Under the pieces are notes generated by a model. That model made no database searches. It was not told the origin of the DNA and saw only the letters and a program-made list of their open reading frames with translations. This document shows positions 1-64,000 of a stretch of 64,000 bases of DNA, piece after piece. The first letter of the stretch is position 1. Each line of letters begins with the position of its first letter. The DNA is taken from the NCBI GenBank assembly GCA_910584255.1, contig CAJTXV010000006.1, positions 1,280-65,279 of the forward strand, written 5' to 3'. The position numbers were made by a program, and so were the translations under genes. This stretch comes from an uncultured Bacilli bacterium (GTDB taxonomy: Bacteria > Bacillota_I > Bacilli_A > RF39 > UBA660).

Positions 1-1933
1 TATTTCCATGAACAATATCATCATCTGAAGTATTCTTAGAACTGAAATTAAATTCAGGTTTTACTTCAATAATTGGTGTTACTGGTGCAGGTTGAGTTGG
101 TTCCTCTTTTATTCCTTCCTTCTCATCATCTTTTCTTCTCTTCCATAATAGGAATAATAGTAAGAATAATAGTAATCCGATAATACCAGAAATAATTCCA
201 AATTGTAGAGGAGATAGACCTAAAATTGTGTTTTTCTTAGCTTCTTTTTCTACATTAATTGTATAATATTTTGTAAATCCATTCTTATCAGTTACTTTCA
301 CTAAAACAGTATTTTTACCCTCTTTTAGATTATCATTACCAATAATTTCATATTTAGAATCTGGATCTTTAGTAACTGCTTTAATATCCAATTTATCTGT
401 TTTTCCATCTACTTTTAAATCATACTCTAATGTATTTGAATCAAAGCTTGGACTTAATGTTCCATTGGTTACCGTTAATTCTTTTAAGTCTGTTTTTCCA
501 TTTTGAGTACTACGAGTAACATTCAAAGTATAAACACGGACTGTTCCATCTTCTGCTGTTACTTCAACTTCGACAGTATTCATTTCTCCAACTAGGAAAT
601 TACTGTTTCCATTGACTTTTACTTTTGCATTTGAATTATTTGTAACATAAGTTAAATCAAGTTTATCTACTTCATAAGGTACTGTTACAGAATAATTGGA
701 GGTATTTTTATTAAATTTTGGACTAATTTCATGTGATGAATTAATAATTAAATCTTTTAAGTAATTGTCTGATGATTTAGGTTTAGGTGTAGATGTATTA
801 TTTGTTTTAGCTGCCTCCCTAGTTACATTGACAGTATATGTATTTACGTTACCATTTTCTGCAGTTACTTTGATTGTAACAACATTCACTCCTACTTTCC
901 AGTTTCCATTACCAGAAACTTCAACACTTGATTTTCCACTATTAGGAACTGCATTTACATCTAAACCTGTAATATTATTTTTAACAGTGATAGAATACGT
1001 ATTTACATTACTCTTAAATGTAGGTTTTAATGTATAGCCACTAACATTTAAGCTTTTTAATGTTGCATCTCCATCTTTTGCTGGTTCATTTTGTTTTTCT
1101 TTTTCAATATTAATTGTATATGTTTTTTTCGTTCCATCTTCTGCGGTTACTATAACTGTAGTTGTTGTATTATCACCAGTTAAATTAACATTCCCAAGTC
1201 CTGCGACGGTTGCCTTTCCATGATTTGCACTACCCTCTATTCTTACATTGGTAGCACTACTTGGTACTTTAATTGTGTAATGATCTGTATTTGGTGAGAA
1301 ACTTGGACTTAAATTATATCCACTCACTCCTAAACTCTTTAATGTTGCGTCATTACTCTTTTGTGCAGGTGGCGTTGGTGTACTTGGATTCGTTGGTGAT
1401 GGCGTCGGTGTACTTGGATTTGTTGGGGTTGGTGTACTCTTTTTTGGAACAATTTTAATTTTAAGCGGTACCAAATTGGCTGGAAATTTGTTATCCATAT
1501 CTGATATTCTCAGATCATTCATTGTAAGTTCTGTTTCACCCTCTTTTAGTGCTTTGAACTTAAAACTCATTACTTTCGTTGGTCCACTACCTGTAATTCC
1601 ATTCGTCATATCATTATCAACACCGCCAATTTTATAATTATTTTTGGTATTGATTGAAACTGGATATGGTGCTCCATCTGATGAGGCAGACACATATTCT
1701 AAATAATCTTTATCAAAGACTACATATCCTCCAATACTTACGACACCACCCACTGTATCAATTACATTCGAAACATTTAAATTAAATGTTACCTCTGTGC
1801 CAACCTCTACTTCTGTTTTTCCACTAAATCCAACAGTCGCTGCTGCTGCTGCATTTACTGGAATTGCAAAACTAAACGTTGACCAAATGAGTGCAAAAAT
1901 AATTAATAAATTTAAACTCTTATTCTTTTTCAT
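1..1933 (-). CDS. Membrane-anchored surface protein (3' end runs off the window): signal peptide, cohesin-like module, Pro/Thr linker, 4 cadherin-like beta-sandwich repeats, TM helix, charged tail
   Basis: Absent from the ORF track because the frame is open to position 1. My own minus-strand translation starts at ATG 1933-1931 (AGGAGG 4 nt upstream). It gives MKKNKSLNLLIIFALIWSTFSFAIPVNA then ATVGFSGKTEVEVGTEVTFNLNVS...VVFDKDYLEYVS...VMSFKFKALKEGETEL (cohesin-like, ~1448-1840). A TPTPTNPSTPTPSPTNPSTPTPP linker follows, then four ~85-aa repeats ending TAEDGTKKTYTINIEKE / TAENGNVNTYTVNVTRE / TAEDGTVRVYTLNVTRS / TDKNGFTKYYTINVEKE. The TM segment is ILGLSPLQFGIISGIIGLLLFLLLFLLWKRRKDDE (~140-225). 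Confidence 0.75.
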   Translation of the reverse strand, partial: MKKNKSLNLLIIFALIWSTFSFAIPVNAAAAATVGFSGKTEVEVGTEVTFNLNVSNVIDTVGGVVSIGGYVVFDKDYLEYVSASSDGAPYPVSINTKNNYKIGGVDNDMTNGITGSGPTKVMSFKFKALKEGETELTMNDLRISDMDNKFPANLVPLKIKIVPKKSTPTPTNPSTPTPSPTNPSTPTPPAQKSNDATLKSLGVSGYNLSPSFSPNTDHYTIKVPSSATNVRIEGSANHGKATVAGLGNVNLTGDNTTTTVIVTAEDGTKKTYTINIEKEKQNEPAKDGDATLKSLNVSGYTLKPTFKSNVNTYSITVKNNITGLDVNAVPNSGKSSVEVSGNGNWKVGVNVVTIKVTAENGNVNTYTVNVTREAAKTNNTSTPKPKSSDNYLKDLIINSSHEISPKFNKNTSNYSVTVPYEVDKLDLTYVTNNSNAKVKVNGNSNFLVGEMNTVEVEVTAEDGTVRVYTLNVTRSTQNGKTDLKELTVTNGTLSPSFDSNTLEYDLKVDGKTDKLDIKAVTKDPDSKYEIIGNDNLKEGKNTVLVKVTDKNGFTKYYTINVEKEAKKNTILGLSPLQFGIISGIIGLLLFLLLFLLWKRRKDDEKEGIKEEPTQPAPVTPIIEVKPEFNFSSKNTSDDDIVHGN

Positions 1934-2154
1934 ACTTCCTCCTACTGGTTTTTAAATTTATAGTAGGTAATAAATTCATATCACTACTAACCCTTTATTC
2001 ACTTTTTATTAACATGTAATATCAACTGAAATACTAATACAATAATGATTTCTTCCTCTATAATCCCTCCTATTATATATATTAGCATACTCTAAATGTA
2101 ATTAAAAGTGTTTTCTATATCATTTTACCTTTTTATTAGATTTTAATATATTTA

Positions 2155-2194
2155 TAGCGCTATCTATTATAAAATTTTAATAATAGTAGCGCTA
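2155..2194 (-). terminator. AT-rich long hairpin 3' of the dockerin-protein gene (weak terminator call)
   Basis: tagcgctatctattat (2155-2170) pairs with ataatagtagcgcta (2180-2194) with one bulge and a 9-nt loop. It lies ~40 nt after the stop at 2237. There is no clean U-tract. Confidence 0.3.
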
Positions 2195-2236
2195 ATGACA
2201 TATTATCTAATTATTCATTTGTATTTGCATTTATTT

Positions 2237-5200
2237 TTAGTATAAAAGAGAATTTCCTAAGTAATGATTGATTACTTTTACTGAATCAAACATATCAATA
2301 TCTCCGTCACTATTTACATCTGCAGCTTCTTGATAAGCTCCACTCAGTTCTTTAAATCCTAAATAATGGTTAATTATTTTTACTGAATCAAACATATCAA
2401 TATCTCCATCTCCAGAAGGGTCTCCCTTGATTACAATATATTTACGATCTTTTTCCTCTCCATCAATCATTAATTTTACAATCATTCCTGTTGCAACGGG
2501 ATCAGTATCCGCAACTTGACTAGTTTCATCTGCTGTCCATATTTCTAGATATTCATTGGGATTATCTAATTGATCTTTCATTTCACTACCAGTTGTATAT
2601 AATTTTACTGTTTTAATGAAATCATTTTCAATTGTATGTCCAAAAGTTACTGATGTAATCTTATCTGCAATGTCATTTTCTCTATTGATTGTTACTTTAT
2701 ATGTTTTTTCTGTTCCATCTTGTGCAGTTACTAAAATTGTTACTATGGTTTCTCCACTAGCAAGTGGTGAAAGACTTAATATGTATGGTGAAGTAACTGT
2801 TGTTCCATTTACTTGTAATGTAGCTGTAGAATCTTCTGTTGTAGCAGTAATATCCATACTTGTAACTGTACGATCTACGTCTACTGTGTATTCTAATTTT
2901 GTTTTTTCAAATGTTGGATCTAATGTTCCATTGTTTACTGTAAGACTACTTAGGAATGCATTATCTGACTTTACTACTGTATAGTTAATTGTATATGTCT
3001 TATTTGTCGTTCCATCTGCTGCCGTTACTTTTACTTTTACTGAATTTGCACCAAGTGTATTTGGAATTGAAATAATATTGCTTGTTTGAGAAGTACCAGT
3101 TGTATCAATATACTCTACTTGAGAAGTAAGATTTGTTGGTGTTGCGTTGATTTCTAATTGAGTCGTTCCATAAATTACATTTCCAATATTATAAGTTTCA
3201 TCTGCTGGTACAAAGTTTGGTGATAATGTATGGTCTGTTACACTTAGACTTGCTAGTGTTGCATCATTACTCTTTGCTTCTTCAATTGTAAATGTATATG
3301 TTTTGGTAGTTACCCCATCCTCTGCACGAGTTGTAATTTGAACTGGACTATCTGCTAGAGTATAAGTACCTTCTCCATATACGTCTGTAGTTGATACATT
3401 AGGTGTTGCAGCGATAGTGAAACTTGTTGTTCCAATTGGAAGCGTAATCTTATAATTTTCATTAGCTGGTACAAAGTTTGGTGATAAAGATCCACCTGTA
3501 ACAGTTACACCAGATAATGTTGCATCCGTTGATTTTGGACGAATTACTTTAATCGTATAAGTTTTTTGTGTATGTCCATCTTCTGCAGTTACATTGATTT
3601 CATAGAAATTATCAGTCGTTGTAGATAAAGTTAAAGCTGCATCTTTTACTACTGCTGCATTTCTATCTACTGGGATTGCTGTAATTTCATTTGGTGATAA
3701 AGTTTTTTTAGTCTCATCTACTGTAATTTCATAATCAAATGTATCTCTATCAAAAGTTGTATTTAAAGTTTGTCCACTGATTACTAAAGAGCTTAATCTT
3801 GCTTCGTCATTTTTTTCTCTTGTAATCTTAATGATATAAGTCTTTGTATCTCCATTTTGTGCTTTTACTGTTACTTCAAATGTATTTAACCCTGTTTGTA
3901 ATGCTTTATTTCCTGTACCAGTAACAGTTGCATCTGTATCAGATTTTGTAGCACCAATTTGAATACTTGTTTTTGAATTATGAACATTCGTTAATGTATA
4001 TTCTAACGTATCTTTATTAAATCCAGGAACGGTTGTTCCATCTACTGTTAAATCTGTTAAATCATTATCTGTTTTTTGTGCTCTTACTACTTTAATTGTA
4101 TAGTCATTGAAAGCACCTGATTCACTTTTAACACGAATTGTAACTGTGTTATCTCCTACATTTAATGAATGATTTCCTGTACCACTAATAATTTCAGCAC
4201 GAATATCTGTTAAGGTAGCAGCTACATCAATAGATGCAATGTTTCCTGGAACATTTACAGTATAAGAATTAGTTCCTGGTGCAAAAGTTTGATTCCAAGT
4301 TCCTACATCAGTTCCATCTGAAGTAATTGAAATGCTATCTAACGTATTTATAGTAGATTTTTCTCTTTCTACGACTAATGTATAATCTTTGGTAGTTGTT
4401 CCATCTTCTGCTGTTACTGTTAAAGTAATATTTTTTGTACTTTCAGTAGCTCCCATTGTATGAGTAGTTCCATCTACTGGTGAAATTGTAGAAGTTGCTA
4501 GAATTTCAGTCGTTAAAGTGAAGTCAGTTGTATTAGCGGGTACTGTAATTTTACAAGTGTCACCACTCATAATACAACTTCTACTGCTATCTGCTCCAAT
4601 ATTTAAAGTTACTTTAGAAAGTGTTGTTGAAGTAGATGCTTCTCTTGTAACTAATACAGTATAAGTTTTTGAATCTCCTGATTCGCTTTCTACAGTAAAT
4701 TGATAAGTGTTTACTCCTGTTGTTGATAAAGAAATTGAATTTCCTTTGGTAACGGTTGCTCCATCCCCTACTGTAACAACTACATCACTTGGATCTAATG
4801 TCGTTTGTCCATTTGGAAGAGTTACTTCGTAATTACCCTCACTATTTAATGTAGGTGTTTTTCCTGCAATTGTTAATCCATGCACAGTGTTATCACTGTT
4901 TTTGTCACGTTCAATGTTGATTATATATTCGTTAAAGTCAACCCCATTTTGAGCAGTAACTTTGACAACAATCTGATTAGGTCCAGTTGATAAGTTTACT
5001 GTTCCATCTCCAGTTACTGTTGAATTTGTATCTGTTTTGGCAGCTCCAACTGTAACTGATGTTTGATTGTAAGGAACACTTCCTGAAACTGTATAGGTGA
5101 ATGTATTTTTGTTAAATCCAGTAACGGTTGTTCCCTCAATAGTTAAATCATCTAATGTTGCAACATTTGATTTTTCACGAGTTACCGTAATTGTATAAGC

Positions 5201-7300
5201 TTGTTCATCTCCATTTTCTGCTTTTACTGTGATGGTAACTGTATTCGTTCCAAATTGTAAGTTTGTATTTCCAGTAATTGATTTAATTGTTGCTCTTGGT
5301 GCATCTTCTGCGACTGCGTTTACTGTAACGCTATCAACATTTGAAGCTACTGTTGCTGTATAACCGAAAGTTGTTTTTACAAATGGTTCGTTTAAAGATG
5401 CTTCATCCATTGATAAACTTGATAAGAATTTGTTATTAGATTTACTACGAGCAAATGTAATTGGATAAACTTGAATTGTACCATCTTCAGCAGTTACAAT
5501 TACCGATGCGGATGTTACTGTATTTCCGAAATTTGCAGTTGCTGAATTTAATTGTGGAGTTCCCGTTGCAGTAGGATTACTTGTAGTATCTACAATTGCT
5601 ACTTGTGCTTTATCAGTATCTGCTACCGTGGCAGTTACAGTCACTTGTATAACTGTTGCATCATAACTATAAGTATATCCTGTAGTATTGGTATTTGAAA
5701 AACTAGGTGACATTGTTCCTTGTGGAGTACTTGTAATTGAAAGACTTGCAAGTTTTACGTCATTTGATAATCTTTTTACTTTGATTGTATAGGTATCTTC
5801 TGTTCCATCTTGTGCTTTTACTACAACATTGAAAGTATTATCTCCAACATTTAAGTTAACGCTTCCAGTACCACTTTTAATTGTTGCTTTTCCAGTATCT
5901 TCAACAGTTGCTCCAATTGTCATAGTAGTTTTTGAATTAGATACATCAGGAAGTGTATATGTTTTAGTTGTTTTTATAAATCCAGGAACAGTAGTTCCAT
6001 CGACTGTTAAATCACTTAAGAATTTATTGCTAGAGGCTGCTTCTCTTGTAATTTCAATTGTATAGTCTTGATCTGTACAACTATTTCCTGGTACACTTCT
6101 ATACTCTGTTTTACAGTTTTCTGCTTCTACTTTTACTATTTTTGTATTTTTAGTAGTTCCTGTATCGGTTAAATTCCATGCACCTGTACCACTTTTTACA
6201 GTTGCATTAGTGTGAGTAGCTGTTGCTGAAACTGTAGTACTTGTTGTTGTATAAGGTACAGTTGCAGTATAAGTATATTTTCCTGCTTGTAAGGATCCAA
6301 TTGAAATTGAATTTGTTAAGGTTAGACTAGTTAGAGTTGCATCATTTGATAAACGATATACATTTACTGTATAAGTTTCTGTATCCCCATTCGCAGCTGT
6401 TACAACGATATCAAAATTATTATCTCCAACACTCACTGACTTTGTTCCAAGTCCTGCAGGTAAAATAGTCGCTCCGCTATCACTTGCTGTAGCCGCTAAA
6501 TCAACAGAAGTAATATTATTAGGTACAACTGCTTTATAAGATGTGTTGGTAGCATCTCCTGGTGTAAATGTTGGATCTAAAGCATAAGTTGTTGATCCAT
6601 TTGTTACAGTTAAAGTTTTTAAACTGGCATCATTAGATGTCTCTGCTTCTGGAGAAGTTAATGTCATATTTGATAATGAATAAGGTCTTACTTGATCTCC
6701 ATTGTCATCAGAAAAATCCGTATCTCCTGGTTCATCTCCCAAAGTTAAGGTAATATCTTCATCCGCACTTACATCATCATTTAATTTTAAGAATACATAC
6801 CCTAACTCTGTATCTTGACTAATCGGAGTCATTGTATTCGCGGTATCCTCTATATAATAACTGATATCACCAGGGCCTCTAACATTAAACAAGGTTGCCC
6901 AAGTTCCTCTTCTTCCTGATTTTGGAAATTGATCTTCGTCAAAAAAATCGTCTCCTTCTTGTACAAGTGGTGTCCACTTTGTAGAGTCATAACGAAGGGT
7001 TGCATTTAATGCTACTACATTATGAGAATCCCCTGGACTATAATTTAGGATTACCATTACAGTAGTTCCAGGTTTTACCGTATCTCCATCTGCAATCGTC
7101 TCAGTGAGATTTCCTGCTAAGTAATCATCCATACAGGCATAATAGATATCCTTACCTGTTTTGTCAGTATAATTTTCTACAGGACATACAACTCCGCTTA
7201 AGCTAAGTTTATGCTCTGCTGCTGCAAATACTTGATTTGGTAAACTTAATGCAAACATTAAAACCATGCTAACTAATAAATATTTTAATTTCTTGTTCAT
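2237..7300 (-). CDS. Giant secreted surface protein (1,687 aa): signal peptide, N-terminal beta-sandwich (cohesin-like?) module, 14 cadherin-like beta-sandwich repeats, C-terminal type-I-like dockerin
   Basis: 5,064-nt ORF with signal peptide MNKKLKYLLVSMVLMFALSLPNQVFA. I count 14 repeats of ~85-95 aa, each ending in the ...TA(E/Q)(D/N)G...(T/D)Y(T/I)(I/V)xVxR signature (ETYTVNVYR, DTYTIKVKR, QAYTITVTRE, KTYTVLVTRE, KTYIIKITRE ...). This is typical of the 'Cadherin-like beta sandwich' family. The tail is a duplicated Ca-binding dockerin (next feature). Confidence 0.85.
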   Translation of the reverse strand: MNKKLKYLLVSMVLMFALSLPNQVFAAAEHKLSLSGVVCPVENYTDKTGKDIYYACMDDYLAGNLTETIADGDTVKPGTTVMVILNYSPGDSHNVVALNATLRYDSTKWTPLVQEGDDFFDEDQFPKSGRRGTWATLFNVRGPGDISYYIEDTANTMTPISQDTELGYVFLKLNDDVSADEDITLTLGDEPGDTDFSDDNGDQVRPYSLSNMTLTSPEAETSNDASLKTLTVTNGSTTYALDPTFTPGDATNTSYKAVVPNNITSVDLAATASDSGATILPAGLGTKSVSVGDNNFDIVVTAANGDTETYTVNVYRLSNDATLTSLTLTNSISIGSLQAGKYTYTATVPYTTTSTTVSATATHTNATVKSGTGAWNLTDTGTTKNTKIVKVEAENCKTEYRSVPGNSCTDQDYTIEITREAASSNKFLSDLTVDGTTVPGFIKTTKTYTLPDVSNSKTTMTIGATVEDTGKATIKSGTGSVNLNVGDNTFNVVVKAQDGTEDTYTIKVKRLSNDVKLASLSITSTPQGTMSPSFSNTNTTGYTYSYDATVIQVTVTATVADTDKAQVAIVDTTSNPTATGTPQLNSATANFGNTVTSASVIVTAEDGTIQVYPITFARSKSNNKFLSSLSMDEASLNEPFVKTTFGYTATVASNVDSVTVNAVAEDAPRATIKSITGNTNLQFGTNTVTITVKAENGDEQAYTITVTREKSNVATLDDLTIEGTTVTGFNKNTFTYTVSGSVPYNQTSVTVGAAKTDTNSTVTGDGTVNLSTGPNQIVVKVTAQNGVDFNEYIINIERDKNSDNTVHGLTIAGKTPTLNSEGNYEVTLPNGQTTLDPSDVVVTVGDGATVTKGNSISLSTTGVNTYQFTVESESGDSKTYTVLVTREASTSTTLSKVTLNIGADSSRSCIMSGDTCKITVPANTTDFTLTTEILATSTISPVDGTTHTMGATESTKNITLTVTAEDGTTTKDYTLVVEREKSTINTLDSISITSDGTDVGTWNQTFAPGTNSYTVNVPGNIASIDVAATLTDIRAEIISGTGNHSLNVGDNTVTIRVKSESGAFNDYTIKVVRAQKTDNDLTDLTVDGTTVPGFNKDTLEYTLTNVHNSKTSIQIGATKSDTDATVTGTGNKALQTGLNTFEVTVKAQNGDTKTYIIKITREKNDEARLSSLVISGQTLNTTFDRDTFDYEITVDETKKTLSPNEITAIPVDRNAAVVKDAALTLSTTTDNFYEINVTAEDGHTQKTYTIKVIRPKSTDATLSGVTVTGGSLSPNFVPANENYKITLPIGTTSFTIAATPNVSTTDVYGEGTYTLADSPVQITTRAEDGVTTKTYTFTIEEAKSNDATLASLSVTDHTLSPNFVPADETYNIGNVIYGTTQLEINATPTNLTSQVEYIDTTGTSQTSNIISIPNTLGANSVKVKVTAADGTTNKTYTINYTVVKSDNAFLSSLTVNNGTLDPTFEKTKLEYTVDVDRTVTSMDITATTEDSTATLQVNGTTVTSPYILSLSPLASGETIVTILVTAQDGTEKTYKVTINRENDIADKITSVTFGHTIENDFIKTVKLYTTGSEMKDQLDNPNEYLEIWTADETSQVADTDPVATGMIVKLMIDGEEKDRKYIVIKGDPSGDGDIDMFDSVKIINHYLGFKELSGAYQEAADVNSDGDIDMFDSVKVINHYLGNSLLY
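2240..2428 (-). other. Dockerin module (two EF-hand-like repeats) at the C-terminus of the 1,687-aa protein
   Basis: GDPSGDGDIDMFDSVKIINHYLG - 16 aa - DVNSDGDIDMFDSVKVINHYLG. Each half has the 12-residue D-x-(S/N)-x-D-G-x-I-D-x-x-D calcium loop followed by a helix, as in type-I dockerins. The DNA shows the matching ~30-nt near-identical repeat tttactgaatcaaacatatcaatatctcc. Confidence 0.75.
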
Positions 7301-7455
7301 AATAACAACTCCAATCCTTCTTTTATCTTAATTCGACTATAGCAAACAATTTGACAACTGACTAGATTTTTTATGCAAAACAGATGTAAATAGTTGTCAA
7401 AAATTGTAAATTTCTATCCATAAGTAATCTTTTTACATTTTTTTGACTGTTATAT

Positions 7456-7503
7456 AAAAAAGAACCTATTAGGTTCTAGAATTGAAAAAAGCACGACGCG
7501 TGC
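7456..7503 (-). terminator. Two tandem rho-independent terminators after the 7507-8007 gene
   Basis: On the minus strand: gcacg-cgt-cgtgc followed by TTTTTT (7485-7503), then agaacct-aat-aggttct followed by TTTTT (7456-7477). They separate the small gene from the giant dockerin gene. Confidence 0.55.
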
Positions 7504-7506
7504 CTT

Positions 7507-8007
7507 CTATTGTTTATCTTGATTTTCTTTTTTAGCTTCATCTGTTTTTTCTGGTGTCTTTGTTTTCTCTTGCTTCTTTTCACTTTCGAATCCACAAACA
7601 AGATTTACTTCAATTTTATATGACTCTTTATTATAGGGTGACTGTGGATAAATAATTGCTTGTGTTTTATCCTTATCACAAGATTTATTTGTTTTCTTAT
7701 TTACAAATTCTTTTAATATTTCTTCACTGTCTTCGCCTTTGTAACGAGCAAGAGTTCCTAAATCAATTTTAATTCCAATGGTTTCAAACTTCTTTAGAAT
7801 CGTATTTTTTTCTTCTCCTGAGTTTTCAACTTGCTTATAATAGAGTTCTTCATAGAATTCTTTCCCCATTGTCTCTATTTTTTTCTTTAATTCTTCCTCT
7901 TGGGAAAGTTTTTTACCAAATGGGTTTAAAACTACAATCAGAACAACAAGAATTACTACTAAAACACTCACAATTATAATTAATATGTTTTTATTTAATT
8001 TTTTCAT
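7507..8007 (-). CDS. Small N-terminally membrane-anchored Lys/Glu-rich protein, function unknown
   Basis: 166-aa ORF with a single N-terminal TM helix (ILIIIVSVLVVILVVLIVVL) and a charged C-terminal tail. No motif recognised. Confidence 0.55.
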   Translation of the reverse strand: MKKLNKNILIIIVSVLVVILVVLIVVLNPFGKKLSQEEELKKKIETMGKEFYEELYYKQVENSGEEKNTILKKFETIGIKIDLGTLARYKGEDSEEILKEFVNKKTNKSCDKDKTQAIIYPQSPYNKESYKIEVNLVCGFESEKKQEKTKTPEKTDEAKKENQDKQ

Positions 8008-8265
8008 AACTACCTACCTACCTTATAGTTCGATTATAACACATTCTTTTTTAAAAAGACAAGGCTTTGATTATTTGAGTTTCGGTTTTCTACGAAAAAC
8101 TTATGTAAAATTATAAAAGTTTCTGAATTTTTAATAAAATGTTCCAAATTTTATAACAAAAAAGTGAATCTGTGGATAACACATTTTCACCTTTTCTTTT
8201 TTACTAAATTTTACTGGAACTCAAATTTGATTAAAGAAAAAGAAAGATTGTTCAATTTTTCCTTT

Positions 8266-9018
8266 TTAGAACCAATTTTTAAGTTTTAAAACAAAGTCCT
8301 TTAATATTTTTTGAACTGTTTCAGTATGAAAGTTACTTTTAGCAAGATTTATTTGGATTGGACTAGGTGTTGGCATTGTCTTTGCTACTTCCACTTTTAC
8401 TTCTTGTTTCTTTTCTTCTACTTTGACTTTTTGTTGTGGTTTCTCATTTACAGGTTTTACTTCTGTTTTTTCTAAAACTGTTTCTTCTTTTTGTGGTTCA
8501 TTTACTACTTCGTTTAAGATTGTATTTTCTGTATCCATGACTACTTCTTCGTTTTTTTCAATTTCCACGGTCTGATCCAATACTGTTGTAGTAATATATC
8601 CCATGCTATCCGTTAATTTGGCTCTTTCTAAAGTAATATTAGTGATTCCTTCTTCTAAGGCTTTAAATGTGAACTCATAGACTGTTGTAGTATCATAAAA
8701 TCCATTTCTTAATGTAAAGTCTAGACCTGCAATCATCATTGTATTGATATTCATTTGAAACTGATATGGTTTTTCCATTGCTTTTGAAGAAACAAATTCT
8801 AACTTTTGATTATCAAATGATAAATGTCCTCCCATACTAACTACACCATCATAAGTATCGTTAATATCAGATACTTGTAAACTTACTTTAAAAGTATCTC
8901 CAATTTGCACCTTGTTTTCTGATACTAGACTTACATTGGCTGTTCCTTGCGCTTCTACTGGCACTGCTGTTAATAATAAACTTGCTAAAATCGTGCTAAA
9001 TAAAATTTTCTTTTTCAT
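8266..9018 (-). CDS. Secreted protein with N-terminal cohesin-like module and Lys/Glu/Pro-rich tail
   Basis: Signal peptide MKKKILFSTILASLLLTAVPVEA. Then ANVSLVSENKVQIGDTFKVSLQVSDINDTYDGVVSMGGHLSFDNQKLEFVSS...VYEFTFKALEEGITNITLERAKL, the same layout as the module in the 1-1933 protein and as cellulosomal cohesins. Confidence 0.65.
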   Translation of the reverse strand: MKKKILFSTILASLLLTAVPVEAQGTANVSLVSENKVQIGDTFKVSLQVSDINDTYDGVVSMGGHLSFDNQKLEFVSSKAMEKPYQFQMNINTMMIAGLDFTLRNGFYDTTTVYEFTFKALEEGITNITLERAKLTDSMGYITTTVLDQTVEIEKNEEVVMDTENTILNEVVNEPQKEETVLEKTEVKPVNEKPQQKVKVEEKKQEVKVEVAKTMPTPSPIQINLAKSNFHTETVQKILKDFVLKLKNWF

Positions 9019-9105
9019 CCCTTATTCCCCCTAAGTTGCTGCATATTATACCATAAATTGGTAAATTCGTCAATAGTTTATTATTATTATTTGATAACGT
9101 TTCCA

Positions 9106-10670
9106 AAGTGTGGAGATTCTAAAAACAAACCCTTATGAAACTAAAAAAACGGTTAAAAACCTATAAAATGCTTTACAATTGAGTTGTCTAAAAACAATAG
9201 AAAGCGAGGTTTTAGCCGTATGAAAATTATACCACTTATTAATGAAATCACTAATAGTTTCAATGAAATTTTTAAGAATAATTTAAATCCACTTAACTTC
9301 GAAAGCAAAATTCGAGATGTTGGAGATGTATTTACTTTAAAATTATATGAATCCTTTCTTAATTATTTTGATGACTAGTTTAAAAGGAAAAAAGTAAGAA
9401 AAGGTCAGTATAATATCAAAGAAACCAGAAAAAGAGTTTTAATAACCTCAGTTGGTACTATAACTATAAATTCAACTTCCTATATTGATAAAAAAACAAA
9501 AGAGTATTATGTTCCGTTAAGGGATATTCTTCATTTAAGCCCTTATCAAAGATTAACTAATGAAGCAGAATATCAATTAATTAAATATGTCATGGACGAA
9601 AATATGAGTCCATCTGCTCGTTATGCTTTAACAAACACCATTATATCTTGTAGTACTGTCTCTAAAAAAATTGGCAAATTAGATAGTACTGTTAGTGATG
9701 TCATTACTAGATGTGAAAATCAACCTGATGTTTTATATATTGAAGTGGATGAAATTCATGCTAATCTTCAACATTGTTCATGAAGGGTATGAGGAAACAT
9801 TTGTTAAAAGAAAAAAACTTAAAAATATTCGTTACTTTGCTTCTTCTAAACTAGCATATGAAAATCTTGGGAAAGTTATCTTTGACTATGTTGATAAAAG
9901 ATATGATATTGATAAATTTAAGATTATATTTGTGTCTGGTGATGGTGATACTGGTATTAAAAATTATGTGAATTGTTTTCTGAATGTCAAATTTGTTCTT
10001 GATCCTTTTCACTATATCCAAAAACATATGAATTATATTTTTAAAGAGGATATAATTTCAAGAAATATCGCTGATGATTATATTAGAAATCACTTAATAG
10101 ATAACTTTAAAGAACTAGTAAACTATCAAATAAAAAAATATCCTGAACAAGAAAAGTATATGGAAGAACATATGAATTACATTATTAATAACATACAAGG
10201 AATCAAAAAGATCCATTATATAAATACCATTGTTCTATGGAGGGACATGTTAATCAAGGATTCGCCAGATATATTACTTCTTCCCCTTATGGATTCTCTG
10301 AACAAGGGCTAGAAAATAAACTTAAATTATTAGTTTATCATGCCAACAAGCATGACTTAACTATTGAAGACTATTGCAACTTGAAATATGGAAATAACTC
10401 TTATAAAGATATAAATATCAGGATTAGGAAATTATGTAATATAAAATATGATCAAAAATTAACTTTCAATCATTCTTTAGAATATAAAATAAATACTAAT
10501 TTACTAATTCTAGACTCTGTTTCTGAAAATAACAGATTAAGGGCGATAACTTCTATGAGGCAAGAAATTTATGTAATATAAAAGGGATAGATATTGACTA
10601 TCTACACCTTCTAACTTACAATTAGTTTAAATTATAAATCTTATTTCTTAGGTTAAAAATCTCCACACTT
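9106..10670 (+). mobile_element. Decayed ISLre2-family (UPF0236-type) insertion sequence with 13-bp perfect terminal inverted repeats
   Basis: AAGTGTGGAGATT at 9106-9118 and its exact reverse complement AATCTCCACACTT at 10658-10670 bracket the broken transposase frames. No clear target-site duplication seen. Confidence 0.6.
9184..10581 (+). pseudogene. ISLre2/UPF0236-family transposase, broken into at least four frames
   Basis: ORF-track pieces 9184-9378, 9592-9783, 9695-10312 and 10237-10581, plus an untracked stretch (KGQYNIKETRKRVLITSVGTITINSTSYIDKKTKEYYVPLRDILHL), read consecutively like one UPF0236 transposase. Matching elements are ...LYIEVDEIHANLQ..., ...FVSGDGDTGIKNYVNCF...FVLDPFHY... 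A stop lies at 9379 and there are frame changes near 9780 and 10240-10310. Confidence 0.6.
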
Positions 10671-10703
10671 ATTCTACACTAACTTATTATTTTATTTTAT
10701 GCA

Positions 10704-10731
10704 ACAAAAAGACTAAGATGATTCTAGTCTT
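10704..10731 (-). terminator. Rho-independent terminator after the SDR gene
   Basis: Minus strand: aagacta-gaatcatc-ttagtctt followed by TTTGTTG, directly 3' of the stop at 10737. Confidence 0.5.
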
Positions 10732-10736
10732 AACAC

Positions 10737-11621
10737 CTAACTGTTCGCTTCTTTTGATAGTTCTTCAATAGACTTTTGATTTGCTTGTAGTAATGCTCCG
10801 CTCGTCCAAGAAGAAGTCAGTCCATAGTCAATATAGATTAATTGTCCTGACATATAAGAACAAATATCACTACCAATTACTACCATTGGATATCCCATAT
10901 CTTGAGGAGAAGCTGCATAACCATTCCAACTTTTTAGGAAGATATTAGAAATCATTTCCTCCCCTTCTTTCACATCTCCCTTTGGACTCGTAGATTTGTT
11001 AAAGTCTTCGGTTAATCCTGTAGTTGTGTCTCCAGGATTAATGGCATTCATCCTAATCTTTCGTCCAATAAATTCCTTAGACATACATTTATAAGTTACA
11101 TAAGACTCTAAACATTGTTTTGCAAATACATAGGCATTTTGAATCAAATCAGGATGTTCTTCGTACCACTTCATAGCATCTTCCCAAGTAGGCTGATTAA
11201 TTAATTCAACTGCTTGACTATATACTTGTTGCCATCCAAATCCCCCAACAGATGAAATATAAGTAATAGACCCATGATCTGATATTCTTTCCAATAACTG
11301 TTCAGTCATATATTTTTGACTATAGAAATTTACCTTTTGAACTAGTAACTCTTTTCCAGGAAAATAAGCAATTCCGTGGCATAAGAATAAAGCATCAATT
11401 TTTTGTGGTAGTTCGCTTATTACTGCGTCTATTTCTTCTTTCTTACTTAAATCTACTTGAAATTTTCTTTTTACAGGTAAATCGATTGGGTTAATATCAA
11501 TCGCATAAACTTCTGCGCCAAGTGCTAATAATAACTCTGTTCCTGCCTTGCTCATTCCTGAAGCTGCTCCAGTAATTACAACTGTTTTTCCCTCGTATCC
11601 AAATAATTTTTTTAAATCCAT
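10737..11621 (-). CDS. Short-chain dehydrogenase/reductase (SDR) family oxidoreductase
   Basis: 294 aa with the N-terminal Rossmann motif KTVVITGAASGMSKA. SDR-like length and alternating pattern. Confidence 0.8.
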   Translation of the reverse strand: MDLKKLFGYEGKTVVITGAASGMSKAGTELLLALGAEVYAIDINPIDLPVKRKFQVDLSKKEEIDAVISELPQKIDALFLCHGIAYFPGKELLVQKVNFYSQKYMTEQLLERISDHGSITYISSVGGFGWQQVYSQAVELINQPTWEDAMKWYEEHPDLIQNAYVFAKQCLESYVTYKCMSKEFIGRKIRMNAINPGDTTTGLTEDFNKSTSPKGDVKEGEEMISNIFLKSWNGYAASPQDMGYPMVVIGSDICSYMSGQLIYIDYGLTSSWTSGALLQANQKSIEELSKEANS

Positions 11622-11776
11622 AATTTTCCTCCTTGATTATTTGTTATTTATAGTGTAACACAAAGTACTCTTATCGATTAAAATTTACTGTACTTTTAAA
11701 GTAAAGTTTGTAAACTATTCGTAATTTTCATAAAAGATTCATGGGTCAAGAAAAAGAATGAAATTTTTTTATTATT

Positions 11777-12685
11777 TCACTCTTGATAAAAGTTTAAAAT
11801 ATCTTGGTATACCTTTTTAGATTCCTTTTCATTTAAAATCTCATGTCTCATATTTTGATAGTCTTTTCTTTCAATCGACTGAAAGGAAGCATTTACCAAT
11901 ATTTGATAAGAATCGTTTGCTCCCTTTGCTCCTCCAGTGCATGGATCATCTAGTCCTCTTAGTAGTAATAATTGCATTTTCTTATTTACATTTTGATATC
12001 GTTTTACCTGATGCATCAAAACTACAAGATGAAACAAATCATTAAAAGCACTACAAGTAAAGCCAATCCCACAATAAGGATCTTCCAAATATGATTTTAT
12101 ATTTTCTTGATTTACACTGATCCAATCAAAATCTGTCTTAGGATTTTTCACCTTTTTATTAAAGGAACCAATACTTAAGGAACTTAGAAGCTTTGATTTG
12201 TATTTAGGCCCACGAAACAATCGAATGATATTAGATACAAATATTCCAGGATAAGCACCCATTTGATAGTTTGGATATCCTGATAAAACAACTTTCTCGT
12301 AATGATTTGAGTTTTCTTGTAGTAAGACTCTTGTAATAATAGTTCCCATGGAATGTGCAAATAGATAAATTGGTAAGTTCTTAAATTTTTTCTCGATAAA
12401 AGAGGTGATTATTTTTTGATCTTCAATTAACTCCAAATACCCTTTCTTATCTTTAAAGTATCCTAAATCTTTCGCACTTTTTCCATGCCCTCTCATATCA
12501 GAACTAACTACTGTGAAATCATTTTGATTTAAAAATTTGATGAATGGCTCATATCGTTCCTGATGTTCTTCCATCCCATGAATCATTTGTACTACTGCAT
12601 TTGCATTTTTTACTTCAAAAATGTGAACATCTAATAAATATCCATCTCTTGCTTTTAGAAATTCTTTTTTCATTTTATGCACCAC
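11777..12685 (-). CDS. Alpha/beta hydrolase (lysophospholipase / monoacylglycerol-lipase-like)
   Basis: HGMEEH oxyanion region, nucleophile elbow AHSMGT and a C-terminal ...MRHE... His. The likely true start is MKKEF at 12673, which has GGTGGTG upstream. Confidence 0.8.
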   Translation of the reverse strand: MVHKMKKEFLKARDGYLLDVHIFEVKNANAVVQMIHGMEEHQERYEPFIKFLNQNDFTVVSSDMRGHGKSAKDLGYFKDKKGYLELIEDQKIITSFIEKKFKNLPIYLFAHSMGTIITRVLLQENSNHYEKVVLSGYPNYQMGAYPGIFVSNIIRLFRGPKYKSKLLSSLSIGSFNKKVKNPKTDFDWISVNQENIKSYLEDPYCGIGFTCSAFNDLFHLVVLMHQVKRYQNVNKKMQLLLLRGLDDPCTGGAKGANDSYQILVNASFQSIERKDYQNMRHEILNEKESKKVYQDILNFYQE

Positions 12686-12696
12686 CTAACTTTAAA

Positions 12697-13293
12697 CTAT
12701 AATCTTTTTACCATTTCTACAATGGCTCTTCCTCGGTGAGATACACTATTTTTTTCTTCTTCAGTTGCTTCTCCAAAAGTTTTTTCTAAATCGTTCGAAT
12801 AGAAAATACAGTCATATCCAAAATCTTTATTGCCAATCTCCTCGTCTGTAATTCTACCATATGTTTTTCCTACAAATGATTGATAGTTTCCATCTGGGTA
12901 ATATACTACGATTGTACATATAAAATAGGCATCCCTTTTCTTATTTTTTAATTCCTGCTGAAGCTTATCCCGATTCCCTTGATCATTTCCATGAACTCCC
13001 ATATATCTTGCACTATAAACTCCTGGAGCCCCATCTAAGGAATCGACACATAGACCACTATCTTCTGCGACTATTAAGTAATTTAAATTTTGTTTTTTTA
13101 AATAATCATGAATTGTCTTTGCTTTAATCAACGCATTTTCTAGAAAAGTTTCTCCTGTTTCTTCAATTTCTTCATAATATCCAATATCATTTAGAGTAAG
13201 AATTTTATAGTCTGTTAAAATTTCTTTAAATTCTTTTAATTTATGTTGATTATTGGATGCAAGTACTATAGTTTTAGATTCCATTGCTTTCAC
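12697..13293 (-). CDS. rdgB: RdgB/HAM1 non-canonical purine NTP pyrophosphatase (dITP/XTP diphosphatase)
   Basis: TIVLASNNQHKLKEFKEIL...ETGETFLENALIKA...EDSGLCVDSLDGAPGVYSARY...GYDCIF...SHRGRA are family hallmarks. The likely start is MESK at 13284. Confidence 0.85.
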   Translation of the reverse strand: MKAMESKTIVLASNNQHKLKEFKEILTDYKILTLNDIGYYEEIEETGETFLENALIKAKTIHDYLKKQNLNYLIVAEDSGLCVDSLDGAPGVYSARYMGVHGNDQGNRDKLQQELKNKKRDAYFICTIVVYYPDGNYQSFVGKTYGRITDEEIGNKDFGYDCIFYSNDLEKTFGEATEEEKNSVSHRGRAIVEMVKRL

Positions 13294-13365
13294 CTCTTTT
13301 TTTAATTATATAAAATTTGTCCCATCTCGTATAGAAATTTATTAAAAAATCATAAAAAAGAAGAG

Positions 13366-14169
13366 TTAATTTCTATTTCTCTCTTCTTCTATTAAATATT
13401 CTAAATTTCCCTGAATTTCTTCTCCCTGCAATATTTTTAAAGGATTTTCTCTTGTTAGTTCTTCTAATTTCTTTTTTCCAACTATTCTTTTCAGCTTCTT
13501 TAAAGATTTTCTTAATCCTTTTTTCTTCTCTACATAATGAGTATCTGTTGCTACAAACTCTACTAAATCATTCTTTAAAAGCCATTTCATGAGTTTTTTA
13601 GCTTTTTTTCCATATTTTCCTGTAATACTATCTATATTACATTGTAGTAGGCATCCAAACTCTAAGAGTTCTTTGACTCTTTCTTTATTTTTTTGAAGAA
13701 AATGATATCGTTCTGGATGTGCAATAATTGGAACTATTCCAGAATCAAATAGTTTACATAAAGTATTTGGTAAATTATTTAGGTATCCTGTTAAAGGAAG
13801 TTCTACTAACATATACTGTGTATCATTTAACGTAACAATTTCTTCTTTTTCTAATAAGTCAAGAATATCTTCTGTTAAGTAAACTTCGTTTCCTAAGTAT
13901 AGATTGATTCCCATATTAGAAGATGCTTTTTTGAGTTCTTCAAAGATATTTTCTCTTTCCTTTTTATTAGAAGTATAACTTGTATTTTTAATATAGTGAG
14001 ATGTTAATACTATATCTGTAATTCCAACTTTTTTTAAGTACTCAATAATTTCTAGACTCTCATCCATTGTCTTTGCACCATCATCAACGCTTGGTAACAC
14101 ATGGGTATGAATATCAATTATTTTATCCATAGTAATGTCCATAGTATTTCTTAGAACTTGCATTTGCAC
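13366..14169 (-). CDS. cpsB: Capsule tyrosine-protein phosphatase, PHP family (CpsB/YwqE-type)
   Basis: IDIHTHVLPSVDDGA...LTSHY...IIAHPERY...ATDTH metal-ligand motifs. The real start is probably MDKIIDIH (14130) or MDITMDK (14142), slightly overlapping the upstream kinase gene. Confidence 0.85.
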   Translation of the reverse strand: MQMQVLRNTMDITMDKIIDIHTHVLPSVDDGAKTMDESLEIIEYLKKVGITDIVLTSHYIKNTSYTSNKKERENIFEELKKASSNMGINLYLGNEVYLTEDILDLLEKEEIVTLNDTQYMLVELPLTGYLNNLPNTLCKLFDSGIVPIIAHPERYHFLQKNKERVKELLEFGCLLQCNIDSITGKYGKKAKKLMKWLLKNDLVEFVATDTHYVEKKKGLRKSLKKLKRIVGKKKLEELTRENPLKILQGEEIQGNLEYLIEEERNRN

Positions 14170-14794
14170 GATTTAATACAGTTCCTAAGATATTGGCATT
14201 TACGTTTTCTAAGCTTTTTTTCGTTGTTTTTAGTAAAGATGCTGGTGTTTCTTTATGCACACTTACAATTACTACCCCATCTACCAAAGTACTCATAATC
14301 AATGAGTCAGTTAAACCACCATTGACAGGTGCAGAATCGAAGATTATTAAGTCGTAAGATTCTTTTAGAATTTCAATTAATTCTTTATTTTTAGCAGAGC
14401 CTAATAATTCAGATGGATTCGGTGGTGTTACCCCACGAAACATAACAGAAAGATTTTTAATCTTTGTTTCCATAATATATTCTTGATATTTTTCTCTTAC
14501 GTTCTCAAGTAATAGATTCGATAATCCTTTATGATTATGAGAATCAAAAATATAATGTTGACGTCCTTTTCTTATATCACAGTCTACTAATAAGACCCTA
14601 GTTCCACTTTGTGCAAAGGCTACCGCTAAATTGGCTGCAATAAAACTTTTTCCCTCTCCTGGTACACTACTTGTAATTAAAATTGTACGTAATTTTTTAT
14701 CTACAGAGGCAAATTGCAAATTGGTTCTTAGTGTACGAATTGTTTCACTAATAATAGATTTTGGATCGTTATTTAATACTAACTCTTTATACAT
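14123..14794 (-). CDS. cpsD: BY-kinase catalytic subunit (CpsD/YwqD-type tyrosine-protein kinase)
   Basis: Walker A SSVPGEGKS, Walker A' VLLVDCDIR and Walker B LIIFDSAP, with a Tyr-containing C-terminal tail KKYYGHYYG. Start set at MYKELV (14794), preceded by AAGGGAGGGG. The ORF-track start at 14857 would overlap cpsC. Confidence 0.85.
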   Translation of the reverse strand: MYKELVLNNDPKSIISETIRTLRTNLQFASVDKKLRTILITSSVPGEGKSFIAANLAVAFAQSGTRVLLVDCDIRKGRQHYIFDSHNHKGLSNLLLENVREKYQEYIMETKIKNLSVMFRGVTPPNPSELLGSAKNKELIEILKESYDLIIFDSAPVNGGLTDSLIMSTLVDGVVIVSVHKETPASLLKTTKKSLENVNANILGTVLNRANASSKKYYGHYYG

Positions 14795-14807
14795 TTGAAC
14801 CCCTCCC

Positions 14808-15491
14808 TTATTTTCTCTTTCTTTTTCCTTTATATTTTGGTACTGTAGCAAGTACACTTAGTCCAATCTTTTCTTCGATATCTTCTGGCTTTTTAATAGA
14901 ATCATCCAAGTAGAAACAAATAGTAATAATCATACTAGCAAGTAAAAATCCTGCCCCAATTCCTATTACATACTGTTTCACAATATTTACATTATATGGT
15001 TCTCTTGCTTCTACAGCCTCATCGACAATACTAATATTTTCAATATTGTAAATACTTGTAATTTCTGCTTTAAATACTTTAGCAATTTCATTTGCAATAT
15101 TTCTGGCAATTCGCCCATGCTCATCTGTAACTGAAATGATAATTAATTCGGTATCATTCGCACTCGTTACACTAATTCTGCTACCAAGCTCTTTTTCTGT
15201 CATATCCAAGTTTAAGTTTTCAATTACCCTTGATAATATTCTTCGACTCTTGATAATCTCACGATAAGTAGATACTAAGTTTTTATTTAAAGAGATATCA
15301 TTTTGTGTAATTGTCGAATTAGAATTATTAGAACGTGTTAATACTAAGCTAGTCTGTGACTTATACATTGGTACTTGAATATTCTCATTGTAGTAAATAG
15401 ACGCAACTGTTCCAATTAATACAAATAAAATGACAATAATAAATTTACTGAAATAATATTTAATAAATTCCGAAATATTAAATTCTTCCAT
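14808..15491 (-). CDS. cpsC: Wzz/CpsC-type chain-length determinant (BY-kinase transmembrane modulator)
   Basis: 227 aa with N- and C-terminal TM helices around a ~150-aa extracytoplasmic domain (...YKSQTSLVLT...LVSTYREIIKSRRIL...). It directly precedes cpsD. Confidence 0.8.
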   Translation of the reverse strand: MEEFNISEFIKYYFSKFIIVILFVLIGTVASIYYNENIQVPMYKSQTSLVLTRSNNSNSTITQNDISLNKNLVSTYREIIKSRRILSRVIENLNLDMTEKELGSRISVTSANDTELIIISVTDEHGRIARNIANEIAKVFKAEITSIYNIENISIVDEAVEAREPYNVNIVKQYVIGIGAGFLLASMIITICFYLDDSIKKPEDIEEKIGLSVLATVPKYKGKRKRK

Positions 15492-15517
15492 ACTTCCACC
15501 CCTTCATAATGGCTCAT

Positions 15518-15546
15518 ATTATACTACAAAATGAACAAAAATGCAA
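15518..15546 (-). promoter_or_regulatory. Sigma-70-type promoter for cpsC-cpsD-cpsB
   Basis: Minus strand: TTGCAT (15546-15541), 17 nt, TATAAT (15523-15518), ~25 nt before the cpsC RBS GAAGGGGTGGAAG. Confidence 0.5.
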
Positions 15547-15576
15547 TCATTTTTTATGAAAATTTTATATATCAAG

Positions 15577-15620
15577 AAAACGGAAAAAGAATGAACCAAT
15601 TGTTTAATTATTCATTCTTT
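15577..15620 (-). terminator. Rho-independent terminator after the 15628-16185 gene
   Basis: Minus strand: aaagaatgaa / ttcattcttt 10-bp stem (15586-15595 / 15611-15620) followed by TTCCGTTTTC. Confidence 0.5.
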
Positions 15621-15627
15621 CATACAA

Positions 15628-16185
15628 TTACTTTTTTAAAACTACTTCTTTCGGAATATCTTTGATTTGAGAGAGGCCTTCTGTGATTTTATAATTTTTA
15701 GGAATTAGAAAGCTTTTCTTTTCAATTGGAATGAAACTACTCCCCAAAGTTGCAGTGCTGATTTTTTCTTGATCTAAAAAATCAGTCATAGAATGAAATT
15801 CAATGATTGGTTGAATCCTTTCTCCCAGGGTATTCTCTTTTGTAGTTTGAAAAACAGTTGCGGTGTATACAATTAATTGATTGTCTTTTACAATCCATTT
15901 GGCAAAATTCGTAGTTACTTCTACATTATAAGTTTCTTGCCTCCCAAAATTTTCTTTCCAAAATGATTGAAAGTTATATTCATGTCGTATGACTTCTACA
16001 ATTGTTACACTCTTTTTGTCTAAATCTAGTTTTGCCTCTATCGAATGTTCAAAATTTTCATCATTTCTATGTTCTTTCCCATAAAAAAGAAGAGATTCTG
16101 TTTCTTTTTGATAGAAAACATCCAAATTATCAACGGACATTCCTACTTTTTCTATAAATTCTATGATTGCTAAGATATGATTCAT
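15628..16185 (-). CDS. Hypothetical cytoplasmic protein (185 aa)
   Basis: Clean ORF with RBS; no motif recognised. Confidence 0.5.
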   Translation of the reverse strand: MNHILAIIEFIEKVGMSVDNLDVFYQKETESLLFYGKEHRNDENFEHSIEAKLDLDKKSVTIVEVIRHEYNFQSFWKENFGRQETYNVEVTTNFAKWIVKDNQLIVYTATVFQTTKENTLGERIQPIIEFHSMTDFLDQEKISTATLGSSFIPIEKKSFLIPKNYKITEGLSQIKDIPKEVVLKK

Positions 16186-16245
16186 AATTTTCTCCCCTTT
16201 TTTACACTTCTTAGTATTCTATGATATGAATCATATTTTGTTCCA

Positions 16246-16836
16246 TTAATTTTTTATTACTTTCTTGATTTCCTCGATGGTCTTTGTGATTTTCTCTTCT
16301 TGTTCTAAAATATCGTTATACTTTAAACATTCATTAAATTCTTTATGATAAATCATCTTCATCCCACTACTATCGGCAAAACTTCCTAAAGAGGTTAATG
16401 CGCCATCTGTTGAATATTCTTCTTTTTTCTTAGAACCAACAACAAGGGCAATCATCTTTTTTCCCTCTAGTTTTCTGGAAGCATATAATGGATTCAGTCG
16501 ATCCATAAATATTTTTAAATCTCCTGATAATAGATTCCAACGCGTTGGGGTAATAAAAATTAAATATTCTGCTTCTTTTACCTTTTCAACGTTTTCTACC
16601 ATATCGTCTTTAAAATCACAAACACCTGTTTCATCACAATCCATACATCCAGTACATAAATAAATTTTTTGATTCCCTGGAGTGATGGTATCTACCGAAA
16701 TTCTTTCCTTTTTTAAAGCCTGTTTTATTTTCTTTTCTAAAAGAACACAATTCCCTTCTCTTCTAGAACCAATAATTGTTAGTACTCTTGCCATAATATC
16801 ACCATTATTAGTATGGAATAAAAATATTTTTTTCAT
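16246..16836 (-). CDS. Flavodoxin-fold NADPH-dependent FMN reductase / iron-sulfur flavoprotein
   Basis: VLTIIGSRREGN (FMN-binding loop), Cys cluster CTGCMDCDETGVC, and ...TPTRWNLLSG... The start may be MARVL (16794). Confidence 0.65.
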   Translation of the reverse strand: MKKIFLFHTNNGDIMARVLTIIGSRREGNCVLLEKKIKQALKKERISVDTITPGNQKIYLCTGCMDCDETGVCDFKDDMVENVEKVKEAEYLIFITPTRWNLLSGDLKIFMDRLNPLYASRKLEGKKMIALVVGSKKKEEYSTDGALTSLGSFADSSGMKMIYHKEFNECLKYNDILEQEEKITKTIEEIKKVIKN

Positions 16837-16889
16837 GCAATTCAGTGAAAGAAATATATATACCTTTTTCTAAGTGTATTATTATAAAT

Positions 16890-17240
16890 TTAGAGTAAAT
16901 TTGCTAGTAACGCTGTTAAGTTTCCAATATTCCTATGTTTTTTATAGAATACCTTTACATTATATCTTCGATCTTCATGATTTGTATTCTTTGACCTCGA
17001 ATCATAGTATTTATTGTTAGTTAAAATCCAAAAAAATTTTTCTAAAAATTCATCTATATTATTTTTCACTGCTTGGTTTACTTCCTTTGTGCCATTTTTG
17101 CATTTATAAAGTCTTACTAAATCACTATCAAGCATCACTTGTTTTTCCCTTATTTCATATATTAGATTTTCCATTTTTTCTTTTTCTTGTACTAATAATT
17201 CATTCGTCCTTTCATCTGCTTTCTTTACAGTTAAATACAT
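16890..17240 (-). CDS. ORF6N-domain-only protein, diverged and truncated tandem paralogue of the next gene
   Basis: LLVQEKEKMENLIYEIREKQVMLDSDLVRLYKCKNGTKEVNQAVKNNIDEFLEKFFWIL aligns residue-for-residue with LLIQENEKIGNLIYEIRGTQVMLDSDLAKLYECTNGTKDVNKAVNRNIERFPKDFYFQL of 17258-18181. It ends just after the ORF6N domain. Confidence 0.55.
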   Translation of the reverse strand: MYLTVKKADERTNELLVQEKEKMENLIYEIREKQVMLDSDLVRLYKCKNGTKEVNQAVKNNIDEFLEKFFWILTNNKYYDSRSKNTNHEDRRYNVKVFYKKHRNIGNLTALLANLL

Positions 17241-17257
17241 AGTTTTATAATATTTTT

Positions 17258-18181
17258 TTATATAATTTTATTTACTTTTCCAATTAGCATATTACACACA
17301 TCATCGTCATTAATTAAAGTAATGGAAAATGTTTTATAACCAATCCTATTAATACTAGCTCCACAATGATATATAATCTTGTCATCTAAAATAAAGTATC
17401 TATCATGAAATGTATTATCATATATGACTTTTAAATTATGATATTGTTCATTATATTTTAAGACATCTTGGTTCGTAATATAGTTGCTAGATTTCGTAAT
17501 AATCGTTACATCTATATTTAATTTTTTTATAATATCCAATAATGTATTATCAGCATAAGCATCAATTATTATTAACTTTATTTTTACCTCTTTAAATATT
17601 TCCTGGATCTTAGAATAAGCATCAAAGATTTGACCATTAAAATATATTTCATTCACTTTTTTCTTTTCTTCAAATTTTTGAAAAGTATCTTCTAATTGTT
17701 TAATTTTTTTATGATCCTCTAGAACTATATTATTTATATACTTTTGCTCTATTAGATTATTGCTAATATAATGTCTCATTGCTACAAATGCACGCATAAT
17801 TGAAACACTTATTTGTGAAGCAATATTCGTTTTTAATACAGATGCAAGCATAGCCACTCCCTGTTCAGTAAATACATAAGGTAATTTTCTAATACCACCA
17901 TGACTACTAAATCTTGAAGTTCCATTTTGGAACTTCAAATTATCATACTCTTTTTTAGTTAATTGAAAGTAAAAGTCTTTAGGAAATCGTTCAATGTTTC
18001 TGTTAACTGCCTTATTAACATCCTTTGTTCCATTCGTACATTCGTAAAGTTTTGCTAAATCACTATCAAGCATCACTTGCGTTCCTCTTATTTCATATAT
18101 TAAATTTCCTATTTTCTCATTTTCTTGTATTAGTAATTCATTCATCTTTTCATCTACTTTCTTTATAATCAAATACTTCAT
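17258..18181 (-). CDS. ORF6N (KilA-N-related) DNA-binding domain protein with uncharacterised C-terminal domain
   Basis: VMLDSDLAKLYECTNGTKDVNKAVNRNIERFPKDFYFQLTKKEYDNL...LPYVFTEQGVAMLASVL is the ORF6N signature. The C-terminal ~120 aa contain FHDRYFILDDKIIYHCGASINRIGYK. Confidence 0.7.
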   Translation of the reverse strand: MKYLIIKKVDEKMNELLIQENEKIGNLIYEIRGTQVMLDSDLAKLYECTNGTKDVNKAVNRNIERFPKDFYFQLTKKEYDNLKFQNGTSRFSSHGGIRKLPYVFTEQGVAMLASVLKTNIASQISVSIMRAFVAMRHYISNNLIEQKYINNIVLEDHKKIKQLEDTFQKFEEKKKVNEIYFNGQIFDAYSKIQEIFKEVKIKLIIIDAYADNTLLDIIKKLNIDVTIITKSSNYITNQDVLKYNEQYHNLKVIYDNTFHDRYFILDDKIIYHCGASINRIGYKTFSITLINDDDVCNMLIGKVNKII

Positions 18182-18237
18182 TTACATTATACAGAAGAAA
18201 TATTCCAGTCGCCTGAAATTTTCTAAAACAAAAGAAC

Positions 18238-18738
18238 TTAATCATTTTGACTAAGTTCCTTTGTTTTATTAAAGTTTTTTTGTTTTAGAAAGTACAAATA
18301 ACCAATTGATAATACACTTCCACTAGTATCTATTAATACATCTAGAAATTTAGCAGTTCTACCATCAGAGAATAGCTGATGAATCTCATCACTACAAGCA
18401 TAGAGAAAGCAAAAGAGAGTTGCATATAAGAGAATGTTTGACACCCCATACATTTCAAAAATTTTAAATATCAAAACTCCTAGAATAAAGTATTCTGTAA
18501 AATGGGCAGTCTTTCGAACTGTTACTCTCATCTTTTTTACCATATTTGCTTTTTCTAAAGGAGAAATTTCTTTTCCCCTAACTTTTACTACTATATCAAT
18601 CATTTTTGAAGCTATCTTGTCACTCAAAGAAAGACTACTTACAACATTTTGATTAGAAAATCCAAAAATTACAATCATCCAAATCATTAATATAGTAACT
18701 AGTACTTTCCTTTTTGCTTTCACTTCAAACACTTCCAT
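18238..18738 (-). CDS. VanZ-family membrane protein
   Basis: Four TM helices and ...KTAHFTEYFILGVL...DEIHQLFSDGRTAKFLDVLIDTSG..., the VanZ-like motif. Confidence 0.75.
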   Translation of the reverse strand: MEVFEVKAKRKVLVTILMIWMIVIFGFSNQNVVSSLSLSDKIASKMIDIVVKVRGKEISPLEKANMVKKMRVTVRKTAHFTEYFILGVLIFKIFEMYGVSNILLYATLFCFLYACSDEIHQLFSDGRTAKFLDVLIDTSGSVLSIGYLYFLKQKNFNKTKELSQND

Positions 18739-18750
18739 ATCTATACTTAT

Positions 18751-20214
18751 CTAATTATGCTTAATATTATAACTTGCCTGATGAATTGAATCTTTCGATG
18801 GAATCATTATATAGTCAACGAGATTGGTTAAATGAACGGTTCCACTACCATCATAACCATCTAAACTTTGTGTATTAAATGTCCATTTTGTATGATTATT
18901 CAAAATATCTTTAATATAATCTGTGATTACATTTCTAGGAATATTCGTTGTATATAAATCACTAATAGAATTTAAGAAACTCTGATAATTTGTAATAATA
19001 CTTGGAGAAGTTGCTTTATTAAAGATAGAAATGATAATACTTTGACAATTCTTCTGTCTTTGACGGTCTCCTCCACTATAGGCTAAACGCTCTCTTGAAA
19101 TTGTAAGAATTTCAATTCCACTATAGTTTTTGCATCCTTTTTGAACATATAATTTTTTTCCTTTTGAGTCATCCCAACTACCTAAAATTGTTGCATGAGT
19201 TGTATAAAAACTTTTATTTGAACAGAACTCAATTCCTCCTAATGTATCGACAACGCCAACTAAACTATTGGTACGAACCTTTACATAATAATCAATTTTA
19301 ATATTTAGTAATTGTTCAAGAGATTTCATACTCGTTGTAATTCCCCATGCTCCATGGTATCCCATATTGTCACTTCTTCCACCTTTTCCATAAACAGGTA
19401 TATGATAATCTCTTGGAATACTGGTAAGTAATACTTTATGAGTTTCTTGATTAATCGATACAATCATATTAAAGTCATATAATTGATTTGAAAAATCGGT
19501 TCCACCAATATAGATATTGATATTATTGGTTTCTTTTGGCTCTTTATTTTTTTCTTCCTCTTGCTCTTTTTGTTCTGGTTCTGAAACTTCTTCAAATGTT
19601 AATGTATATTCATAAATAACTATATAATTGTCTTTATTTAAATCATTTTCTGCATCTACTATATAAGTATAAAGATTCTTTTCAATTAATATATACTGAA
19701 TATCTGTACCTAATTTATAAAACATATCAGTAATATCTTCGTAAGCAACAGAATTTACTTTGCATTTAGAACTTAACTCTTTGATTGCCTGAGAAACATT
19801 TGGAGTATCTTGATAGTAACCTATATTTTTATCCGTAATGGTATCTAAAGTATTTTCACTGTCCTTTAAAGATAAAACATAAAAAGTATTGGTGTATTCT
19901 CTTTTATCATTATTAAATGCCTTATCTAAAAAATGATCTGTCACATTTACATAATAGATTCCACAAATATTTAGTATGATCAATACAAGAGAAAAAACAT
20001 AGCCAATCGTTATTAGCACTTTTTTCTTCCTAGAGATTAATAGAATTGATACTATCTCTAATAGAAGTAATACTCCAACCATCATAGAATAATATTTTAC
20101 TGGTAATACATTTAAATTATGAGTAAAAGAAAATAGTATTACGTTTAATATCACTAAAATAATCCCCACTATAAATACATGATATTTTTTTAAAAATGAT
20201 AATAATTTATTCAT
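18751..20214 (-). CDS. LytR-CpsA-Psr (LCP) family polymer-to-peptidoglycan transferase
   Basis: N-terminal TM helices followed by ...VLLTSIPRDYHIPVYG...NMGYHGAWGITTS...IDYYVKVRTNSLVGVVDTLGGIEF...RERLAYSGGDRQRQKNCQ. Start set at MNKLLSF (20214) after AGGGGTGAAG. Confidence 0.85.
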   Translation of the reverse strand: MNKLLSFLKKYHVFIVGIILVILNVILFSFTHNLNVLPVKYYSMMVGVLLLLEIVSILLISRKKKVLITIGYVFSLVLIILNICGIYYVNVTDHFLDKAFNNDKREYTNTFYVLSLKDSENTLDTITDKNIGYYQDTPNVSQAIKELSSKCKVNSVAYEDITDMFYKLGTDIQYILIEKNLYTYIVDAENDLNKDNYIVIYEYTLTFEEVSEPEQKEQEEEKNKEPKETNNINIYIGGTDFSNQLYDFNMIVSINQETHKVLLTSIPRDYHIPVYGKGGRSDNMGYHGAWGITTSMKSLEQLLNIKIDYYVKVRTNSLVGVVDTLGGIEFCSNKSFYTTHATILGSWDDSKGKKLYVQKGCKNYSGIEILTISRERLAYSGGDRQRQKNCQSIIISIFNKATSPSIITNYQSFLNSISDLYTTNIPRNVITDYIKDILNNHTKWTFNTQSLDGYDGSGTVHLTNLVDYIMIPSKDSIHQASYNIKHN

Positions 20215-20302
20215 GGTAACTTCACCCCTAAAGTGCCTTATATTATAGCACAAAAACAAGTTAAAATCTAGAATTATTTATAAATATTTCAATACACTGA
20301 AT

Positions 20303-20327
20303 AGAAAAAACTAGAAATCACTTCTAG
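20303..20327 (-). terminator. Rho-independent terminator ending the glycosyltransferase/Wzx/Wzy/acyltransferase operon
   Basis: Minus strand: ctagaa-gtgat-ttctag followed by TTTTTTC. Confidence 0.55.
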
Positions 20328-20671
20328 TCTTGTATCTGTTTATTTTTTTCTATTATTTTTTCTAATACCATCTACTATAATGCTTTCTTTGTCTTTAAAT
20401 CATTTGTTGACAGTCCTAATTTAGTTAATATACTATGATCACATTCATAATTTGTTTTTTCTCTTTGGTAACAATATTAGTACCTTTTACATATTCACGG
20501 TATTCTTTAAGACTCATGCCTAATAAATCAGCGCAATGTTTTTCTTCTCTTTGAAATTCTTTTTCAGTTAGCCTTGATATCTCTCCTATTTTTTACTTCA
20601 CTTATATCATACTTCGAATATTGTTCTATGAAAAAATTATTTTATTAAAATTATTAGTATGATTTTTATAT

Positions 20672-21679
20672 TCAATCATTATTAATTCTTTTGGTTATAA
20701 TTTTTTGTAATGGCAAATCGAAATATTTATATATTATTACAGATATTCCTATTATAATAAGCATTGCAAAAGGGACAAATGCAATAGAATATTCTCCAAA
20801 ATAATCTGTTAATCCTAAAAGTATTTGATATCCTATATTCTGATGAATTAAATATACCACATAAGATATACTTCCTAATTTTAATAAAATCTTTGAATTA
20901 GGGTATTGTAAAATTTTTAATTCTGATGTGATTAAAATTACATTAAATATCAACACACCCATGAAAACTATTAAACCATTCTGTATTGCAATCATTCCCA
21001 AAGAAACAAAATACAATAACATATAGATAAAATTTTTATTACTAATTTTTTCTCCCTGAGTTTCTTTTAGAGAAATTCCTATTAACAAATAATAAATATA
21101 TTGATTACCTAACGATTTATATAATGTTGAAGTTTTCGTTATAAAATTAGAAATAACTAACAAAAGAATATTTAACATAAACCATCCAACGACAGATTTT
21201 TTCCTATCAATTTTAAATTTATCTTCTAAAAAAAGAATAAAAGAAATAATCAAAGTAAATAAAACTAGATAAGTTAAATACCAATGTGCACCATCAACAT
21301 AGTCAATCCCTATATAGCCATTTAAAAGAATCACATTATAAAGATATTCAATAAAACTAACCTCTCTACCTGGTAAACCAAAAAAAGTTATACTCAAAAA
21401 TATCAAAGTAATGCATACAAGATATGTAGGATATAATCTTAGTATTCTCTTAACTAAGAACTTTAAAGGATGAATACAATGATTCCCCTTTGGAAAAATA
21501 AAATATCCTGAGATTATGAAAAAACACCCAACACCAATTTCTCCCCATAAATTTAAAGAAAAAAAATCTACAGTTTTAATACTAAATACTTCTCCAAATC
21601 TATAAGTGTAATGATAGTATACTATCATTAAGAGCAATATTGCTCTTAATGACTCGATTTGCTTATTTTTGATTTTCAT
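20672..21679 (-). CDS. Acyltransferase family 3 (polysaccharide O-acetyltransferase-like) membrane protein
   Basis: 335 aa with ~10 TM helices. N-terminal IESLRAILLLMIVYYHY and C-terminal SYVVYLIHQ are typical of acyltransferase_3. Confidence 0.8.
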   Translation of the reverse strand: MKIKNKQIESLRAILLLMIVYYHYTYRFGEVFSIKTVDFFSLNLWGEIGVGCFFIISGYFIFPKGNHCIHPLKFLVKRILRLYPTYLVCITLIFLSITFFGLPGREVSFIEYLYNVILLNGYIGIDYVDGAHWYLTYLVLFTLIISFILFLEDKFKIDRKKSVVGWFMLNILLLVISNFITKTSTLYKSLGNQYIYYLLIGISLKETQGEKISNKNFIYMLLYFVSLGMIAIQNGLIVFMGVLIFNVILITSELKILQYPNSKILLKLGSISYVVYLIHQNIGYQILLGLTDYFGEYSIAFVPFAMLIIIGISVIIYKYFDLPLQKIITKRINND

Positions 21680-21697
21680 ATTTTCACCACTTCTCTA

Positions 21698-22963
21698 TTA
21701 CTTAAAAATGTGACAAATACTGGAGATATCCTTTTTTCTTAAAATTAAACAATCATGCCATTCCAAATGATATGTTCTAATAAAATCAATGAATAGAATC
21801 ACTCCACACATTGTATATGACAAAACAGTGGATACTGCAGCTCCCATCTTTCCATAAATTGGAATAAAAATAAAGTTCGCTATTATATTGATTAAAACAC
21901 TAATAAAGAGAATAGCAAAGCATTTTTTTTGCTTTCCATTAGCCATATATAATGGATTGATTAACTTATAAAGAACCATACTAGGAATTCCTAAAAAAAT
22001 CATTACAGTTACTTGATAAGCATCTAAGTATTCTTTTCCATATAAGATATGAATAAATACCTTACCAAAAATAAATATTGCTAAAATCATAAACAAAGTA
22101 ATAAAAATATTAAGTTTCAATACTGTTTTTATTTCATCAATAGAATCATCTTTTGCAGTACGTGAAAAAAGCACCTCTTTAAATGAATCGGGAATTAACC
22201 ATATATATTGTGCAAGTTTCGATCCAACAGAATACAACCCAATTTCAGAATATGGTAAAAAAAATCTCATAATAATAACATCAATACTGTAGTTAAACTC
22301 CATTAGCAAAGTTGTCAGCATAGCAACAAACCCAAACCGAATCATATACTTGAAAAATTTAGGAGAAATATACCATGGTCTTGGAATATACTTACACTTG
22401 ATTAAATAAGCAAAAATATAGATTAAATATTTAAATAGTAATACATATAATAACGCATACATACTTTTTGGTACAAATAAATATACCCCTAAAGTTAATA
22501 ATAAGTCAATAAAATAACTTACTATTTGTAAAATCTGCCTATATCTAATAAATTCTACTACTCCTATATTTTGTAATTGGGCATTTAATATTCTAGTAAT
22601 GATAAGAAGTGAAGTTATAATAACAATCTTACTTCTAACAGTTACTGAAATAATAATACTGATGAGTGTATATATAATAGCTTGCAACGAAAAGACATTT
22701 AAATATTTATGAAGTTGGTTTTTCATTTTCTGCCTTTTCATATAAGGATAGGAGGCATATAAACCAAGTCCAAAGATAACATTTAAAATGTTTACAATAT
22801 TTAAAATATATTCATATTCTCCCTTTAACGATACACCTAAATAACGATTGATTAAGGAAATTGTGATAATACCAGTAAATATATTCGTTATTTTTTGAAT
22901 TAGAGAAAATATATAGTCACTGTTAGTAATCTTATTTATTTTATTAGTCACTTCGATCACCAA
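21698..22963 (-). CDS. wzx: Wzx-type oligosaccharide flippase (MOP superfamily)
   Basis: 421 aa, ~12-14 TM helices, polysaccharide-biosynthesis-protein layout. Located between wzy and the acyltransferase. Confidence 0.75.
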   Translation of the reverse strand: MVIEVTNKINKITNSDYIFSLIQKITNIFTGIITISLINRYLGVSLKGEYEYILNIVNILNVIFGLGLYASYPYMKRQKMKNQLHKYLNVFSLQAIIYTLISIIISVTVRSKIVIITSLLIITRILNAQLQNIGVVEFIRYRQILQIVSYFIDLLLTLGVYLFVPKSMYALLYVLLFKYLIYIFAYLIKCKYIPRPWYISPKFFKYMIRFGFVAMLTTLLMEFNYSIDVIIMRFFLPYSEIGLYSVGSKLAQYIWLIPDSFKEVLFSRTAKDDSIDEIKTVLKLNIFITLFMILAIFIFGKVFIHILYGKEYLDAYQVTVMIFLGIPSMVLYKLINPLYMANGKQKKCFAILFISVLINIIANFIFIPIYGKMGAAVSTVLSYTMCGVILFIDFIRTYHLEWHDCLILRKKDISSICHIFK

Positions 22964-24215
22964 TTTTCATCCACAATTCTTTTTGAAAAATAATAGTATA
23001 ATAAACAAATAATATATATATATGATAAACACATCCTGAGTAAGAAACAACTCCCCACTCCATTATCATTAAAACAATCAAAAATGATAAAGAAAGAATT
23101 GAAAAACTGTCCTTTTTATTTTTTAAAATATTCTTTAACAATTTTATGAAACAATAAAAATACGAACTATAATATAATAGAAAGCCTATAATTCCGAGAC
23201 AACTCAACATTTCGATATAATTATTATGCGAATATCTCTCTGTACCATAAGTGGTATAATGGCCAACATAGTAAGAAAAATTATTTAGTCCAATTCCTTT
23301 AATTGGATTCTCAATAAAGATATTTTTTCCAGTTTCAATAAAGAAACTTCTTAAATTAATACTCCAATCATTGGTAATCTCCCCACGTGAATATTTTACA
23401 AGTTCACCCATCTCTCCTACTATATTATGATAAATGCTTGGACTAATTTTGCTTACAGAGAAAACCAACAATCCACCTAAAACCATTGCTATAAAAGTAT
23501 ATTTCAATAATTTGGTCATGTTTCTCTGTAATATTAAAAAGAGAAAAATTCCTAAAACAGGTATTAATAGTGACTTTCTAGATTCCGTTAATATAATAGC
23601 CATAAATTGCGGTATAATTAAGTACAAATATTTCCTTTTATTGGTATATCTATATAGGTATATAGAAAAAAGAACAGAAAATCCAAGAATTTGTCCAACG
23701 GTATTAAAGTAAATACCTGTAATGCTTTTTATTCTAGTAGCGGCTGATCCCGATTGAAACCAATATAGTACTATAATTTTTAGTGCTACTAAAAGATTTG
23801 CAATTACAACATATTTCATTACTTTAATTAGTTTTTCTTTACTATCAATATAATTTGTTAAAGCAAAAAGAGTAATCCAAAGTGCAACCACACTCACAAG
23901 TGAACTTATTGCAAATGATTTATTTAATGACCAAAAATAAGATAAACTAGAAAATACTGTAAAAAGAAAGTAAAAAAAAGTCTGTTTAGTCATCAAAAGA
24001 CGTCCTTTTTTTATGACCCTAAAAAATACAAGAATAATAAATGCAGCTAGAGATAAGTACTCTAAAATATCTTGTGGAACATAACCAGTACTAGAAAGTT
24101 TTGATAGTAAGAATACTACAATATTATTTGTACTAATTACACCAACCTTACAAAATATAAATATGATTAAAAAGAAGTCTATTAGATTAAACTTCTGATT
24201 TGTATTCTTACTCAT
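22944..24215 (-). CDS. wzy: Wzy-type repeat-unit polymerase / O-antigen-ligase-family membrane protein
   Basis: 423 aa, ~10-12 TM helices, with an extracytoplasmic loop ...GIGLNNFSYYVGHYTTYGTERYSHNNYIEMLSCLGIIGF... (Wzy_C-like). Confidence 0.7.
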   Translation of the reverse strand: MSKNTNQKFNLIDFFLIIFIFCKVGVISTNNIVVFLLSKLSSTGYVPQDILEYLSLAAFIILVFFRVIKKGRLLMTKQTFFYFLFTVFSSLSYFWSLNKSFAISSLVSVVALWITLFALTNYIDSKEKLIKVMKYVVIANLLVALKIIVLYWFQSGSAATRIKSITGIYFNTVGQILGFSVLFSIYLYRYTNKRKYLYLIIPQFMAIILTESRKSLLIPVLGIFLFLILQRNMTKLLKYTFIAMVLGGLLVFSVSKISPSIYHNIVGEMGELVKYSRGEITNDWSINLRSFFIETGKNIFIENPIKGIGLNNFSYYVGHYTTYGTERYSHNNYIEMLSCLGIIGFLLYYSSYFYCFIKLLKNILKNKKDSFSILSLSFLIVLMIMEWGVVSYSGCVYHIYILFVYYTIIFQKELWMKIGDRSD

Positions 24216-24235
24216 CTTTCATCATCCTTTCTTTT

Positions 24236-25420
24236 TTATTGATTATTATCTCTAAATTCTCTCCAAAATTTGTTTCTCCTTAAATCTAGACTTTCTTTTG
24301 CATATTCTTTAGAATTTTCAAAATTTTCTTTTGCTAATTTTATCATATATTCTTTGTTTCCAATTAGTTTTTGTATATCCTCTGCTAGTTTTTTATAATC
24401 GCCTGGCTTATGAATTACATCTCTTCTAATTAATTCAGGAATGCCCCCTGCACTAGATCCAACTGCAGGACATCCCCTACTCATTGCTTCTATCAATACT
24501 CTAGGAAGTCCCTCTTGAAAACTAGGAATCACTAAGATATCCAAGTCATCCATCCAATGAAGTACTGGATTCCCACTTGGTAGTGTTCCCAAAAACACTA
24601 CATTATCTTCTAGATTTTTACTTTGTATGTATTTTTTTATTTTTTTGTCGTTTCCCGTCCCTAAAAATTCAATTTTTACATTTGGGTATTTTTTCTTTAC
24701 TATTTCTAGTGCCTTTAATGCTACTAAATGTCCTTTGAATTTCAAATCAAAAGAACCTACTAATCCTAAGGTGTAATTTACTTTTTGCTTTTCTATTTTC
24801 TCTACTCTTTTATCTAATATATTAGAATTTGGCTCACTAATCATAACATTAGAAGCATTGATTGTTATACCACTTGTCGGATATCTTTTTTGTAAAAATT
24901 CTTTTGTGACATACAATACTCTTGTTGCCTGTTTACACTGTTTTTTTGTTTCGAAATACATAAATGGAGCTACTAATTTTCCTGCCCAATGTCCGTGATT
25001 TCTATAAGAATCCCACGGACAAGTCACCATTTCTATTGCATACTTTTTATTATATTTTCTACATAAATAACAGGCAACATTTCCTAGTGGACTAGGCATT
25101 CGAATAATTACGCAATCTACTTGATCAATAATCTCTTTTATTTGATTTTCAATTTCCCTTCTGTGAAAGATAGCATCTGTTACTTTATTGTACTTTGATA
25201 TTGGCTTTATTTCAACATTTTCTCCATTTGAAATTGTATAACCTGGTTTTTTTACAATTTCTCTATATGGTACTTTTTTTGATCTAGTTGATACAATAAT
25301 TTCATCAAAGGTTTTTAAATATCTATCTCTCCATAGTTGATAATTTAGATTAATCGCATAATAATTATTCTTTTCATCTTTCAATAATACTGTATCAAAA
25401 ACAAAAGCAAGTTTTGACAT
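24236..25420 (-). CDS. Glycosyltransferase family 4 (GT-B fold)
   Basis: C-terminal EGLPRVLIEAMSRGCPAVGSSAGGIPE is the E-x7-E type GT4 motif. Confidence 0.85.
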   Translation of the reverse strand: MSKLAFVFDTVLLKDEKNNYYAINLNYQLWRDRYLKTFDEIIVSTRSKKVPYREIVKKPGYTISNGENVEIKPISKYNKVTDAIFHRREIENQIKEIIDQVDCVIIRMPSPLGNVACYLCRKYNKKYAIEMVTCPWDSYRNHGHWAGKLVAPFMYFETKKQCKQATRVLYVTKEFLQKRYPTSGITINASNVMISEPNSNILDKRVEKIEKQKVNYTLGLVGSFDLKFKGHLVALKALEIVKKKYPNVKIEFLGTGNDKKIKKYIQSKNLEDNVVFLGTLPSGNPVLHWMDDLDILVIPSFQEGLPRVLIEAMSRGCPAVGSSAGGIPELIRRDVIHKPGDYKKLAEDIQKLIGNKEYMIKLAKENFENSKEYAKESLDLRRNKFWREFRDNNQ

Positions 25421-25421
25421 T

Positions 25422-26483
25422 TTAATCCCCCTGTTTTGTATATGCCACTACATCAGATGCCACAATATTCACATGGTAGCTTTGTGGGATAAATAACTGA
25501 TTGATTTTAGATTTTTTAACTGCATTATGAATAAATTTTATAGATTCATCAAATAATACTCTATATTCAAAACAATCTGCACATGTAGCAATAAAAAATT
25601 CTTGTAACCTGTTATCAAATAACTCATGAATTGTAATCATTAATGATTTTGATGCCAATTTATAAGCATCAATTTCAACTGTTTTGGTCTTTTCAATATC
25701 AATTCTCTCTAACCAAGTGAACTTTTTAATATGCCCTGAGGTAGCGATTTTATCTTCCCCAAATATTTCATAAGGTGACACTCTTTTAGATTGAGGATTG
25801 TGTCTTCTTGCCCATGATAATAAAAATGGGAAATGTCTTAAAAACGATTTAGCAGTAGGTATCAATTTCGATACGAATCTACTAAGTCCTCCTTTTACTA
25901 ATTTTTTATTTTGCATAGCATCTTCAAATAATTCTCTATGATATGCATATAATACAAATTTCTTAGGAAATGCGTAAATTGTTCCATCAGATGTTAAAAT
26001 AACTAAATCATCTCCTAGTAATTGGTATCCTTCTTCCCTAATTAATTTAGCTACTGATGCTGTTTTTCCAACACCACCCCATGATGGAAATACATAAGCG
26101 TTCCCATCTTTTATAACACCTGCTGAATGAATAAATGTTGCCTGATTTTCTAATAATGCATATTCTAATATCATCATCATCCATTCATTACATTCCTGAT
26201 TACAAATAATCTTATACCCATCTTTCTCTTTTGATATTAAAGCGCCATATTTTTTATCAAGTATTTGGTTAGTATTACGATTTATGAAGATATCTGAAAC
26301 TACTTCATAAGCCCCTTCTAAATGAATTCCTTTATTATATTCAATTGTAATCTTTGTTTTAATTTTATGAAATTTCTCCTTTGTTGTATAAAACATAGGA
26401 ATATTGATAATTAATGTATCTTTCCATTTATATTGATCACTTACTTCAATTCCTACTATATCGTGAATCGTAAAATATTTCAT
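25422..26483 (-). CDS. HPr-kinase-C-terminal-like P-loop protein embedded in the capsule operon
   Basis: ATFIHSAGVIKDGNAYVFPSWGGVGKTASVAKLIREEGYQLLGDDLVIL parallels the HprK/P P-loop block (G-x-S-G-x-GKS-E-x-A-L-E-L-I-x-R-G-H-x-L-V-A-D-D). The gene is tightly packed between two GT genes. Confidence 0.5.
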   Translation of the reverse strand: MKYFTIHDIVGIEVSDQYKWKDTLIINIPMFYTTKEKFHKIKTKITIEYNKGIHLEGAYEVVSDIFINRNTNQILDKKYGALISKEKDGYKIICNQECNEWMMMILEYALLENQATFIHSAGVIKDGNAYVFPSWGGVGKTASVAKLIREEGYQLLGDDLVILTSDGTIYAFPKKFVLYAYHRELFEDAMQNKKLVKGGLSRFVSKLIPTAKSFLRHFPFLLSWARRHNPQSKRVSPYEIFGEDKIATSGHIKKFTWLERIDIEKTKTVEIDAYKLASKSLMITIHELFDNRLQEFFIATCADCFEYRVLFDESIKFIHNAVKKSKINQLFIPQSYHVNIVASDVVAYTKQGD

Positions 26484-27607
26484 TATAATCGCTCCTTCAT
26501 AATATTATCATATATTTTTATTAGATTTTCTGATTCTTTTTTTATATTAAATCTACTGCGTTCCAGTTCGTAATTTTTTTCTTTTCTCTCAAATTTTGAA
26601 AATTGTTTTATTGCAATATCTGCCCACTCTTTTTCATTTTTATTCAAAGATATAAATATGGTAGATTTTAGTATTTTAGTTTCTTGTGTCATATCGGTGG
26701 ATAACAAACATAGAAGACCTGAGGCCTGTCCTTCAACGCCAACTACGGGAAGCCCTTCATATAAACTAGGAAGAATAAACATATCCATTGCTTGGTATAA
26801 AGCATTTGCATCATTCCTCTGTCCAAGAAATTTTACTGATTCTTCAATATCTAAAAGTTTTGCCTGAGTTTTTATCTCTTCTTGTAAAGGTCCCTGCCCA
26901 ATTAATAAGAGAACTGAGTTTTTATTTTGCTTATGGATTTCATTAAAAATCCTAATTAGAAATTGGTGATTTTTCTGTTTTACAAATCTTCCAACATGAC
27001 CAATTACTAACGTATCTTTCTTAATATTTAGTTCTTTTCTCATTCGATTTCTTATTTCTTCATTATAAGAAAACTTTTCTATATCAATTGCATTGTTTAA
27101 TAGATATACTTTTCCCTGATTATATGTCTTATTTCCAAATAGCCATCTTCCTGCCAGTTCACTACAACAAATATAGTCTGTTGCAAACACTTTGACAAAT
27201 GGTCTTAATATTTGCTTTAATATATTTTTCTTCCATTCTTTTTTATTGGTTGTAGAGTGACCATGGACAATTCGAATAGGTACTTTAGCCCTTTTTGATG
27301 CAAATAATGGAAAAATAGACATTGTACTAATATGAGAGTGAACAATTTTATAGTTTTCCTCCATTAAGGTTTTCTTCAATTGCTTTTGATATTTAATAGC
27401 TTTTTGATATGGAGGGATTAATATAACTTTACCACCCATCTTTTCAATCTCTTCATATGGAATACAAGTAGAATCTTGATCACAAATAAAATCAAACTGT
27501 ATTTTATCACGATCTATATGTCTATAGTAATTCATGACAACTGCTTCTACCCCTCCACCAAGCCATTTTCCCATAATCTGGGCAATTCTAATGGGACTTC
27601 CCTTCAT
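26483..27607 (-). CDS. Glycosyltransferase family 4 (GT-B fold)
   Basis: LPSLYEGLPVVGVEGQASGL motif; N-terminal RIAQIMGKWLGGGVE. Confidence 0.85.
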   Translation of the reverse strand: MKGSPIRIAQIMGKWLGGGVEAVVMNYYRHIDRDKIQFDFICDQDSTCIPYEEIEKMGGKVILIPPYQKAIKYQKQLKKTLMEENYKIVHSHISTMSIFPLFASKRAKVPIRIVHGHSTTNKKEWKKNILKQILRPFVKVFATDYICCSELAGRWLFGNKTYNQGKVYLLNNAIDIEKFSYNEEIRNRMRKELNIKKDTLVIGHVGRFVKQKNHQFLIRIFNEIHKQNKNSVLLLIGQGPLQEEIKTQAKLLDIEESVKFLGQRNDANALYQAMDMFILPSLYEGLPVVGVEGQASGLLCLLSTDMTQETKILKSTIFISLNKNEKEWADIAIKQFSKFERKEKNYELERSRFNIKKESENLIKIYDNIMKERL

Positions 27608-27621
27608 AACTTCACCTCCCT

Positions 27622-27669
27622 ACAAAAAAAGATTGAATGCAAAATACCCCTATTATTTGCATTCAATCT
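27622..27669 (-). terminator. Strong intrinsic terminator/attenuator between the priming transferase and the first GT gene
   Basis: Perfect 14-bp stem agattgaatgcaaa (27630-27643) / tttgcattcaatct (27656-27669) with a 12-nt loop. On the minus strand it is followed by TTTTTTT and then the RBS GGGAGGTGAAG of the 27607 gene. Confidence 0.6.
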
Positions 27670-27702
27670 TCTTGTTTTATTTTGGTACCCTTTTTTATTC
27701 TT

Positions 27703-28383
27703 TTATTTAGCTCCATTTCTTTTTATTACAGAAATGAATGTCTTTCCAATAATTTTTAAATCAAAATAGATTCCTCTATGTTCTACATAATAAAGTTCTA
27801 ATTTCTTTCTATCTTCATAGCTTGTACAACTTCTACCATTACAAGCCCACCATCCAGTAAGTCCTGGAGTTACACTTAAGAATTTTTCTTTTTCTGCTCC
27901 ATATTTTTCAATTTCATCATCTACAACAGGTCTAGGTCCTACAATACTCATATCCCCTCTTAGAATATTAATTAGTTGTGGAAGTTCATCTAGGGATGTC
28001 TTTCTTAAGAATTTTCCTACTTTTGTAATTCTTGGATCCCTATCTAATTTAAAGTTTTCTTCCCATTCTTTTTTGATTTCTGGGTTTTCTAACATTTTTT
28101 CTAATCGTTCTTTTGAATCAGTATACATACTTCTAAATTTATATAAGTAAATATACTCTCCATTCTTTCCAATTCGCTTATGCTTATAGAATACTTTTCC
28201 TTTCGAATCTATTTTAATTAAAATCGCAATTAGTAAAAATATTGGACTTAATAAAACCAGTGATACGATGGATACAAAAAAGTCAAATACTCTTTTTACG
28301 AATAAATAGAAAAAATTATGTTTCCTAATCGTTAATGTTGTATTTTTCTCTTGTTGTTCAAGACCAATACTAACCCCGTTCAT
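27703..28383 (-). CDS. Undecaprenyl-phosphate sugar phosphotransferase (bacterial sugar transferase, WbaP/CpsE C-terminal type): priming enzyme
   Basis: One TM helix, then ...GKNGEYIYLYKFRSM...RDPRITKVGKFLRKTSLDELPQLINILRGDMSIVGPRP...PGLTGWW... Confidence 0.85.
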   Translation of the reverse strand: MNGVSIGLEQQEKNTTLTIRKHNFFYLFVKRVFDFFVSIVSLVLLSPIFLLIAILIKIDSKGKVFYKHKRIGKNGEYIYLYKFRSMYTDSKERLEKMLENPEIKKEWEENFKLDRDPRITKVGKFLRKTSLDELPQLINILRGDMSIVGPRPVVDDEIEKYGAEKEKFLSVTPGLTGWWACNGRSCTSYEDRKKLELYYVEHRGIYFDLKIIGKTFISVIKRNGAK

Positions 28384-28407
28384 ACTACTCCCCCTAAATT
28401 GGGTACT

Positions 28408-28436
28408 ATAATATCATAAAGTCACTGAAAAATCAA
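28408..28436 (-). promoter_or_regulatory. Sigma-70-like promoter in front of the priming-transferase gene
   Basis: Minus strand: TTGATT (28436-28431), 17 nt, TATTAT (28413-28408), ~25 nt before the ATG at 28383. Confidence 0.4.
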
Positions 28437-28512
28437 GGAAAAATTTCATTTCATTTTTGTCGTAGTTTGTCGAGCCAATACCTTTCATTATTTTATAATT
28501 ATATCATAAGGT

Positions 28513-28546
28513 GTAAATAAAATCAGGTCATTTTTGTAACCTGATT
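28513..28546 (-). terminator. Hairpin after the anti-sigma-like gene
   Basis: aatcaggt (28521-28528) / acctgatt (28539-28546), 10-nt loop, T-rich on both sides. Confidence 0.4.
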
Positions 28547-28551
28547 CTTTT

Positions 28552-29163
28552 TTAATTCGTTAATTCCATAAAATATTGAAAATTATTATCTTGATATACT
28601 TTAATCTTCTTTTTCGTATTTGATTTATCTGTTCTATAAATAATATCAATTACTGTATTCGTACTTACTTGAAAATACAAAGTCTTACTCTCCTTTATAA
28701 TCATCTTTTCTCCTACTAAAGTAACGATACCCGTAGATTGATTCCATGTATAAATTTTACCATTTCTAATACTGATTTCCATCTTGCTAGAATCCCCTTC
28801 TATCTCAAAGAGAATCGGAAATCCAGGGACAGAAGACATTGCTTCATTATATCTTTTTAATGGAACTTGGATATTTTCCTTTAATTCCTTTTTTTCTTCA
28901 TTTTCTTCTGTACTTACAAAAGCATAAATTTGAAAAAATTCCTTCTCTACTGAGTCTTTTTTCATTTGGCTTATTGGTTCCTTAATAAAGAATAAGCCAC
29001 CAATTAAAATTAAAAGAATAAAACTAGTTACTAATATTACTTTAAAATTTTTTCTAATTGTAGATGTTTTTTCTTCTTGCATTCTACTCATAATCTTTTG
29101 AAAATTTTCATCTGAATCAAATTCATTCTGTATTTCTTCTTTCATCTTTAAATTTCTTTTCAC
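28552..29163 (-). CDS. Single-pass membrane protein, putative anti-sigma factor partner of the ECF sigma
   Basis: 203 aa: short cytoplasmic N-terminus, TM helix VILVTSFILLILIGGLFFI, extracytoplasmic domain. It starts 10 nt after the sigma gene stop. The call rests on position only. Confidence 0.45.
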   Translation of the reverse strand: MKRNLKMKEEIQNEFDSDENFQKIMSRMQEEKTSTIRKNFKVILVTSFILLILIGGLFFIKEPISQMKKDSVEKEFFQIYAFVSTEENEEKKELKENIQVPLKRYNEAMSSVPGFPILFEIEGDSSKMEISIRNGKIYTWNQSTGIVTLVGEKMIIKESKTLYFQVSTNTVIDIIYRTDKSNTKKKIKVYQDNNFQYFMELTN

Positions 29164-29172
29164 AAATCATTC

Positions 29173-29706
29173 CTATTCCTTTCCGAAGGTTTCTTTTAAC
29201 TCTTTTAAAGTTCGATATAAAATATTCTTTACATTCGATTCATTTATATTTAATTCTTTTGAAATTTCTTTAATTGTTAACTCTAACCCATAATAAAGAA
29301 AAAATATTTTTGTAACAATTGGCTTTTTCTTTTTAATATACTCCCATACCTTTTTTGATTCCTCCTTATTAATTACAAAATCTAGTGTATCAAAATCATC
29401 TTTTATGGTTTCTATCCACTCTATCTCCTGTTCATTTTTTGAAAACAAGGAATAGGTTTTTATTTTATAGAATAGTCCATAGTACTTTTTTATCTTATTT
29501 TTGGCAACCCCTATTAAGAAAGCTTTCATTTTTTCTTCATTTATCGTTTTTCTTTCTAGAATCCGATAAAATTCTAGATAAGTCTCTTGCAAGATATCAT
29601 TGACATCTTCTATATTATTAGAGTGACAAACAATATATTTCAGAATATCTTGATAAGTATTTTTATAAATATTTTCGAACTTTTTTTGACTCTCTTCTAT
29701 TGTCAT
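29173..29706 (-). CDS. ECF-type RNA polymerase sigma-70 family factor
   Basis: Region 2 (...DVNDILQETYLEFYR...) and region 4 HTH (LTIKEISKELNINESNVKNILYRTLKELK). Confidence 0.8.
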   Translation of the reverse strand: MTIEESQKKFENIYKNTYQDILKYIVCHSNNIEDVNDILQETYLEFYRILERKTINEEKMKAFLIGVAKNKIKKYYGLFYKIKTYSLFSKNEQEIEWIETIKDDFDTLDFVINKEESKKVWEYIKKKKPIVTKIFFLYYGLELTIKEISKELNINESNVKNILYRTLKELKETFGKE

Positions 29707-29751
29707 TTTATCACCTTCACTATACTATTCCATGTTTTATAAAAAAAGTTT

Positions 29752-29781
29752 CAAAAAAAGATAAGTGAATTTTTCTTATCT
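29752..29781 (-). terminator. Rho-independent terminator closing the ATPase/TOPRIM-like pair
   Basis: Minus strand: agataag-aaaaattca-cttatct followed by TTTTTTG. The left arm overlaps the stop codon at 29776. Confidence 0.5.
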
Positions 29782-30345
29782 AACAGATGTTTTCTCTTTA
29801 TTTTTAGCATTTTGTTTTTTTAATAAATCTGCAAGGTATAGTTCACCCTTTTTGTGTTTCTTTATTCTTTTATATTCTAGCAAATTTTCTATTAAATGAC
29901 TTATATTCTTTTCCTTATAATAGTTCTCTATAAATTTACTTGATTGGTTATATCTTCTTCCATTGTATATAATATTTTCTTTTGCAAATTCTTTCGCATC
30001 CATTTTACTCTTACCAAATTTAGAAAATAAGTTTTCATTTATAATCATCAGTATTTCTAACTCTGGTTTGGTGCAGTACCTAAAAATATTTTCTTTTAAT
30101 ATAATATTTTTTAATTCTGGAGGAATTTTTAACTCATCATTTTGTGTATCCCCAATTCGATATATAATTACAGGTTGATTGTAATGCTTTAGTTCAGATT
30201 TTATCATTGCACTATTTAAGTTTCTAAGATGATAGGGTCTTAATCCGATTAAGTCATCTCTATTAAATTCTAATTTATTATAATCTAATAAAAGATTCAT
30301 AATGGTCTCTTCATTATTCCCTTCACACATGAGCAAATATTTCAT
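29776..30345 (-). CDS. Small TOPRIM-like (RloB/DUF4276/DUF4435-like) protein, partner of the upstream ATPase
   Basis: 189 aa. N-terminus is YLLMCEGNNEE (conserved Glu after a beta-strand); also has the acidic cluster RIGDTQND and KPELEILMI. Start and stop share nt 30345 with the ATPase gene. Confidence 0.45.
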   Translation of the reverse strand: MKYLLMCEGNNEETIMNLLLDYNKLEFNRDDLIGLRPYHLRNLNSAMIKSELKHYNQPVIIYRIGDTQNDELKIPPELKNIILKENIFRYCTKPELEILMIINENLFSKFGKSKMDAKEFAKENIIYNGRRYNQSSKFIENYYKEKNISHLIENLLEYKRIKKHKKGELYLADLLKKQNAKNKEKTSVR

Positions 30346-31481
30346 TACATTAATTCCTTTTTAAATTTCATTAATGCATCATAATCTACATCTGTATCAA
30401 AGGCATTTTCATAATATTTCTTACTTTTTAATAATTCTGGTCTAATTTTATATTTTTCATACATATTTTCAAGTTTAATATACTGATCATATTTACTAAT
30501 ATAAATATTATCACTTCGATCAAAAAGATCTAACAACTCACAGTAATGTGTTGTAAAAATTAAAGTTGCATTCTTTTTATTGACCGATTTATCCTTATAT
30601 AGGTTAATTAAGTTTTCTACTAATGTTTTATGAAAGTGAATTTCTATTTCATCAATAATCAAATCTAGTCCATTTTTTAATGAAACTATAACAAATGCAA
30701 ATAGCGCTAGTCCCTTGTTGGTTCCGCTGGATAATATTTCGTATAATTCTCTACTAGATACTTCTTGTACTTCTCGATTTTTGTATTTAATTTCGAACTT
30801 GTTTTCACTTTCCATTTTTATACCTACAATATGATCATCAAACATTTTTACAGTGGATTCTAACAATTTCAAATTTGAATCAAAAGCATTGTAGAGTTCA
30901 AATATTTTGACATAATCATGATAAGAAATATCTTTATTAGAATAATACATCCCTCTTAACTCAATATCCCTTAATAATAAATAGACTATAGAAGTATCTT
31001 CTGGCAAATTAACATTCGTCTTCATTTCTTCATATTTTTTATAATCAAATAGATTTTTACTATGAGATTTCTTATAGTTCCGTTTGAATAGACGTTGATT
31101 TTTAAATAATATACTTGTGTCATTCATCATATTTTTATTTTTACATAGATCAGTTACATAACGATATAAAGCACCCTCATGATAAAAAGTAACATCAATA
31201 TTTATTATTTTATTACCAAATCCAAACAAATTGTTTGCGGAATGAATTCTATAATCTGAAAATATATCATAAATGAGTTCCAGTAGGTCTGTTGTTGTCG
31301 TCTTTCCTGATGCATTTTTTCCAACAATACCAATTGTCTTATATACAAATAAATCTTCATCAATTTCATGAAGTTCAAATTCCTTGTCTTCTTGCGTTTT
31401 ATTTGCGATTGGAACAAAAGAAATAGTAAAATTATCTTCACATAATTTAAAATGATTGGCAACGACTCTTAAAAGTTTCAT
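30345..31481 (-). CDS. ABC/SMC-like ATPase of the AAA_15/AAA_21 (OLD-type) class
   Basis: Walker A GKNASGKTT (res 54-62), signature-like SSGTNKG, Walker B/D-loop LIIDEIEIHFH, H-loop FTTHY. Confidence 0.75.
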   Translation of the reverse strand: MKLLRVVANHFKLCEDNFTISFVPIANKTQEDKEFELHEIDEDLFVYKTIGIVGKNASGKTTTTDLLELIYDIFSDYRIHSANNLFGFGNKIINIDVTFYHEGALYRYVTDLCKNKNMMNDTSILFKNQRLFKRNYKKSHSKNLFDYKKYEEMKTNVNLPEDTSIVYLLLRDIELRGMYYSNKDISYHDYVKIFELYNAFDSNLKLLESTVKMFDDHIVGIKMESENKFEIKYKNREVQEVSSRELYEILSSGTNKGLALFAFVIVSLKNGLDLIIDEIEIHFHKTLVENLINLYKDKSVNKKNATLIFTTHYCELLDLFDRSDNIYISKYDQYIKLENMYEKYKIRPELLKSKKYYENAFDTDVDYDALMKFKKELM

Positions 31482-31605
31482 ATTCTCTCTCCCTTTCTAC
31501 CTACATTGTACTACAAAAATAACAAAAAATACATTTTTTTTGTTATTTTTATTATTTTTTGCCTTTTATCTCCACTTTTTCTACAATTTTATAGAGATAA
31601 ACACA

Positions 31606-32115
31606 CTATTTGTTTATCTCTTCTTTATTTTCTAATATATTTTCAAATTTGTTTATTTCTTTTCTATTTTTGTACTTTGTACGAATGGTTTCTTTTATTT
31701 CTCTATTCATACTACTTTGATATCCAATAAATGGTTCATCGCCAATGATGAAATATGGAACACTTCTTTTTCCTGTCTCCTCTTTAAATTCTTCCTTAAA
31801 AGAATCCATAATTTTTCCATTTTCTTCGTTATCCCAAACCTCAAAACCATAAACATTATAATACTTTCCATAATTACTTCTAATACTCTCTAAAAATCTA
31901 AATAATTCTTCACAATGAGGACAACCACTTCCCCAAAACACATAGATATTTATTTTTTTAGATTCTTGAGAGATATCTTCTAGTTTTGCATCTTTTAGAA
32001 TGATTGTATTGGATTGTTCATCTAAATAGTCTTGGTAGTACTCGTTCGCTATATAAACACTAGTACCTATAATGATAATAATTATAATTGCTAAAATATT
32101 ACTTTTTGTTTTCAT
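31606..32115 (-). CDS. Membrane-anchored thioredoxin-fold protein (CPHC active site)
   Basis: N-terminal TM helix ILAIIIIIIIGTSVYI, then INIYVFWGSGCPHCEELFRFLE...SVPYFIIG (CxxC plus cis-Pro region). Its ATG overlaps the ASST stop (TAATG at 32115). Confidence 0.7.
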   Translation of the reverse strand: MKTKSNILAIIIIIIIGTSVYIANEYYQDYLDEQSNTIILKDAKLEDISQESKKINIYVFWGSGCPHCEELFRFLESIRSNYGKYYNVYGFEVWDNEENGKIMDSFKEEFKEETGKRSVPYFIIGDEPFIGYQSSMNREIKETIRTKYKNRKEINKFENILENKEEINK

Positions 32116-34079
32116 TAAAAGTCTACATACTCTCCTGTATTATAAAGAACTCCATCAATTTCTAGATAAATAGAATATTTTCCAATTAAACTATCCAAAT
32201 TAATATATTTTGTTACCATAATGCCATTTTCATCTTCTTCTTCCGTAAATATATCTACACATAAAGCAGTATATGGTTTTTTACTAATTACTACATTATA
32301 ATATTTCCAATTCATATTACGATAAAGTACAATCTTTACTTGATTGGTTCTTAGGAATTGCCCTTTTACTACCAATCGATCTATTTCTTTAGTGATTTCA
32401 ATTTTATGAGACTTGTAGTCATCATCTATCTTCTTAGTGGATACAAACGGATTAAATTTTTCCTTCTCTACTTCTGTTTTTCCTAAACTTCCAAGTCTTG
32501 TTGCCTCACCAAGTTTAAATTTTTCTTGGTCACTATATAGACTCATTTTCTCTACTCGATAATTATTGGTAGGTAGTTTTAATTCAAATACAACTTCATC
32601 ATTTATTAACTCCACTGTATCTGATACAAGAGTTGCATCTTTACTAAATCCTGCAGGTTGATTCGAATTTTTTCCATCTACATAGACAATTCCACCAGAG
32701 TGAACAATATAATGATCCTTTTCTAAGTAATCAACATCTGAAATATAAGGAGAATAGAACTCACTGCCACGATTTTTACCATATTCCCATACTTGCTCAA
32801 TTGTCATGTTTTTTGTATCTATTTTGTACATGACACCCCTAGTATAGCTATCTTCTGCTTTCACATATTCTTCTTTCACTTTTGATTTATTATTTCCATT
32901 ATCCAGTAAGAATACATATCCTTCTGGTGTAATCATTGAAGCATGTTGACTCCATTGCCATTCGAAGTTATCTCCTACTGGTTTAAAAAAATACTTTTGA
33001 TACTCTTTTCCCCAAGAGGTAGAGTCCCCTAAAATCCAATTCAACTCTCCACTTTCATAATCAATATTAACTACTGCATCTTGATGACGTCCAGATAAAG
33101 TGATAGAGTTTGTTTTTTTGTCATACCAAACTGCATTGTTATGAAACCAATCGTAGGATGTCCAATTTTCACTCTTTCCATCTTCCATCGGTAAAATATC
33201 CTTTAAATCGAATCTTTTTACAATCTTTCCCGTTTTACGATCTAATTCTACAATGTAATCTTCTACAGTTCCATCTTCATTATTAAAGTCATCACTCGCT
33301 ACTAATAAATTTCCATTTTCCATTTCATAATAGTCGTGATGGTATCCACCTTCTAAACTAAATTCTGTATAGATTTTTCCAAGTAGATCCATTTCATATA
33401 AACCTGTCATATAATAAGGGCTATTAATTAATCGTTCTGTACTAACTAATAGATGTCCATTTTCTAACCGATCTATTTTCCATAATGCATAATTTTTTAA
33501 ATACCAACGAACATCTCCATTTACATCATAAGCAGTTGTATATCCGATACTAGAAGGTGTATAGAAATATAAATCATTCGTTAATTTCTCAGTTTTTTTA
33601 CTTACACTTGCTTTTAAAATCATATTTTCTGGAAGTTTGTCTGTTTGAATAGAAAGCTCCTTACTTACTGTTTCTCCCTCCTCTTCATACTCAATTACTA
33701 CCTTATTCTCTTGATCTGCATAAAGACCATAAATTGGTAGTTCATGTTTCTTAGATAAAGAAAAAGTATGTGTATAAGTCGTTAATTCATCTTTTCCAGT
33801 AATCGTTACTTTTGGACTTACCTTATCCTCTGTTTCAAATAAAACAAGCGCCGTTAAAGGTGAAATTCCATAAGGGTCTACGATTACATTCGGATTTTCT
33901 ATCGTGTACCCTTTTGTTTTAAATTTTTTTTCTTTCTGATACTGTTCTTCTGTTAAACTAGTGATTACATGCACTTCTTTTTTATTTTCATACCGTTGAT
34001 TTTGAACATTTGAAAAAACAGCGATACCAAATAAAATAATTATAATTGCACTCAAAATTAAAATTCCATTTTTTTTCAT
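32115..34079 (-). CDS. Arylsulfotransferase (ASST) family protein, N-terminally anchored/secreted
   Basis: 654 aa, signal-anchor ILILSAIIIILFGIAVF. Beta-propeller-type body with ...GGYHHDYYEMENGNLLV... and ...YDWFHNNAVWYDKKTNSITLSGRHQDAVVNIDYESGELNWILG..., characteristic of the Arylsulfotrans family. Confidence 0.8.
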   Translation of the reverse strand: MKKNGILILSAIIIILFGIAVFSNVQNQRYENKKEVHVITSLTEEQYQKEKKFKTKGYTIENPNVIVDPYGISPLTALVLFETEDKVSPKVTITGKDELTTYTHTFSLSKKHELPIYGLYADQENKVVIEYEEEGETVSKELSIQTDKLPENMILKASVSKKTEKLTNDLYFYTPSSIGYTTAYDVNGDVRWYLKNYALWKIDRLENGHLLVSTERLINSPYYMTGLYEMDLLGKIYTEFSLEGGYHHDYYEMENGNLLVASDDFNNEDGTVEDYIVELDRKTGKIVKRFDLKDILPMEDGKSENWTSYDWFHNNAVWYDKKTNSITLSGRHQDAVVNIDYESGELNWILGDSTSWGKEYQKYFFKPVGDNFEWQWSQHASMITPEGYVFLLDNGNNKSKVKEEYVKAEDSYTRGVMYKIDTKNMTIEQVWEYGKNRGSEFYSPYISDVDYLEKDHYIVHSGGIVYVDGKNSNQPAGFSKDATLVSDTVELINDEVVFELKLPTNNYRVEKMSLYSDQEKFKLGEATRLGSLGKTEVEKEKFNPFVSTKKIDDDYKSHKIEITKEIDRLVVKGQFLRTNQVKIVLYRNMNWKYYNVVISKKPYTALCVDIFTEEEDENGIMVTKYINLDSLIGKYSIYLEIDGVLYNTGEYVDF

Positions 34080-34130
34080 TGTTTCTTCCTCCTGATTTCA
34101 TTTTATCAAAATTTTCATTTTCCTTAAATA

Positions 34131-34166
34131 AAACCCTAGTTGAATTTACTCAACCCCAAGTTGAAT
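34131..34166 (-). promoter_or_regulatory. Two 15-nt direct repeats spaced 21 nt apart, upstream of the ASST gene (candidate operator)
   Basis: Minus strand: ATTCAACTTGGGGTT (34166-34152) and ATTCAACTAGGGTTT (34145-34131), 13/15 identical and two helical turns apart. They lie between the XRE-gene stop (34168) and the ASST start (34079). Confidence 0.4.
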
Positions 34167-34167
34167 C

Positions 34168-34878
34168 TTAGTTTTTACACTCTTCTAATTGTAATGGTAC
34201 TTTATAAAAAGTAATTTTCCCCTTTATATCTGTAGCTTCAATTTCTAAATATAGACTATCTTTAGAATAATTTTTATAAGTTTTTGAATAGTCATCAATA
34301 TGAAAATTTACTTTCTTTAAAAACTCTTCTAACGTAATCGAAGGTTTTTCTTGATAGTGATAATTACTAATTTCTTTTTTTATCTTTTCATCTACTTCAT
34401 ACAAGGTACATTTCATCTCTTGATATTGGTTTTTTTCAATTGCCCCACCACAATATGAGATATCAGAAATATAAATTGCTGATTTTTTATGATTATAAGC
34501 AATACTACCAGATACTAAGAAATTATCACAACTAGAAGAAATTGGTTTCATTTCAAAATCCTCAGAATGAATCTGTTTTACTATCATTACTCCTATGATG
34601 AAAAGAATTAAAAGAAGAAGAAGAATCCATTTTGTTTTATTTTTTTTACTTTTTTCTTTCTCTTTTTCTTGTACTTTCGCATCTAAAAAGTCATCTAATG
34701 GAATATTATAATCTTTACACATTTCTTTTAGCACAAAAAGATCTGGAATATTCTTTCCATTTTCCCATTTGGATACAGCTTGATAAGTTACGCCATATTT
34801 TTTAGCAAATTCCTGTTGTGTCAGATGATGTTTTGTTCTTAATTCTTTAATTAGTTTTCCAATTTTCTCTTGATTCAT
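34168..34878 (-). CDS. Membrane-bound XRE-family HTH transcriptional regulator
   Basis: IGKLIKELRTKHHLTQQEFAKKYGVTYQAVSKWENGKNIPD (Cro/C1 HTH), a Lys-rich linker, TM helix WILLLLLILFIIGVMIV, and a ~130-aa extracytoplasmic domain. Start set at MNQEK (34878); the track's longer N-terminus has no RBS. Confidence 0.75.
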   Translation of the reverse strand: MNQEKIGKLIKELRTKHHLTQQEFAKKYGVTYQAVSKWENGKNIPDLFVLKEMCKDYNIPLDDFLDAKVQEKEKEKSKKNKTKWILLLLLILFIIGVMIVKQIHSEDFEMKPISSSCDNFLVSGSIAYNHKKSAIYISDISYCGGAIEKNQYQEMKCTLYEVDEKIKKEISNYHYQEKPSITLEEFLKKVNFHIDDYSKTYKNYSKDSLYLEIEATDIKGKITFYKVPLQLEECKN

Positions 34879-34990
34879 ACGTTTCAACCTACTTATCATT
34901 TGTTTATATTTATTATAACATGGTTCTATCAAAACGGAAAGAATGAGAAATTTAACAAAATACGATATACTAACCAAAAGGAGGTTCTAC

Positions 34991-35623
34991 ATGAAAAAAC
35001 GTTTTTTATTTATGTTTATCACTCTTTTGCTAGCATTTTTTCCGATGTTTGCTTTTGCTTCTAGATACTATATAGATGAGACGGATATGAGTCTTTTACT
35101 AGATGATACATCTTGGTATGCTTTTACGAGGGGAAACATTGAAAATAATCAAGATTTGGAAGAGTTAGGAGTTTCTTCTGAGTATTTATCTAATCTGATG
35201 AAGGAAAACCTGATTTATTTAAATGCTGTTCCTTTTTCTAAGAATCAAGAAGATATGATAGAACTATTTGTACGAAAAAAAGGAAGCAGTAAAGTAAAAA
35301 ACTTAAGCAACTATTCAGATGTTCAATGGAAAGATTTGGCGCAAGAATTATCAAAAAAACAAGATTCCTCTATTTCAGAAATTTATGAAAATGATTATAA
35401 GTTTATCTATTTAGAATATCAAGATTCAGGATATCACTTATTAGAATACTATACGATTATCAATCAAGAAGCTTATACAGTTACCGTTCAAAAGGTTAAC
35501 GATTTTACAAAAGAAGAAAAAGATTCTTTTGAAATAGAACCTATTATCATTGGGGCAATTACAGGAGCTATTGGAGGACTGCCTGTATATTTTCAAAATC
35601 GAACATCAAAAATTACCATTTAA
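34991..35623 (+). CDS. Secreted/membrane-tethered hypothetical protein (one of the only plus-strand genes)
   Basis: AAAGGAGG RBS 6 nt before ATG 34991. Signal peptide MKKRFLFMFITLLLAFFPMFAFA and a C-terminal hydrophobic segment PIIIGAITGAIGGLPVYF. Confidence 0.55.
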   Translation: MKKRFLFMFITLLLAFFPMFAFASRYYIDETDMSLLLDDTSWYAFTRGNIENNQDLEELGVSSEYLSNLMKENLIYLNAVPFSKNQEDMIELFVRKKGSSKVKNLSNYSDVQWKDLAQELSKKQDSSISEIYENDYKFIYLEYQDSGYHLLEYYTIINQEAYTVTVQKVNDFTKEEKDSFEIEPIIIGAITGAIGGLPVYFQNRTSKITI

Positions 35624-35637
35624 AAAGAATGAGTGGC

Positions 35638-36747
35638 TCATTCTTTTTTGTTTTCTTTTTGAATAGTACTTTCAAACGTTACTTGAAATAGGAAATCATA
35701 ATATAGTTTCCTTTTCATCAAAAGAACTAATATGTGGGATAAGTAAAAGAAAAATAAAAACAATAATGTCCCACCAAATAGAATCAAATTTTCTCTCGCA
35801 TCCATCATTAAATAGTCTTTTAAGTAAGTAACTATCACTAATAAGTAAAACGGAAGATAAAGATAATAAAAGAAATAGAATATCATTCGAAGAATTTTCC
35901 TTATGATCCAATAGTTAGAATATAGAACTTTAACATTTACTAGTTTACCTCCTAGTGTTTGTTTGTTCATAAATATTGGAATTACAACAAAATATAAGAG
36001 AAATGAAATAAATATAATTGAGTTTTTCTTTTCAAAAATCAAACACAAAAAGCATGTAATTACCGTATATAAAAATAAGTCTAAAAAGAATAGAGTCAGT
36101 CTTCTAAAGCCTGAAACCTTTCTTCCTTGTTCTAGTGATTCCTCATCTATTTTATCTCTTGTTGGTAATCGTTTGGTAAAAAGACCCATCAATAAAAATC
36201 CTAAAACTCCGCCTAGTGTATTCGTCAGTAAATCGTCTACATCAAATAATCGATAAGGACCAGGATAAATAAAATAAAGTCCTGTTAGCTGAGTAAGTTC
36301 AAAAAATAGACTTAAAAGAAAACTATAAATCGCAACTTTCTTTAAACTACATTTAAAATAATACCTCAAATACATTCCAAATGGAATTGTCATAAAAATA
36401 TTAAAGACAACTGTATAAAAACAATTTTCCTTGATTGCCTTTAGATACGTACTAGGTTCTGTAATTACAAGGGAGGTTTCTTTTATAAAATCTTGTATAA
36501 AAGCAAATGGTTGTAGTTGAATCATATCAGATATATGATTAGTGACTTCACTTACTTTAGGAAGAGGAAGAATTACTAAAAAATAAACAGTCATCATGTA
36601 TAGAATAAAGGAATATACAATCAGTACTCGAAACTTATGAATCGACCCGTATTTATGATACTGATGTAAAATAAAAGGAATCGTAAAAAGAAAGGCAATG
36701 AATGGAAATGTAAACAAAGCCGTTTTTATACTAGTTACATAATTCAT
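35638..36747 (-). CDS. VanZ-like / RDD-domain fusion membrane protein, co-operonic with the Bce-type ABC transporter
   Basis: The N-terminal half has 4-5 TM helices with ...FELTQLTGL...RLFDVDDLLTNTLGGVLGF (VanZ-like). The C-terminal half is RRLTLFFLDLFLY...GGKLVNVKV (RDD-like). It starts 17 nt after the permease stop. Confidence 0.6.
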   Translation of the reverse strand: MNYVTSIKTALFTFPFIAFLFTIPFILHQYHKYGSIHKFRVLIVYSFILYMMTVYFLVILPLPKVSEVTNHISDMIQLQPFAFIQDFIKETSLVITEPSTYLKAIKENCFYTVVFNIFMTIPFGMYLRYYFKCSLKKVAIYSFLLSLFFELTQLTGLYFIYPGPYRLFDVDDLLTNTLGGVLGFLLMGLFTKRLPTRDKIDEESLEQGRKVSGFRRLTLFFLDLFLYTVITCFLCLIFEKKNSIIFISFLLYFVVIPIFMNKQTLGGKLVNVKVLYSNYWIIRKILRMIFYFFYYLYLPFYLLVIVTYLKDYLMMDARENLILFGGTLLFLFFFYLSHILVLLMKRKLYYDFLFQVTFESTIQKENKKE

Positions 36748-36764
36748 ATCATCACCTTATCTTT

Positions 36765-38831
36765 CTATGATTTTTCTTTGATCATATTTTTACTACATAA
36801 ATAAGTAATTAGGAAATATCCACCATAGATCAAAACTAAGAAAATAGCCGTCATAATAATGGATTCTAATAACTTTTCATTTCCTAATGTTTCCAAAATA
36901 TAATTACAAAACATAATTCCAAAGATAGAATGAATGATTGCAATTAGTAATGGAAATAAGAAAAAATAAGCAATTTGCCTAAATAATGCTTTACGCACCA
37001 TCTTCTCATCCGCACCGATTTTTCTTAACATTCTAAATCTTTCCCTATTATCACTACTTTCAGATAATTCCTTTAATGCGAGAATAGCTGCACTACTAAT
37101 TAAGAAAATAATTCCTAAATAAAGTCCAATAAATGTTACCATTGCGCCTAACCCAACACTCGATTCATAAAGAAATAATTTGGTAATCATCTGTAAACTC
37201 GTAGTTTCTCCATATGGATGACTATCGAGCAAGCGAACTATATCTTCTGTTTTTTGTTTTCCTTCTTTTGAAGTTTCTTTATAATTTGCAAGTAAGAATC
37301 CTTCCTTCATCGATTCATCGAATACTGCATGATCTGGTACTACAAATAATCCCATATTGACATGATTACTTGAAATTTCAATAAATCCATTTTGACATTC
37401 ATGATATTTTGGATAATAGGTTTGATCTCCTAATACAATGGGTGTATTTCTTTTTAAGCCCTCATTTCGAATTGGAACCCAACCACTATAATCAGCAACT
37501 AAAATATATTCATTTTCTTTTACCGTTAATTCATCTAGTCCTAATAATTTAGCCGCTCGATTATAATCACTCACTCTGATAAATTCCTCTTTCATATCAT
37601 ATCTTAAAAAAGGATATTTTCTTTTTGCTTCTTCCAAATAAGTACCTAAAGTATCTCGAATGGTCATGTCGGATAAATAAGTATTAAATTCAACCATATC
37701 TGTAAAATACAAATCTATGTCAAATTCCATATTTTTAATGCTTTGTCGTAAAGGTAACTTTGAGTCTTCTATCATATTTTGGTTATATGCATAGTGACTA
37801 TTTACATATTCTTCCGTTAAATTATATTTTTTTGTAAATTCAATATCAATGGGCGCTAAAGTTTTTAGATTGGCAGTCATCGAATTTTTAATAGATAAAG
37901 CAGAAGATAAAACACAAATTGTAACAAATAGCATTAAACAAATTATCGTCATAGAAAAAACTGTGGTATTGATCTTACTACTAATTTGCCTGACCGTAAA
38001 ACTATTTAAACCTTTATAATAAGTCTTCTTCATACTAGTTACAATCTGAATGATTAACCCTGATAAGGACCAAAAAATAAAGAATGTTGATACTACTCCT
38101 AATAAAATAGGTTTCAGTATTTCTTTAAAATCCTGTAATTCAGTCACTTTGCCAGTTACTAGATAATAAGCATATCCTAAAACAGTCGAAGAAAGAATAA
38201 AAACAAACGTACAAACAATCGGATTCTTTAGTTTAATTGTTTCTGACTTTTTACTGGCGTGTAATAAATCAATTAGTTTACATTTACTAATATTAATTGT
38301 ATTAAAGATCATCACAAGTAAATACATAATACCAAAGTAGATAATCGTTTTCATGCAAGCAGCCGTTGAAAATATAAAAGTAAATTTGGTTAAATCTGCT
38401 TCAAACATATTGGCAACAATCATACTCATAAATTGAGAAAATAAAGTTCCAATTCCAAGACCAATGCTTAGAGAAAGAAGTCCAATTAAAAGTGTTTCAA
38501 AAAATAAAATCATCGATATTTTTCTTTTACTCATTCCAAGCGTTAAGTAAATACCAAATTCTTGATTTCGTCTTTTAATTAGAAATCTAGATGCATATAT
38601 AATTAAAAATCCTAAAATAAAGGCAACAAAAACACTAACAGCAGATAAAACAGTCGTCATTAATTTTATAATTTCTCTCGTAGAAGAGGTTACATTCATC
38701 ATGACTGTTTGACTATCTAGTGCATTAAATACATAAAAGATAGAAACCCCAAGAATTAGGGTAAAGAAATAAATCGCATAATCTTTTACACTTTTTCTAA
38801 TATTTTGAATAGATAACTTAAAGAGCATCAT
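36765..38831 (-). CDS. BceB-type FtsX-family ABC permease (10 TM, large extracellular domain)
   Basis: 688 aa: four TM helices, then further TM helices, a ~200-aa soluble insert (res ~330-540), and a final FtsX-type 4-TM bundle. Overlaps the ATPase gene by 14 nt. Confidence 0.85.
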   Translation of the reverse strand: MMLFKLSIQNIRKSVKDYAIYFFTLILGVSIFYVFNALDSQTVMMNVTSSTREIIKLMTTVLSAVSVFVAFILGFLIIYASRFLIKRRNQEFGIYLTLGMSKRKISMILFFETLLIGLLSLSIGLGIGTLFSQFMSMIVANMFEADLTKFTFIFSTAACMKTIIYFGIMYLLVMIFNTINISKCKLIDLLHASKKSETIKLKNPIVCTFVFILSSTVLGYAYYLVTGKVTELQDFKEILKPILLGVVSTFFIFWSLSGLIIQIVTSMKKTYYKGLNSFTVRQISSKINTTVFSMTIICLMLFVTICVLSSALSIKNSMTANLKTLAPIDIEFTKKYNLTEEYVNSHYAYNQNMIEDSKLPLRQSIKNMEFDIDLYFTDMVEFNTYLSDMTIRDTLGTYLEEAKRKYPFLRYDMKEEFIRVSDYNRAAKLLGLDELTVKENEYILVADYSGWVPIRNEGLKRNTPIVLGDQTYYPKYHECQNGFIEISSNHVNMGLFVVPDHAVFDESMKEGFLLANYKETSKEGKQKTEDIVRLLDSHPYGETTSLQMITKLFLYESSVGLGAMVTFIGLYLGIIFLISSAAILALKELSESSDNRERFRMLRKIGADEKMVRKALFRQIAYFFLFPLLIAIIHSIFGIMFCNYILETLGNEKLLESIIMTAIFLVLIYGGYFLITYLCSKNMIKEKS

Positions 38832-39585
38832 TTAAGTCACCACCAAGCAATGTCACTACATCAATAATCTGATTAAAGAATTCACGTCTTGAATGATTTC
38901 CTCGATGAAGTTCATTAAAAATTTTACCATCTTTAATAAAGATGACCCTTGTCGCATAGCTTGCTGTAAAGGCATCATGCGTTACCATTAGAATCGTTGC
39001 TTCTAATTCATTATTTAGCTCATGAAATCTCTCCAGTAACATTTTTGCTGATTTAGAATCTAATGCACCAGTTGGTTCATCTGCTAATACTAGTTTGGGA
39101 TTGGTAACAATTGCTCTTGCAGATGCTACCCTTTGTTTTTGACCACCACTCATTTGATAAGGATACTTATTTAATACATCCTTAATATTTAATTGATTCG
39201 AAACACGACGAATTCTCTCCTCTATTTCTTTTGCACCTACATTTTGAATTGACAAAGAAAGAGCAATATTTTCATAGGCAGTTAGGGTATCTAACAAGTT
39301 AAAGTCCTGAAAAATGAACCCAAGTTCTTCTCTACGAAATTTATTTAGGGCATTTCCTTTTAACTTTGTAATATCTTCTCCTCCAACATAAATATGTCCA
39401 GATGTTACTTTATCAATTGTTGAAATCACATTCAGAAGTGTTGTTTTTCCAGAACCAGAAGAACCCATAATGGCAACAAATTCTCCCCGATTCACTTCAA
39501 AAGAAATATTATTAATCGCCTTTGTAAGAGAAGAACGATTTCCATAATACTTCTCAATTTTTTCTACTTTTAAAACATTTTCCAT
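38818..39585 (-). CDS. BceA-type ABC transporter ATP-binding protein
   Basis: Walker A GSSGSGKTT, Q-loop, signature MSGGQKQR, Walker B LVLADEPTGALD, H-loop VTHD. Confidence 0.9.
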   Translation of the reverse strand: MENVLKVEKIEKYYGNRSSLTKAINNISFEVNRGEFVAIMGSSGSGKTTLLNVISTIDKVTSGHIYVGGEDITKLKGNALNKFRREELGFIFQDFNLLDTLTAYENIALSLSIQNVGAKEIEERIRRVSNQLNIKDVLNKYPYQMSGGQKQRVASARAIVTNPKLVLADEPTGALDSKSAKMLLERFHELNNELEATILMVTHDAFTASYATRVIFIKDGKIFNELHRGNHSRREFFNQIIDVVTLLGGDLNDAL

Positions 39586-39633
39586 ATATATTTCTCCTTT
39601 CGCTCTTCATCATACCTGAAAACTTTTTAGTTG

Positions 39634-39671
39634 TCGTTTGTTTTATCTTACCATGCCTTACAATTTTGTAA
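39634..39671 (-). promoter_or_regulatory. Conserved 38-nt promoter block with TTACA-N4-TGTAA inverted repeat (BceR-type regulator box) upstream of the ABC transporter
   Basis: tcgtttgttttatcttaccatgccTTACAatttTGTAA is 35/38 identical to 45172-45209. The IR sits at 39658-39671, ~80 nt upstream of the ATG at 39585, immediately after the HK stop. Confidence 0.55.
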
Positions 39672-39673
39672 TA

Positions 39674-40693
39674 TTACTTTACTACTTCATAAAAATAATG
39701 CTTTGAGAATGTGATATATACTTTGGTATATTCTTTTTCTCCCGATTCAATTTCAATTTTATGTCCTAATTTTTGGCATAGATTTTTTGCAATGAATAAT
39801 CCCATTCCTGTAGATTTTGTCATGATTCTTCCATTATGCCCTGTAAATGATTTTAAAAACACTTTGGGAAGATCACTAGAAGGAATTCCGATTCCATTAT
39901 CTTCTATTATGAGTGTAAGATGATCATTTTCCTCTTGAACTTTCATTTTTATGTATGATAAATTTTTCTTGCTTTGGTATTTAATACTATTATTAACAAT
40001 TTGATTTAAAATAAACTCTAACCATTTAGAATCTGTATATACTTTATAATCTATATCTTGTACTTTCAAATCAATTTTATTTTCTAATAAATCGTTTTGA
40101 TTTTTAAGTAAGACGTTACTGATTACTTTGGAAAGGGATACTTCTCTAATTAGATAATCTTTTTCTGCATTTTCAGAACGAACATAGTAAAGAACTTGTT
40201 CTACATAGTCTTCAATTCTTTTAAACTGTATCATTGTCTTTTTATCAAATTGATTCTTATGATTATGGGCAATTAACATTAGGGAGGAAATTGGTACTTT
40301 TACTTCGTGAATCCACATCTCGATATATTCTTTAAAGTCATCTAACTGTGTTTCTAATTCTTTGACCATTTCTTTCATTGATTTATTAATTTCATATAGT
40401 GCTTGATATAATAACTCACCATCATAAAAGTTAGGGTCTTCCATTGTTTCTAATACTAAATAAGCTTGATCTAAGGATTCAATATTAGATAACAGATTGG
40501 TATAAAAGGATTGTTTCTTAAAATATTCAAATAAAAGTGAAAAGAGAATGAAACAAAGAAGAAGAAAACTAGTCATTATTAAAATGAATCCATCGACTTG
40601 AATGGCTATTAACATGAGAATTATCAAAAGATAAACAAATAAAAATGAAAGAATAAAATAGAGTTTATCTTTTAAAAACTTATAAAATTTCAT
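39674..40693 (-). CDS. BceS-type intramembrane-sensing histidine kinase
   Basis: Two N-terminal TM helices with almost no external loop, H-box WIHEVKVPISS, N-box NSIKY, G-boxes DNGIGI and GMGLFIAKNL. Confidence 0.85.
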   Translation of the reverse strand: MKFYKFLKDKLYFILSFLFVYLLIILMLIAIQVDGFILIMTSFLLLCFILFSLLFEYFKKQSFYTNLLSNIESLDQAYLVLETMEDPNFYDGELLYQALYEINKSMKEMVKELETQLDDFKEYIEMWIHEVKVPISSLMLIAHNHKNQFDKKTMIQFKRIEDYVEQVLYYVRSENAEKDYLIREVSLSKVISNVLLKNQNDLLENKIDLKVQDIDYKVYTDSKWLEFILNQIVNNSIKYQSKKNLSYIKMKVQEENDHLTLIIEDNGIGIPSSDLPKVFLKSFTGHNGRIMTKSTGMGLFIAKNLCQKLGHKIEIESGEKEYTKVYITFSKHYFYEVVK

Positions 40694-41352
40694 CGTAAAA
40701 TGTACCCAGCTTTCTTTTTGGTTTCAATAGCATCTTGATAACCTACCTCTTTTAGTTTGGAACGTAATCTACTAATATTTACAGTTAAGGCATTATCATT
40801 GATATATTCATCATTGTTCCATAAAGTTGTCATTAACTCATCTCTCGTTACAATTTTATTTAGATGTGAAAGTAAGTACCCTAGAATAATCATTTCATTT
40901 TTTGTTAGATTGATTTCATTTTCACCACGTTTGATGATGCCTTTCTGTAGGTTAATTTCTAATTCTTGATATTTCTTAATTTCTGATAAATCTCCTACTC
41001 TTTTTAAAACTGCTGCAATTCGAAGTAATAAAATATTGGGGTTATAGGGTTTCGTAATATAGTCATCGGCACCATAACTCATCGATAATACTTCATCTGT
41101 ATCGCTATTTCTACTCGTCACCATGATGATAGGAATTTTCGTTTCTTTTCGTAACTCCTGTAGTAAGAGTTCTCCGTTTTGATAAGGAATATTAATATCT
41201 AATAAAATTAAATCTGGAGACCGTTTTAAAACTTCTTCTTTGGCATTTTTAAAGTCTTCTAGCAAAAATACTTCATAAGAAGAATTCTTAAGTAAATCAA
41301 ATAACTCATCTGCTACGATTTTCTCATCTTCAATTACTAATATCTTTTTCAT
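40690..41352 (-). CDS. OmpR/PhoB-family response regulator (BceR-type)
   Basis: MKKILVIEDE...DLILLDINIP...VTSR...KP receiver domain plus a winged-helix C-terminus (LTKNEMIILGYLL...GYIL). Start set at 41352 after GGAGGT. 4-nt overlap with the HK gene. Confidence 0.9.
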   Translation of the reverse strand: MKKILVIEDEKIVADELFDLLKNSSYEVFLLEDFKNAKEEVLKRSPDLILLDINIPYQNGELLLQELRKETKIPIIMVTSRNSDTDEVLSMSYGADDYITKPYNPNILLLRIAAVLKRVGDLSEIKKYQELEINLQKGIIKRGENEINLTKNEMIILGYLLSHLNKIVTRDELMTTLWNNDEYINDNALTVNISRLRSKLKEVGYQDAIETKKKAGYILR

Positions 41353-41394
41353 AGGTACCTCCGTATCCATTATACCATAGGAAAAAGAGAAAAA

Positions 41395-41414
41395 ATCTTA
41401 CAGTTCTGTAAGAT
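41395..41414 (-). terminator. Perfect 8-bp-arm hairpin ATCTTACA-N4-TGTAAGAT with U-tract: terminator of the upstream gene, and also a third TTACA-N4-TGTAA box in front of the RR/HK operon
   Basis: Minus strand: atcttaca-gaac-tgtaagat followed by TTTTTTCTCTTTTTCC. It lies 30 nt after the stop at 41444 and ~45 nt before the RR start. Confidence 0.55.
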
Positions 41415-41443
41415 TTCAACTATTTTAGTTTCTTATATTTATA

Positions 41444-41923
41444 TCATTTGATCTGATTCGGTGAATGGGTAGTTTCTTTTTCTGTTACAATTTTCTTTAA
41501 TTCTTGAATGACTCCTAATTTGACAGTACTAGCTTCATATTTTTTCAAGACTACATAGTTATCTTGTTTTACTTGAATACAGATATCCATTTCATATTCT
41601 TGACTGAGGGTATGATAATTTTCTTGTAACCATGCTTTTTGAAGAGGAGAAAGTTTTTCTACTTTCGGAATATATAATTCTATAATATTTGCATAATGAA
41701 CATAGGACAAGAAGCCAAGGCGAGAAAATAGTCTTGCACAATCCGTTCCAATCATATCTGGTAGAATCATTTTTTCTAATTCTTTAAAATACTCATGACA
41801 AAAATCTTTATAAATTGTAGCGTGTGTATTTTCTAGATGAGAAAAATATCGTTGATAGACTCCAGGAGTTTGGTCTTTATAAATCATTTCACTTGCGATG
41901 ATTAATACACTACATTCTTCCAT
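41444..41923 (-). CDS. Hypothetical cytoplasmic protein (159 aa)
   Basis: Clean ORF 2 nt downstream of the flavoprotein gene; no motif recognised. Confidence 0.5.
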   Translation of the reverse strand: MEECSVLIIASEMIYKDQTPGVYQRYFSHLENTHATIYKDFCHEYFKELEKMILPDMIGTDCARLFSRLGFLSYVHYANIIELYIPKVEKLSPLQKAWLQENYHTLSQEYEMDICIQVKQDNYVVLKKYEASTVKLGVIQELKKIVTEKETTHSPNQIK

Positions 41924-41925
41924 AA

Positions 41926-43515
41926 TTATTCCTCACTTTGATAAATTTTCGCAATTTGTTCTGCGATTTTGATTCCATCGATTGCGGCTGTTGTGATTCC
42001 ACCTGCATAGCCTGAACCTTCTCCACATGGATAAATACCTAAAACATTCGCCTGAAAGGTTTCATCCCTCACGATTCGAACAGGAGAAGAAGTCCTACTC
42101 TCAATGCCTGCTAAAATTGTATCTTCTTGATCATATCCTTTTATTTGGGTACCAAAAACTGAAATGGCTTCTTTTAGAGAATCTATGATTGGTTTTGGTA
42201 GAATATTATTTAAATTTCCAAAAGTATAACCTCCTTTTATCATTGGTAATACACTACCAATAGAAGTTGAGACTTTGTTCTTTTTAAAATCTTTCCATAA
42301 TTGAACAGGAATTTTTCCATGACCCTCTTGATATGATTTTTCCTCTAGTTTTCTTTGATAGACGATTCCATCTAATGGATGACTTCCAAAATCTTTGGGA
42401 GTCACTGTGACTACAATCGCACTATTTGCAGTCTTACTATCTCTTTTGTAGTAACTCATTCCATTAATAGCTAGACACCCTTTTTCAGAAGATGCATTAA
42501 TAACATAGCCACCTGGACACATACAGAAGGAATAGACCCCTCTTCCTGCTTTCGTTTGATAAGTGAGTTTATAACTAGCAGGAGGTAATAAAGAATAGGA
42601 TGGTCCATATTGGGACTGGTTAATCATGTTTTGTGAATGCATGATACGAATACCAAGTGCGAATGGTTTTGCTTCCATCTGGATATTTCTATCGTATAAC
42701 ATTTGAAATGTATCTCGTGCACTATGACCAATCGCTAAAATTAGGCAATTACAAGGAATTTTTTCTTGTTGGTTCACCTCGACTTCTACAAGTGCTCCTT
42801 GTTTAATTATCACATCAGTTAATTTGATTTGATAACGAAACTCTCCACCCATTTCTATAATTTTTTGTCTCATATTCTTGATAACGGTTCTTAAAATATC
42901 TGTTCCAATATGAGGTTTTTGTAAATATAAAATTTCTTTGGGTGCTCCACAAGCAACAAAGGTTTCAAATACTTTTTTTCCACGAAAAGAGACATCTTTT
43001 ACTAAAGTATTTAGTTTTCCATCCGAAAATGTTCCTGCCCCACCTTCTCCAAATTGGATGTTTGATTCTGGATTTAATTTTCCACTTTCCCAAAATTCCT
43101 CTACCGTTTTGATTCTATGATCTACTTCTTCTCCTCGTTCAATTACAATTGGATGATAATGATTTTCTGCTAATAAGTAGGCCGCAAATAATCCAGCTGG
43201 ACCACTTCCAACAATCACTGGACGGTGTTTTAATTTTTGATTTCCTGTTATTTTGAATTGGTATTCTTCTTTTGGAGATAAAAAAATATCAGAAGAAAAG
43301 TTCTTTCTTAAAATTTCTTTTTCTTTCTTTGTCTCAACTTCTAACTCATAAATATAATAAATAGATTCCTTTTTTCTGGCATCTAATGATTGTTTTTTAA
43401 TTTTAAAGGAGAGAATATCCGAAGGTGAAATACGAAGTTTTCTACTTGTACTTTCTAAAATATATTGTTCTTGATTCTCTTCTAATTTTACTTTTACTTG
43501 TCGTACTCTAATCAT
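41926..43515 (-). CDS. FAD-dependent oxidoreductase (COG2509-like uncharacterised dehydrogenase)
   Basis: PVIVGSGPAGLFAAYLL dinucleotide-binding motif and C-terminal PCGEGSGYAGGITTAAIDG. Start set at MIRVRQVKV (43515), giving an ATGA overlap with the upstream gene. Confidence 0.8.
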   Translation of the reverse strand: MIRVRQVKVKLEENQEQYILESTSRKLRISPSDILSFKIKKQSLDARKKESIYYIYELEVETKKEKEILRKNFSSDIFLSPKEEYQFKITGNQKLKHRPVIVGSGPAGLFAAYLLAENHYHPIVIERGEEVDHRIKTVEEFWESGKLNPESNIQFGEGGAGTFSDGKLNTLVKDVSFRGKKVFETFVACGAPKEILYLQKPHIGTDILRTVIKNMRQKIIEMGGEFRYQIKLTDVIIKQGALVEVEVNQQEKIPCNCLILAIGHSARDTFQMLYDRNIQMEAKPFALGIRIMHSQNMINQSQYGPSYSLLPPASYKLTYQTKAGRGVYSFCMCPGGYVINASSEKGCLAINGMSYYKRDSKTANSAIVVTVTPKDFGSHPLDGIVYQRKLEEKSYQEGHGKIPVQLWKDFKKNKVSTSIGSVLPMIKGGYTFGNLNNILPKPIIDSLKEAISVFGTQIKGYDQEDTILAGIESRTSSPVRIVRDETFQANVLGIYPCGEGSGYAGGITTAAIDGIKIAEQIAKIYQSEE

Positions 43516-44747
43516 GATTTTTTTACCCCATTTCCTGAAAGAAGTCCCGACATCCAAGCAAAACCTAGATTGTATCCTCCACATTCTCCATTTACGTCTA
43601 AAGCCTCTCCTATGATATATAAATTAGGAATTATTTTAGACTCCATAGTAGTAGAGTTTATTTCGTTAATGTCGACTCCTCCTAAACAAATTTGTGCATG
43701 TTTATAAGATTTAGAACCTGTAATTAAAAGTGGAAAGGAAACTAAATTGCTTAAAAATATTTCTAGTTGTTCTTTTTTTACTTCCTTCATTTTTGTATGA
43801 AGTGGGATATTCGAAAGTTTTAATAATAGATTGGTTAGTTTATAATCTAAAATGGTATCAAACAGTTCATCTAAAGTACGGTTTGGTAACAATTGATTTC
43901 TATTTTCTAAATATGCTTGTGCTTCTTTTATTGTATCAATATTTAAACAATCTAAGAAGTTGATTGTAATTTTTTGATTTTCTTTTTTTAATAAAGGAAC
44001 TATGGTATTACTTAGAATTAAAGTACAGATACCACTAATTCCATAGTCCGTTAGTTGAAGTTCTCCGGAAACTTCCTTTTTTCCTATTTGTTCATGGTAA
44101 AAAGATAACTTTGCATCTAAACGAATACCTGCCCATTCTTTAAAATAATTTCCTTTGGCCTCTAGTTGAACTAGTCCTGGATAGATTGGTACAATCGTAT
44201 GTCCCATGGTTTTTAGTGTATTTAAAATAAGATTCGGCTCTTCGGTATCAAAGTATGCTCTAGATCCAGTTGCGATAATTACAGATTCTGCTTTCATTAT
44301 CTCTTGTTCAGTTTGAATTAAAAAGTGTTCTTCTTTTTTAATATCTATTACCGTTTTATCATATAGAACTTGAATATTTAAATTTTTAATTTCTGTTAAC
44401 AGGCTATTTTGAATACTGACTGCTTTTAGAGAACTTGGATAATAATAGCCATTTTTAATTTTAGGAATAATTCCAAGACTCGTTAAAAACTGTTTGGTAT
44501 TTTTTATATTTTCTTCCGTAATGATCTCTTCTAATTTTTCTTTTCGTTTAGAAGTAAAATATTTCGTTTCAAATACTTCATTAAAGTAATTACATTTTCC
44601 TGATCCTGTTACCAAAATCTTTTTACCAACTTGATGATTCTTTTCTAATAAAGTTACATCAAAACCTCTTCTTTTTAATACAATGGCAGCGGCCAACCCA
44701 GAAGCCCCTGCCCCAATGATAACTACTTTTTTCAACTCAATCACCAA
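43512..44747 (-). CDS. HI0933/YhiN (BaiN-like) family NAD(P)/FAD-dependent flavoprotein
   Basis: VVIIGAGASGLAAAIVLKRRGF...LLEKN...GKKILVTGSGKCN... and C-terminal GECGGYNLGFAWMSG. Confidence 0.8.
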   Translation of the reverse strand: MVIELKKVVIIGAGASGLAAAIVLKRRGFDVTLLEKNHQVGKKILVTGSGKCNYFNEVFETKYFTSKRKEKLEEIITEENIKNTKQFLTSLGIIPKIKNGYYYPSSLKAVSIQNSLLTEIKNLNIQVLYDKTVIDIKKEEHFLIQTEQEIMKAESVIIATGSRAYFDTEEPNLILNTLKTMGHTIVPIYPGLVQLEAKGNYFKEWAGIRLDAKLSFYHEQIGKKEVSGELQLTDYGISGICTLILSNTIVPLLKKENQKITINFLDCLNIDTIKEAQAYLENRNQLLPNRTLDELFDTILDYKLTNLLLKLSNIPLHTKMKEVKKEQLEIFLSNLVSFPLLITGSKSYKHAQICLGGVDINEINSTTMESKIIPNLYIIGEALDVNGECGGYNLGFAWMSGLLSGNGVKKS

Positions 44748-44793
44748 GATTATTATACAATAAAAGAAAAAAGAAAACTATGGTTTCTCTTTC

Positions 44794-45129
44794 CTATTTT
44801 AACTTTTTTTGTACTTTTTCTGGTAAATCTATGAACTCTACTTCCATCCATTTATAAACTCCAAAAATTCTTACTTCTAAGTGTAGATAAGCTCCTTCTC
44901 TTAATTCTCTACTAGTTTTAAATTTTAGTTTCTTTTTTCTTCCTTTTTCATTATAGCTTTCTAATGAATATTCATATTTCATAGAATCATTGGTTGATAA
45001 TTTTTTTATCTTTGTATTATCTATTTTCGTATAATACACTTTGTGATAGTTTTCTACGTAATAACAAATACCAATACAGCATCCTAAAATGAGGATTGCT
45101 GTAATAATCATAAATAATTTATTTTTCAT
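44794..45129 (-). CDS. YxeA/DUF1093-family small secreted protein
   Basis: N-terminal TM/signal LFMIITAILILGCCIGI, then YYTKIDN...YEYSLESYNEKGRKKKLKFKTSRELREGAYLHLEV, the YxeA-like pattern. Confidence 0.7.
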   Translation of the reverse strand: MKNKLFMIITAILILGCCIGICYYVENYHKVYYTKIDNTKIKKLSTNDSMKYEYSLESYNEKGRKKKLKFKTSRELREGAYLHLEVRIFGVYKWMEVEFIDLPEKVQKKLK

Positions 45130-45171
45130 TTTTTCCTCCTATATTCATCTTAATATAAAACAGGAAAAAAA

Positions 45172-45209
45172 TCGTTTGTTTTATCTTACCAAACCTTACA
45201 ATTATGTAA
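45172..45209 (-). promoter_or_regulatory. Second copy of the 38-nt TTACA-N4-TGTAA promoter block, upstream of the YxeA-like gene
   Basis: tcgtttgttttatcttaccaaaccTTACAattaTGTAA. IR at 45196-45209, ~73 nt upstream of the ATG at 45129. Confidence 0.55.
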
Positions 45210-45223
45210 TTATTGTCATGGAA

Positions 45224-45252
45224 AAGAAAAAAGTAGGATTTGATACCTACTT
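45224..45252 (-). terminator. Rho-independent terminator after the 843-aa protein gene
   Basis: Minus strand: agtagg-tatcaaat-cctact followed by TTTTTTC. Confidence 0.55.
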
Positions 45253-45258
45253 CTTATT

Positions 45259-47790
45259 TTAAGAAATTGCTTTTTGATAGATTTCCTCTTCTTCTTGTTC
45301 TTCTTGTTGTGCAAGTAAACGAATTTGTGCTTCAATTGTACTTAAATCAAACAATGGAGTATAAGTATTTTCTTGTTTTACACCTAACACTATAATTGGT
45401 GCATTTTCTTTTGCATCTTGATTGACTTTATAAGTACCTTCTTCTACTACCTCATCATGAATTGAAAGATTTCTAACTACTGGAATCACATCTAACTCTC
45501 TAGGAGTATAGGCTACTTCCTCAGTTTCTACTCTTTCTAATACTGGTTGTTCTTTTGTATCTAGATTAATAAATGTGAAATCATAATTATAATCTGGTTT
45601 ATTATATCTATTTTCTTCTACTTCATCTTCTTCTCCTAATAAAATTTCACGAAGGTCTTCTAAAGTAGAGGTATAGAAATTTTCTATTTTTTCTTTTAGT
45701 GTTTTTTGATTACGAGATTGGTATGCTTCATAATAAGAGATAAAATCCCTACATTCGTTATGAATGCTTTTAATAATACTATTTACTTCTGATTGAGCAA
45801 CATATCTTAATTTACGAATCTTATTATTGACTTCTTCTACACTACATTTGTAGTTATACCATAATCTTCCTTCATCATTTTCTAGGTTTCTCTTAGCCCT
45901 TAATTCTTTACTAAGTCTATGACATATTTGCTCAAACTCTTCACCACGAAGATTCTTTATTTCAAGTCCTAATAATATTTTACATGTATTATAATGATAG
46001 TTTGCATTACGTATTAATACTCTTGTTGGCTTTTCATATGGATATTCGGTTACCTCATCATATTCTTCTATATATTCATCTATTTCTTCTTCTAAAGATT
46101 CTTGTTGCTGGATAGCTTCTTCATGAGTTAACTCTTCTGATTTTTCTAAATCCATAATTTCTTTCACTTCAAATGGTTCTTCTTTTAACTCTTCTTTATC
46201 TAAATTCATAATACTGCGTTCTATTGGCTTAATTCTTTTACCATTTTTTAAAGCTCTCATATTTTCTTCAATGTTATCTACTAATATTGGTAGTGTTTCC
46301 ATCATTAATTGAAATTGTGTTTCTGATATACTTTCAATTTCTAAAAGATTCATTACCGTTCCATCTGATTTTTCAAATTCTGCATCAAACAATTCATTAA
46401 ATCCTTCTCTTAACTTTTTCATGATGTTTAGAATTTTCTTTCTATTCATTTGGATTTTAGAATCTTTCTTTAACTGTCTAGAGATAACAGAGCCATACTT
46501 TCTTTCAATTCTTTTTCGAATGGTATTTAACTTATCTTGATAGTAATTATCTCTATATTCACGTACAAACATAAAAGTAAGCCCAGATTTTAAGTTATGA
46601 TCTAATTGTCCTCTTAAATTTTTAATCTGTTGTAAATACTCTTTCCTTGCATGTCTTAGATTTCTAGAATGCATTCTGATTTTTCTTTTTGCTTCTCTTC
46701 TCAAACGAAGTGTTTCAATCCATGAAACTTTTTCTTCTTGATTTTCTTCTTTTACTTCGCTAGTTTCTGCTGGAATCACTCCACCAACTTCTAAAGAATC
46801 TATCATGTCATCGACAGACTCATTTTGAATAGAATCTAATTTTGTATTGACATCTTTTAATACAGAATCAAAATCAAGTAATTTCTCTTCATCATAATCA
46901 TCGATTGTGTTTGTCTCAAACAATTGGATATTAGAAATCATACCTTCAATTTCTTCTCTTTCTTTTTGGGATATAGTTTTTAAGTAATCTCCAATTTTTG
47001 TATCTAAACTCATTTTATCGAAGTACGACGCAAGTGGTAATGCTTGTTCACAACTTTCTAAAGCATCAAAAATGTATAGGATATCCATACGAGTATTCAT
47101 ATCTTCTACATATTGATAGTAAGAATGTAAGGCACCTTTTTTATCTTCAATCTCAAAATAATTTTGAATCATAGTAAGAAGATCTAAAACTGTCGTATCT
47201 TTTAGATTTTGAATCATTTTTAAACTTTCTTTTAATGTCTGTTTGTATGCAGTTACTTCTTCACTATTTTCTATTTTTTTAAGATTACTAGGTGTTTCTT
47301 CTTTTTCAGGGATAAGAATTCCTTTTTCCATTAAAATAGTTTGTAGCTGCTTCATACCATTTTGAATTCGGTCAAAAGTAACCATATCTTCTTTCCTAAT
47401 TGTTTTATCACTAGAAAGTCCTTCTAACTCTTGCTCCAAATTAGATATTTGATATAGATTCATTAGTTCACGAAGATTATCGATATCCTCTTTTACTGTT
47501 CTTACTCTCGTTCCTTCATAATAATGTTCTAATTCTTCAATACTAGAGTTTATTTCACGTACAAAAGAAAGATCAGATAAAAGTTCTTCTTTTGTAATAT
47601 TTTTGAGATTTTGAAATTTCTTGAAGTTTTCTAATAATTGTTCCTTGTATTCTTTTAAAAGTTCTCTATGCATTTTTTGAAAGCATTTGTTCCCCATAGA
47701 AACCATTTTGTCTCTATATTCTTGATTTACAAATTTAGTTGTTGATTTACGAACTGCTTCAATTGCTATAACACTCTGTTCTTTTTGCAT
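45259..47790 (-). CDS. Large (843 aa) highly acidic, coiled-coil-rich hypothetical protein
   Basis: Start set at MQKEQSV (47790) after AGGAGGGGG. The sequence is dominated by E/K/L heptad-like stretches. No enzymatic motif, TM helix or signal peptide recognised. Confidence 0.6.
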   Translation of the reverse strand: MQKEQSVIAIEAVRKSTTKFVNQEYRDKMVSMGNKCFQKMHRELLKEYKEQLLENFKKFQNLKNITKEELLSDLSFVREINSSIEELEHYYEGTRVRTVKEDIDNLRELMNLYQISNLEQELEGLSSDKTIRKEDMVTFDRIQNGMKQLQTILMEKGILIPEKEETPSNLKKIENSEEVTAYKQTLKESLKMIQNLKDTTVLDLLTMIQNYFEIEDKKGALHSYYQYVEDMNTRMDILYIFDALESCEQALPLASYFDKMSLDTKIGDYLKTISQKEREEIEGMISNIQLFETNTIDDYDEEKLLDFDSVLKDVNTKLDSIQNESVDDMIDSLEVGGVIPAETSEVKEENQEEKVSWIETLRLRREAKRKIRMHSRNLRHARKEYLQQIKNLRGQLDHNLKSGLTFMFVREYRDNYYQDKLNTIRKRIERKYGSVISRQLKKDSKIQMNRKKILNIMKKLREGFNELFDAEFEKSDGTVMNLLEIESISETQFQLMMETLPILVDNIEENMRALKNGKRIKPIERSIMNLDKEELKEEPFEVKEIMDLEKSEELTHEEAIQQQESLEEEIDEYIEEYDEVTEYPYEKPTRVLIRNANYHYNTCKILLGLEIKNLRGEEFEQICHRLSKELRAKRNLENDEGRLWYNYKCSVEEVNNKIRKLRYVAQSEVNSIIKSIHNECRDFISYYEAYQSRNQKTLKEKIENFYTSTLEDLREILLGEEDEVEENRYNKPDYNYDFTFINLDTKEQPVLERVETEEVAYTPRELDVIPVVRNLSIHDEVVEEGTYKVNQDAKENAPIIVLGVKQENTYTPLFDLSTIEAQIRLLAQQEEQEEEEIYQKAIS

Positions 47791-47871
47791 AATACCCCCT
47801 CCTAAATTGGCACATATTTTACTATAATTTCTTGTATTTGTCAAGTATTTTCATTTTTATTTAATTTTTTT

Positions 47872-48366
47872 CTATTCTACAGTTTGTTTTTCTATTCTTG
47901 ATAATACATAGTCTCTACATTCCTCGTAGGAAATATTTAGAGAAACAGATAGCTCATTATACAGATAGTTTTGAGCTTTTTCTAAGTACTCTTGATCGCG
48001 ATCGGATGGTTTTTTATTCTTCTTTTCCCTTTCTCTTGCCTTTAAATAAGTCGTTTTTATAATTCTAATTAAATCACCAGAGTTATTCGTGTTTAAAAGT
48101 GCTTGATACTCATACCCTAAGTTTCGGTCATCTACTTCGATTGGATCAATTCCTGGAATTTGTGAGATAAAGCATTCTGCTTCTTCTTTCGTCATTACTT
48201 TTCTAAGATAACCACCTAAATTTTCTGTTGGAATATCAATTTTTAAAGATGGATCCTTGAAAGACTCTAATACATAGTAATCTTTTCCGTGATAATGATT
48301 TTTCTTAATTTCTTTAATTGTGCATAAATCCTTTTTATAAATGACTTTTTCTCCTAATTCAAACAT
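47872..48366 (-). CDS. CarD/CdnL/TRCF-domain family transcriptional regulator
   Basis: N-terminal MFELGEKVIYKKDLCTIKEI...GKDYYVLES (Tudor-like RNAP-interacting domain), then ...LRKVMTKEEAECFISQIPGI... and a helical C-terminal domain. Confidence 0.65.
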   Translation of the reverse strand: MFELGEKVIYKKDLCTIKEIKKNHYHGKDYYVLESFKDPSLKIDIPTENLGGYLRKVMTKEEAECFISQIPGIDPIEVDDRNLGYEYQALLNTNNSGDLIRIIKTTYLKAREREKKNKKPSDRDQEYLEKAQNYLYNELSVSLNISYEECRDYVLSRIEKQTVE

Positions 48367-48433
48367 TCTAATCCCCCTATAAAGAAAATAAATTCTAAAG
48401 CAGTGTCAATTATATCTCGTTGTTTTTTTGTAT

Positions 48434-48462
48434 ATTATAACACTTTTTTAGAATTCTTGTAA
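48434..48462 (-). promoter_or_regulatory. Sigma-70-type promoter (extended -10) for the CarD-like/843-aa operon
   Basis: Minus strand: TTACAA (48462-48457), 17 nt ending in TGT, TATAAT (48439-48434). Confidence 0.45.
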
Positions 48463-48479
48463 GAAAAAGTTTTAATATT

Positions 48480-49658
48480 TTATAAATCTTTCAATGCTTT
48501 ATCTATTTTTCTATCCTTGAATTTGATTATAATGAATATAATCAATAAAATAAATAAGGAAATTCCCCCGATGATATAATGCTTTTTTTCTAGTTTTATT
48601 TTTAATTTTTTTGATTTTTTCTTATTTTTATTTTTCTTATTGGTAGTAGTTAGATTCTCTTTTGTTGTATCTTTTATTTTCGCAGAAATCGTATAAGTTC
48701 TTTTTTCCCCATTTTCAGCTGTGACTTCGATTTTTACTTGATGATTATTTGCTTCTAAGTTATCGAAACCTATTATATTTTTTGTTGCCTTTTCGTCTTC
48801 TGGTGTTGCTGTTACATTTAAGGAATTTACATCTTTTAAAATTTCAATTTCATAATCATTTACATTTTTATCAAAGGAAAGTTGATAGTTTTTCACCTGT
48901 AGTAAACTTAAAAAATTATTATTTGATTTTTCTAAAGGTTGATTTGTATTTGTACTCGGATTTGAAGTTGGAGTAGAACTGATTTTAGGCGCTACCTTCG
49001 TTTCAAGGTTTTCTTTGATGGTATCCGTTTTAGGAGTTTCTGGTTGTGTATTTCCAATTTGACTTGTCGGTTCTTTGATTTCTGTTTGTTCTGTTTGATT
49101 AATTAAAATGGATTTATAAGTATTTTGTGCAACGTTATACTGACGTATATTATTTTTCATTGACTCTTCTAGATTTTCTTCATCTAGACTTAGTAAATCT
49201 ACATACCATACTCTAACATTATTAATTTTAACCATGGTAACTACATCGGTTGTTTGTTTTACATAAAAACGAATGGTCGTATTGATATTATTACAAAAAA
49301 CTTCATCTTGGCATTGTGTACTAAAAGCATCATTTCCATCATAAATGGCATATACAGTATAGCGACCAAAATCTCCTGAGATTTGTGTATTCCATGCATC
49401 ATGATTAAATGTCGTTGGTAGTAATACTTGTTGATTACATTCTATATCGTACTCAATATATGCAATATAAAAGGCATGGTCTCCTGTATCCCCGACTCCT
49501 GAAAAATTAATAGAGAATGATAAATCCACTTCTTCTCCTACTTTAGTTTCCCCAGGACCTGTAATATTAGAACCTGTAACCATTATAGAATCTATCGCTT
49601 TTACACGAAATGGTATTAATAAACAAATCACAAGTAAAATTAAAAATTTCTTTTTCAT
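48480..49658 (-). CDS. Membrane-anchored surface protein: signal peptide, cohesin-like(?) N-module, Thr/Pro/Asn linker, one cadherin-like repeat, C-terminal TM
   Basis: Signal peptide MKKKFLILLVICLLIPFRVKA. ...GETKVGEEVDLSFSINFSGV...IAYIEYDIECNQQVLL... Then FLSLLQVKNYQLSFDKNVNDYEIEI...VTAENGEKRTYTISAKIK. TM helix YIIGGISLFILLIIFIII. Confidence 0.7.
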   Translation of the reverse strand: MKKKFLILLVICLLIPFRVKAIDSIMVTGSNITGPGETKVGEEVDLSFSINFSGVGDTGDHAFYIAYIEYDIECNQQVLLPTTFNHDAWNTQISGDFGRYTVYAIYDGNDAFSTQCQDEVFCNNINTTIRFYVKQTTDVVTMVKINNVRVWYVDLLSLDEENLEESMKNNIRQYNVAQNTYKSILINQTEQTEIKEPTSQIGNTQPETPKTDTIKENLETKVAPKISSTPTSNPSTNTNQPLEKSNNNFLSLLQVKNYQLSFDKNVNDYEIEILKDVNSLNVTATPEDEKATKNIIGFDNLEANNHQVKIEVTAENGEKRTYTISAKIKDTTKENLTTTNKKNKNKKKSKKLKIKLEKKHYIIGGISLFILLIIFIIIKFKDRKIDKALKDL

Positions 49659-49898
49659 ACTCCCACCTATTATTTAAATTATACTCCTAAAATGGTTCGT
49701 TGGGCAACAATAATTAAATCTAATTATTTCTTTAACAATTGGAATTCAAAACATTCGTTAAAGAAAATGTAAAAATACAAAATATGGACATATTACAGTT
49801 TTTTGTTGTATATTATAAGCACATTCAATTAATGCATGTGAAAACATGGATGATTTTGTTATTTCGAAACCGAGTCTTTTTGGCTCGGTTTTCGCTTT

Positions 49899-50051
49899 TT
49901 ATATATTAGCAGATAAGGCTAATCTTTCATATAGTAAAAAAACAATCTGCCTCTCAAGTTTTCTAACACTCCATCTAGTATTTATACATTCATTCAAATA
50001 AAAGTTTCTTTTATTATTTTCTTCTATTTTTATTAATTCTAAATAGTGATA
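49899..50051 (-). pseudogene. Internal fragment of a DUF1016/YhcG-family (PD-(D/E)XK nuclease-like) gene
   Basis: My translation gives YHYLELIKIEENNKRNFYLNECINTRWSVRKLERQIVFLLYERLALSANI*. The ...WS.R.LERQI...LYER... block is the conserved N-terminal region of DUF1016 proteins. There is no start codon and the 50-aa frame is bounded by stops. Confidence 0.4.
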
Positions 50052-50301
50052 TTAACTAAATTGCGACGACACTGTTGTCGCAATTGGAAAATAAATATAA
50101 AATTTTCTATACCTATAACATGCTATATTTATAATGAAAAGTCCTTTACTTAAAAATAATTGCAAAATAAAAAGTGTTAGATTATTATATTCTTAATCAA
50201 AAAGGAAATAATATCTTACACATTTATATTATACAAAGAAAAACATAAATATTTCTGTCTAATTGAACATATTGGGTGTTGTTTTTTCTATAAATTTTCA
50301 A

Positions 50302-50398
50302 GTTAATTGGTCTTCCCAACTAGAATTTTGATACTGATATGTATCTGTTCTTATTATAGCATCTGTTTCTAGATTTTTGGTAATTTTTGTTAGTAAAT
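50302..50398. repeat. 97-nt displaced fragment of the Rhs gene (copy of 53720-53816)
   Basis: gttaattggtcttcccaaCtagaattttgatactGataTgtatctgttcttattatagcatctgtttctagatttttggtAatttttgttagtaaat has 4 mismatches in 97 nt against 53720-53816 (Rhs residues ~1643-1675). Flanks are unrelated. Confidence 0.85.
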
Positions 50399-50413
50399 AT
50401 TAGAGTTCATGTA

Positions 50414-50442
50414 AACAAAAAAGAAAAAGTGCCGAAGCACTT
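50414..50442 (-). terminator. Rho-independent terminator at the end of the Rhs/immunity array
   Basis: Minus strand: aagtgc-ttcg-gcactt followed by TTTCTTTTTTG, 12 nt after the stop at 50455. Confidence 0.6.
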
Positions 50443-50454
50443 AATTCTTAATTG

Positions 50455-50946
50455 TTACTTATTCATTTCATCTATTAAAGTACCATCTTTTTCCGCATTT
50501 TTTAGTGACCAGATTATCCCCCAATCGATGGTATTAATATTTTCCCAACCAATTCCCTCAAAATTCATGATTATATCGGATTCTTTCTTATATTTATTAT
50601 TCTTATCAATTATATTAAAATTTAATTGTTTCAACTCCCTTTTATTAAATGAAAATATCCTCATGGCATCTGTATATTTACAACGACCATTTACTTCTTT
50701 TATAAATTGGAGTTTATTGATTATGCTTTTATTAGGCTTTTCAGTTCCAACCCAATTATAAATAGCCACAATATCATGTTTATGAGAATATTTTCTTGGT
50801 AAACTTCCTATATTCATTTCTGCTATCCCTATAACTCTCAAAATCACATATCCTTTATACCATTTATTATCTTTAACTTCATCACTTTTAATTTGATATA
50901 GAAGTACATCCCCTACATCCCAAATTGGTTTTCCTAAAATAATCAT
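50455..50946 (-). CDS. Hypothetical 163-aa protein, likely orphan immunity protein
   Basis: Small cytoplasmic ORF last in the toxin/immunity array. No motif recognised; the call rests on position only. Confidence 0.4.
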   Translation of the reverse strand: MIILGKPIWDVGDVLLYQIKSDEVKDNKWYKGYVILRVIGIAEMNIGSLPRKYSHKHDIVAIYNWVGTEKPNKSIINKLQFIKEVNGRCKYTDAMRIFSFNKRELKQLNFNIIDKNNKYKKESDIIMNFEGIGWENINTIDWGIIWSLKNAEKDGTLIDEMNK

Positions 50947-50998
50947 CTTTACCTTTTTTTCTCTGGTTGAGGTGAATTTAATTTTTCTTTTAGTTCCC

Positions 50999-51310
50999 CT
51001 AATACTTTTTTCTTTTTGAATATTGATTTTTATTTTCTTCCCATCTTCCTAAATTTTTTCCTTCATCAATATGCTTAATTGCCTGTTCTTTTACTTCTGG
51101 AAGTAATCTTTCATATTTCCACTGGGTATCTGCCAAAGCAAACCAAAATAATGGTCCATCGTCTTCATCTTCTATCAAATCAATATTTCTTTCAATTACT
51201 TCTTTTGTCGCTTCTATATTTGAATAACCTATCTTTAACCAATTTAGATAATCACTTCTTACATCACATGTTACATCATCTTGATATAATCCTACTCCCC
51301 ATGCTCCCAT
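50999..51310 (-). CDS. DUF4259-like protein, putative immunity protein for the orphan GIY-YIG-like toxin
   Basis: N-terminal MGAWGVGLYQDDVTCDVRSDY matches the DUF4259 signature (MG-W-G-x-G-x-(F/Y)-x-(N/D)-D). Starts 12 nt after the orphan toxin stop. Confidence 0.55.
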   Translation of the reverse strand: MGAWGVGLYQDDVTCDVRSDYLNWLKIGYSNIEATKEVIERNIDLIEDEDDGPLFWFALADTQWKYERLLPEVKEQAIKHIDEGKNLGRWEENKNQYSKRKKY

Positions 51311-51322
51311 AGTTTTTCCTCC

Positions 51323-52162
51323 TTAATTACATGAAAATATATTTTCTGAACGCCACATCATGGCTGAATCCCAATACAACTGATATCTTGGATTCTTTAT
51401 TGATACACCGTTTATTTGATTATTCATTGGAAATTCTTTATTTCTCTTTAATGTTCTACATTCCATGATTAATGCTTGTTCTAATCCTCTCGCAGCATTT
51501 GCTGAAACATTGATTGCTACAGAATCAAAAATCAAATCTGTCCTAAACGGATTATTATGATGTCTATATTTAGTTGCCTGAATATCCTCTGTTCTACCCA
51601 CATATTCAACCATATGTGTAATAGGGTCTCTAAGAACATATACATTATGACCATCCTCTTCATCTTTCTGCCTAGGTTTAGTAAGTTCACTTACAACATC
51701 TTGTACAGCGTTAACAACAGTTCCTACAACTTGTGTTACCGCACGAACAATCACAGGTGCAGTCTTAACAGCAACATATCCTAATAGTACACCTAGTCCA
51801 AATGCTCCAGCAGCTCCAGTAGCTGCAAAACCACCAAAGGCAACAGCCACCGCAAAATTACCATCCGAGTCAACTAAGGTAATTGGGTTATTACTAGTAT
51901 AAGCATATAGATTATAACTATGAATATCTTGATTTGCTCCAATAATACCATCAACATTTATAAACCTACCCCACACTGGATTATAATACCTGCTATTTAA
52001 ATAATATAAGCCTGTTTCTGTGTCATAGTAGTATCCTCTATATCTAAATGGATTGATGATTCCTATATTAGTTTCATCTGTAATTTCATTTTGATTATGA
52101 TCTTTGATACTTAATAATTTTCCCCATGAATCATATTCGTAAGTTACAATTAAGCGATATTC
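51323..52162 (-). CDS. Start-less orphan Rhs C-terminal cassette: Rhs-core tail + Gly/Ala-rich hydrophobic segment + GIY-YIG-like nuclease toxin domain
   Basis: The frame is open from the in-frame TAA at 52163-52165. There is no ATG before the GTG at 51976 that the ORF track used. It reads EYRLIVTYEYDSWGKLLSIKDHNQNEITDETNIGIINPFRYRGYYYDTETGLYYLNSRYYNPVWGRFINVDG...LYAYTSNNPITLVDSDGNFA, then VAVAFGGFAATGAAGAFGLGVLLGYVAV, then ...HNVYVLRDPITHMVEYVGRTEDIQATKYRHH...ARGLEQALIMECR...N (GIY-x10-YxG-R...R...E...N). Confidence 0.7.
   Translation of the reverse strand, partial: EYRLIVTYEYDSWGKLLSIKDHNQNEITDETNIGIINPFRYRGYYYDTETGLYYLNSRYYNPVWGRFINVDGIIGANQDIHSYNLYAYTSNNPITLVDSDGNFAVAVAFGGFAATGAAGAFGLGVLLGYVAVKTAPVIVRAVTQVVGTVVNAVQDVVSELTKPRQKDEEDGHNVYVLRDPITHMVEYVGRTEDIQATKYRHHNNPFRTDLIFDSVAINVSANAARGLEQALIMECRTLKRNKEFPMNNQINGVSIKNPRYQLYWDSAMMWRSENIFSCN
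51851..52151. repeat. 301-bp homology block (orphan copy) shared with the 3' core of the Rhs gene
   Basis: Aligned by eye to 53053-53353 without gaps, ~21 mismatches (~93% identity). Identity stops exactly at the core/toxin junction (DSDGNFA) on one side and at IVTYEYDSWG on the other. Confidence 0.9.
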
Positions 52163-52166
52163 TTAT

Positions 52167-52619
52167 CTAATCTCCATAGGCAGAAAAAATCTCTTTAATT
52201 TTTCCGGTAGAAGGAATCAACTCTATTTTAGAAAAATGATTATTACTTGCATTATTTTTTAAAATTTTTAGTAATTTTTTATCCTTTGTATAGATTTCCA
52301 CAAACTCATTATCTGTTATAAATAATATCAACACACATTTACTTTTTAAAAATTCCTCATAATTATGAATCTCATAAATTTCCGTTTCTTTATTGTATAG
52401 TTGTATATTGCAAAAAACAGTATAATAATTCTCACTCTTTATTAAATTTTGAAATTCACTATTGGTATAGACTTGCTTATCAAACAATTCTAATCCTTTT
52501 TGAAAATATACCTCTGATTCAGCAATTATCCATTGAAAGTATCCTGTATCAATATGGGATAGTATCTTATTCAAGAAAGTGTTATATTCATTTTTTATCT
52601 TAAATCTTATTCCTATCAT
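52167..52619 (-). CDS. Putative cognate immunity protein of the main Rhs C-terminal toxin (150 aa)
   Basis: AAGGAGG RBS 7 nt before ATG 52619 (MIGIRFKIKNEY...), 13 nt after the Rhs stop. Small acidic cytoplasmic protein. It reminds me of DUF2691-type immunity proteins, but I cannot verify that. Confidence 0.55.
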   Translation of the reverse strand: MIGIRFKIKNEYNTFLNKILSHIDTGYFQWIIAESEVYFQKGLELFDKQVYTNSEFQNLIKSENYYTVFCNIQLYNKETEIYEIHNYEEFLKSKCVLILFITDNEFVEIYTKDKKLLKILKNNASNNHFSKIELIPSTGKIKEIFSAYGD

Positions 52620-52632
52620 AAAAATCCTCCTT

Positions 52633-55600
52633 TTAAGGCATTGAAACATTTAATGGGATAGTCCACCAAAAACTAGGGATTAAAGATGGTATTAATCTAA
52701 TACCTCTATAAATTAAATATCCTGTACCTATAGTGATTGTCGTATCTACAATAATTTTATCAGCACTTGAATTGTATGGCTCGCCTCGATGAGGGATACC
52801 ATCTTCATCCCAATTCCAATCATGAAAGTGGGGATTAGACAATTCTGGATGATGATTAGGATGACTGTAATCAGTATCTTTGGTTGCTCTTCCATCAGAG
52901 CCATAGTCACGTAAGTCTCCATTGGGTTTTTTCAATCTAGAATTAGGCTCAGAAATTGTAGGTAATTTATTTTTATTTTCGGACTTTTTTACGGTTGCAG
53001 TTTTTTTATTTGTCATCTGTAAATTCGCTCCTATAAAAGCACCCGCAGCTGCCGCAAAATTACCATCTGAATCAACTAAAGTAATTGGATTATTACTAGT
53101 ATAAGCATATAAATTATATCCTAGCATATCTTGATTTGCTCCAATAATACCATCAACATTTATAAAACTACCCCACACTGGATTATAATATCTACTGTTT
53201 AGGTAATATAAGCCTGTTTCTGTGTCATAGTAGTATTCTCTATATCTAAATGGATTAATGATTCCTATATTGGTTTCATCTGTAATTTCATTTTGATTGT
53301 TATCTTTGATACTTAATAATTTTCCCCATGAATCATATTCGTAAGTTACAATTTCATTATAGTCTTTATCAAGTATTCCTATAATATCTCCTTGTAGATT
53401 CTTTATGTAATAATATGTATTGTCATTATACTTGAATCCTACTAATCCTGTTAAATCATATAGATAGTAAATCGTATTATTTCCTCTTTGTTCATAGATG
53501 ATATTATTATTTTCTAAGTAGTATTTTGTTATTTCTCCATTTACATTTTTTTCTGTTCTAATTCCATCTTTGTTATACTTATAGTTAATTTCTAGATTCT
53601 TTGAGGTATCTTTATAACTATTTAAACTTCTACCATTGATCCAATCTAGAGTAATAGAGTTTCCAACACTTAATGGATTTCCAATTGCATCATAAGTAAT
53701 CTCTTGATTGTTAAATCTTGTTAATTGGTCTTCCCAATTAGAATTTTGATACTCATACGTATCTGTTCTTATTATAGCATCTGTTTCTAGATTTTTGGTG
53801 ATTTTTGTTAGTAAATTTCCAGAATTGTCGTAAATATACTCCGTCTTTTCATTTCTTTCTTTGTTTTCCTCTTTGATTAATTCATTGTATTCATCATAAT
53901 AATATTGATTTTTAAGAATATTATTATAGTAAATATGAGTTATATTATTTAGTGAATCATATTTATAAGAATATTTATTATTTCCATTTTGAATACTATT
54001 TACTAAAGTTGAGGTTCTTTTACCCATTGAAATATAATTATAATTTATATTGTAATTGTCATTAATTTTTTTACTTACTAATCTTTCTAAATTATCATAT
54101 TGATAAGAGAATACTTGGTTATCCATAGAAGCCATTAGTAAGTTATCACTTTCATCTAATGTATAATGAATTTGGTTTTCCTTATCTTTTAACTTATAAT
54201 TCCTATCTGTGATACTATTATTCTTGTTATAGTCATAATTAATTTCAAAATCTTCATCCTTCTTGCTAATAAGCCTATTCGAATTATCATAATAAAATTG
54301 CTCAGTACTAGCATCTGAAATAATCTTTGCGATATTTCCATTACTGTTATATCTAAAACTATAATTATGATCCATTTTATGTAATTCTTTTGTTCTATCA
54401 AATTGATCATATGCAAACGTTATTTCTTGATTATTTCCATAAGTTGTTTTTACTAAATTCCCATTATTTTCTTCATACTCATTTGTAACTAGAGTAATAT
54501 TATCTCCAATTTTTACAGTTTTTAAATTTAAGAAATCATCATATGTAAACTTATATTCTTTATTTCCTTGTACGATTTTATCTAACATATCTTGATTATT
54601 ATAAGTATAATTTACTACTTTCTCTTTTTGCGTTACCGAAGTAACTTGCTTTTTATTATTATAGGTATATCTTGTAATTTGACCTTTTGCATTTGTCATC
54701 GATTTTGTTAATCCTGTTTTTGTATCTGTATCATATTCTGTTTTATTTAAATTACTATCTGTTACACTTGTTAAAAATTTTCCATCTTCTGTGTAAGTGG
54801 CTGTATTTTCAATAAATTCTTCTTCTAATAATTCAAAGTAGAATTCAAAAGATGGATCATCTGCTACTAGGTTAGCTACTTCTAAAGAAGTCCCATTTGA
54901 TTTTAAGTATTGGGTTTTATTTGCTAATTTTAGGTAGTAACTACCATTTTTATTTTCTTCTAAATGAAATAGATTATTTTGATTTTTATCATTTAAAATT
55001 ACAATATTATTGGTATACTCTATAGAAAAACTAGGAATCAGTGTATAGACAATTTTAAACATATCCCCTGATTTTTCTAAATTCCATAAAGTATTACTAC
55101 AAGAATCTTTTTCAAGAAGTATATTACTATATTCTGCTTTTAAGTATTTTTCTGTACCTCTACTTCGAATCTTATATGTTCCTTCTATCATAGTTTCTGA
55201 ATCTATTCCTACAATTGGGCTAAAGTTTGCTGGTAATTGGTAGAGAGACTTTTTACTGATTCTTGTTGAAATGGGGTTACCAAAAGAGTCATATGTAATT
55301 TTGTTATTAATTCCAGTTGACGTAATCGCGCTTGTTACTCTATCCTTTACTACATTATCATACTCATATTTAAAACGTTTTCCCTTAGGAGTTGTTGCAT
55401 TAATTAACTGATTACTTTTATCATACTGAAATGTATTACGAACATTATTCGTATCATTCGTACTAATTAAATTCCCATAAGTATCATAGTCATAGTAAGT
55501 CGTATTTAAATCCTTACAAAAGAATATGTTTGTAATCCACATTTCATTTACTTCATTTATGTGATTAAAGCTAATTGTAATTGACTTATAATCGTAAGGA

Positions 55601-58600
55601 GCGATACTTTTATAGTTTAGAAATTGCCATTTTTTATTTGGAATAAATGCATCATTTACAATTGCATATTGTTGTTGATTCACATCGATTGGTTCATATT
55701 CAATATTTACAGAATTAATAATAGAAGAGTTATCACTAAATATCCCTTCATTTTTAAGCCAAAATGAAATGTCATATGAGTCTCCTGCATTTCCATGAAC
55801 GGGTATCTTTTTACTAATAGAACGTGAATTATTTAAATTTATTTTTAAAGCCCTATTTTTATTATGATTAAATTTAACAACTTGGTAAGTATCTGTTTTC
55901 GATGCATCAATTGGACTAGTTACCCAACCAGAAAGTCCATATGAAAAATCTGAATTTTCAACAATATTATAATCATTTGCGACTTCTCCTTCTTCTAATT
56001 GGATGTCATCAATATAGGTAACACTGTTATCTTCAAATAATATTCTAAAAGCTAATACAGTACCATCTGGCTCATGATAAATTGATAAGTCGTGTCTTTT
56101 AAAGTCATCCGATGCTTCTATTACTTTACTACTTTCCTTGATCCCATCATTACTAAAGTAGAAGAATTGTAATGTGACTGGTTGATCATTTTTAAAATAT
56201 CCACTAAAGGTATAATATTCTCCATCCTCTGCGTCAATTGCGACATAGCCAATTAATGCTTTGTTACCTTTTCCCATTACTTTTAAACTTCTATTTCCAG
56301 AAACGGAATAATCTGTAGAAAAACTAGTTTCAACTTCTCCATTTTGAAATTCATATTGATCCGTTTCGAAACTACTATTTGGAATCATGTTTTTAATATA
56401 TCGAAACATGGGTGTTGTGGATAATGGCTTATTTTTTTCATAATATCGAGTATCATTATTTTCACTCATAGAGTTAAATGTAGAATAAGCATGATTTAAA
56501 TCCTCTTCACTACCTAAGGTATTACTAGATATTTTATTACCACTAGAGTTAAATAGTATTAAATTTGCTCGATTTTTGTTATCAACTACACTCGTTTCAT
56601 TAAATCCATAATTAAATGTTAGAGATTTACCTAAGACTTGATTTAATCCATAATGGATTACCTTCTTGATACGATATGGAATTTCATCATAGTATTCATA
56701 CACTATTTTAGTATCATTGGTATCTGTAATTGCAGAAATCACATTTTTACTATTATACTCAAAAGTAGTAGTTCCATTTCTAGTTGTAATATAATTTACT
56801 TTATTATCAGTTATACCGATAATAGATTCGGAATCTGGACTCTTTACTTTCATGATATTGTTAGTACTATAGTCGATAGTAATTTCATCATTATCGGAGT
56901 CAACCATCTTTACAAGTTTGTTATCTTGACTATAGATAATTTGAATTCTATAACTAGAGGCATCTACAAATTCTTTTAAATAGTAAAGTTCATCTGATCC
57001 ATTATTTTTAGAGAAAATCATTCGATTATTATATTTATCTATGATTATATAATTTTCATTTTCTTTTTCTAGTTTTTGCATTAATCCATCTTCATCGCTA
57101 CAATATTCTCTTGTTTCATACCAATCATCCTCATTATAATTTGGATTTAAAATATCATCTATTGTTGGTTCTTTCTTTCCTGGTTTTAAAACACGGTGTT
57201 TTTGATTTTGAAAGTAATGAGTAGTTCCATCTCCATCTACATATTCATAATACTGCTTATTATCTATAGTTACTTCTTTTACTGTTTGATGCAAATTGAA
57301 TTTAAATCCATTATTCTTTACGATAACGTCATTGGTGTTATAAATTAGCTTTAGTGCTACAGGTAATTTACTACCAATCGTAGAAGCAAGTTCAAAAACA
57401 CCAACTAGATTTCCATTATATGTGTTAATTGATGTCGTTCCATCTGTGAATGATTGTGACTGATAGTCATAATAACTTTCTAATCCACTTTGATTTCTAT
57501 AGATAATTGTTAAAACAGGTGCAGGATTTGCATTTTCTATGGTGTGATTTTTTGAATAGAATGCAGGGTATGCAGAATCCACATATACTTCTTTTTCTGA
57601 CTTAATTAAAATTCCATAATTAGGAGTATCCTGATACCAATGTTTTACTAAATCAGTAATGTCATTGTATTGCTCACTTGTATATTGTGGATGAATCATT
57701 CCATTTTCTATAAAACTTCGATTTACAAATTGAACTGCATCTACTCTTTCATCATAGTTATGACTCATATTATCCCAGGAAGCAGTTTTTTCTGTCCAAG
57801 GAGTGGTAATTCTATGGATATGAACCTTTTGATTTGGAGCTACATTTGTTATATCTTCTAAAAGATATCCACATAATGTCAAAGATGCTTGAACGACTTC
57901 ACTCCCTGTTCCAATTGTTGGAAGATTAAATTTAAGGAGTGTTCGATTGATTCTATCTACTCCATTTACTTTTTCTACGCCTGCTTTTAGTATTGGTTGA
58001 TTATGTCTTACTTCTCCTGCATCTCCCGGATAAATATAGGTGTCATAGACACCTCCTCCTTGACTTTGATTGGTAATCGTTGGATCAATTCGTACGGGAT
58101 ATTTGACATTTCCAAAGGTTAGCCATTCATAATCTAGTTGTAACTTTATTTCATAATTTTCATCTTTTTCTTCTAAAAGATAGAATACATCATGACTTAC
58201 TTTTCCAGAACTATCTTCCATATAAGGAGCATCCACTATAAAGATTACTTGGTTTTCTCTTTTTGCTAGTATTGTGTTATGTTCTAGACTTAAAGTTAAA
58301 TTCGTATTTACAAGAAAAGATAATTTTTTCCTACTAGCTTCTTCATTTTGTAAACAAATCGTTTCTTTTACTTTTGTTGGTAACGTTTGATAAAGAATAT
58401 CAATTCCTTCTAGAATATTTTGATAAGTAATATCTAAATTTTTTCTAATTTTCTTTGCTTTTACCTCGTTTGCATCTTTTAATTTTAACTCTAAATAATC
58501 ATTTCCTTTTTCCATTCTTAAGAATGAATCTTTTGTATTTTCTTTATAAGAAACTTTGTAATCATTTTTCTTATTTTGATAATACCCATTTTTCTTTATT

Positions 58601-58743
58601 AAACTATTATCTATTTCTTCATAATGACCATTTTTCTGATAGTGAATATCTTTAGGATAGATTTTTGCTACGAAAGTTCCATCCTCTCTTAAAAAGTGTT
58701 TTTCATTGGGTTTTCTTTTAGAAATAATTTCTATTTCTTTCAT
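52633..58743 (-). CDS. Rhs/YD-repeat polymorphic toxin (2,036 aa) with DNRLRE-like N-region, two CBM-like jelly-roll inserts, a beta-trefoil-like insert, Rhs core and a ~140-aa unclassified C-terminal toxin domain
   Basis: Many YD repeats (YDTYGNLIS, YDSFGNPIS, YTEDGKFLTS, YDAIGNPLS, YDSWGKLLS ...). Core end is ...YYNPVWGSFINVDG...LYAYTSNNPITLVDSDGNFA (res ~1854-1897). N-terminus is MKEIEIISKRKPNEKHFLREDG with no signal peptide. ...VDRINRTLLKFNLPTIGTGSEVVQASLTL (res ~262-290). Confidence 0.9.
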   Translation of the reverse strand: MKEIEIISKRKPNEKHFLREDGTFVAKIYPKDIHYQKNGHYEEIDNSLIKKNGYYQNKKNDYKVSYKENTKDSFLRMEKGNDYLELKLKDANEVKAKKIRKNLDITYQNILEGIDILYQTLPTKVKETICLQNEEASRKKLSFLVNTNLTLSLEHNTILAKRENQVIFIVDAPYMEDSSGKVSHDVFYLLEEKDENYEIKLQLDYEWLTFGNVKYPVRIDPTITNQSQGGGVYDTYIYPGDAGEVRHNQPILKAGVEKVNGVDRINRTLLKFNLPTIGTGSEVVQASLTLCGYLLEDITNVAPNQKVHIHRITTPWTEKTASWDNMSHNYDERVDAVQFVNRSFIENGMIHPQYTSEQYNDITDLVKHWYQDTPNYGILIKSEKEVYVDSAYPAFYSKNHTIENANPAPVLTIIYRNQSGLESYYDYQSQSFTDGTTSINTYNGNLVGVFELASTIGSKLPVALKLIYNTNDVIVKNNGFKFNLHQTVKEVTIDNKQYYEYVDGDGTTHYFQNQKHRVLKPGKKEPTIDDILNPNYNEDDWYETREYCSDEDGLMQKLEKENENYIIIDKYNNRMIFSKNNGSDELYYLKEFVDASSYRIQIIYSQDNKLVKMVDSDNDEITIDYSTNNIMKVKSPDSESIIGITDNKVNYITTRNGTTTFEYNSKNVISAITDTNDTKIVYEYYDEIPYRIKKVIHYGLNQVLGKSLTFNYGFNETSVVDNKNRANLILFNSSGNKISSNTLGSEEDLNHAYSTFNSMSENNDTRYYEKNKPLSTTPMFRYIKNMIPNSSFETDQYEFQNGEVETSFSTDYSVSGNRSLKVMGKGNKALIGYVAIDAEDGEYYTFSGYFKNDQPVTLQFFYFSNDGIKESSKVIEASDDFKRHDLSIYHEPDGTVLAFRILFEDNSVTYIDDIQLEEGEVANDYNIVENSDFSYGLSGWVTSPIDASKTDTYQVVKFNHNKNRALKINLNNSRSISKKIPVHGNAGDSYDISFWLKNEGIFSDNSSIINSVNIEYEPIDVNQQQYAIVNDAFIPNKKWQFLNYKSIAPYDYKSITISFNHINEVNEMWITNIFFCKDLNTTYYDYDTYGNLISTNDTNNVRNTFQYDKSNQLINATTPKGKRFKYEYDNVVKDRVTSAITSTGINNKITYDSFGNPISTRISKKSLYQLPANFSPIVGIDSETMIEGTYKIRSRGTEKYLKAEYSNILLEKDSCSNTLWNLEKSGDMFKIVYTLIPSFSIEYTNNIVILNDKNQNNLFHLEENKNGSYYLKLANKTQYLKSNGTSLEVANLVADDPSFEFYFELLEEEFIENTATYTEDGKFLTSVTDSNLNKTEYDTDTKTGLTKSMTNAKGQITRYTYNNKKQVTSVTQKEKVVNYTYNNQDMLDKIVQGNKEYKFTYDDFLNLKTVKIGDNITLVTNEYEENNGNLVKTTYGNNQEITFAYDQFDRTKELHKMDHNYSFRYNSNGNIAKIISDASTEQFYYDNSNRLISKKDEDFEINYDYNKNNSITDRNYKLKDKENQIHYTLDESDNLLMASMDNQVFSYQYDNLERLVSKKINDNYNINYNYISMGKRTSTLVNSIQNGNNKYSYKYDSLNNITHIYYNNILKNQYYYDEYNELIKEENKERNEKTEYIYDNSGNLLTKITKNLETDAIIRTDTYEYQNSNWEDQLTRFNNQEITYDAIGNPLSVGNSITLDWINGRSLNSYKDTSKNLEINYKYNKDGIRTEKNVNGEITKYYLENNNIIYEQRGNNTIYYLYDLTGLVGFKYNDNTYYYIKNLQGDIIGILDKDYNEIVTYEYDSWGKLLSIKDNNQNEITDETNIGIINPFRYREYYYDTETGLYYLNSRYYNPVWGSFINVDGIIGANQDMLGYNLYAYTSNNPITLVDSDGNFAAAAGAFIGANLQMTNKKTATVKKSENKNKLPTISEPNSRLKKPNGDLRDYGSDGRATKDTDYSHPNHHPELSNPHFHDWNWDEDGIPHRGEPYNSSADKIIVDTTITIGTGYLIYRGIRLIPSLIPSFWWTIPLNVSMP
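53053..53353. repeat. 301-bp homology block (main Rhs copy)
   Basis: See 51851-52151. Encodes Rhs residues ~1798-1897. Confidence 0.9.
53720..53816. repeat. Parent copy (inside the Rhs gene) of the 97-nt fragment at 50302-50398
   Basis: See 50302-50398. Confidence 0.85.
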
Positions 58744-58744
58744 A

Positions 58745-59374
58745 CTATGCCACTCTCTTCCACATATAAACTACTAAATAAGGGGGCATATTATTATGTG
58801 CTCTTCCTCCACCAACACCTGCAGTAATACCATTTACAGAATGTACATGATTTCCTGCAATGTGAATCGAATGTGGATTGTGATATTTTGTACCACCATT
58901 AGAACCATTAGATAAAGCATCTCCTGGATCATAATAGTGATGATGGCTACTTCCAATATAGGTTGCCCAAACTCCATGACTATGTACTCCTGCTTCGCTA
59001 GTATTTAGATTCACACTGTGGTAATGATATGGCATTTCTTCACCACTTAATGTATGACTTGCTTCTCCTCCCGTAGTACCATTTTGATAAGTATTACCTG
59101 CTGCGAGTAGAAAAGTATCTTGGATTCTCTCCCATGTCCCTCCAAATACTAATCCTGGATTGGTATTATTAATTGACATATAGATAGATCCTATTGGATA
59201 TACTTCTATACTATCTGATACCGTAAGACTTTTCACCTTCAAATTCCCATCTTTATCTAGTTCAAAGTTATTATTTTTAGAAGTAATACAAGATACATTT
59301 AAATTATCTACTTCTAAGTTTACATTTTCCCCTTTTTTAGTAAACAAATTTACTATATATTCATTTTCATTCAT
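58745..59374 (-). CDS. Phage tail-collar / baseplate-fibre-like protein (209 aa), translationally coupled to the Rhs gene
   Basis: ...VYPIGSIYMSINNTNPGLVFGGTWERIQDTFLLAAGNTYQNGTTGGEASHTLSGEEMPYHYH...HSH...HVH...GGGRAHNNMPPYLVVYMWKRVA is the C-terminal collar-type receptor-binding domain pattern seen in Firmicute prophage tail fibres. Start set at MNENEY (59374) after AGGAAGG. Stop TAG 58745-58747 lies 1 nt before the Rhs ATG. Confidence 0.7.
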   Translation of the reverse strand: MNENEYIVNLFTKKGENVNLEVDNLNVSCITSKNNNFELDKDGNLKVKSLTVSDSIEVYPIGSIYMSINNTNPGLVFGGTWERIQDTFLLAAGNTYQNGTTGGEASHTLSGEEMPYHYHSVNLNTSEAGVHSHGVWATYIGSSHHHYYDPGDALSNGSNGGTKYHNPHSIHIAGNHVHSVNGITAGVGGGRAHNNMPPYLVVYMWKRVA

Positions 59375-59400
59375 ATTTTTTCCTTCCTGCTTTCTATTTT

Positions 59401-59506
59401 TGATAAGAAGGAATAACTTATATTTAGTCACATACAATATAATGACTATAGAATAATACCTAATTTTGGGAGAGATTAGCTTTATTCTTAGTTACCCTTC
59501 TTATCA
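59401..59506 (-). promoter_or_regulatory. ~105-nt nested inverted-repeat structure in the leader of the collar-Rhs operon
   Basis: tgataagaagg(a)ataact (59401-59418) is the reverse complement of agttacccttcttatca (59490-59506): 11 perfect bp plus 6 more with one bulge. An inner tagtca/tgacta pair lies in the loop. The structure ends ~25 nt before the collar-gene ATG and has no U-tract, so it is not a terminator. Confidence 0.3.
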
Positions 59507-59596
59507 TTTTTGTGTTTTTTGTTCGAACTATCCACACACTATAATATATGAAGGGTTTTAATAAAGGATTAGGTTATTCGTCTATAATTTAATCTT

Positions 59597-60019
59597 TTAT
59601 TTCTTTTTTTTTATATTTTTTTCTTCAGAATCATTTATTTTTTTTCGGAACACTTCTAAAGAAGAAATTAATATTTTAGGTAATCGAATTCCCATTTCTG
59701 TACAATTTTCTAAAATAGAAATAATTTCACTCAGTAGAAAAGAATATGTTACAAGAGTTCTTAATACATTTTTCATACCTAAAACATTTTCAATAATCAA
59801 AGAAACTCCTATGACTATAAAATAACTAATTTTTTTAAATATTTCTTGAATACACTTACTACGATTCATTTTCTTTTTTAAATATGCTTTTAATAAATCT
59901 GTAAAAAGGTCTAAAATTACAACAATTATTAAGTATTTTAAATTGATATCAATATTACTAAATAGAAAAATAATACTTAAAAAGATAAAGCTAAAAACAA
60001 TCAATATAAATAGAATCAT
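59597..60019 (-). CDS. Holin, 'toxin secretion/phage lysis' family (Phage_holin_4_1, TcdE-like)
   Basis: 140 aa with 3-4 TM helices. VILDLFTDLLKAYLKKKMNRSKCIQEIFKKISYFIVIGVSLIIE and TYSFLLSEIISILENCTEMGIRLPKIL line up with the TcdE blocks ISFDTLLGCLSAIKSRKFNSS...GIRKVAMIACIFFLSVVD and FFSILFILYESVSILKNMCLCGLPVPKRL (recalled from memory). Charged Lys-rich C-terminal tail. Confidence 0.65.
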   Translation of the reverse strand: MILFILIVFSFIFLSIIFLFSNIDINLKYLIIVVILDLFTDLLKAYLKKKMNRSKCIQEIFKKISYFIVIGVSLIIENVLGMKNVLRTLVTYSFLLSEIISILENCTEMGIRLPKILISSLEVFRKKINDSEEKNIKKKK

Positions 60020-60037
60020 AAAACCATCTCCTAATAC

Positions 60038-60065
60038 ATTGTATGAAGGATGACTTTTTTACCAA
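60038..60065 (-). promoter_or_regulatory. Possible sigma-70 promoter of the holin gene, lying inside direct-repeat copy A
   Basis: Minus strand: TTGGTA (60065-60060), 16 nt, TACAAT (60043-60038), ~20 nt before the holin ATG. Repeat copy B carries TTGGTA-17 nt-TACAAG upstream of the antitoxin gene. Confidence 0.35.
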
Positions 60066-60107
60066 ACAAAAACTAGTTTTGTTTTTATAACTAGCTTTAT
60101 TGTTCTT
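60039..60107. repeat. Direct repeat copy A (69 nt) flanking the DinJ-YafQ cassette
   Basis: ttgtatgaaGgatgAc-ttttttaccaaacaaaaactagttttgtttttataactagCtttattgttctt versus copy B (60903-60972): 3 substitutions and 1 indel. It contains the palindrome aaaactagtttt. Confidence 0.85.
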
Positions 60108-60150
60108 TTTATTTTAGAAAGTAATTCTAATGAAATTGAAATAGGTATTT

Positions 60151-60432
60151 TTACATATTGAATAAGTCAAAATTTGATCCTGTCTCAACTAGATATAGTA
60201 TTAATTCATCGTTTATGATTTTATAAACTAATAACCAATCTGGTTCTATGTGACACTCTCTACACCCTTTATAATATTTGTTATCATTTAAACTATGATC
60301 TTTATATTTTTTATCTAATTGTTCTCCACATGCAAGTATTTCAATTACAGTTTCCATTTTAGAAATATCTTTGCCTTGTCTCAAGAACTTTTTATATTGT
60401 TTTTTAAAATTATTACTTCTTTTGATGCTATA
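60151..60432 (-). CDS. yafQ: YafQ/RelE-family type II toxin, possibly decaying (no canonical start; active-site His replaced)
   Basis: ...YKDHSLNDNKYYKGCRECHIEPDWLLVYKI...LVETGSNFDLF matches YafQ (YKDHPL...RDAHVEPDWILIYK...RTGTHAALF). The frame is open right up to the antitoxin TAA (60433-60435) and encodes YSIKRSNNFKKQYKKFLRQGKD, but the only start-like codon is TTG at 60384. Confidence 0.65.
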   Translation of the reverse strand, partial: YSIKRSNNFKKQYKKFLRQGKDISKMETVIEILACGEQLDKKYKDHSLNDNKYYKGCRECHIEPDWLLVYKIINDELILYLVETGSNFDLFNM

Positions 60433-60717
60433 TTAATCGTCACTATTTAAATCCTCCATTAGTTCTTTTACACTATGGAAACTTTTATATTCTTCTGGGT
60501 GTCTTTCCATATAATCTAGTTCTTTTAAGGCTTCAGCAAGTTCTTTAGAAGGCTGTTGTTTTATTTCAAAAGGTATTCCCCTTTCATAGATTGCTTTTTT
60601 TAAAAACATATTAATTGCTGTTGTCATATTCAATCCTAGACTATTAAATAAACTAGTTGCTTCTTCTTTTACATCAGTGGGAACATTAACATTTATTGCC
60701 GTTGTCATATTTGCCAT
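60433..60717 (-). CDS. dinJ: DinJ/RelB-family type II antitoxin
   Basis: MANMTTAINVNVPTDVKEEATSLFNSLGLNMTTAINMFLKKAIYERGIPFEI (ribbon-helix-helix, DinJ-like). Start set at 60717 after AAAGGAGATGA. Confidence 0.75.
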   Translation of the reverse strand: MANMTTAINVNVPTDVKEEATSLFNSLGLNMTTAINMFLKKAIYERGIPFEIKQQPSKELAEALKELDYMERHPEEYKSFHSVKELMEDLNSDD

Positions 60718-60902
60718 TTTAATTTCATCTCCTTTTTGCAAATAAATTTTACCATACAAATATATTTAATGCCAACATCCTATATACATGTATCTTTATA
60801 TTGTGTATTATGTATTATATCCTTTGAATACTAAAAATATACCTATTTAATTTCTCGTTATATTTTAAGAATTTTAGTACTAATTCTTTTTTCTAAATCT
60901 GC

Positions 60903-60972
60903 TTGTATGAAAGATGGCTTTTTTTACCAAACAAAAACTAGTTTTGTTTTTATAACTAGTTTTATTGTTCTT
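60903..60972. repeat. Direct repeat copy B (70 nt); includes the last 11 nt of the thioredoxin-like gene
   Basis: See 60039-60107. The copy B end (ttattgttctt) is the stop plus the last codons (..EEQ*) of the 60962-61573 gene, so copy A carries a duplicated gene end. Confidence 0.85.
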
Positions 60973-61573
60973 CTATTGGTTCTTCTTCTACTTTTGTTTT
61001 TCTTCTTGCATAAATAATTAGAGAAATAATTAGAATAAATCCACCAATCACTAGAATATCTGTGATACCAAATGTTCTTTTGTAATTTATGGCTTCTATT
61101 ACTATATCATTTTTGTTTTTGTTTTCATATTCTTCTTGAATTGCTTCATAAATCTCTTCATTTAATGATTCAGAATATCCTGACCAAGAGTGTTTTCCTA
61201 TTACAATATAAGGAACACCCCCCGCATCATCACCTAATTTTCTAGCAACTCTTTCTAATAATTTTTGATTATTAGGGTGATTTACTTGATCCCAGACTTC
61301 ATAAGAGATTAAATTAAAATATTTTCCATATTCTTCAGTCATTGCCTCTAAATAAGTTAAAAACTCATAACAGTGAGAACAGCCAGAACCACGGAATAAA
61401 TAAATATTAGCTTTCTCTTCACTTTCTTTATAATCTGGGTGGTTAAAGTTAATATTTTCTTCCTGACAAGCTTCTTGTAGTCCTGTAGAAATATAATCTT
61501 CTGGTTTTGCAAGACAAGTAGTTGGTATTATTAAAATACTTAGTAATAGAAATACTATAATTCTTTTATTCAC
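60962..61573 (-). CDS. Thioredoxin-fold protein (CSHC) with N-terminal signal peptide and C-terminal TM anchor; paralogue of 31606-32115
   Basis: ANIYLFRGSGCSHCYEFLTYLEAMTEEYGKYFNLISYEVWD...GVPYIVIG aligns with INIYVFWGSGCPHCEELFRFLESIRSNYGKYYNVYGFEVWD...SVPYFIIG. GTG start in a GTGA overlap with the TPR gene stop. Confidence 0.7.
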   Translation of the reverse strand: MNKRIIVFLLLSILIIPTTCLAKPEDYISTGLQEACQEENINFNHPDYKESEEKANIYLFRGSGCSHCYEFLTYLEAMTEEYGKYFNLISYEVWDQVNHPNNQKLLERVARKLGDDAGGVPYIVIGKHSWSGYSESLNEEIYEAIQEEYENKNKNDIVIEAINYKRTFGITDILVIGGFILIISLIIYARRKTKVEEEPIEEQ

Positions 61574-63666
61574 TTCTTTTTCTCTCCTTCTTTTAAAAAT
61601 TCTTTTAGAAAATCATGTTCTTTGTCATATTGTTTTAAAATTTTATTTCCATAACTTTTGAATCCTATTTTATAATAACAAATCCCACGAATGATTTCCA
61701 TAGTTTCTGATATAAATTTTTCTTTTTTTAATTTTTTGATTTTAAAAAGTGCCCTTTTATAATTTTTTCTTTTATAATCTGAAATCACAATTAAAAGTAA
61801 ATCCTCTTTCTTCTTTGTATCTTGATATAATTCTACGGCTAGTTGGTGAGAGGTTTCTAAATCTTCTTTATTTTCTGAAAGTTGATAATTATAAATCCAT
61901 TCACGTTTTAAAAGACGATTCATCATTCCAAGCTTCTCTGCCTTTTTAAGACACTTCTTTGCTTGTTCTCTATCTCCCATACGATTTAAAATAGATCCTT
62001 CTTTTAGAATATTCTCTTTATTGATTCCTTCTATTTCTTGAATTTCTTTTTGATAAAGTAAAGCTTTTTCTAAATGGAAATCTTCTCTATTTTTTGCATA
62101 TTGACATTCTAAAAATACTTTTTTGTATAGATACAGTAATCTAGGAATAAATTTTTTATTCTTTTCTAACATGGATTCTAATTCAGAAACCCTATTTTCC
62201 TTTTCTAAGATGTCTAAATATAGTTCTAAGAACCAGGCATCCTTTTCCTTTGATAGATTAATTTGATTCATCCATTTCCTCATATCGCTGATTTCATCTA
62301 GTTCTAAGGAGCATTTTACTAAGTGTCCATAAGTATAAGACTCTTTTTCAGAAACGTTTAAAAAAAATTCTTTCGCAACTTTATAATTTCCTAACATTTC
62401 ATGACAAACCCCAACTTCGTAAGAATAACGGTTTAAATCCATTTCTGTATTATTTATATCAATCTGATTATATTTTTCTAAGGCCTCTTCATATTCATCT
62501 AATTGTAAAAGGCAAGTTCCAAGTTCTAATAAAACCCAATCATCATTTGGAATCCACTTGATGGCATTTTCTAATGCTTCTTTTTCTTCTTTCAGTTTTC
62601 CTAATTGTTTATAATTCCAAGCGAGATCACAATAAATTAAAGGATGTTCATCTATTTGTTTCGACTTTTTTAAATATGTAATTGCCTTTTGATAATTTTC
62701 CTGATCACTTTCTACTTTGGCTATTTCATAATAAATTCTACTCTTATACTCTGGATTTCTTTTCTGATACTCCTTTAAAACTTTCATTGCTTCTTCAAAC
62801 TTACCTCGTTCACGATAGAAGAGCGAAAAAGAAGTAATTCCAATGATATTTTTGGCATCTTCTGTAATTGCCTTTTGGTAGTAGAAAATAGCCTTTTTTT
62901 CTTTTCCTAGTCTACTATAACAATAAGCATATTTTACATAAACATGTGCATTCATTTCTCTTATTTTGGGTAACACTTCTAGTACTTGCTCATATTGATC
63001 ATTTAAAATATAAATATTGGCAAGATATAAAATATCCCAATCTGTATATTCATTTAATTCTATCAATTTTTTTAAATATACTTCTGCCTCGTTATAATTT
63101 CTTAAATTATAACTACTAGAGGAAAGTTCACGAATTACAGATGGATCCTCTGGATATTTTTTATAGATTTTCTTTTCTATTTCATAGGCTTTTCTAAAAT
63201 GACCTAAGTTATTTAAAACATTAGCATATCGAATTTGATAAAATGGATTCTTGGTACGTTTACAAATATGTTCAATATAAGGTTTCGACTTTGTGTCATC
63301 TCCAAGCATATTATAAGTTACATAAAATTGATAAAAAAGAGGGAGATTTTTTTTAGAAAGATAGTGTTCTATTTCTATTAAATGTGCGAGTGCCTGCTTT
63401 GGTTTTCCTAAAGCATTTAAACAGGTAGCTAAATGAAAATGATAAAATTTAGGACTAATTTTTTCTCCTACGTATTGCACTTTATAATATTCATTGGTAG
63501 CTTCTTCATACTGATATTTCATTTCTAAACATAATCCAAGATAAGCATGATAATCATCATAATCTAATTCTTCTTTATGGGTTTTAACGAGGTTTTCTGC
63601 TTTTTCTATCTTACCTTGTGATAGTAATTTTTGTACTTCTGATATTAAATTCATCTTTTTCACCAC
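61570..63666 (-). CDS. Tetratricopeptide-repeat (TPR) protein, 698 aa, cytoplasmic
   Basis: More than 12 recognisable 34-aa TPR-like units (...A..YY.KA...D..N......L...Y...G...EA...).. No TM helix or signal peptide. Confidence 0.75.
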   Translation of the reverse strand: MVKKMNLISEVQKLLSQGKIEKAENLVKTHKEELDYDDYHAYLGLCLEMKYQYEEATNEYYKVQYVGEKISPKFYHFHLATCLNALGKPKQALAHLIEIEHYLSKKNLPLFYQFYVTYNMLGDDTKSKPYIEHICKRTKNPFYQIRYANVLNNLGHFRKAYEIEKKIYKKYPEDPSVIRELSSSSYNLRNYNEAEVYLKKLIELNEYTDWDILYLANIYILNDQYEQVLEVLPKIREMNAHVYVKYAYCYSRLGKEKKAIFYYQKAITEDAKNIIGITSFSLFYRERGKFEEAMKVLKEYQKRNPEYKSRIYYEIAKVESDQENYQKAITYLKKSKQIDEHPLIYCDLAWNYKQLGKLKEEKEALENAIKWIPNDDWVLLELGTCLLQLDEYEEALEKYNQIDINNTEMDLNRYSYEVGVCHEMLGNYKVAKEFFLNVSEKESYTYGHLVKCSLELDEISDMRKWMNQINLSKEKDAWFLELYLDILEKENRVSELESMLEKNKKFIPRLLYLYKKVFLECQYAKNREDFHLEKALLYQKEIQEIEGINKENILKEGSILNRMGDREQAKKCLKKAEKLGMMNRLLKREWIYNYQLSENKEDLETSHQLAVELYQDTKKKEDLLLIVISDYKRKNYKRALFKIKKLKKEKFISETMEIIRGICYYKIGFKSYGNKILKQYDKEHDFLKEFLKEGEKKK

Positions 63667-63769
63667 TGCTTTTTATTAAACATTATTATAACATAAATAT
63701 GAGATGAAATATAGTCCTAACTATAATACTTGATTCTGCAGAAAAAGAGACAACTTGCCTCTTTTTTCT

Positions 63770-64000
63770 TTATTGTTTTAGTTGATTAATCTCCTTGATA
63801 GATAACGTTGTAATTCTAGAAATTTGAGATGTTTCCATACCCTCATTCAACATAGATTTTGCAATTTCAATTTTACTTTCTCTACTCCCTTGTTCAAGAC
63901 CTTCTTTCATCCCTTTTTCGAATCCTTCCTCTTCTGCTCTGTTTCTTTTGAAATTATCTTCTATCATTTGTGCTTCATATGCATCTACTATCTCTTTTGC
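63770..64000 (-). CDS. C-terminal part of an Rpn-family recombination-promoting nuclease / putative transposase (5' end outside window)
   Basis: The frame is open to nt 64000 (AKEIVDAYEAQMIEDNF...). The tail RAEEEGFEKGMKEGLEQGSRESKIEIAKSMLNEGMETSQISRITTLSIKEINQLKQ is the typical (E-G-x-x)n ... IA..ML..G......I...T.LS..EI..L ending of Rpn/YhgA-like proteins. Confidence 0.5.
   Translation of the reverse strand, partial: AKEIVDAYEAQMIEDNFKRNRAEEEGFEKGMKEGLEQGSRESKIEIAKSMLNEGMETSQISRITTLSIKEINQLKQ

Follow-up and report, generated by a model that had tools for sequence, protein, structure and literature searches.

A five-gene cohesin-dockerin cluster of uncultured gut Bacilli probably encodes a cell-surface assembly system

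What might cohesin and dockerin modules do at a locus that encodes no enzymes? The question arises from a 64-kb window of DNA (the whole stretch analysed, 64,000 nucleotides) of an uncultured gut Bacilli bacterium, in which a sequence-only reading had recognized a non-cellulosomal cohesin-dockerin set on cadherin-like repeat proteins. Domain matches and the lack of enzymes at the locus bear out this description, and the Pfam families Cohesin, Dockerin and Cadherin-like were all matched above cut-off. An open-reading-frame check placed genes D, C, B and A on the minus strand, as are the modules described below, at the coordinates first given. The set D-C-B-A-E is larger than described earlier: A, B and D had been correctly listed, but gene C, gene E, the N-terminal cohesin of B and the C-terminal amphipathic helix of D had been missed. 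We propose, with a probability of roughly 60%, that D-C-B-A-E is a cell-surface assembly system in which cohesin-dockerin pairing serves structure, not enzyme display.

Gene A (minus strand, 1..1933) encodes a membrane-anchored monovalent cohesin protein of 741 residues, the first 644 of which lie inside the window before its edge cuts the gene. A signal peptide precedes the cohesin module (residues 29-166; 1436..1849), which is followed by a spacer (242..1438) composed of a PT linker (residues 166-190) and four Cadherin-like repeats (residues 194-564; PF12733, E 5e-41, four stretches). Next is a transmembrane helix (residues 573-597; 143..217), whose hydrophobic stretch is LSPLQFGIISGIIGLLLFLLLFLLW, with KRRK after it. 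The protein ends in a cytoplasmic tail, likewise conserved, whose first part lies at 2..142 and which runs 97 residues further past the window edge. The sequence alone had thus yielded the correct architecture, including the membrane anchorage of one cohesin protein. The tail has no Pfam match, and its motifs TPIIEVKPEFNF..SDDDV.HGN and PYDPYDETVTKKE.IDAI...KLKMLL are kept in five species. Among long family members, 28 of 35 possess a C-terminal transmembrane helix and 31 of 35 cadherin-like repeats.

The AlphaFold2 model of the A cohesin is all-beta, with a pLDDT of 97.4 and a pTM of 0.90. Structural similarity search of this model against the PDB using Foldseek returned cohesins only in the top 42 matches (E 1e-8 to 1.6e-5, TM 0.55-0.77), including ScaB and ScaC of Ruminococcus flavefaciens (5n5p, 5lxv) and, among the top ones, NagJ of Clostridium perfringens (2jh2, 2ozn), and not the unrelated Ig-like folds that had been named as an alternative. 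Full-length Pfam scans miss all the cohesins; as isolated modules, those of A, D and B score 25.5, 27.9 and 25.2 bits against PF00963, whose curated cut-off is 24.1 bits. In addition, 44 of the 49 members of the A/D family match PF00963, and the profile of these 49 matches solved cohesins including ScaB (E 1.5e-9), as well as the non-cellulosomal NagJ cohesin (E 1.7e-5). The cohesins of A and D share 37% identity (E 1e-21). Altogether, the N-modules of A and D, formerly called cohesin-like, are true cohesins.

Gene B (minus strand, 2237..7300) encodes a giant scaffoldin-like rod of 1687 residues (~180 kDa). Its N-terminal module (residues 27-222; 6635..7222) appears to be a divergent cohesin: PF00963 is matched by five of the six B-type orthologues (best E 2.1e-6), and the profile of the orthologous N-modules finds only cohesins in the PDB (6kgc, 6kg8; E 0.002). 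The cohesin match of B is a weak one, with 25.2 bits and a distant relation to the A/D family (hhalign, 3% probability). In one related lineage, L034, the module is too diverged for detection. Behind it stands a stalk of 14 Cadherin-like β-sandwich repeats (residues 227-1541; 2678..6622), the number counted at first, matched by PF12733 (E 2.5e-111, 14 stretches) and delimited by self-search. The stalk leads to an X module (about residues 1549-1623; 2432..2656), which is strongly conserved across orthologues and fused without a linker to the C-terminal dockerin (residues 1625-1679; 2264..2428). Apart from the stalk, the extracellular modules of B are the cohesin, X module and dockerin only, and no adhesive tip or enzymatic head was recognized in the protein. 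With a cohesin at one end and a dockerin at the other, B is laid out like an adaptor scaffoldin and is not the plain passenger adhesin for which it had been taken.

The dockerin is duplicated, as noticed earlier, and consists of two near-identical segments, each with a calcium loop and a helix. It scores 31.9 bits against Dockerin_1 (PF00404, cut-off 22.9 bits) in the full-length protein and 37.6 bits in a scan of the isolated C-terminus. The 22-residue segments DPSGDGDIDMFDSVKIINHYLG and DVNSDGDIDMFDSVKVINHYLG are identical at 18 of 22 positions and carry the loop D-x-[NS]-x-D-G-x-I-x-x-x-D, the 12-residue loops DPSGDGDIDMFD and DVNSDGDIDMFD being read straight off the sequence. Moreover, the X-dockerin profile matches the solved dockerins 2y3n_B (E 0.0016) and 4uyq_B. 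Across orthologues, strong conservation covers the two helices as well as the first calcium loop, and the second loop is degenerate in some. Such degeneration, together with cohesin scores just above the Pfam cut-off, would suit relic modules that have lost their pairing, with the cohesin-like domains as Ig-like spacers or ligand binders, the dockerin as a calcium-stabilized cap, and B released or held otherwise. We consider this highly improbable in view of the conserved first loop and helices, of cohesin and dockerin genes that are found together, side by side, in all loci, and of the lack of an alternative anchoring signal on B. No LPXTG motif occurs in any real open reading frame of the 64-kb window, C-terminal ends included, and motif scans and Pfam found neither SLH domains nor cell-wall-binding repeats or modules in the cluster proteins, in line with the initial reading.

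Gene D (minus strand, 8266..9018; 250 residues) combines a signal peptide (residues 1-23) and a cohesin (residues 24-158; 8545..8949) with the K/E/P-rich tail noted previously. This tail is composed of a linker rich in K, E, P and T by composition (8335..8544) and a C-terminal cationic amphipathic helix (residues 229-250; 8269..8334), with a hydrophobic moment of 0.56 compared to 0.20 in the linker. The corresponding values for D-like proteins are a median of 0.64 for the helix and 0.20 for the linker. The helix exceeds 95% of shuffles in 29 of the 33 proteins tested, namely 32 D-like homologues and one A-like control, which failed. Upstream of D, the sequence that most resembles a promoter (minus strand, 9045..9073) reads TTGACG-17-TATAAT and has a TG extension; it agrees with the consensus at 11 of 12 positions as a pattern match only, and the whole region around it is not enriched over shuffles.

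Gene C (minus strand, 7507..8007; 166 residues), which is followed by a terminator-like hairpin (7461-7477), has an N-terminal membrane helix and an extracytoplasmic domain of ~130 residues with two conserved cysteines. It belongs to no family in Pfam or NCBIfam, and its conservation goes along with that of D and of the giant proteins. Gene E lies just beyond the left edge of the window, 5 nt downstream of A, and its product combines a cohesin and a Big_2 domain with a dockerin of a second type (PF00404, 32 bits). The isolated N-module of E scores 13.8 bits, below the PF00963 cut-off, and aligns to the A/D cohesin family with 97.7% probability (E 2e-12). The calcium loops of both the B and E dockerins are intact. 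The cluster thus has four cohesins (A, B, D and E) and two dockerin types; with genes C and E as extra parts, the B dockerin and the A cohesin form one of several possible pairings.

The exact locus is present on 23 independent metagenome contigs, and the related loci that could be recovered all come from uncultured gut Bacilli. Their gene order is D, C, one or more giant X-dockerin proteins, the membrane cohesin A and, after it, a second cohesin protein. The C-like gene directly follows the D-like gene in the loci inspected for this order (L007, L008 and L009) and is placed after the cluster in L013; a giant cadherin-like protein then follows the D-like and C-like genes wherever the contig is long enough. 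In all related loci with enough flanking DNA, a giant cadherin-like X-dockerin protein is encoded directly upstream of the A-like gene, mostly ~10 nt away. Of the loci counted, four come from species-representative genomes and 14 from metagenomes; the latter include several near-identical copies and so stand for a smaller number of distinct species. That the genes are neighbours in every recovered locus argues strongly, on comparative grounds, that the dockerin-bearing giant works together with the membrane cohesin. In the source organism, the gaps of 303 nt between B and A and of 5 nt between A and E would favour pairing of A with E over A with B.

The same loci bear on whether the four cohesins mainly recruit dockerin enzymes encoded elsewhere, as in a cellulosome or amylosome, with B as a long spacer scaffoldin. 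The cohesin and dockerin folds are indeed those of cellulosomes, recent work has described divergent cohesin systems from the gut that sequence-based detection misses, and a few X-dockerin homologues reside on proteins that are not of the cadherin type and have CAP (PF00188) or SH3_3 (PF08239) domains. However, nearly all X-dockerin homologues lie on Cadherin-like proteins or fragments. No glycoside hydrolase, CBM, further dockerin or dockerin-bearing enzyme was found in the 64-kb window, where the dockerin motif of B is the only one, or in the related loci and their flanks. Consistent with the earlier observation, Pfam scans within ~10 kb of the locus returned neither SLH domains nor glycoside hydrolases or CBMs. 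Moreover, A, B, D and E each have exactly one cohesin, so a multivalent scaffoldin is absent. Judged by the window and the related loci, an enzyme-display complex is quite unlikely.

From the domain identities, architecture, lack of other anchoring signals and conserved gene order, we infer the binding steps, pairing specificity, topology and role of the proposed assembly system as follows. All five proteins would leave the cell via the Sec pathway. A would be held in the membrane by its C-terminal helix, with its PT linker and four repeats placing the single cohesin ~20-30 nm out, enough to span the wall. D would be a second, smaller cohesin holder, whose cationic helix would be a probable tether to the outer membrane face or anionic wall polymers. 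The X-module-plus-dockerin of B would dock in a calcium-dependent manner into the anchored cohesin of A or D, so that the 14 repeats stand upright on the cell as a rod. The distal cohesin of B could then accept a further dockerin-bearing protein, for which E, with its cohesin, Big_2 domain and type-2 dockerin, would be the most obvious candidate in the source organism. In related species, the candidate partner of the B-type cohesin is another giant protein, whose head domains are glycine-rich (ALK_LTK_GRD).

This arrangement resembles the ScaE system of R. flavefaciens, which likewise has clustered genes and a single-cohesin holder on the cell, and in which the X-dockerin of CttA or ScaB binds the type III cohesin of ScaE; like B, the client is a non-enzymatic surface protein that ends in an X-module joined directly to a dockerin. 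In contrast to ScaE, which sortase (LPXTG) attaches to peptidoglycan, A relies on a transmembrane helix with a cytoplasmic tail that is conserved. Where CttA has cellulose-binding modules, B has its 14 cadherin-like repeats and, at the N-terminus, a cohesin. The X module of B has no detectable sequence relative in Pfam or the PDB. The C. perfringens pairs of the NagJ/GH84C and NagH toxin complexes also function outside plant cell-wall degradation, but there the modules are added to secreted glycoside hydrolases to form enzyme complexes, whereas here they come without catalytic domains. Gram-positive fibrillar adhesins project a long stalk of tandem β-sandwich repeats from the surface, as B would. 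Compared to their LPXTG anchor and adhesive tip, B has no covalent wall anchor, its tip is a putative cohesin, and its attachment via the dockerin would be non-covalent.

Anchoring single cohesins by a membrane helix is not unprecedented. Single-cohesin scaffoldins with a C-terminal transmembrane helix were predicted in Lachnoclostridium sp. MSJ-17, H. luporum and C. cibarium (PMC11557425), and also in Ruminococcus difficilis and its relatives (bioRxiv 10.64898/2026.02.05.704116); both studies proposed direct attachment of the cohesin-dockerin assembly to the membrane. With its cohesin at residues 29-166 and its helix at residues 573-597, A fits this predicted class of monovalent scaffoldins; the membrane anchor put forward from the sequence therefore stands, and the mode itself had already been predicted in Lachnoclostridium, Ruminococcus and others. 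The predicted examples belong to Clostridia and their clients are enzymes or unknown, whereas the present cluster is from uncultured gut Bacilli, A adds a four-repeat spacer and a conserved cytoplasmic domain, and the client would be a giant repeat protein encoded next door.

B and E, in each of which a single chain bears one cohesin and one dockerin, share the layout of adaptor scaffoldins such as R. flavefaciens ScaC, which changes or extends specificity. B differs from these in the ~1300 residues of repeat stalk between its cohesin and dockerin and in having no known enzyme clients. The same layout would permit head-to-tail self-assembly, the dockerin of B binding the N-terminal cohesin of the next B, directly or via E, to give a non-covalent pilus-like polymer based in A or D. 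Across species, the giant protein keeps its cohesin at the N-terminus and its X-dockerin at the C-terminus, and the B dockerin is internally symmetric at 18 of 22 residues, a symmetry that in type I dockerins is linked to dual-mode binding. Nevertheless, we know of no report that ScaC-type adaptors self-polymerize, and the cohesin of B belongs to another subfamily than those of A, D and E, which suggests that its partner differs from that of B's own dockerin. Self-assembly is therefore unlikely in our view.

As to the biological role of the proposed assembly system, the Pfam description of Cadherin-like PF12733 suggests carbohydrate binding, a published prediction, and for this reason the cluster probably helps the cell to adhere to, or interact with, glycans of the host or the diet, or other cells. 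More speculatively, and with a small chance of being right, cohesin-dockerin pairs could be the joints of a modular non-covalent surface fibre, in which B, with or without E, is chained head-to-tail from A, whose conserved domain on the cytoplasmic side would link the fibre to the cell interior for signalling or positioning. If so, Gram-positive-type bacteria would have a third means of making long appendages, alongside sortase pili and type IV pili.

Positions 1-9018 of the window are filled by four minus-strand open reading frames, arranged in the order D, C, B and A. D (8266-9018) encodes a short protein of 250 residues, the giant rod-like protein B (2237-7300) has 1687 residues, and A, which starts at 1933, is cut by the left edge of the window. 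Between D and B, C (7507-8007; 166 residues) consists of an N-terminal membrane helix and a domain of ~130 residues with two conserved cysteines; it is co-conserved with the cluster, and a family search placed it in no known family. The Pfam scans and the sequence bear out the features first read by eye, namely the dockerin of B, the repeats and the membrane anchor of A. B contains 14 stretches of the Cadherin-like family (PF12733, E 2.5e-111) and ends in a Dockerin_1 domain (PF00404) that scores 31.9 bits (cut-off 22.9), rising to 37.6 bits in a scan of the C-terminus alone. The two dockerin segments are identical at 18 of 22 positions, each starting with a complete 12-residue calcium loop. 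The X module, which is joined to this dockerin without a linker, had no detectable sequence relative and no matching family. A is composed of a signal peptide, a 138-residue N-terminal module, a PT linker, four Cadherin-like repeats, a transmembrane helix (residues 573-597) and a basic stop-transfer segment. Promoter and terminator scans gave consensus-level hints only, in the form of good -35/-10 elements upstream of D and, behind C, a hairpin. Between B and A lie 303 nt (1934-2236), where most related species have ~10 nt; an AT-rich inverted repeat, TAGCGCTA...TAGCGCTA, and a GGAGGG motif occur in this stretch, which may serve as an internal regulatory element or be the scar of an insertion.

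The sequence-only reading described the N-terminal modules of A and D as cohesin-like, and module-level Pfam scans, profile matches in the PDB and Foldseek agree that they are cohesins. Scanned in isolation, the modules of A and D scored 25.5 and 27.9 bits, respectively, against the PF00963 Cohesin cut-off of 24.1. Full-length scans of the proteins against Pfam and NCBIfam gave no cohesin; since the isolated modules pass, this miss is a filter effect and not an absence. A single-sequence phmmer search of the PDB gave nothing significant, and a word-indexed homologue search with the A module found none. The two modules are clearly homologous to each other (37% identity, E 1e-21), and their two-sequence profile retrieved 189 relatives at E<=1e-3 in an exhaustive search of 1.84 billion representative proteins. 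Modules from 49 of these relatives were aligned (alignment A2), 44 of which matched PF00963 in isolation, with a best E of 1.3e-14. Searched against solved structures, the A2 profile matched cohesins and essentially nothing else, including Acetivibrio ScaB (E 1.5e-9), anchoring cohesins of C. thermocellum and the non-cellulosomal cohesin of C. perfringens NagJ (E 1.7e-5). The AlphaFold2 model of the A module, built with A2, has a pLDDT of 97.4 and a pTM of 0.90, and cohesins make up all of its top 42 Foldseek matches in the PDB (E 1e-8 to 1.6e-5, TM 0.55-0.77); the D model, predicted from the single sequence, was unusable (pLDDT 49). The cohesin assignment of both modules stands.

B had been read as the dockerin-bearing passenger, and its C-terminal dockerin and 14 repeats agree with that description, but a cohesin at its own N-terminus had been overlooked. 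Its residues 27-222 reach 25.2 bits against PF00963, five of six orthologous N-terminal modules match the same family (best E 2.1e-6), and the profile of the orthologues finds only cohesins in the PDB (6kgc and 6kg8, E 0.002). That B starts with its own cohesin is well supported but not certain, judging from these sequence matches. Membership in the A/D subfamily was rejected: BLASTP gave no alignment, and hhalign gave a probability of 28% with the single sequence and 3% with the orthologue profile. By sequence, the module appears to be a separate, divergent and faster-evolving cohesin subfamily, and in one lineage it has diverged too far for the profile to detect it.

An exact-sequence lookup of D recovered the identical locus on 23 metagenome contigs, from which the full length of A and the gene beyond the left edge could be read; samples carrying the locus include ERR3199667 and SRR29855669. 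Full-length A has 741 residues (17086-19311 in L001, the same locus elsewhere), of which residues 598-741, mostly beyond the window, form a 144-residue cytoplasmic tail. The tail has no Pfam family; it carries the motifs TPIIEVKPEFNF..SDDDV.HGN and PYDPYDETVTKKE.IDAI..KLKMLL, conserved across five species, and a charged, coiled-coil-like end, and its conservation suggests an intracellular partner. Only 5 nt downstream of A lies E (299 residues), in which a signal peptide is joined by an A/D-family cohesin, by Big_2 and by a second dockerin. The E cohesin reaches only 13.8 bits in Pfam but aligns to the A/D family with an hhalign probability of 97.7% (E 2e-12); its dockerin scores 32 bits and differs in sequence type from that of B (GKITLADAMEVIYFYI / GKLNLSDAIQIINIYL). 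The cluster therefore totals four cohesins (D, B, A and E) and two dockerin types (B and E); the sequence-only reading had A, B and D largely as described here but missed the B cohesin, C, E and the D-like C-terminus. This C-terminus is a cationic amphipathic helix of 18-22 residues, present in 29 of the 33 proteins tested (32 D-like and one A-like control). The D-like helices have a median hydrophobic moment of 0.64, compared to 0.20 in linkers, and a median net charge of +3; all 29 score above 95% of their shuffles. Low-molecular-weight penicillin-binding proteins carry C-terminal amphipathic anchors, and by this analogy we infer that the D helix would lie in the plane of the membrane and tether the protein to its outer face.

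Species-representative genomes, scanned with a 12-sequence alignment, contained seven related loci, all in uncultured gut Bacilli MAGs, which bear the names 'Bacillales bacterium UBA7057' (85% identical), 'Tenericutes bacterium UMGS484' and, for Hadza and water-deer MAGs, 'Bacilli bacterium'; metagenomes added 25 further loci, mostly from the human gut. Gene order is constant throughout the loci recovered. In every locus that has an A-like gene and DNA upstream of it (four genome and 14 metagenome loci, several of the latter near-identical same-species copies), a giant Cadherin-like protein ending in an X-dockerin lies directly upstream of the A-like gene, at ~10 nt in most. Next after a D-like gene comes a C-like gene, in the loci inspected for C, and then the giant wherever the contig is long enough. 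Among the best 95 family representatives, short D-like proteins number 60, and the 35 long ones have cadherin-like repeats in 31 cases and a transmembrane helix at the C-terminus in 28. Proteins homologous to the X-dockerin end are almost all of the Cadherin-like kind or fragments at contig ends, and CAP or SH3_3 partners are rare. Against this constancy, the idea that the modules are relics that no longer pair appears improbable.

Directly downstream of the A-like genes, the relatives encode a second cohesin protein, with a cohesin, 2-4 cadherin-like repeats and, where detectable, a transmembrane helix. Several species also possess a second giant, absent from the window's species, with N-terminal glycine-rich ALK_LTK_GRD domains, Big_2 and a type-2 dockerin. 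Its head consists of three ALK_LTK_GRD domains (PF12810, E 7.6e-103) preceding a cadherin-like stalk (L009:11402-14401 and L008:12208-14078, loci of related species). E joins an E'-type cohesin to a Big_2 and type-2 dockerin end, and from its sequence it looks like a rearranged remnant.

Altogether, we favor a structural, non-enzymatic cohesin-dockerin surface system, at a probability of roughly 60%, all binding steps of which we infer. The membrane-held cohesins would capture the X-dockerin of B, A via its transmembrane helix and D via its amphipathic helix, and the distal cohesin of B would capture a further dockerin protein, E here and the glycine-rich-headed giant in relatives. C. thermocellum and R. 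flavefaciens use X-dockerin units for attachment to the cell surface, and the direct fusion of X module and dockerin in B recalls them. In the window's species, the A-E spacing of 5 nt against 303 nt between B and A calls for caution on the pairing. B and E each combine a cohesin with a dockerin, and either might instead polymerize head to tail, which we consider unlikely.

The absence of glycoside hydrolase, CBM and SLH modules noted at first sight extends over the cluster and ~10 kb around it, as does that of wall-binding repeats, and no further dockerin motif besides that of B occurs in the 64-kb window. Enzyme display, with the clients encoded elsewhere, is somewhat less probable still than polymerization. 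The cluster lacks dockerin enzymes, a multivalent scaffoldin and a CBM, which define cellulosomes and amylosomes, and would work like the anchoring tier of such a complex. Every real ORF of the window is also without an LPXTG-like signal, as had been claimed for the proteins of the cluster. A wall-less organism would explain membrane anchoring, but two sequences argue against it: an LCP (LytR_cpsA_psr) protein that the window encodes and, in a relative, an ORF that, judged by eye, looks like a D-Ala-D-Ala carboxypeptidase. A cell wall is thus probable on sequence grounds, so the membrane anchor of A with its spacer (~24 linker residues and four repeats) is plausibly a wall-spanning design.

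The upstream neighbors (13366-20259 and 32115-34079) include a capsule-type module, with Wzz, a CpsD-like tyrosine kinase and a CpsB phosphatase, together with LCP and a secreted arylsulfotransferase (ASST). Pieces of a UPF0236-family transposase, as overlapping short ORFs, lie on the plus strand at 9184-10581 between D and an adh_short gene; gene calls there vary among metagenome contigs with the same locus, and the stretch is a decayed insertion element at the cluster edge. An 861-residue ORF at 45259-47844 has no Pfam match. A minus-strand polymorphic-toxin cassette (52167-59437) comprises a phage baseplate Gp10_C-domain protein (58745-59437), a 2036-residue RHS-repeat protein with a C-terminal Tox-WTIP toxin domain (52633-58743) and then, probably as the immunity protein, a DUF2691 protein (52167-52649).

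Non-cellulosomal cohesins and dockerins, of which Peer et al. reportedly compiled a catalogue in 2009, have been listed for years, mostly without partners or functions, and those of C. perfringens are structurally characterized. Lachnoclostridium sp. MSJ-17, H. luporum and C. cibarium are predicted to encode single-cohesin proteins with a C-terminal transmembrane helix (PMC11557425), as are Ruminococcus difficilis and its relatives, whose cohesins had also escaped standard annotation owing to sequence divergence (bioRxiv 10.64898/2026.02.05.704116); a membrane anchor by itself is therefore no novelty. A targeted literature search found no description of a giant cadherin-like protein that carries a cohesin at the N-terminus and an X-dockerin at the C-terminus, of amphipathic-helix cohesin proteins, of the conserved D-C-giant-A-E operon, or of cohesin-dockerin systems in these Bacilli lineages.

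The cohesin-dockerin cluster is a real feature, in which likely partners adjoin in one compact conserved operon that encodes four cohesins, of which two are predicted to be held at the membrane, and two types of dockerin. With the partners side by side, the purpose of non-cellulosomal cohesin-dockerin pairs becomes testable via eight pairings. Neither the public precomputed Pfam tables nor full-length hmmscan report a cohesin in A, B, D or E; since every cohesin here escaped full-length annotation, the number of such systems is probably underestimated, and cohesins in repeat-rich or low-complexity proteins probably under-annotated. The operon describes what would be the main large surface structure of an uncultured, small-genome clade of gut Bacilli found in humans, including Hadza people, and animals.

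Follow-up and report, generated by a model that had tools for sequence, protein, structure and literature searches.

The window analysed here, a 64,000-nucleotide stretch of DNA from an uncultured Bacilli bacterium, encodes a signal-less Rhs toxin directly downstream of a small phage tail-fibre-like protein that we call COL. On balance we favour the reading that this toxin is phage-derived, released by lysis and aimed by COL as its receptor-binding partner, and that it represents a large Sec-independent family in uncultured gut Bacilli; the evidence comes from comparisons of sequences, structure models and gene neighbourhoods. The initial annotation was aware of no description of the combination, and we likewise found no published description of a COL-Rhs module in the literature. 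The parts discussed here all lie on the minus strand, in the order holin, leader, COL, Rhs and immunity gene from upstream to downstream.

The Rhs toxin and its surroundings

The Rhs gene (52633 to 58743) encodes 2036 residues and, judged by its predicted domains, is an Rhs/YD-repeat polymorphic toxin, with shell repeats, a core followed by a variable toxin, and a downstream immunity gene and orphan cassette. Pfam and NCBIfam assign RHS_repeat (2.9e-23, 82.1 bits against a cut-off of 22), YD_repeat_2x, Rhs_assc_core, DNRLRE and Tox-WTIP domains; TIGR01643 scores 61.8 bits, the Rhs-associated core TIGR03696 covers residues 1803-1894 (62.1 bits, cut-off 32.5), and the protein matches the Rhs cocoons 8h8a and 7q97 in the PDB. 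The YD shell spans residues about 1081-1900 (53044 to 55503) and follows a beta-rich central region (residues 431-1080). A predicted cleavage-type motif, NNPITLVDSDGNF, is visible in the core, and the C-terminal toxin (residues 1901-2036; 52636 to 53043) is a Tox-WTIP membrane-helix domain (5.6e-10, 39.7 bits, cut-off 25). The N-terminal module (residues 1-430; 57454 to 58743) is all-beta in an AF2 model (pLDDT 85) and comprises an all-beta domain (residues 1-230; 58054 to 58743) and a glycan-binding-type CBM96/DNRLRE domain (residues 231-430; 57454 to 58053) that NCBIfam also recognises. Foldseek aligns the module with the CBMs 7vbo and 8wab at TM 0.66-0.68.

The protein begins with MKEIEIISKRKPNEKHF, and no N-terminal extension is possible, since no start codon lies between its ATG and the in-frame stop upstream. 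There is no h-region, the highest 12-residue Kyte-Doolittle score in the first 70 residues being only 0.28, and neither Pfam nor NCBIfam gives a PAAR, LXG or WXG match. The earlier description of the toxin as signal-less and free of these domains is thus borne out by hydropathy, by both databases and by the all-beta model; a signal peptide or a T7SS or T6SS targeting domain at the N-terminus, which the initial annotation had named as evidence against its proposal, was looked for and not found. All signal-less homologues begin at one motif, MKEIELIxKRKPREKHFL, which makes the signal-less state a trait of the family.

Four known types of toxin were ruled out for this locus. A WapA-type, Sec-exported Rhs protein was rejected on the missing hydrophobic N-terminal segment and the impossibility of an extension; a T7SSb LXG/WXG toxin on the absence of a domain match and on residues 1-430 being modelled as all-beta, not helical; a T6SS Rhs effector on the absence of a PAAR match and of T6SS genes among the window proteins tested; and a Tc toxin ABC complex on the absence of a TcA-type pentameric channel or TcB beta-propeller in Rhs, COL and their neighbours.

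Downstream, a 160-residue DUF2691 protein (52167 to 52649; Pfam 1.1e-31) is encoded by a gene overlapping the Rhs stop by 17 nt. The same pairing of toxin tail and DUF2691 is seen again in another locus (L056), and DUF2691 is probably the cognate immunity protein to the Tox-WTIP tail. The DUF2691 protein is soluble, which is odd for immunity against a membrane-acting toxin. Further downstream lies an orphan Rhs C-terminal cassette (51323 to 51976; Rhs_assc_core tail 1.2e-06), in which sequence comparison shows the last 41 or so core residues repeated and followed by a different toxin tail. Its immunity gene (50455 to 51310) is split into two ORFs (50999-51310 and 50455-50946) that match the N- and C-parts of a 293-residue family, c38, found after Rhs in L004, L009 and L023; it is likely a pseudogene. 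A terminator scan places a terminator-like hairpin after it (50427 to 50442).

Among the roughly 30 larger ORFs of the window that were scanned, the remainder encode polysaccharide synthesis, LCP, ABC transporter, two-component system and FAD enzyme functions. The scan recovered no capsid, terminase, portal, tail or endolysin gene, as the initial annotation had reported, and no peptidoglycan hydrolase beside the holin that is present; capsid, terminase, portal and tail genes are missing from the flanks of the related locus L081 as well.

COL and its pairing with signal-less Rhs

The COL gene (58745 to 59374) encodes 209 residues from an ATG preceded by AGGAAGGA, and its TAG stop lies 1 nt before the Rhs ATG, so that the two genes are probably translationally coupled in the window. 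An ORF previously credited with a collar-type C-terminal domain, it is better described by Pfam Gp10_C (PF21939; 1.6e-21, 78.1 bits, cut-off 27); with matches to the PHROG tail proteins 5717 and 6465 and profile matches in the PDB to the T4 gp10 C-domain (2fkk), 7z47 and 5hx2, the predicted protein is a member of the gp10 / tail-collar fold class. Antireceptors of Lactobacillus (L. delbrueckii) phages are about 44% identical to it. COL has no signal peptide, and an AF2 model of the monomer is poor (pLDDT 61); the protein is probably trimeric.

COL consists of a conserved N-terminal part of 55 residues, a gp10-type collar domain and a hypervariable, His-rich (HxH) insert at residues about 116-185. 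Mean pairwise identity by region is 0.48, 0.55, 0.12 and 0.63, the insert accounting for the value of 0.12 against 0.48-0.63 in the rest of the protein. With T4 gp10 and antireceptors of the L. delbrueckii phage LL-H type it shares the C-terminal fold family with its invariant motifs YPxGSIY, GG.W and HNNMPPY, the His-rich variable insert and the conserved N-terminal attachment part, but it is a stand-alone protein of 180-220 residues encoded outside any tail module and locked to an Rhs gene. From this homology and the hypervariable tip, COL looks like a receptor-binding protein.

We assessed the pairing by gene-neighbourhood analysis, as the initial annotation had proposed, in 80 species-level genomes picked through the Rhs N-terminus. 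COL lies directly upstream of Rhs in 78 of the 80, and Rhs homologues lack a signal peptide throughout; conversely, Rhs follows 59 of about 62 full-length COL genes. The hosts of signal-less COL-Rhs are about 80 species of uncultured gut Bacilli. Beside signal-peptide-type relatives, by contrast, COL was found in none of 27 genomes (23 of them with an evident hydrophobic N-terminus) and none of 7 informative metagenome contigs. The Fisher p of about 1e-23 for this difference is uncorrected for phylogeny, and since the split between the two types largely tracks phylogeny (Bacilli versus Clostridia) it may go back to one ancestral event, which weakens the association statistics. Two genomes contain both types, and in each COL occurs only beside the signal-less Rhs (L129 versus L178, and L130 versus L179).

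These counts support the view that COL and signal-less Rhs form one conserved unit, and the gene linkage suggests that the two proteins associate physically. An expected conserved spacing of 0-4 nt did not hold up: the 1-nt gap of the window is not kept elsewhere, the typical gap is 9-40 nt, and one third of the loci have an extra small gene between COL and Rhs. The N-terminal module of Rhs also occurs in signal-peptide-bearing relatives without COL and is therefore, by itself, no COL-docking device. Its superfamily comprises about 2,400 clusters (50% identity, E ≤ 1e-30), and most of its long members with the highest scores belong to the signal-less subgroup.

Such strict co-occurrence, together with the tight spacing and probable coupling in the window, is also what one would see if COL acted inside the producer, as a chaperone, stabiliser, assembly factor or secretion adaptor, with Rhs leaving by non-lytic, TcdE-like holin translocation or through some other exporter. 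Adaptors of Rhs effectors have precedents in the T6SS and T7SS, and in the window a holin was found but no endolysin. We nevertheless regard an intracellular role as improbable. A hypervariable tip on a conserved N-terminus, in a fold shared with antireceptors, is the pattern of phage receptor-binding proteins and argues against a chaperone; tandem COL paralogues (L025, L159) have identical N-halves and differ only in their tips; and the scan of window proteins turned up no T6SS, T7SS or other exporter.

Phage ancestry, holin and lysis genes

The N-terminal 430 residues of Rhs are, on sequence and fold comparison, descended from a phage tail-tip protein. Residues 1-426 align with residues 5-382 of gp18 of Bacillus phage PBC1 (24% identity, E 2e-19), the module matches phrog_37549 (1e-15), and a Siphoviridae protein in BFVD matches the entire model of the module (E 1e-27). 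In PBC1 and in phage Carmen17, which has the same layout, the gp18-type tail-tip gene comes after the tape-measure gene. PBC1-type Bacillus siphophages, of tail organisation C, have no recognisable Dit (PMC9128512). The homology with PBC1 gp18 and Carmen17 gp38 runs from the first residues over about 380-430 positions and includes the CBM96-like domain. The phage protein, however, has about 1060 residues with no detectable YD shell or toxin and is encoded in a tail module, whereas here the N-terminal module heads a 2036-residue Rhs protein in a chromosomal island.

Descent from a protein in the Dit position of Dit-less phages, a tail-fibre homologue as partner and the existence of prophage-borne copies would also fit COL and Rhs being parts of a particle, in which the N-terminal module takes the place of the distal tail protein and COL serves as the fibre, so that a siphovirus-type tail or tailocin whose genes lie elsewhere would be tipped with the toxin. 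We think this very improbable. Phage tail genes lie within 7 kb of the pair in 1 of 44 fully flanked loci and are absent from the other 43; prophage-borne copies are found behind the lysis cassette, in a phage equipped with tail-tip genes of its own; and signal-peptide relatives bear the same module on a Sec-exported protein, a poor fit with cytoplasmic tail assembly.

The 140-residue ORF at 59597 to 60019, 222 nt upstream of COL, had been assigned to the TcdE / holin_tox_secr family, and it passes both cut-offs, with 88.8 bits for Phage_holin_4_1 (3.5e-25, cut-off 22.2) and 52.9 bits for TIGR01593 holin_tox_secr (3.3e-14, cut-off 40.2). Pfam/TIGRFAM searches thus confirm the families named earlier for holin, COL and Rhs, with COL as Gp10_C. 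The holin has three hydrophobic segments and a charged C-terminal tail, is intact and, with dN/dS of 0.26-0.39 against L081, L083 and L031, is under purifying selection by this estimate. It does not, however, head the module as first proposed. Synteny of TPR, thioredoxin-like, holin, COL and Rhs genes extends to L031 and L081-84, and in these relatives the holin is the third and last gene of an operon with the TPR gene (61570 to 63666) and the gene for a membrane-anchored thioredoxin-like protein with CSHC (60962 to 61573; phrog_22 thioredoxin domain). Between the latter and the holin, the window has an inserted RelB/DinJ antitoxin and RelE/YafQ-like toxin remnant (60151 to 60759; TIGR02384, TIGR02385), whose toxin ORF has no start codon; these two genes are missing there in L081-84 and do not belong to the module.

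Holin and COL are separated by a conserved non-coding leader of the COL-Rhs operon of about 220 nt (59375 to 59596), so the predicted arrangement places the window holin in a neighbouring transcription unit and not as the first gene of the COL-Rhs operon. The leader has an invariant core (about 59507-59555) with the palindrome GTTCGAAC and a long-range helix, GAUAAGAAGG / CCUUCUUAUC, retained in 5 sequences and with a 3' arm complementary to the ribosome-binding site of COL; it folds at -39.9 kcal/mol (z -4.5) and has no Rfam match. Using nhmmer, we found it upstream of COL in the window, L081-84, L001, L031 and L010, and thus also in two loci (L001, L010) that lack the holin. The structured leader, the DUF2691 gene, the orphan cassette and the RelB/RelE-like pair are additions to the initial annotation. 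Its proposal of holin, COL and Rhs as one unit therefore stands for COL and signal-less Rhs, a conserved pair, and is not supported for the holin, which is syntenic and present only in the window's near clade; the holin link is weaker than the COL-Rhs pairing.

Lysis genes are nonetheless enriched beside the pair. Of the 44 fully flanked loci, 30 carry a holin-like gene, a peptidoglycan-hydrolase gene or, in 25 cases, both within 5 kb; no lysis gene was found near the remaining 14, the close relative L001 among them. These counts are lower bounds, since the HMMs were built from clusters of the same loci, with families only partly annotated. In the 2.5 kb next to the pair, lysis genes occur at a density of 2.3 per 10 kb, compared with about 0.15 per 10 kb further upstream.

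Could these genes be debris? COL, Rhs and immunity gene may have been a moron that a temperate siphovirus carried after its lysis cassette, with the prophage since decayed in most genomes. The lysis genes, including the window holin, would then be leftovers or serve other functions, and export or use of the toxin would have nothing to do with them. In L043, L047, L053 and L079 and in the IMG/VR contigs L085 and L087 the pair lies right behind siphovirus tail, holin and endolysin genes, which indicates a phage origin of the module; the initial claim that this is not simply a prophage thus holds for the window but not for the ancestry of the module. Serine recombinases and phage-type regulators near some loci, the loci without lysis genes, the separate operon of the holin in relatives and the leader's persistence without it also fit such decay. 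We consider it unlikely all the same, given the near-absence of tail genes, the selection on the window holin, the tight placement of lysis genes against the pair and our failure to find any beside signal-peptide-type relatives. Moreover, the lysis genes are intact, precede the pair in some loci and follow it in others, and fall into 14 different family sets across the fully flanked loci; repeated recruitment accounts for this better than one shared remnant would.

Proposed mode of action and related systems

In the reading that we favour, COL and Rhs would fold and associate in the cytoplasm, and a holin would let them out of the producer. In many species an adjacent endolysin would take part, meaning lysis of a sacrificial subpopulation. 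Release of the lysis type is known for Tc toxins (T10SS), colicins and TcdE-dependent clostridial toxins. Outside, the complex would diffuse as a bacteriocin; the variable tip of COL and the lectin-like domains of Rhs would bind wall glycopolymers of related target cells, and the encapsulated C-terminal toxin would then be freed into the target envelope. This toxin would be swappable; in the window it would be a Tox-WTIP membrane toxin, with DUF2691 neutralising it. Surface-bound, WapA-like relatives with a Sec signal peptide would need neither COL nor lysis genes. More tentatively, the family may be one of diffusible "guided Rhs bacteriocins", assembled in the cytoplasm from a tail-tip-derived head and a detachable, fast-diversifying receptor-binding trimer, with a dedicated lysis cassette recruited separately under its own regulators.

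Among known systems, the Tc toxins of Yersinia entomophaga, released by a T10SS (PMC10847048, PMC10847046), are similar in their large signal-less YD/Rhs cocoon around a C-terminal toxin, in receptor binding by a separate subunit (COL being the putative counterpart), in a phage-derived holin/endolysin cassette, which many related loci have nearby, and in release by lysis of specialised cells, which here is suggested by the genes. Tc toxins, however, are Gram-negative, their partner is a pentameric TcA translocation channel whereas COL is a small, putatively trimeric tail-fibre-like protein, and the module has no TcB beta-propeller, SpvB or spanin; its targets are presumably bacteria, given the immunity genes and orphan cassettes, and not insect cells. 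WapA of S. suis, which has a DNRLRE domain (PMC12704120), and the B. subtilis WapA of the same type also combine a YD shell and an Rhs core with a polymorphic C-terminal toxin and immunity, and the N-terminal module with DNRLRE/CBM96 also occurs in signal-peptide relatives; but the Sec signal peptide and wall anchoring of WapA are missing from the window Rhs, and the COL partner, obligatory here, is absent from WapA-type relatives. The C. difficile PaLoc, with the sigma factor TcdR, the holin TcdE and the endolysin remnant TcdL, is comparable in its giant signal-less toxin, in the shared holin family (Phage_holin_4_1 / TIGR01593), in release genes of phage ancestry and in that related COL-Rhs loci contain a small sigma-70 region-4 protein and a peptidoglycan hydrolase. 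It differs in having a glucosyltransferase toxin instead of an Rhs cage with bacterial immunity genes; in our module, moreover, receptor binding would fall to a separate tail-fibre-like protein, and the window holin is in a different operon.

The existence of signal-peptide Rhs proteins without COL and lysis genes, and of signal-less ones with them, amounts to a natural experiment that makes the question of what replaces Sec directly testable. A swappable tip combined with a swappable toxin is also an attractive layout for engineered targeted antibacterials. Rhs and other polymorphic toxins are known to travel by Sec, T5SS, T6SS, T7SS and PVC/eCIS, and lysis cassettes are an established means of release for Tc toxins and large clostridial toxins. 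If our reading is true, signal-less Rhs proteins with a receptor-binding protein and lysis cassettes would add an export route in Gram-positive bacteria, and would constitute a new trafficking class of polymorphic toxins, a Gram-positive counterpart of Tc toxins with their T10SS. Because the hosts are abundant uncultured gut lineages, the signal-less subgroup may shape competition among strains in the gut.

Gene order and content of the toxin locus

The holin, the collar-type protein (COL), the Rhs toxin and the toxin genes downstream all lie on the minus strand of the window, which has a GC content of 28%. What the initial annotation had observed at this locus was confirmed. The holin (59597-60019, 140 aa) belongs, as proposed, to the TcdE family, matching both Phage_holin_4_1 and TIGR01593 'toxin secretion/phage lysis' above the curated cut-offs. 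COL (58745-59374, 209 aa), the downstream gene at a distance of 222 nt, matches Pfam Gp10_C and PHROG tail and tail-fibre families; its ATG is preceded by AGGAAGGA, and a single base separates its TAG from the ATG of the 2036-aa Rhs ORF (52633-58743). Rhs comprises a DNRLRE domain (residues 234-413), YD repeats, an Rhs-associated core (1803-1894) and a Tox-WTIP tail (1992-2036). As had been claimed, Pfam and NCBIfam scans of Rhs found no PAAR, LXG or WXG domain, and we found neither an earlier in-frame start nor a hydrophobic segment at its N-terminus. Export by T7SS, T6SS or Sec was rejected because the N-terminal features that define these routes are absent. The reported lack of phage structural genes and endolysins also held for the approximately 30 further window proteins scanned, all of them ordinary chromosomal genes. 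A promoter scan of the AT-rich window DNA was uninformative (88 hits vs 76 expected).

The Rhs stop codon is overlapped by a DUF2691 gene, after which comes an orphan Rhs-CT cassette with a split immunity gene. In this cassette (within 50455-51976, minus strand) the last ~41 residues of the Rhs core are repeated almost exactly, the tail differs from the main Rhs tail and resembles a GIY-YIG nuclease, and the immunity gene, a 293-aa family at other loci, is present as two ORFs. Elsewhere the window encodes a 1687-aa protein with 12 cadherin-like beta-sandwich repeats and a C-terminal type I dockerin (2237-7300, minus strand), and a second cadherin-like protein close to the Rhs island (48480-49658).

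COL and Rhs as a conserved pair

COL has more than 3,000 relatives in the databases, many of them stand-alone proteins of 180-217 aa in which the N-terminal 55 residues are nearly invariant. When one genome per species was sampled through COL, the full-length matches, with about three exceptions, had an Rhs of the same four-part architecture a few bases downstream (59 loci), and the matches to the collar domain only were ordinary prophage tail fibres. The reverse sampling, through the Rhs N-terminus, yielded 80 species-level genomes, all of them uncultured gut Bacilli, 'Tenericutes' or Erysipelotrichaceae-type MAGs, and COL lies upstream of Rhs in 78. The two genes are 65 nt or less apart in 43 loci; in another 26 the distance is 350-520 nt, with a small extra gene in between. 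Every Rhs protein in this sample begins with the motif MKEIELIxKRKPREKHFL and lacks a signal peptide. The earlier proposal that the collar-type protein and Rhs are one unit is strongly supported by these two samplings. A full-text literature search found a collar or tail-fibre protein paired with Rhs nowhere described.

The intervening gene, found in approximately 26 of the 80 loci (for example L019, L040, L046, L075 and L024, where it occupies 10588-10995), encodes 105-135 aa with a coiled coil and an HTH-looking C-terminus, for which we found no family hit. A small sigma-70 region-4 protein is often encoded just upstream of COL; together, these two genes suggest dedicated transcriptional control, as in clostridial toxin loci. 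No informative family hit was obtained for the small accessory neighbour genes of clusters c8, c13, c14, c20, c21 and c22.

A natural control is provided by relatives of the Rhs N-module (residues 1-430, an all-beta domain followed by a CBM96/DNRLRE domain). A word-indexed protein search with this region returned only 28 fragments, and an exhaustive HMM search was needed to reveal the family, which comprises 2,370 clusters at E <= 1e-30. In its remoter members the same motif is preceded by a classical Sec signal peptide and a linker of 50-110 residues. The control sample consisted of nine such proteins on metagenome contigs and of 27 species genomes, 23 of which have a clear signal peptide; the genomes were found with a three-sequence alignment as the query, as eight signal-peptide-type N-termini (alignment A6) were too diverse for a pattern search. 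In the 27 genomes and the metagenome contigs checked, no COL was found beside signal-peptide-type Rhs, nor any of the holin or endolysin families known beside the signal-less type. COL is present in 78 of 80 genomes of the signal-less type vs 0 of 27 of the signal-peptide type (p ~ 1e-23, a value that ignores shared ancestry). Since most of the signal-peptide type comes from Clostridia, the contrast likely goes back to one ancestral event and was maintained for long afterwards. In two MAGs that contain both kinds of Rhs, only the signal-less copy has a COL (L129 vs L178 and L130 vs L179). At the level of gene content, these comparisons show the COL-Rhs unit to be tied exclusively to loss of the Sec signal. 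As in S. suis (PMC12704120), the signal-peptide relatives would represent a WapA-like form, bound to the cell wall and dependent on contact.

Phage ancestry of the two partners

Profile searches match COL to structures of the T4 gp10 C-domain, and PHROG tail proteins match it over its full length, N-terminal part included. It is ~44% identical to 'antireceptor' proteins of Lactobacillus delbrueckii phages, which determine adsorption to lipoteichoic acid. A comparison of 60 Rhs-linked COLs gave mean pairwise identities of 0.48-0.63 for the conserved N-terminus and collar core and of 0.12 for the hypervariable His-rich insert (residues 116-185). Tandem paralogues have identical N-halves and different tips. 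This is the pattern characteristic of receptor-binding proteins. COL might instead be an intracellular chaperone or adaptor, a reading to be weighed between its restriction to signal-less Rhs and the variability of its tip. The COL monomer model is poor (pLDDT 61), and the family assignment is taken from the sequence and profile matches. The receptor-binding protein of Bacillus phage PBC1, gp22, was considered as a relative and proved unrelated on comparison. Tandem paralogues occur at several loci, two or three at each, and some COL genes encode proteins of 360-430 aa with an extra N-terminal domain of ~180 aa that likewise matches a phage tail protein, phrog_5717 (long or tandem loci: L024 9464-10606, L030 9464-10648, L025 9443-11595 and L159 8218-9751).

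For the N-module, a sequence-based profile search against the PDB gave no match even at E 10. The AF2 model of Rhs 1-430 is all-beta (pLDDT 85), and Foldseek against the PDB recognised its CBM96 half and nothing else, residues 231-430 superposing on the CBM96-type glycan-binding modules 7vbo and 8wab. Taken as a whole, the model also matches (E 1e-27) a protein of 1379 aa from a gut Siphoviridae contig. Rhs 1-426 aligns, from the first residues, with residues 5-382 of PBC1 gp18 (24% identity, E 2e-19), and also matches phrog_37549. In PBC1 and Carmen17 the related gene comes directly after the tape-measure gene, and Leprince et al. described this arrangement, their 'tail organisation C', as having no recognisable distal tail protein (Dit), suggesting an adsorption role for the protein (PMC9128512). 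The YD shell is absent from gp18, so the phage label 'YD repeat protein' reflects the shared N-module only. The first 50 residues are the most conserved block of Rhs (0.59) and may be the site at which COL docks. As judged by these matches, COL and the N-module both derive from the phage adsorption apparatus, and homology and gene order show the pair to be a two-gene unit built from phage-derived parts.

On one higher-GC siphovirus contig from IMG/VR (L086, 5423-8838), genes for an 892-aa N-module protein and a 238-aa protein lie in reverse orientation between Dit and Tal, where the module sits like cargo within a tail operon.

Lysis genes and a possible route of release

The holin had been taken to head the module, and this did not hold. 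Comparison of neighbourhoods upheld the COL-Rhs part of the proposed triad; the window-type holin precedes COL in no loci other than the window, its 88%-identical relatives (L081-84) and L031. In these relatives it is the third gene of a TPR/thioredoxin-like/holin operon (4-nt overlap, 10-39-nt gap). Purifying selection acts on the window holin (dN/dS 0.26-0.39), whose gene is intact. The operon partners of the holin (60962-63666, minus strand) encode a TPR protein of 694 aa and a thioredoxin-like protein that has a signal peptide, a membrane anchor and a CSHC motif. Inserted between the latter gene and the holin is a RelB/DinJ and RelE/YafQ-like pair (60151-60759, minus strand), missing from the 88%-identical relatives. 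The RelE/YafQ-like frame continues right behind the antitoxin TAA and has an internal TTG as its first start codon, so this toxin is probably inactive.

The leader of ~220 nt between holin and COL (59375-59596, minus strand; 9776-10000 in L081, ~9770-10000 in L001, and also in L031 and L010) is more conserved than the flanking genes and folds strongly (z -4.5). The palindrome GTTCGAAC lies in its invariant core, and the 3' arm of a long-range helix, CCUUCUUAUC, could pair alternatively with the COL ribosome-binding site. An Rfam search returned nothing for the leader, a candidate riboregulator or operator. Since the leader is kept upstream of COL in L001 and L010, both without the holin, and the holin is third in an operon of its own, the holin is a neighbouring transcription unit.

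We identified lysis genes by neighbour clustering and family scans, with counts restricted to the 44 loci that have 4 kb or more of flanking sequence on each side. Near the pair are four holin-like families in addition to Phage_holin_4_1, four hydrolase types (two M23 groups, GH25 and M15), small sigma-70 region-4 proteins and XRE-type regulators. A holin-like or hydrolase gene lies within 5 kb in 30 of the 44 loci, and both in 25, in 14 different family sets; 12 loci have such genes upstream of the pair and 20 downstream of it. Lysis genes number 2.3 per 10 kb within the adjacent 2.5 kb vs ~0.15 per 10 kb further upstream. Judged from gene neighbourhoods, the pair has a striking association with lysis functions as a class, and these maps show it to be recurrently linked to intact lysis cassettes and regulators. 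The remaining 14 loci, and the close relative L001, have no lysis gene near the pair, so the link is frequent but not obligatory in cis. Release mediated by lysis has moderate support.

These genes could be hitch-hikers from decayed prophages, and at L043, L047, L053, L079 and two IMG/VR contigs the pair does lie directly behind siphovirus tail, holin and endolysin genes, which shows where the lysis association began; yet phage tail genes are near the pair in only 1 of the 44 loci. This count also speaks against the further alternative that COL and Rhs form a toxin-tipped tail particle.

Under the release model, a COL trimer would dock on Rhs, the complex would leave the producer through the action of the holin, or of holin and endolysin, and the COL tip and lectin-like Rhs domains would attach to glycopolymers in the walls of target bacteria. 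The toxin would act last; in the window this is the Tox-WTIP two-helix membrane domain, pore-forming by prediction of Zhang et al. (PMC3482391). The closest known analogues are the Tc toxins released by type 10 secretion (PMC10847048) and the TcdR/TcdE/TcdL toxin locus, but neither joins an Rhs cage to a stand-alone phage receptor-binding protein. On comparative evidence, the COL-Rhs module is a polymorphic Rhs toxin with a probably new mode of trafficking.
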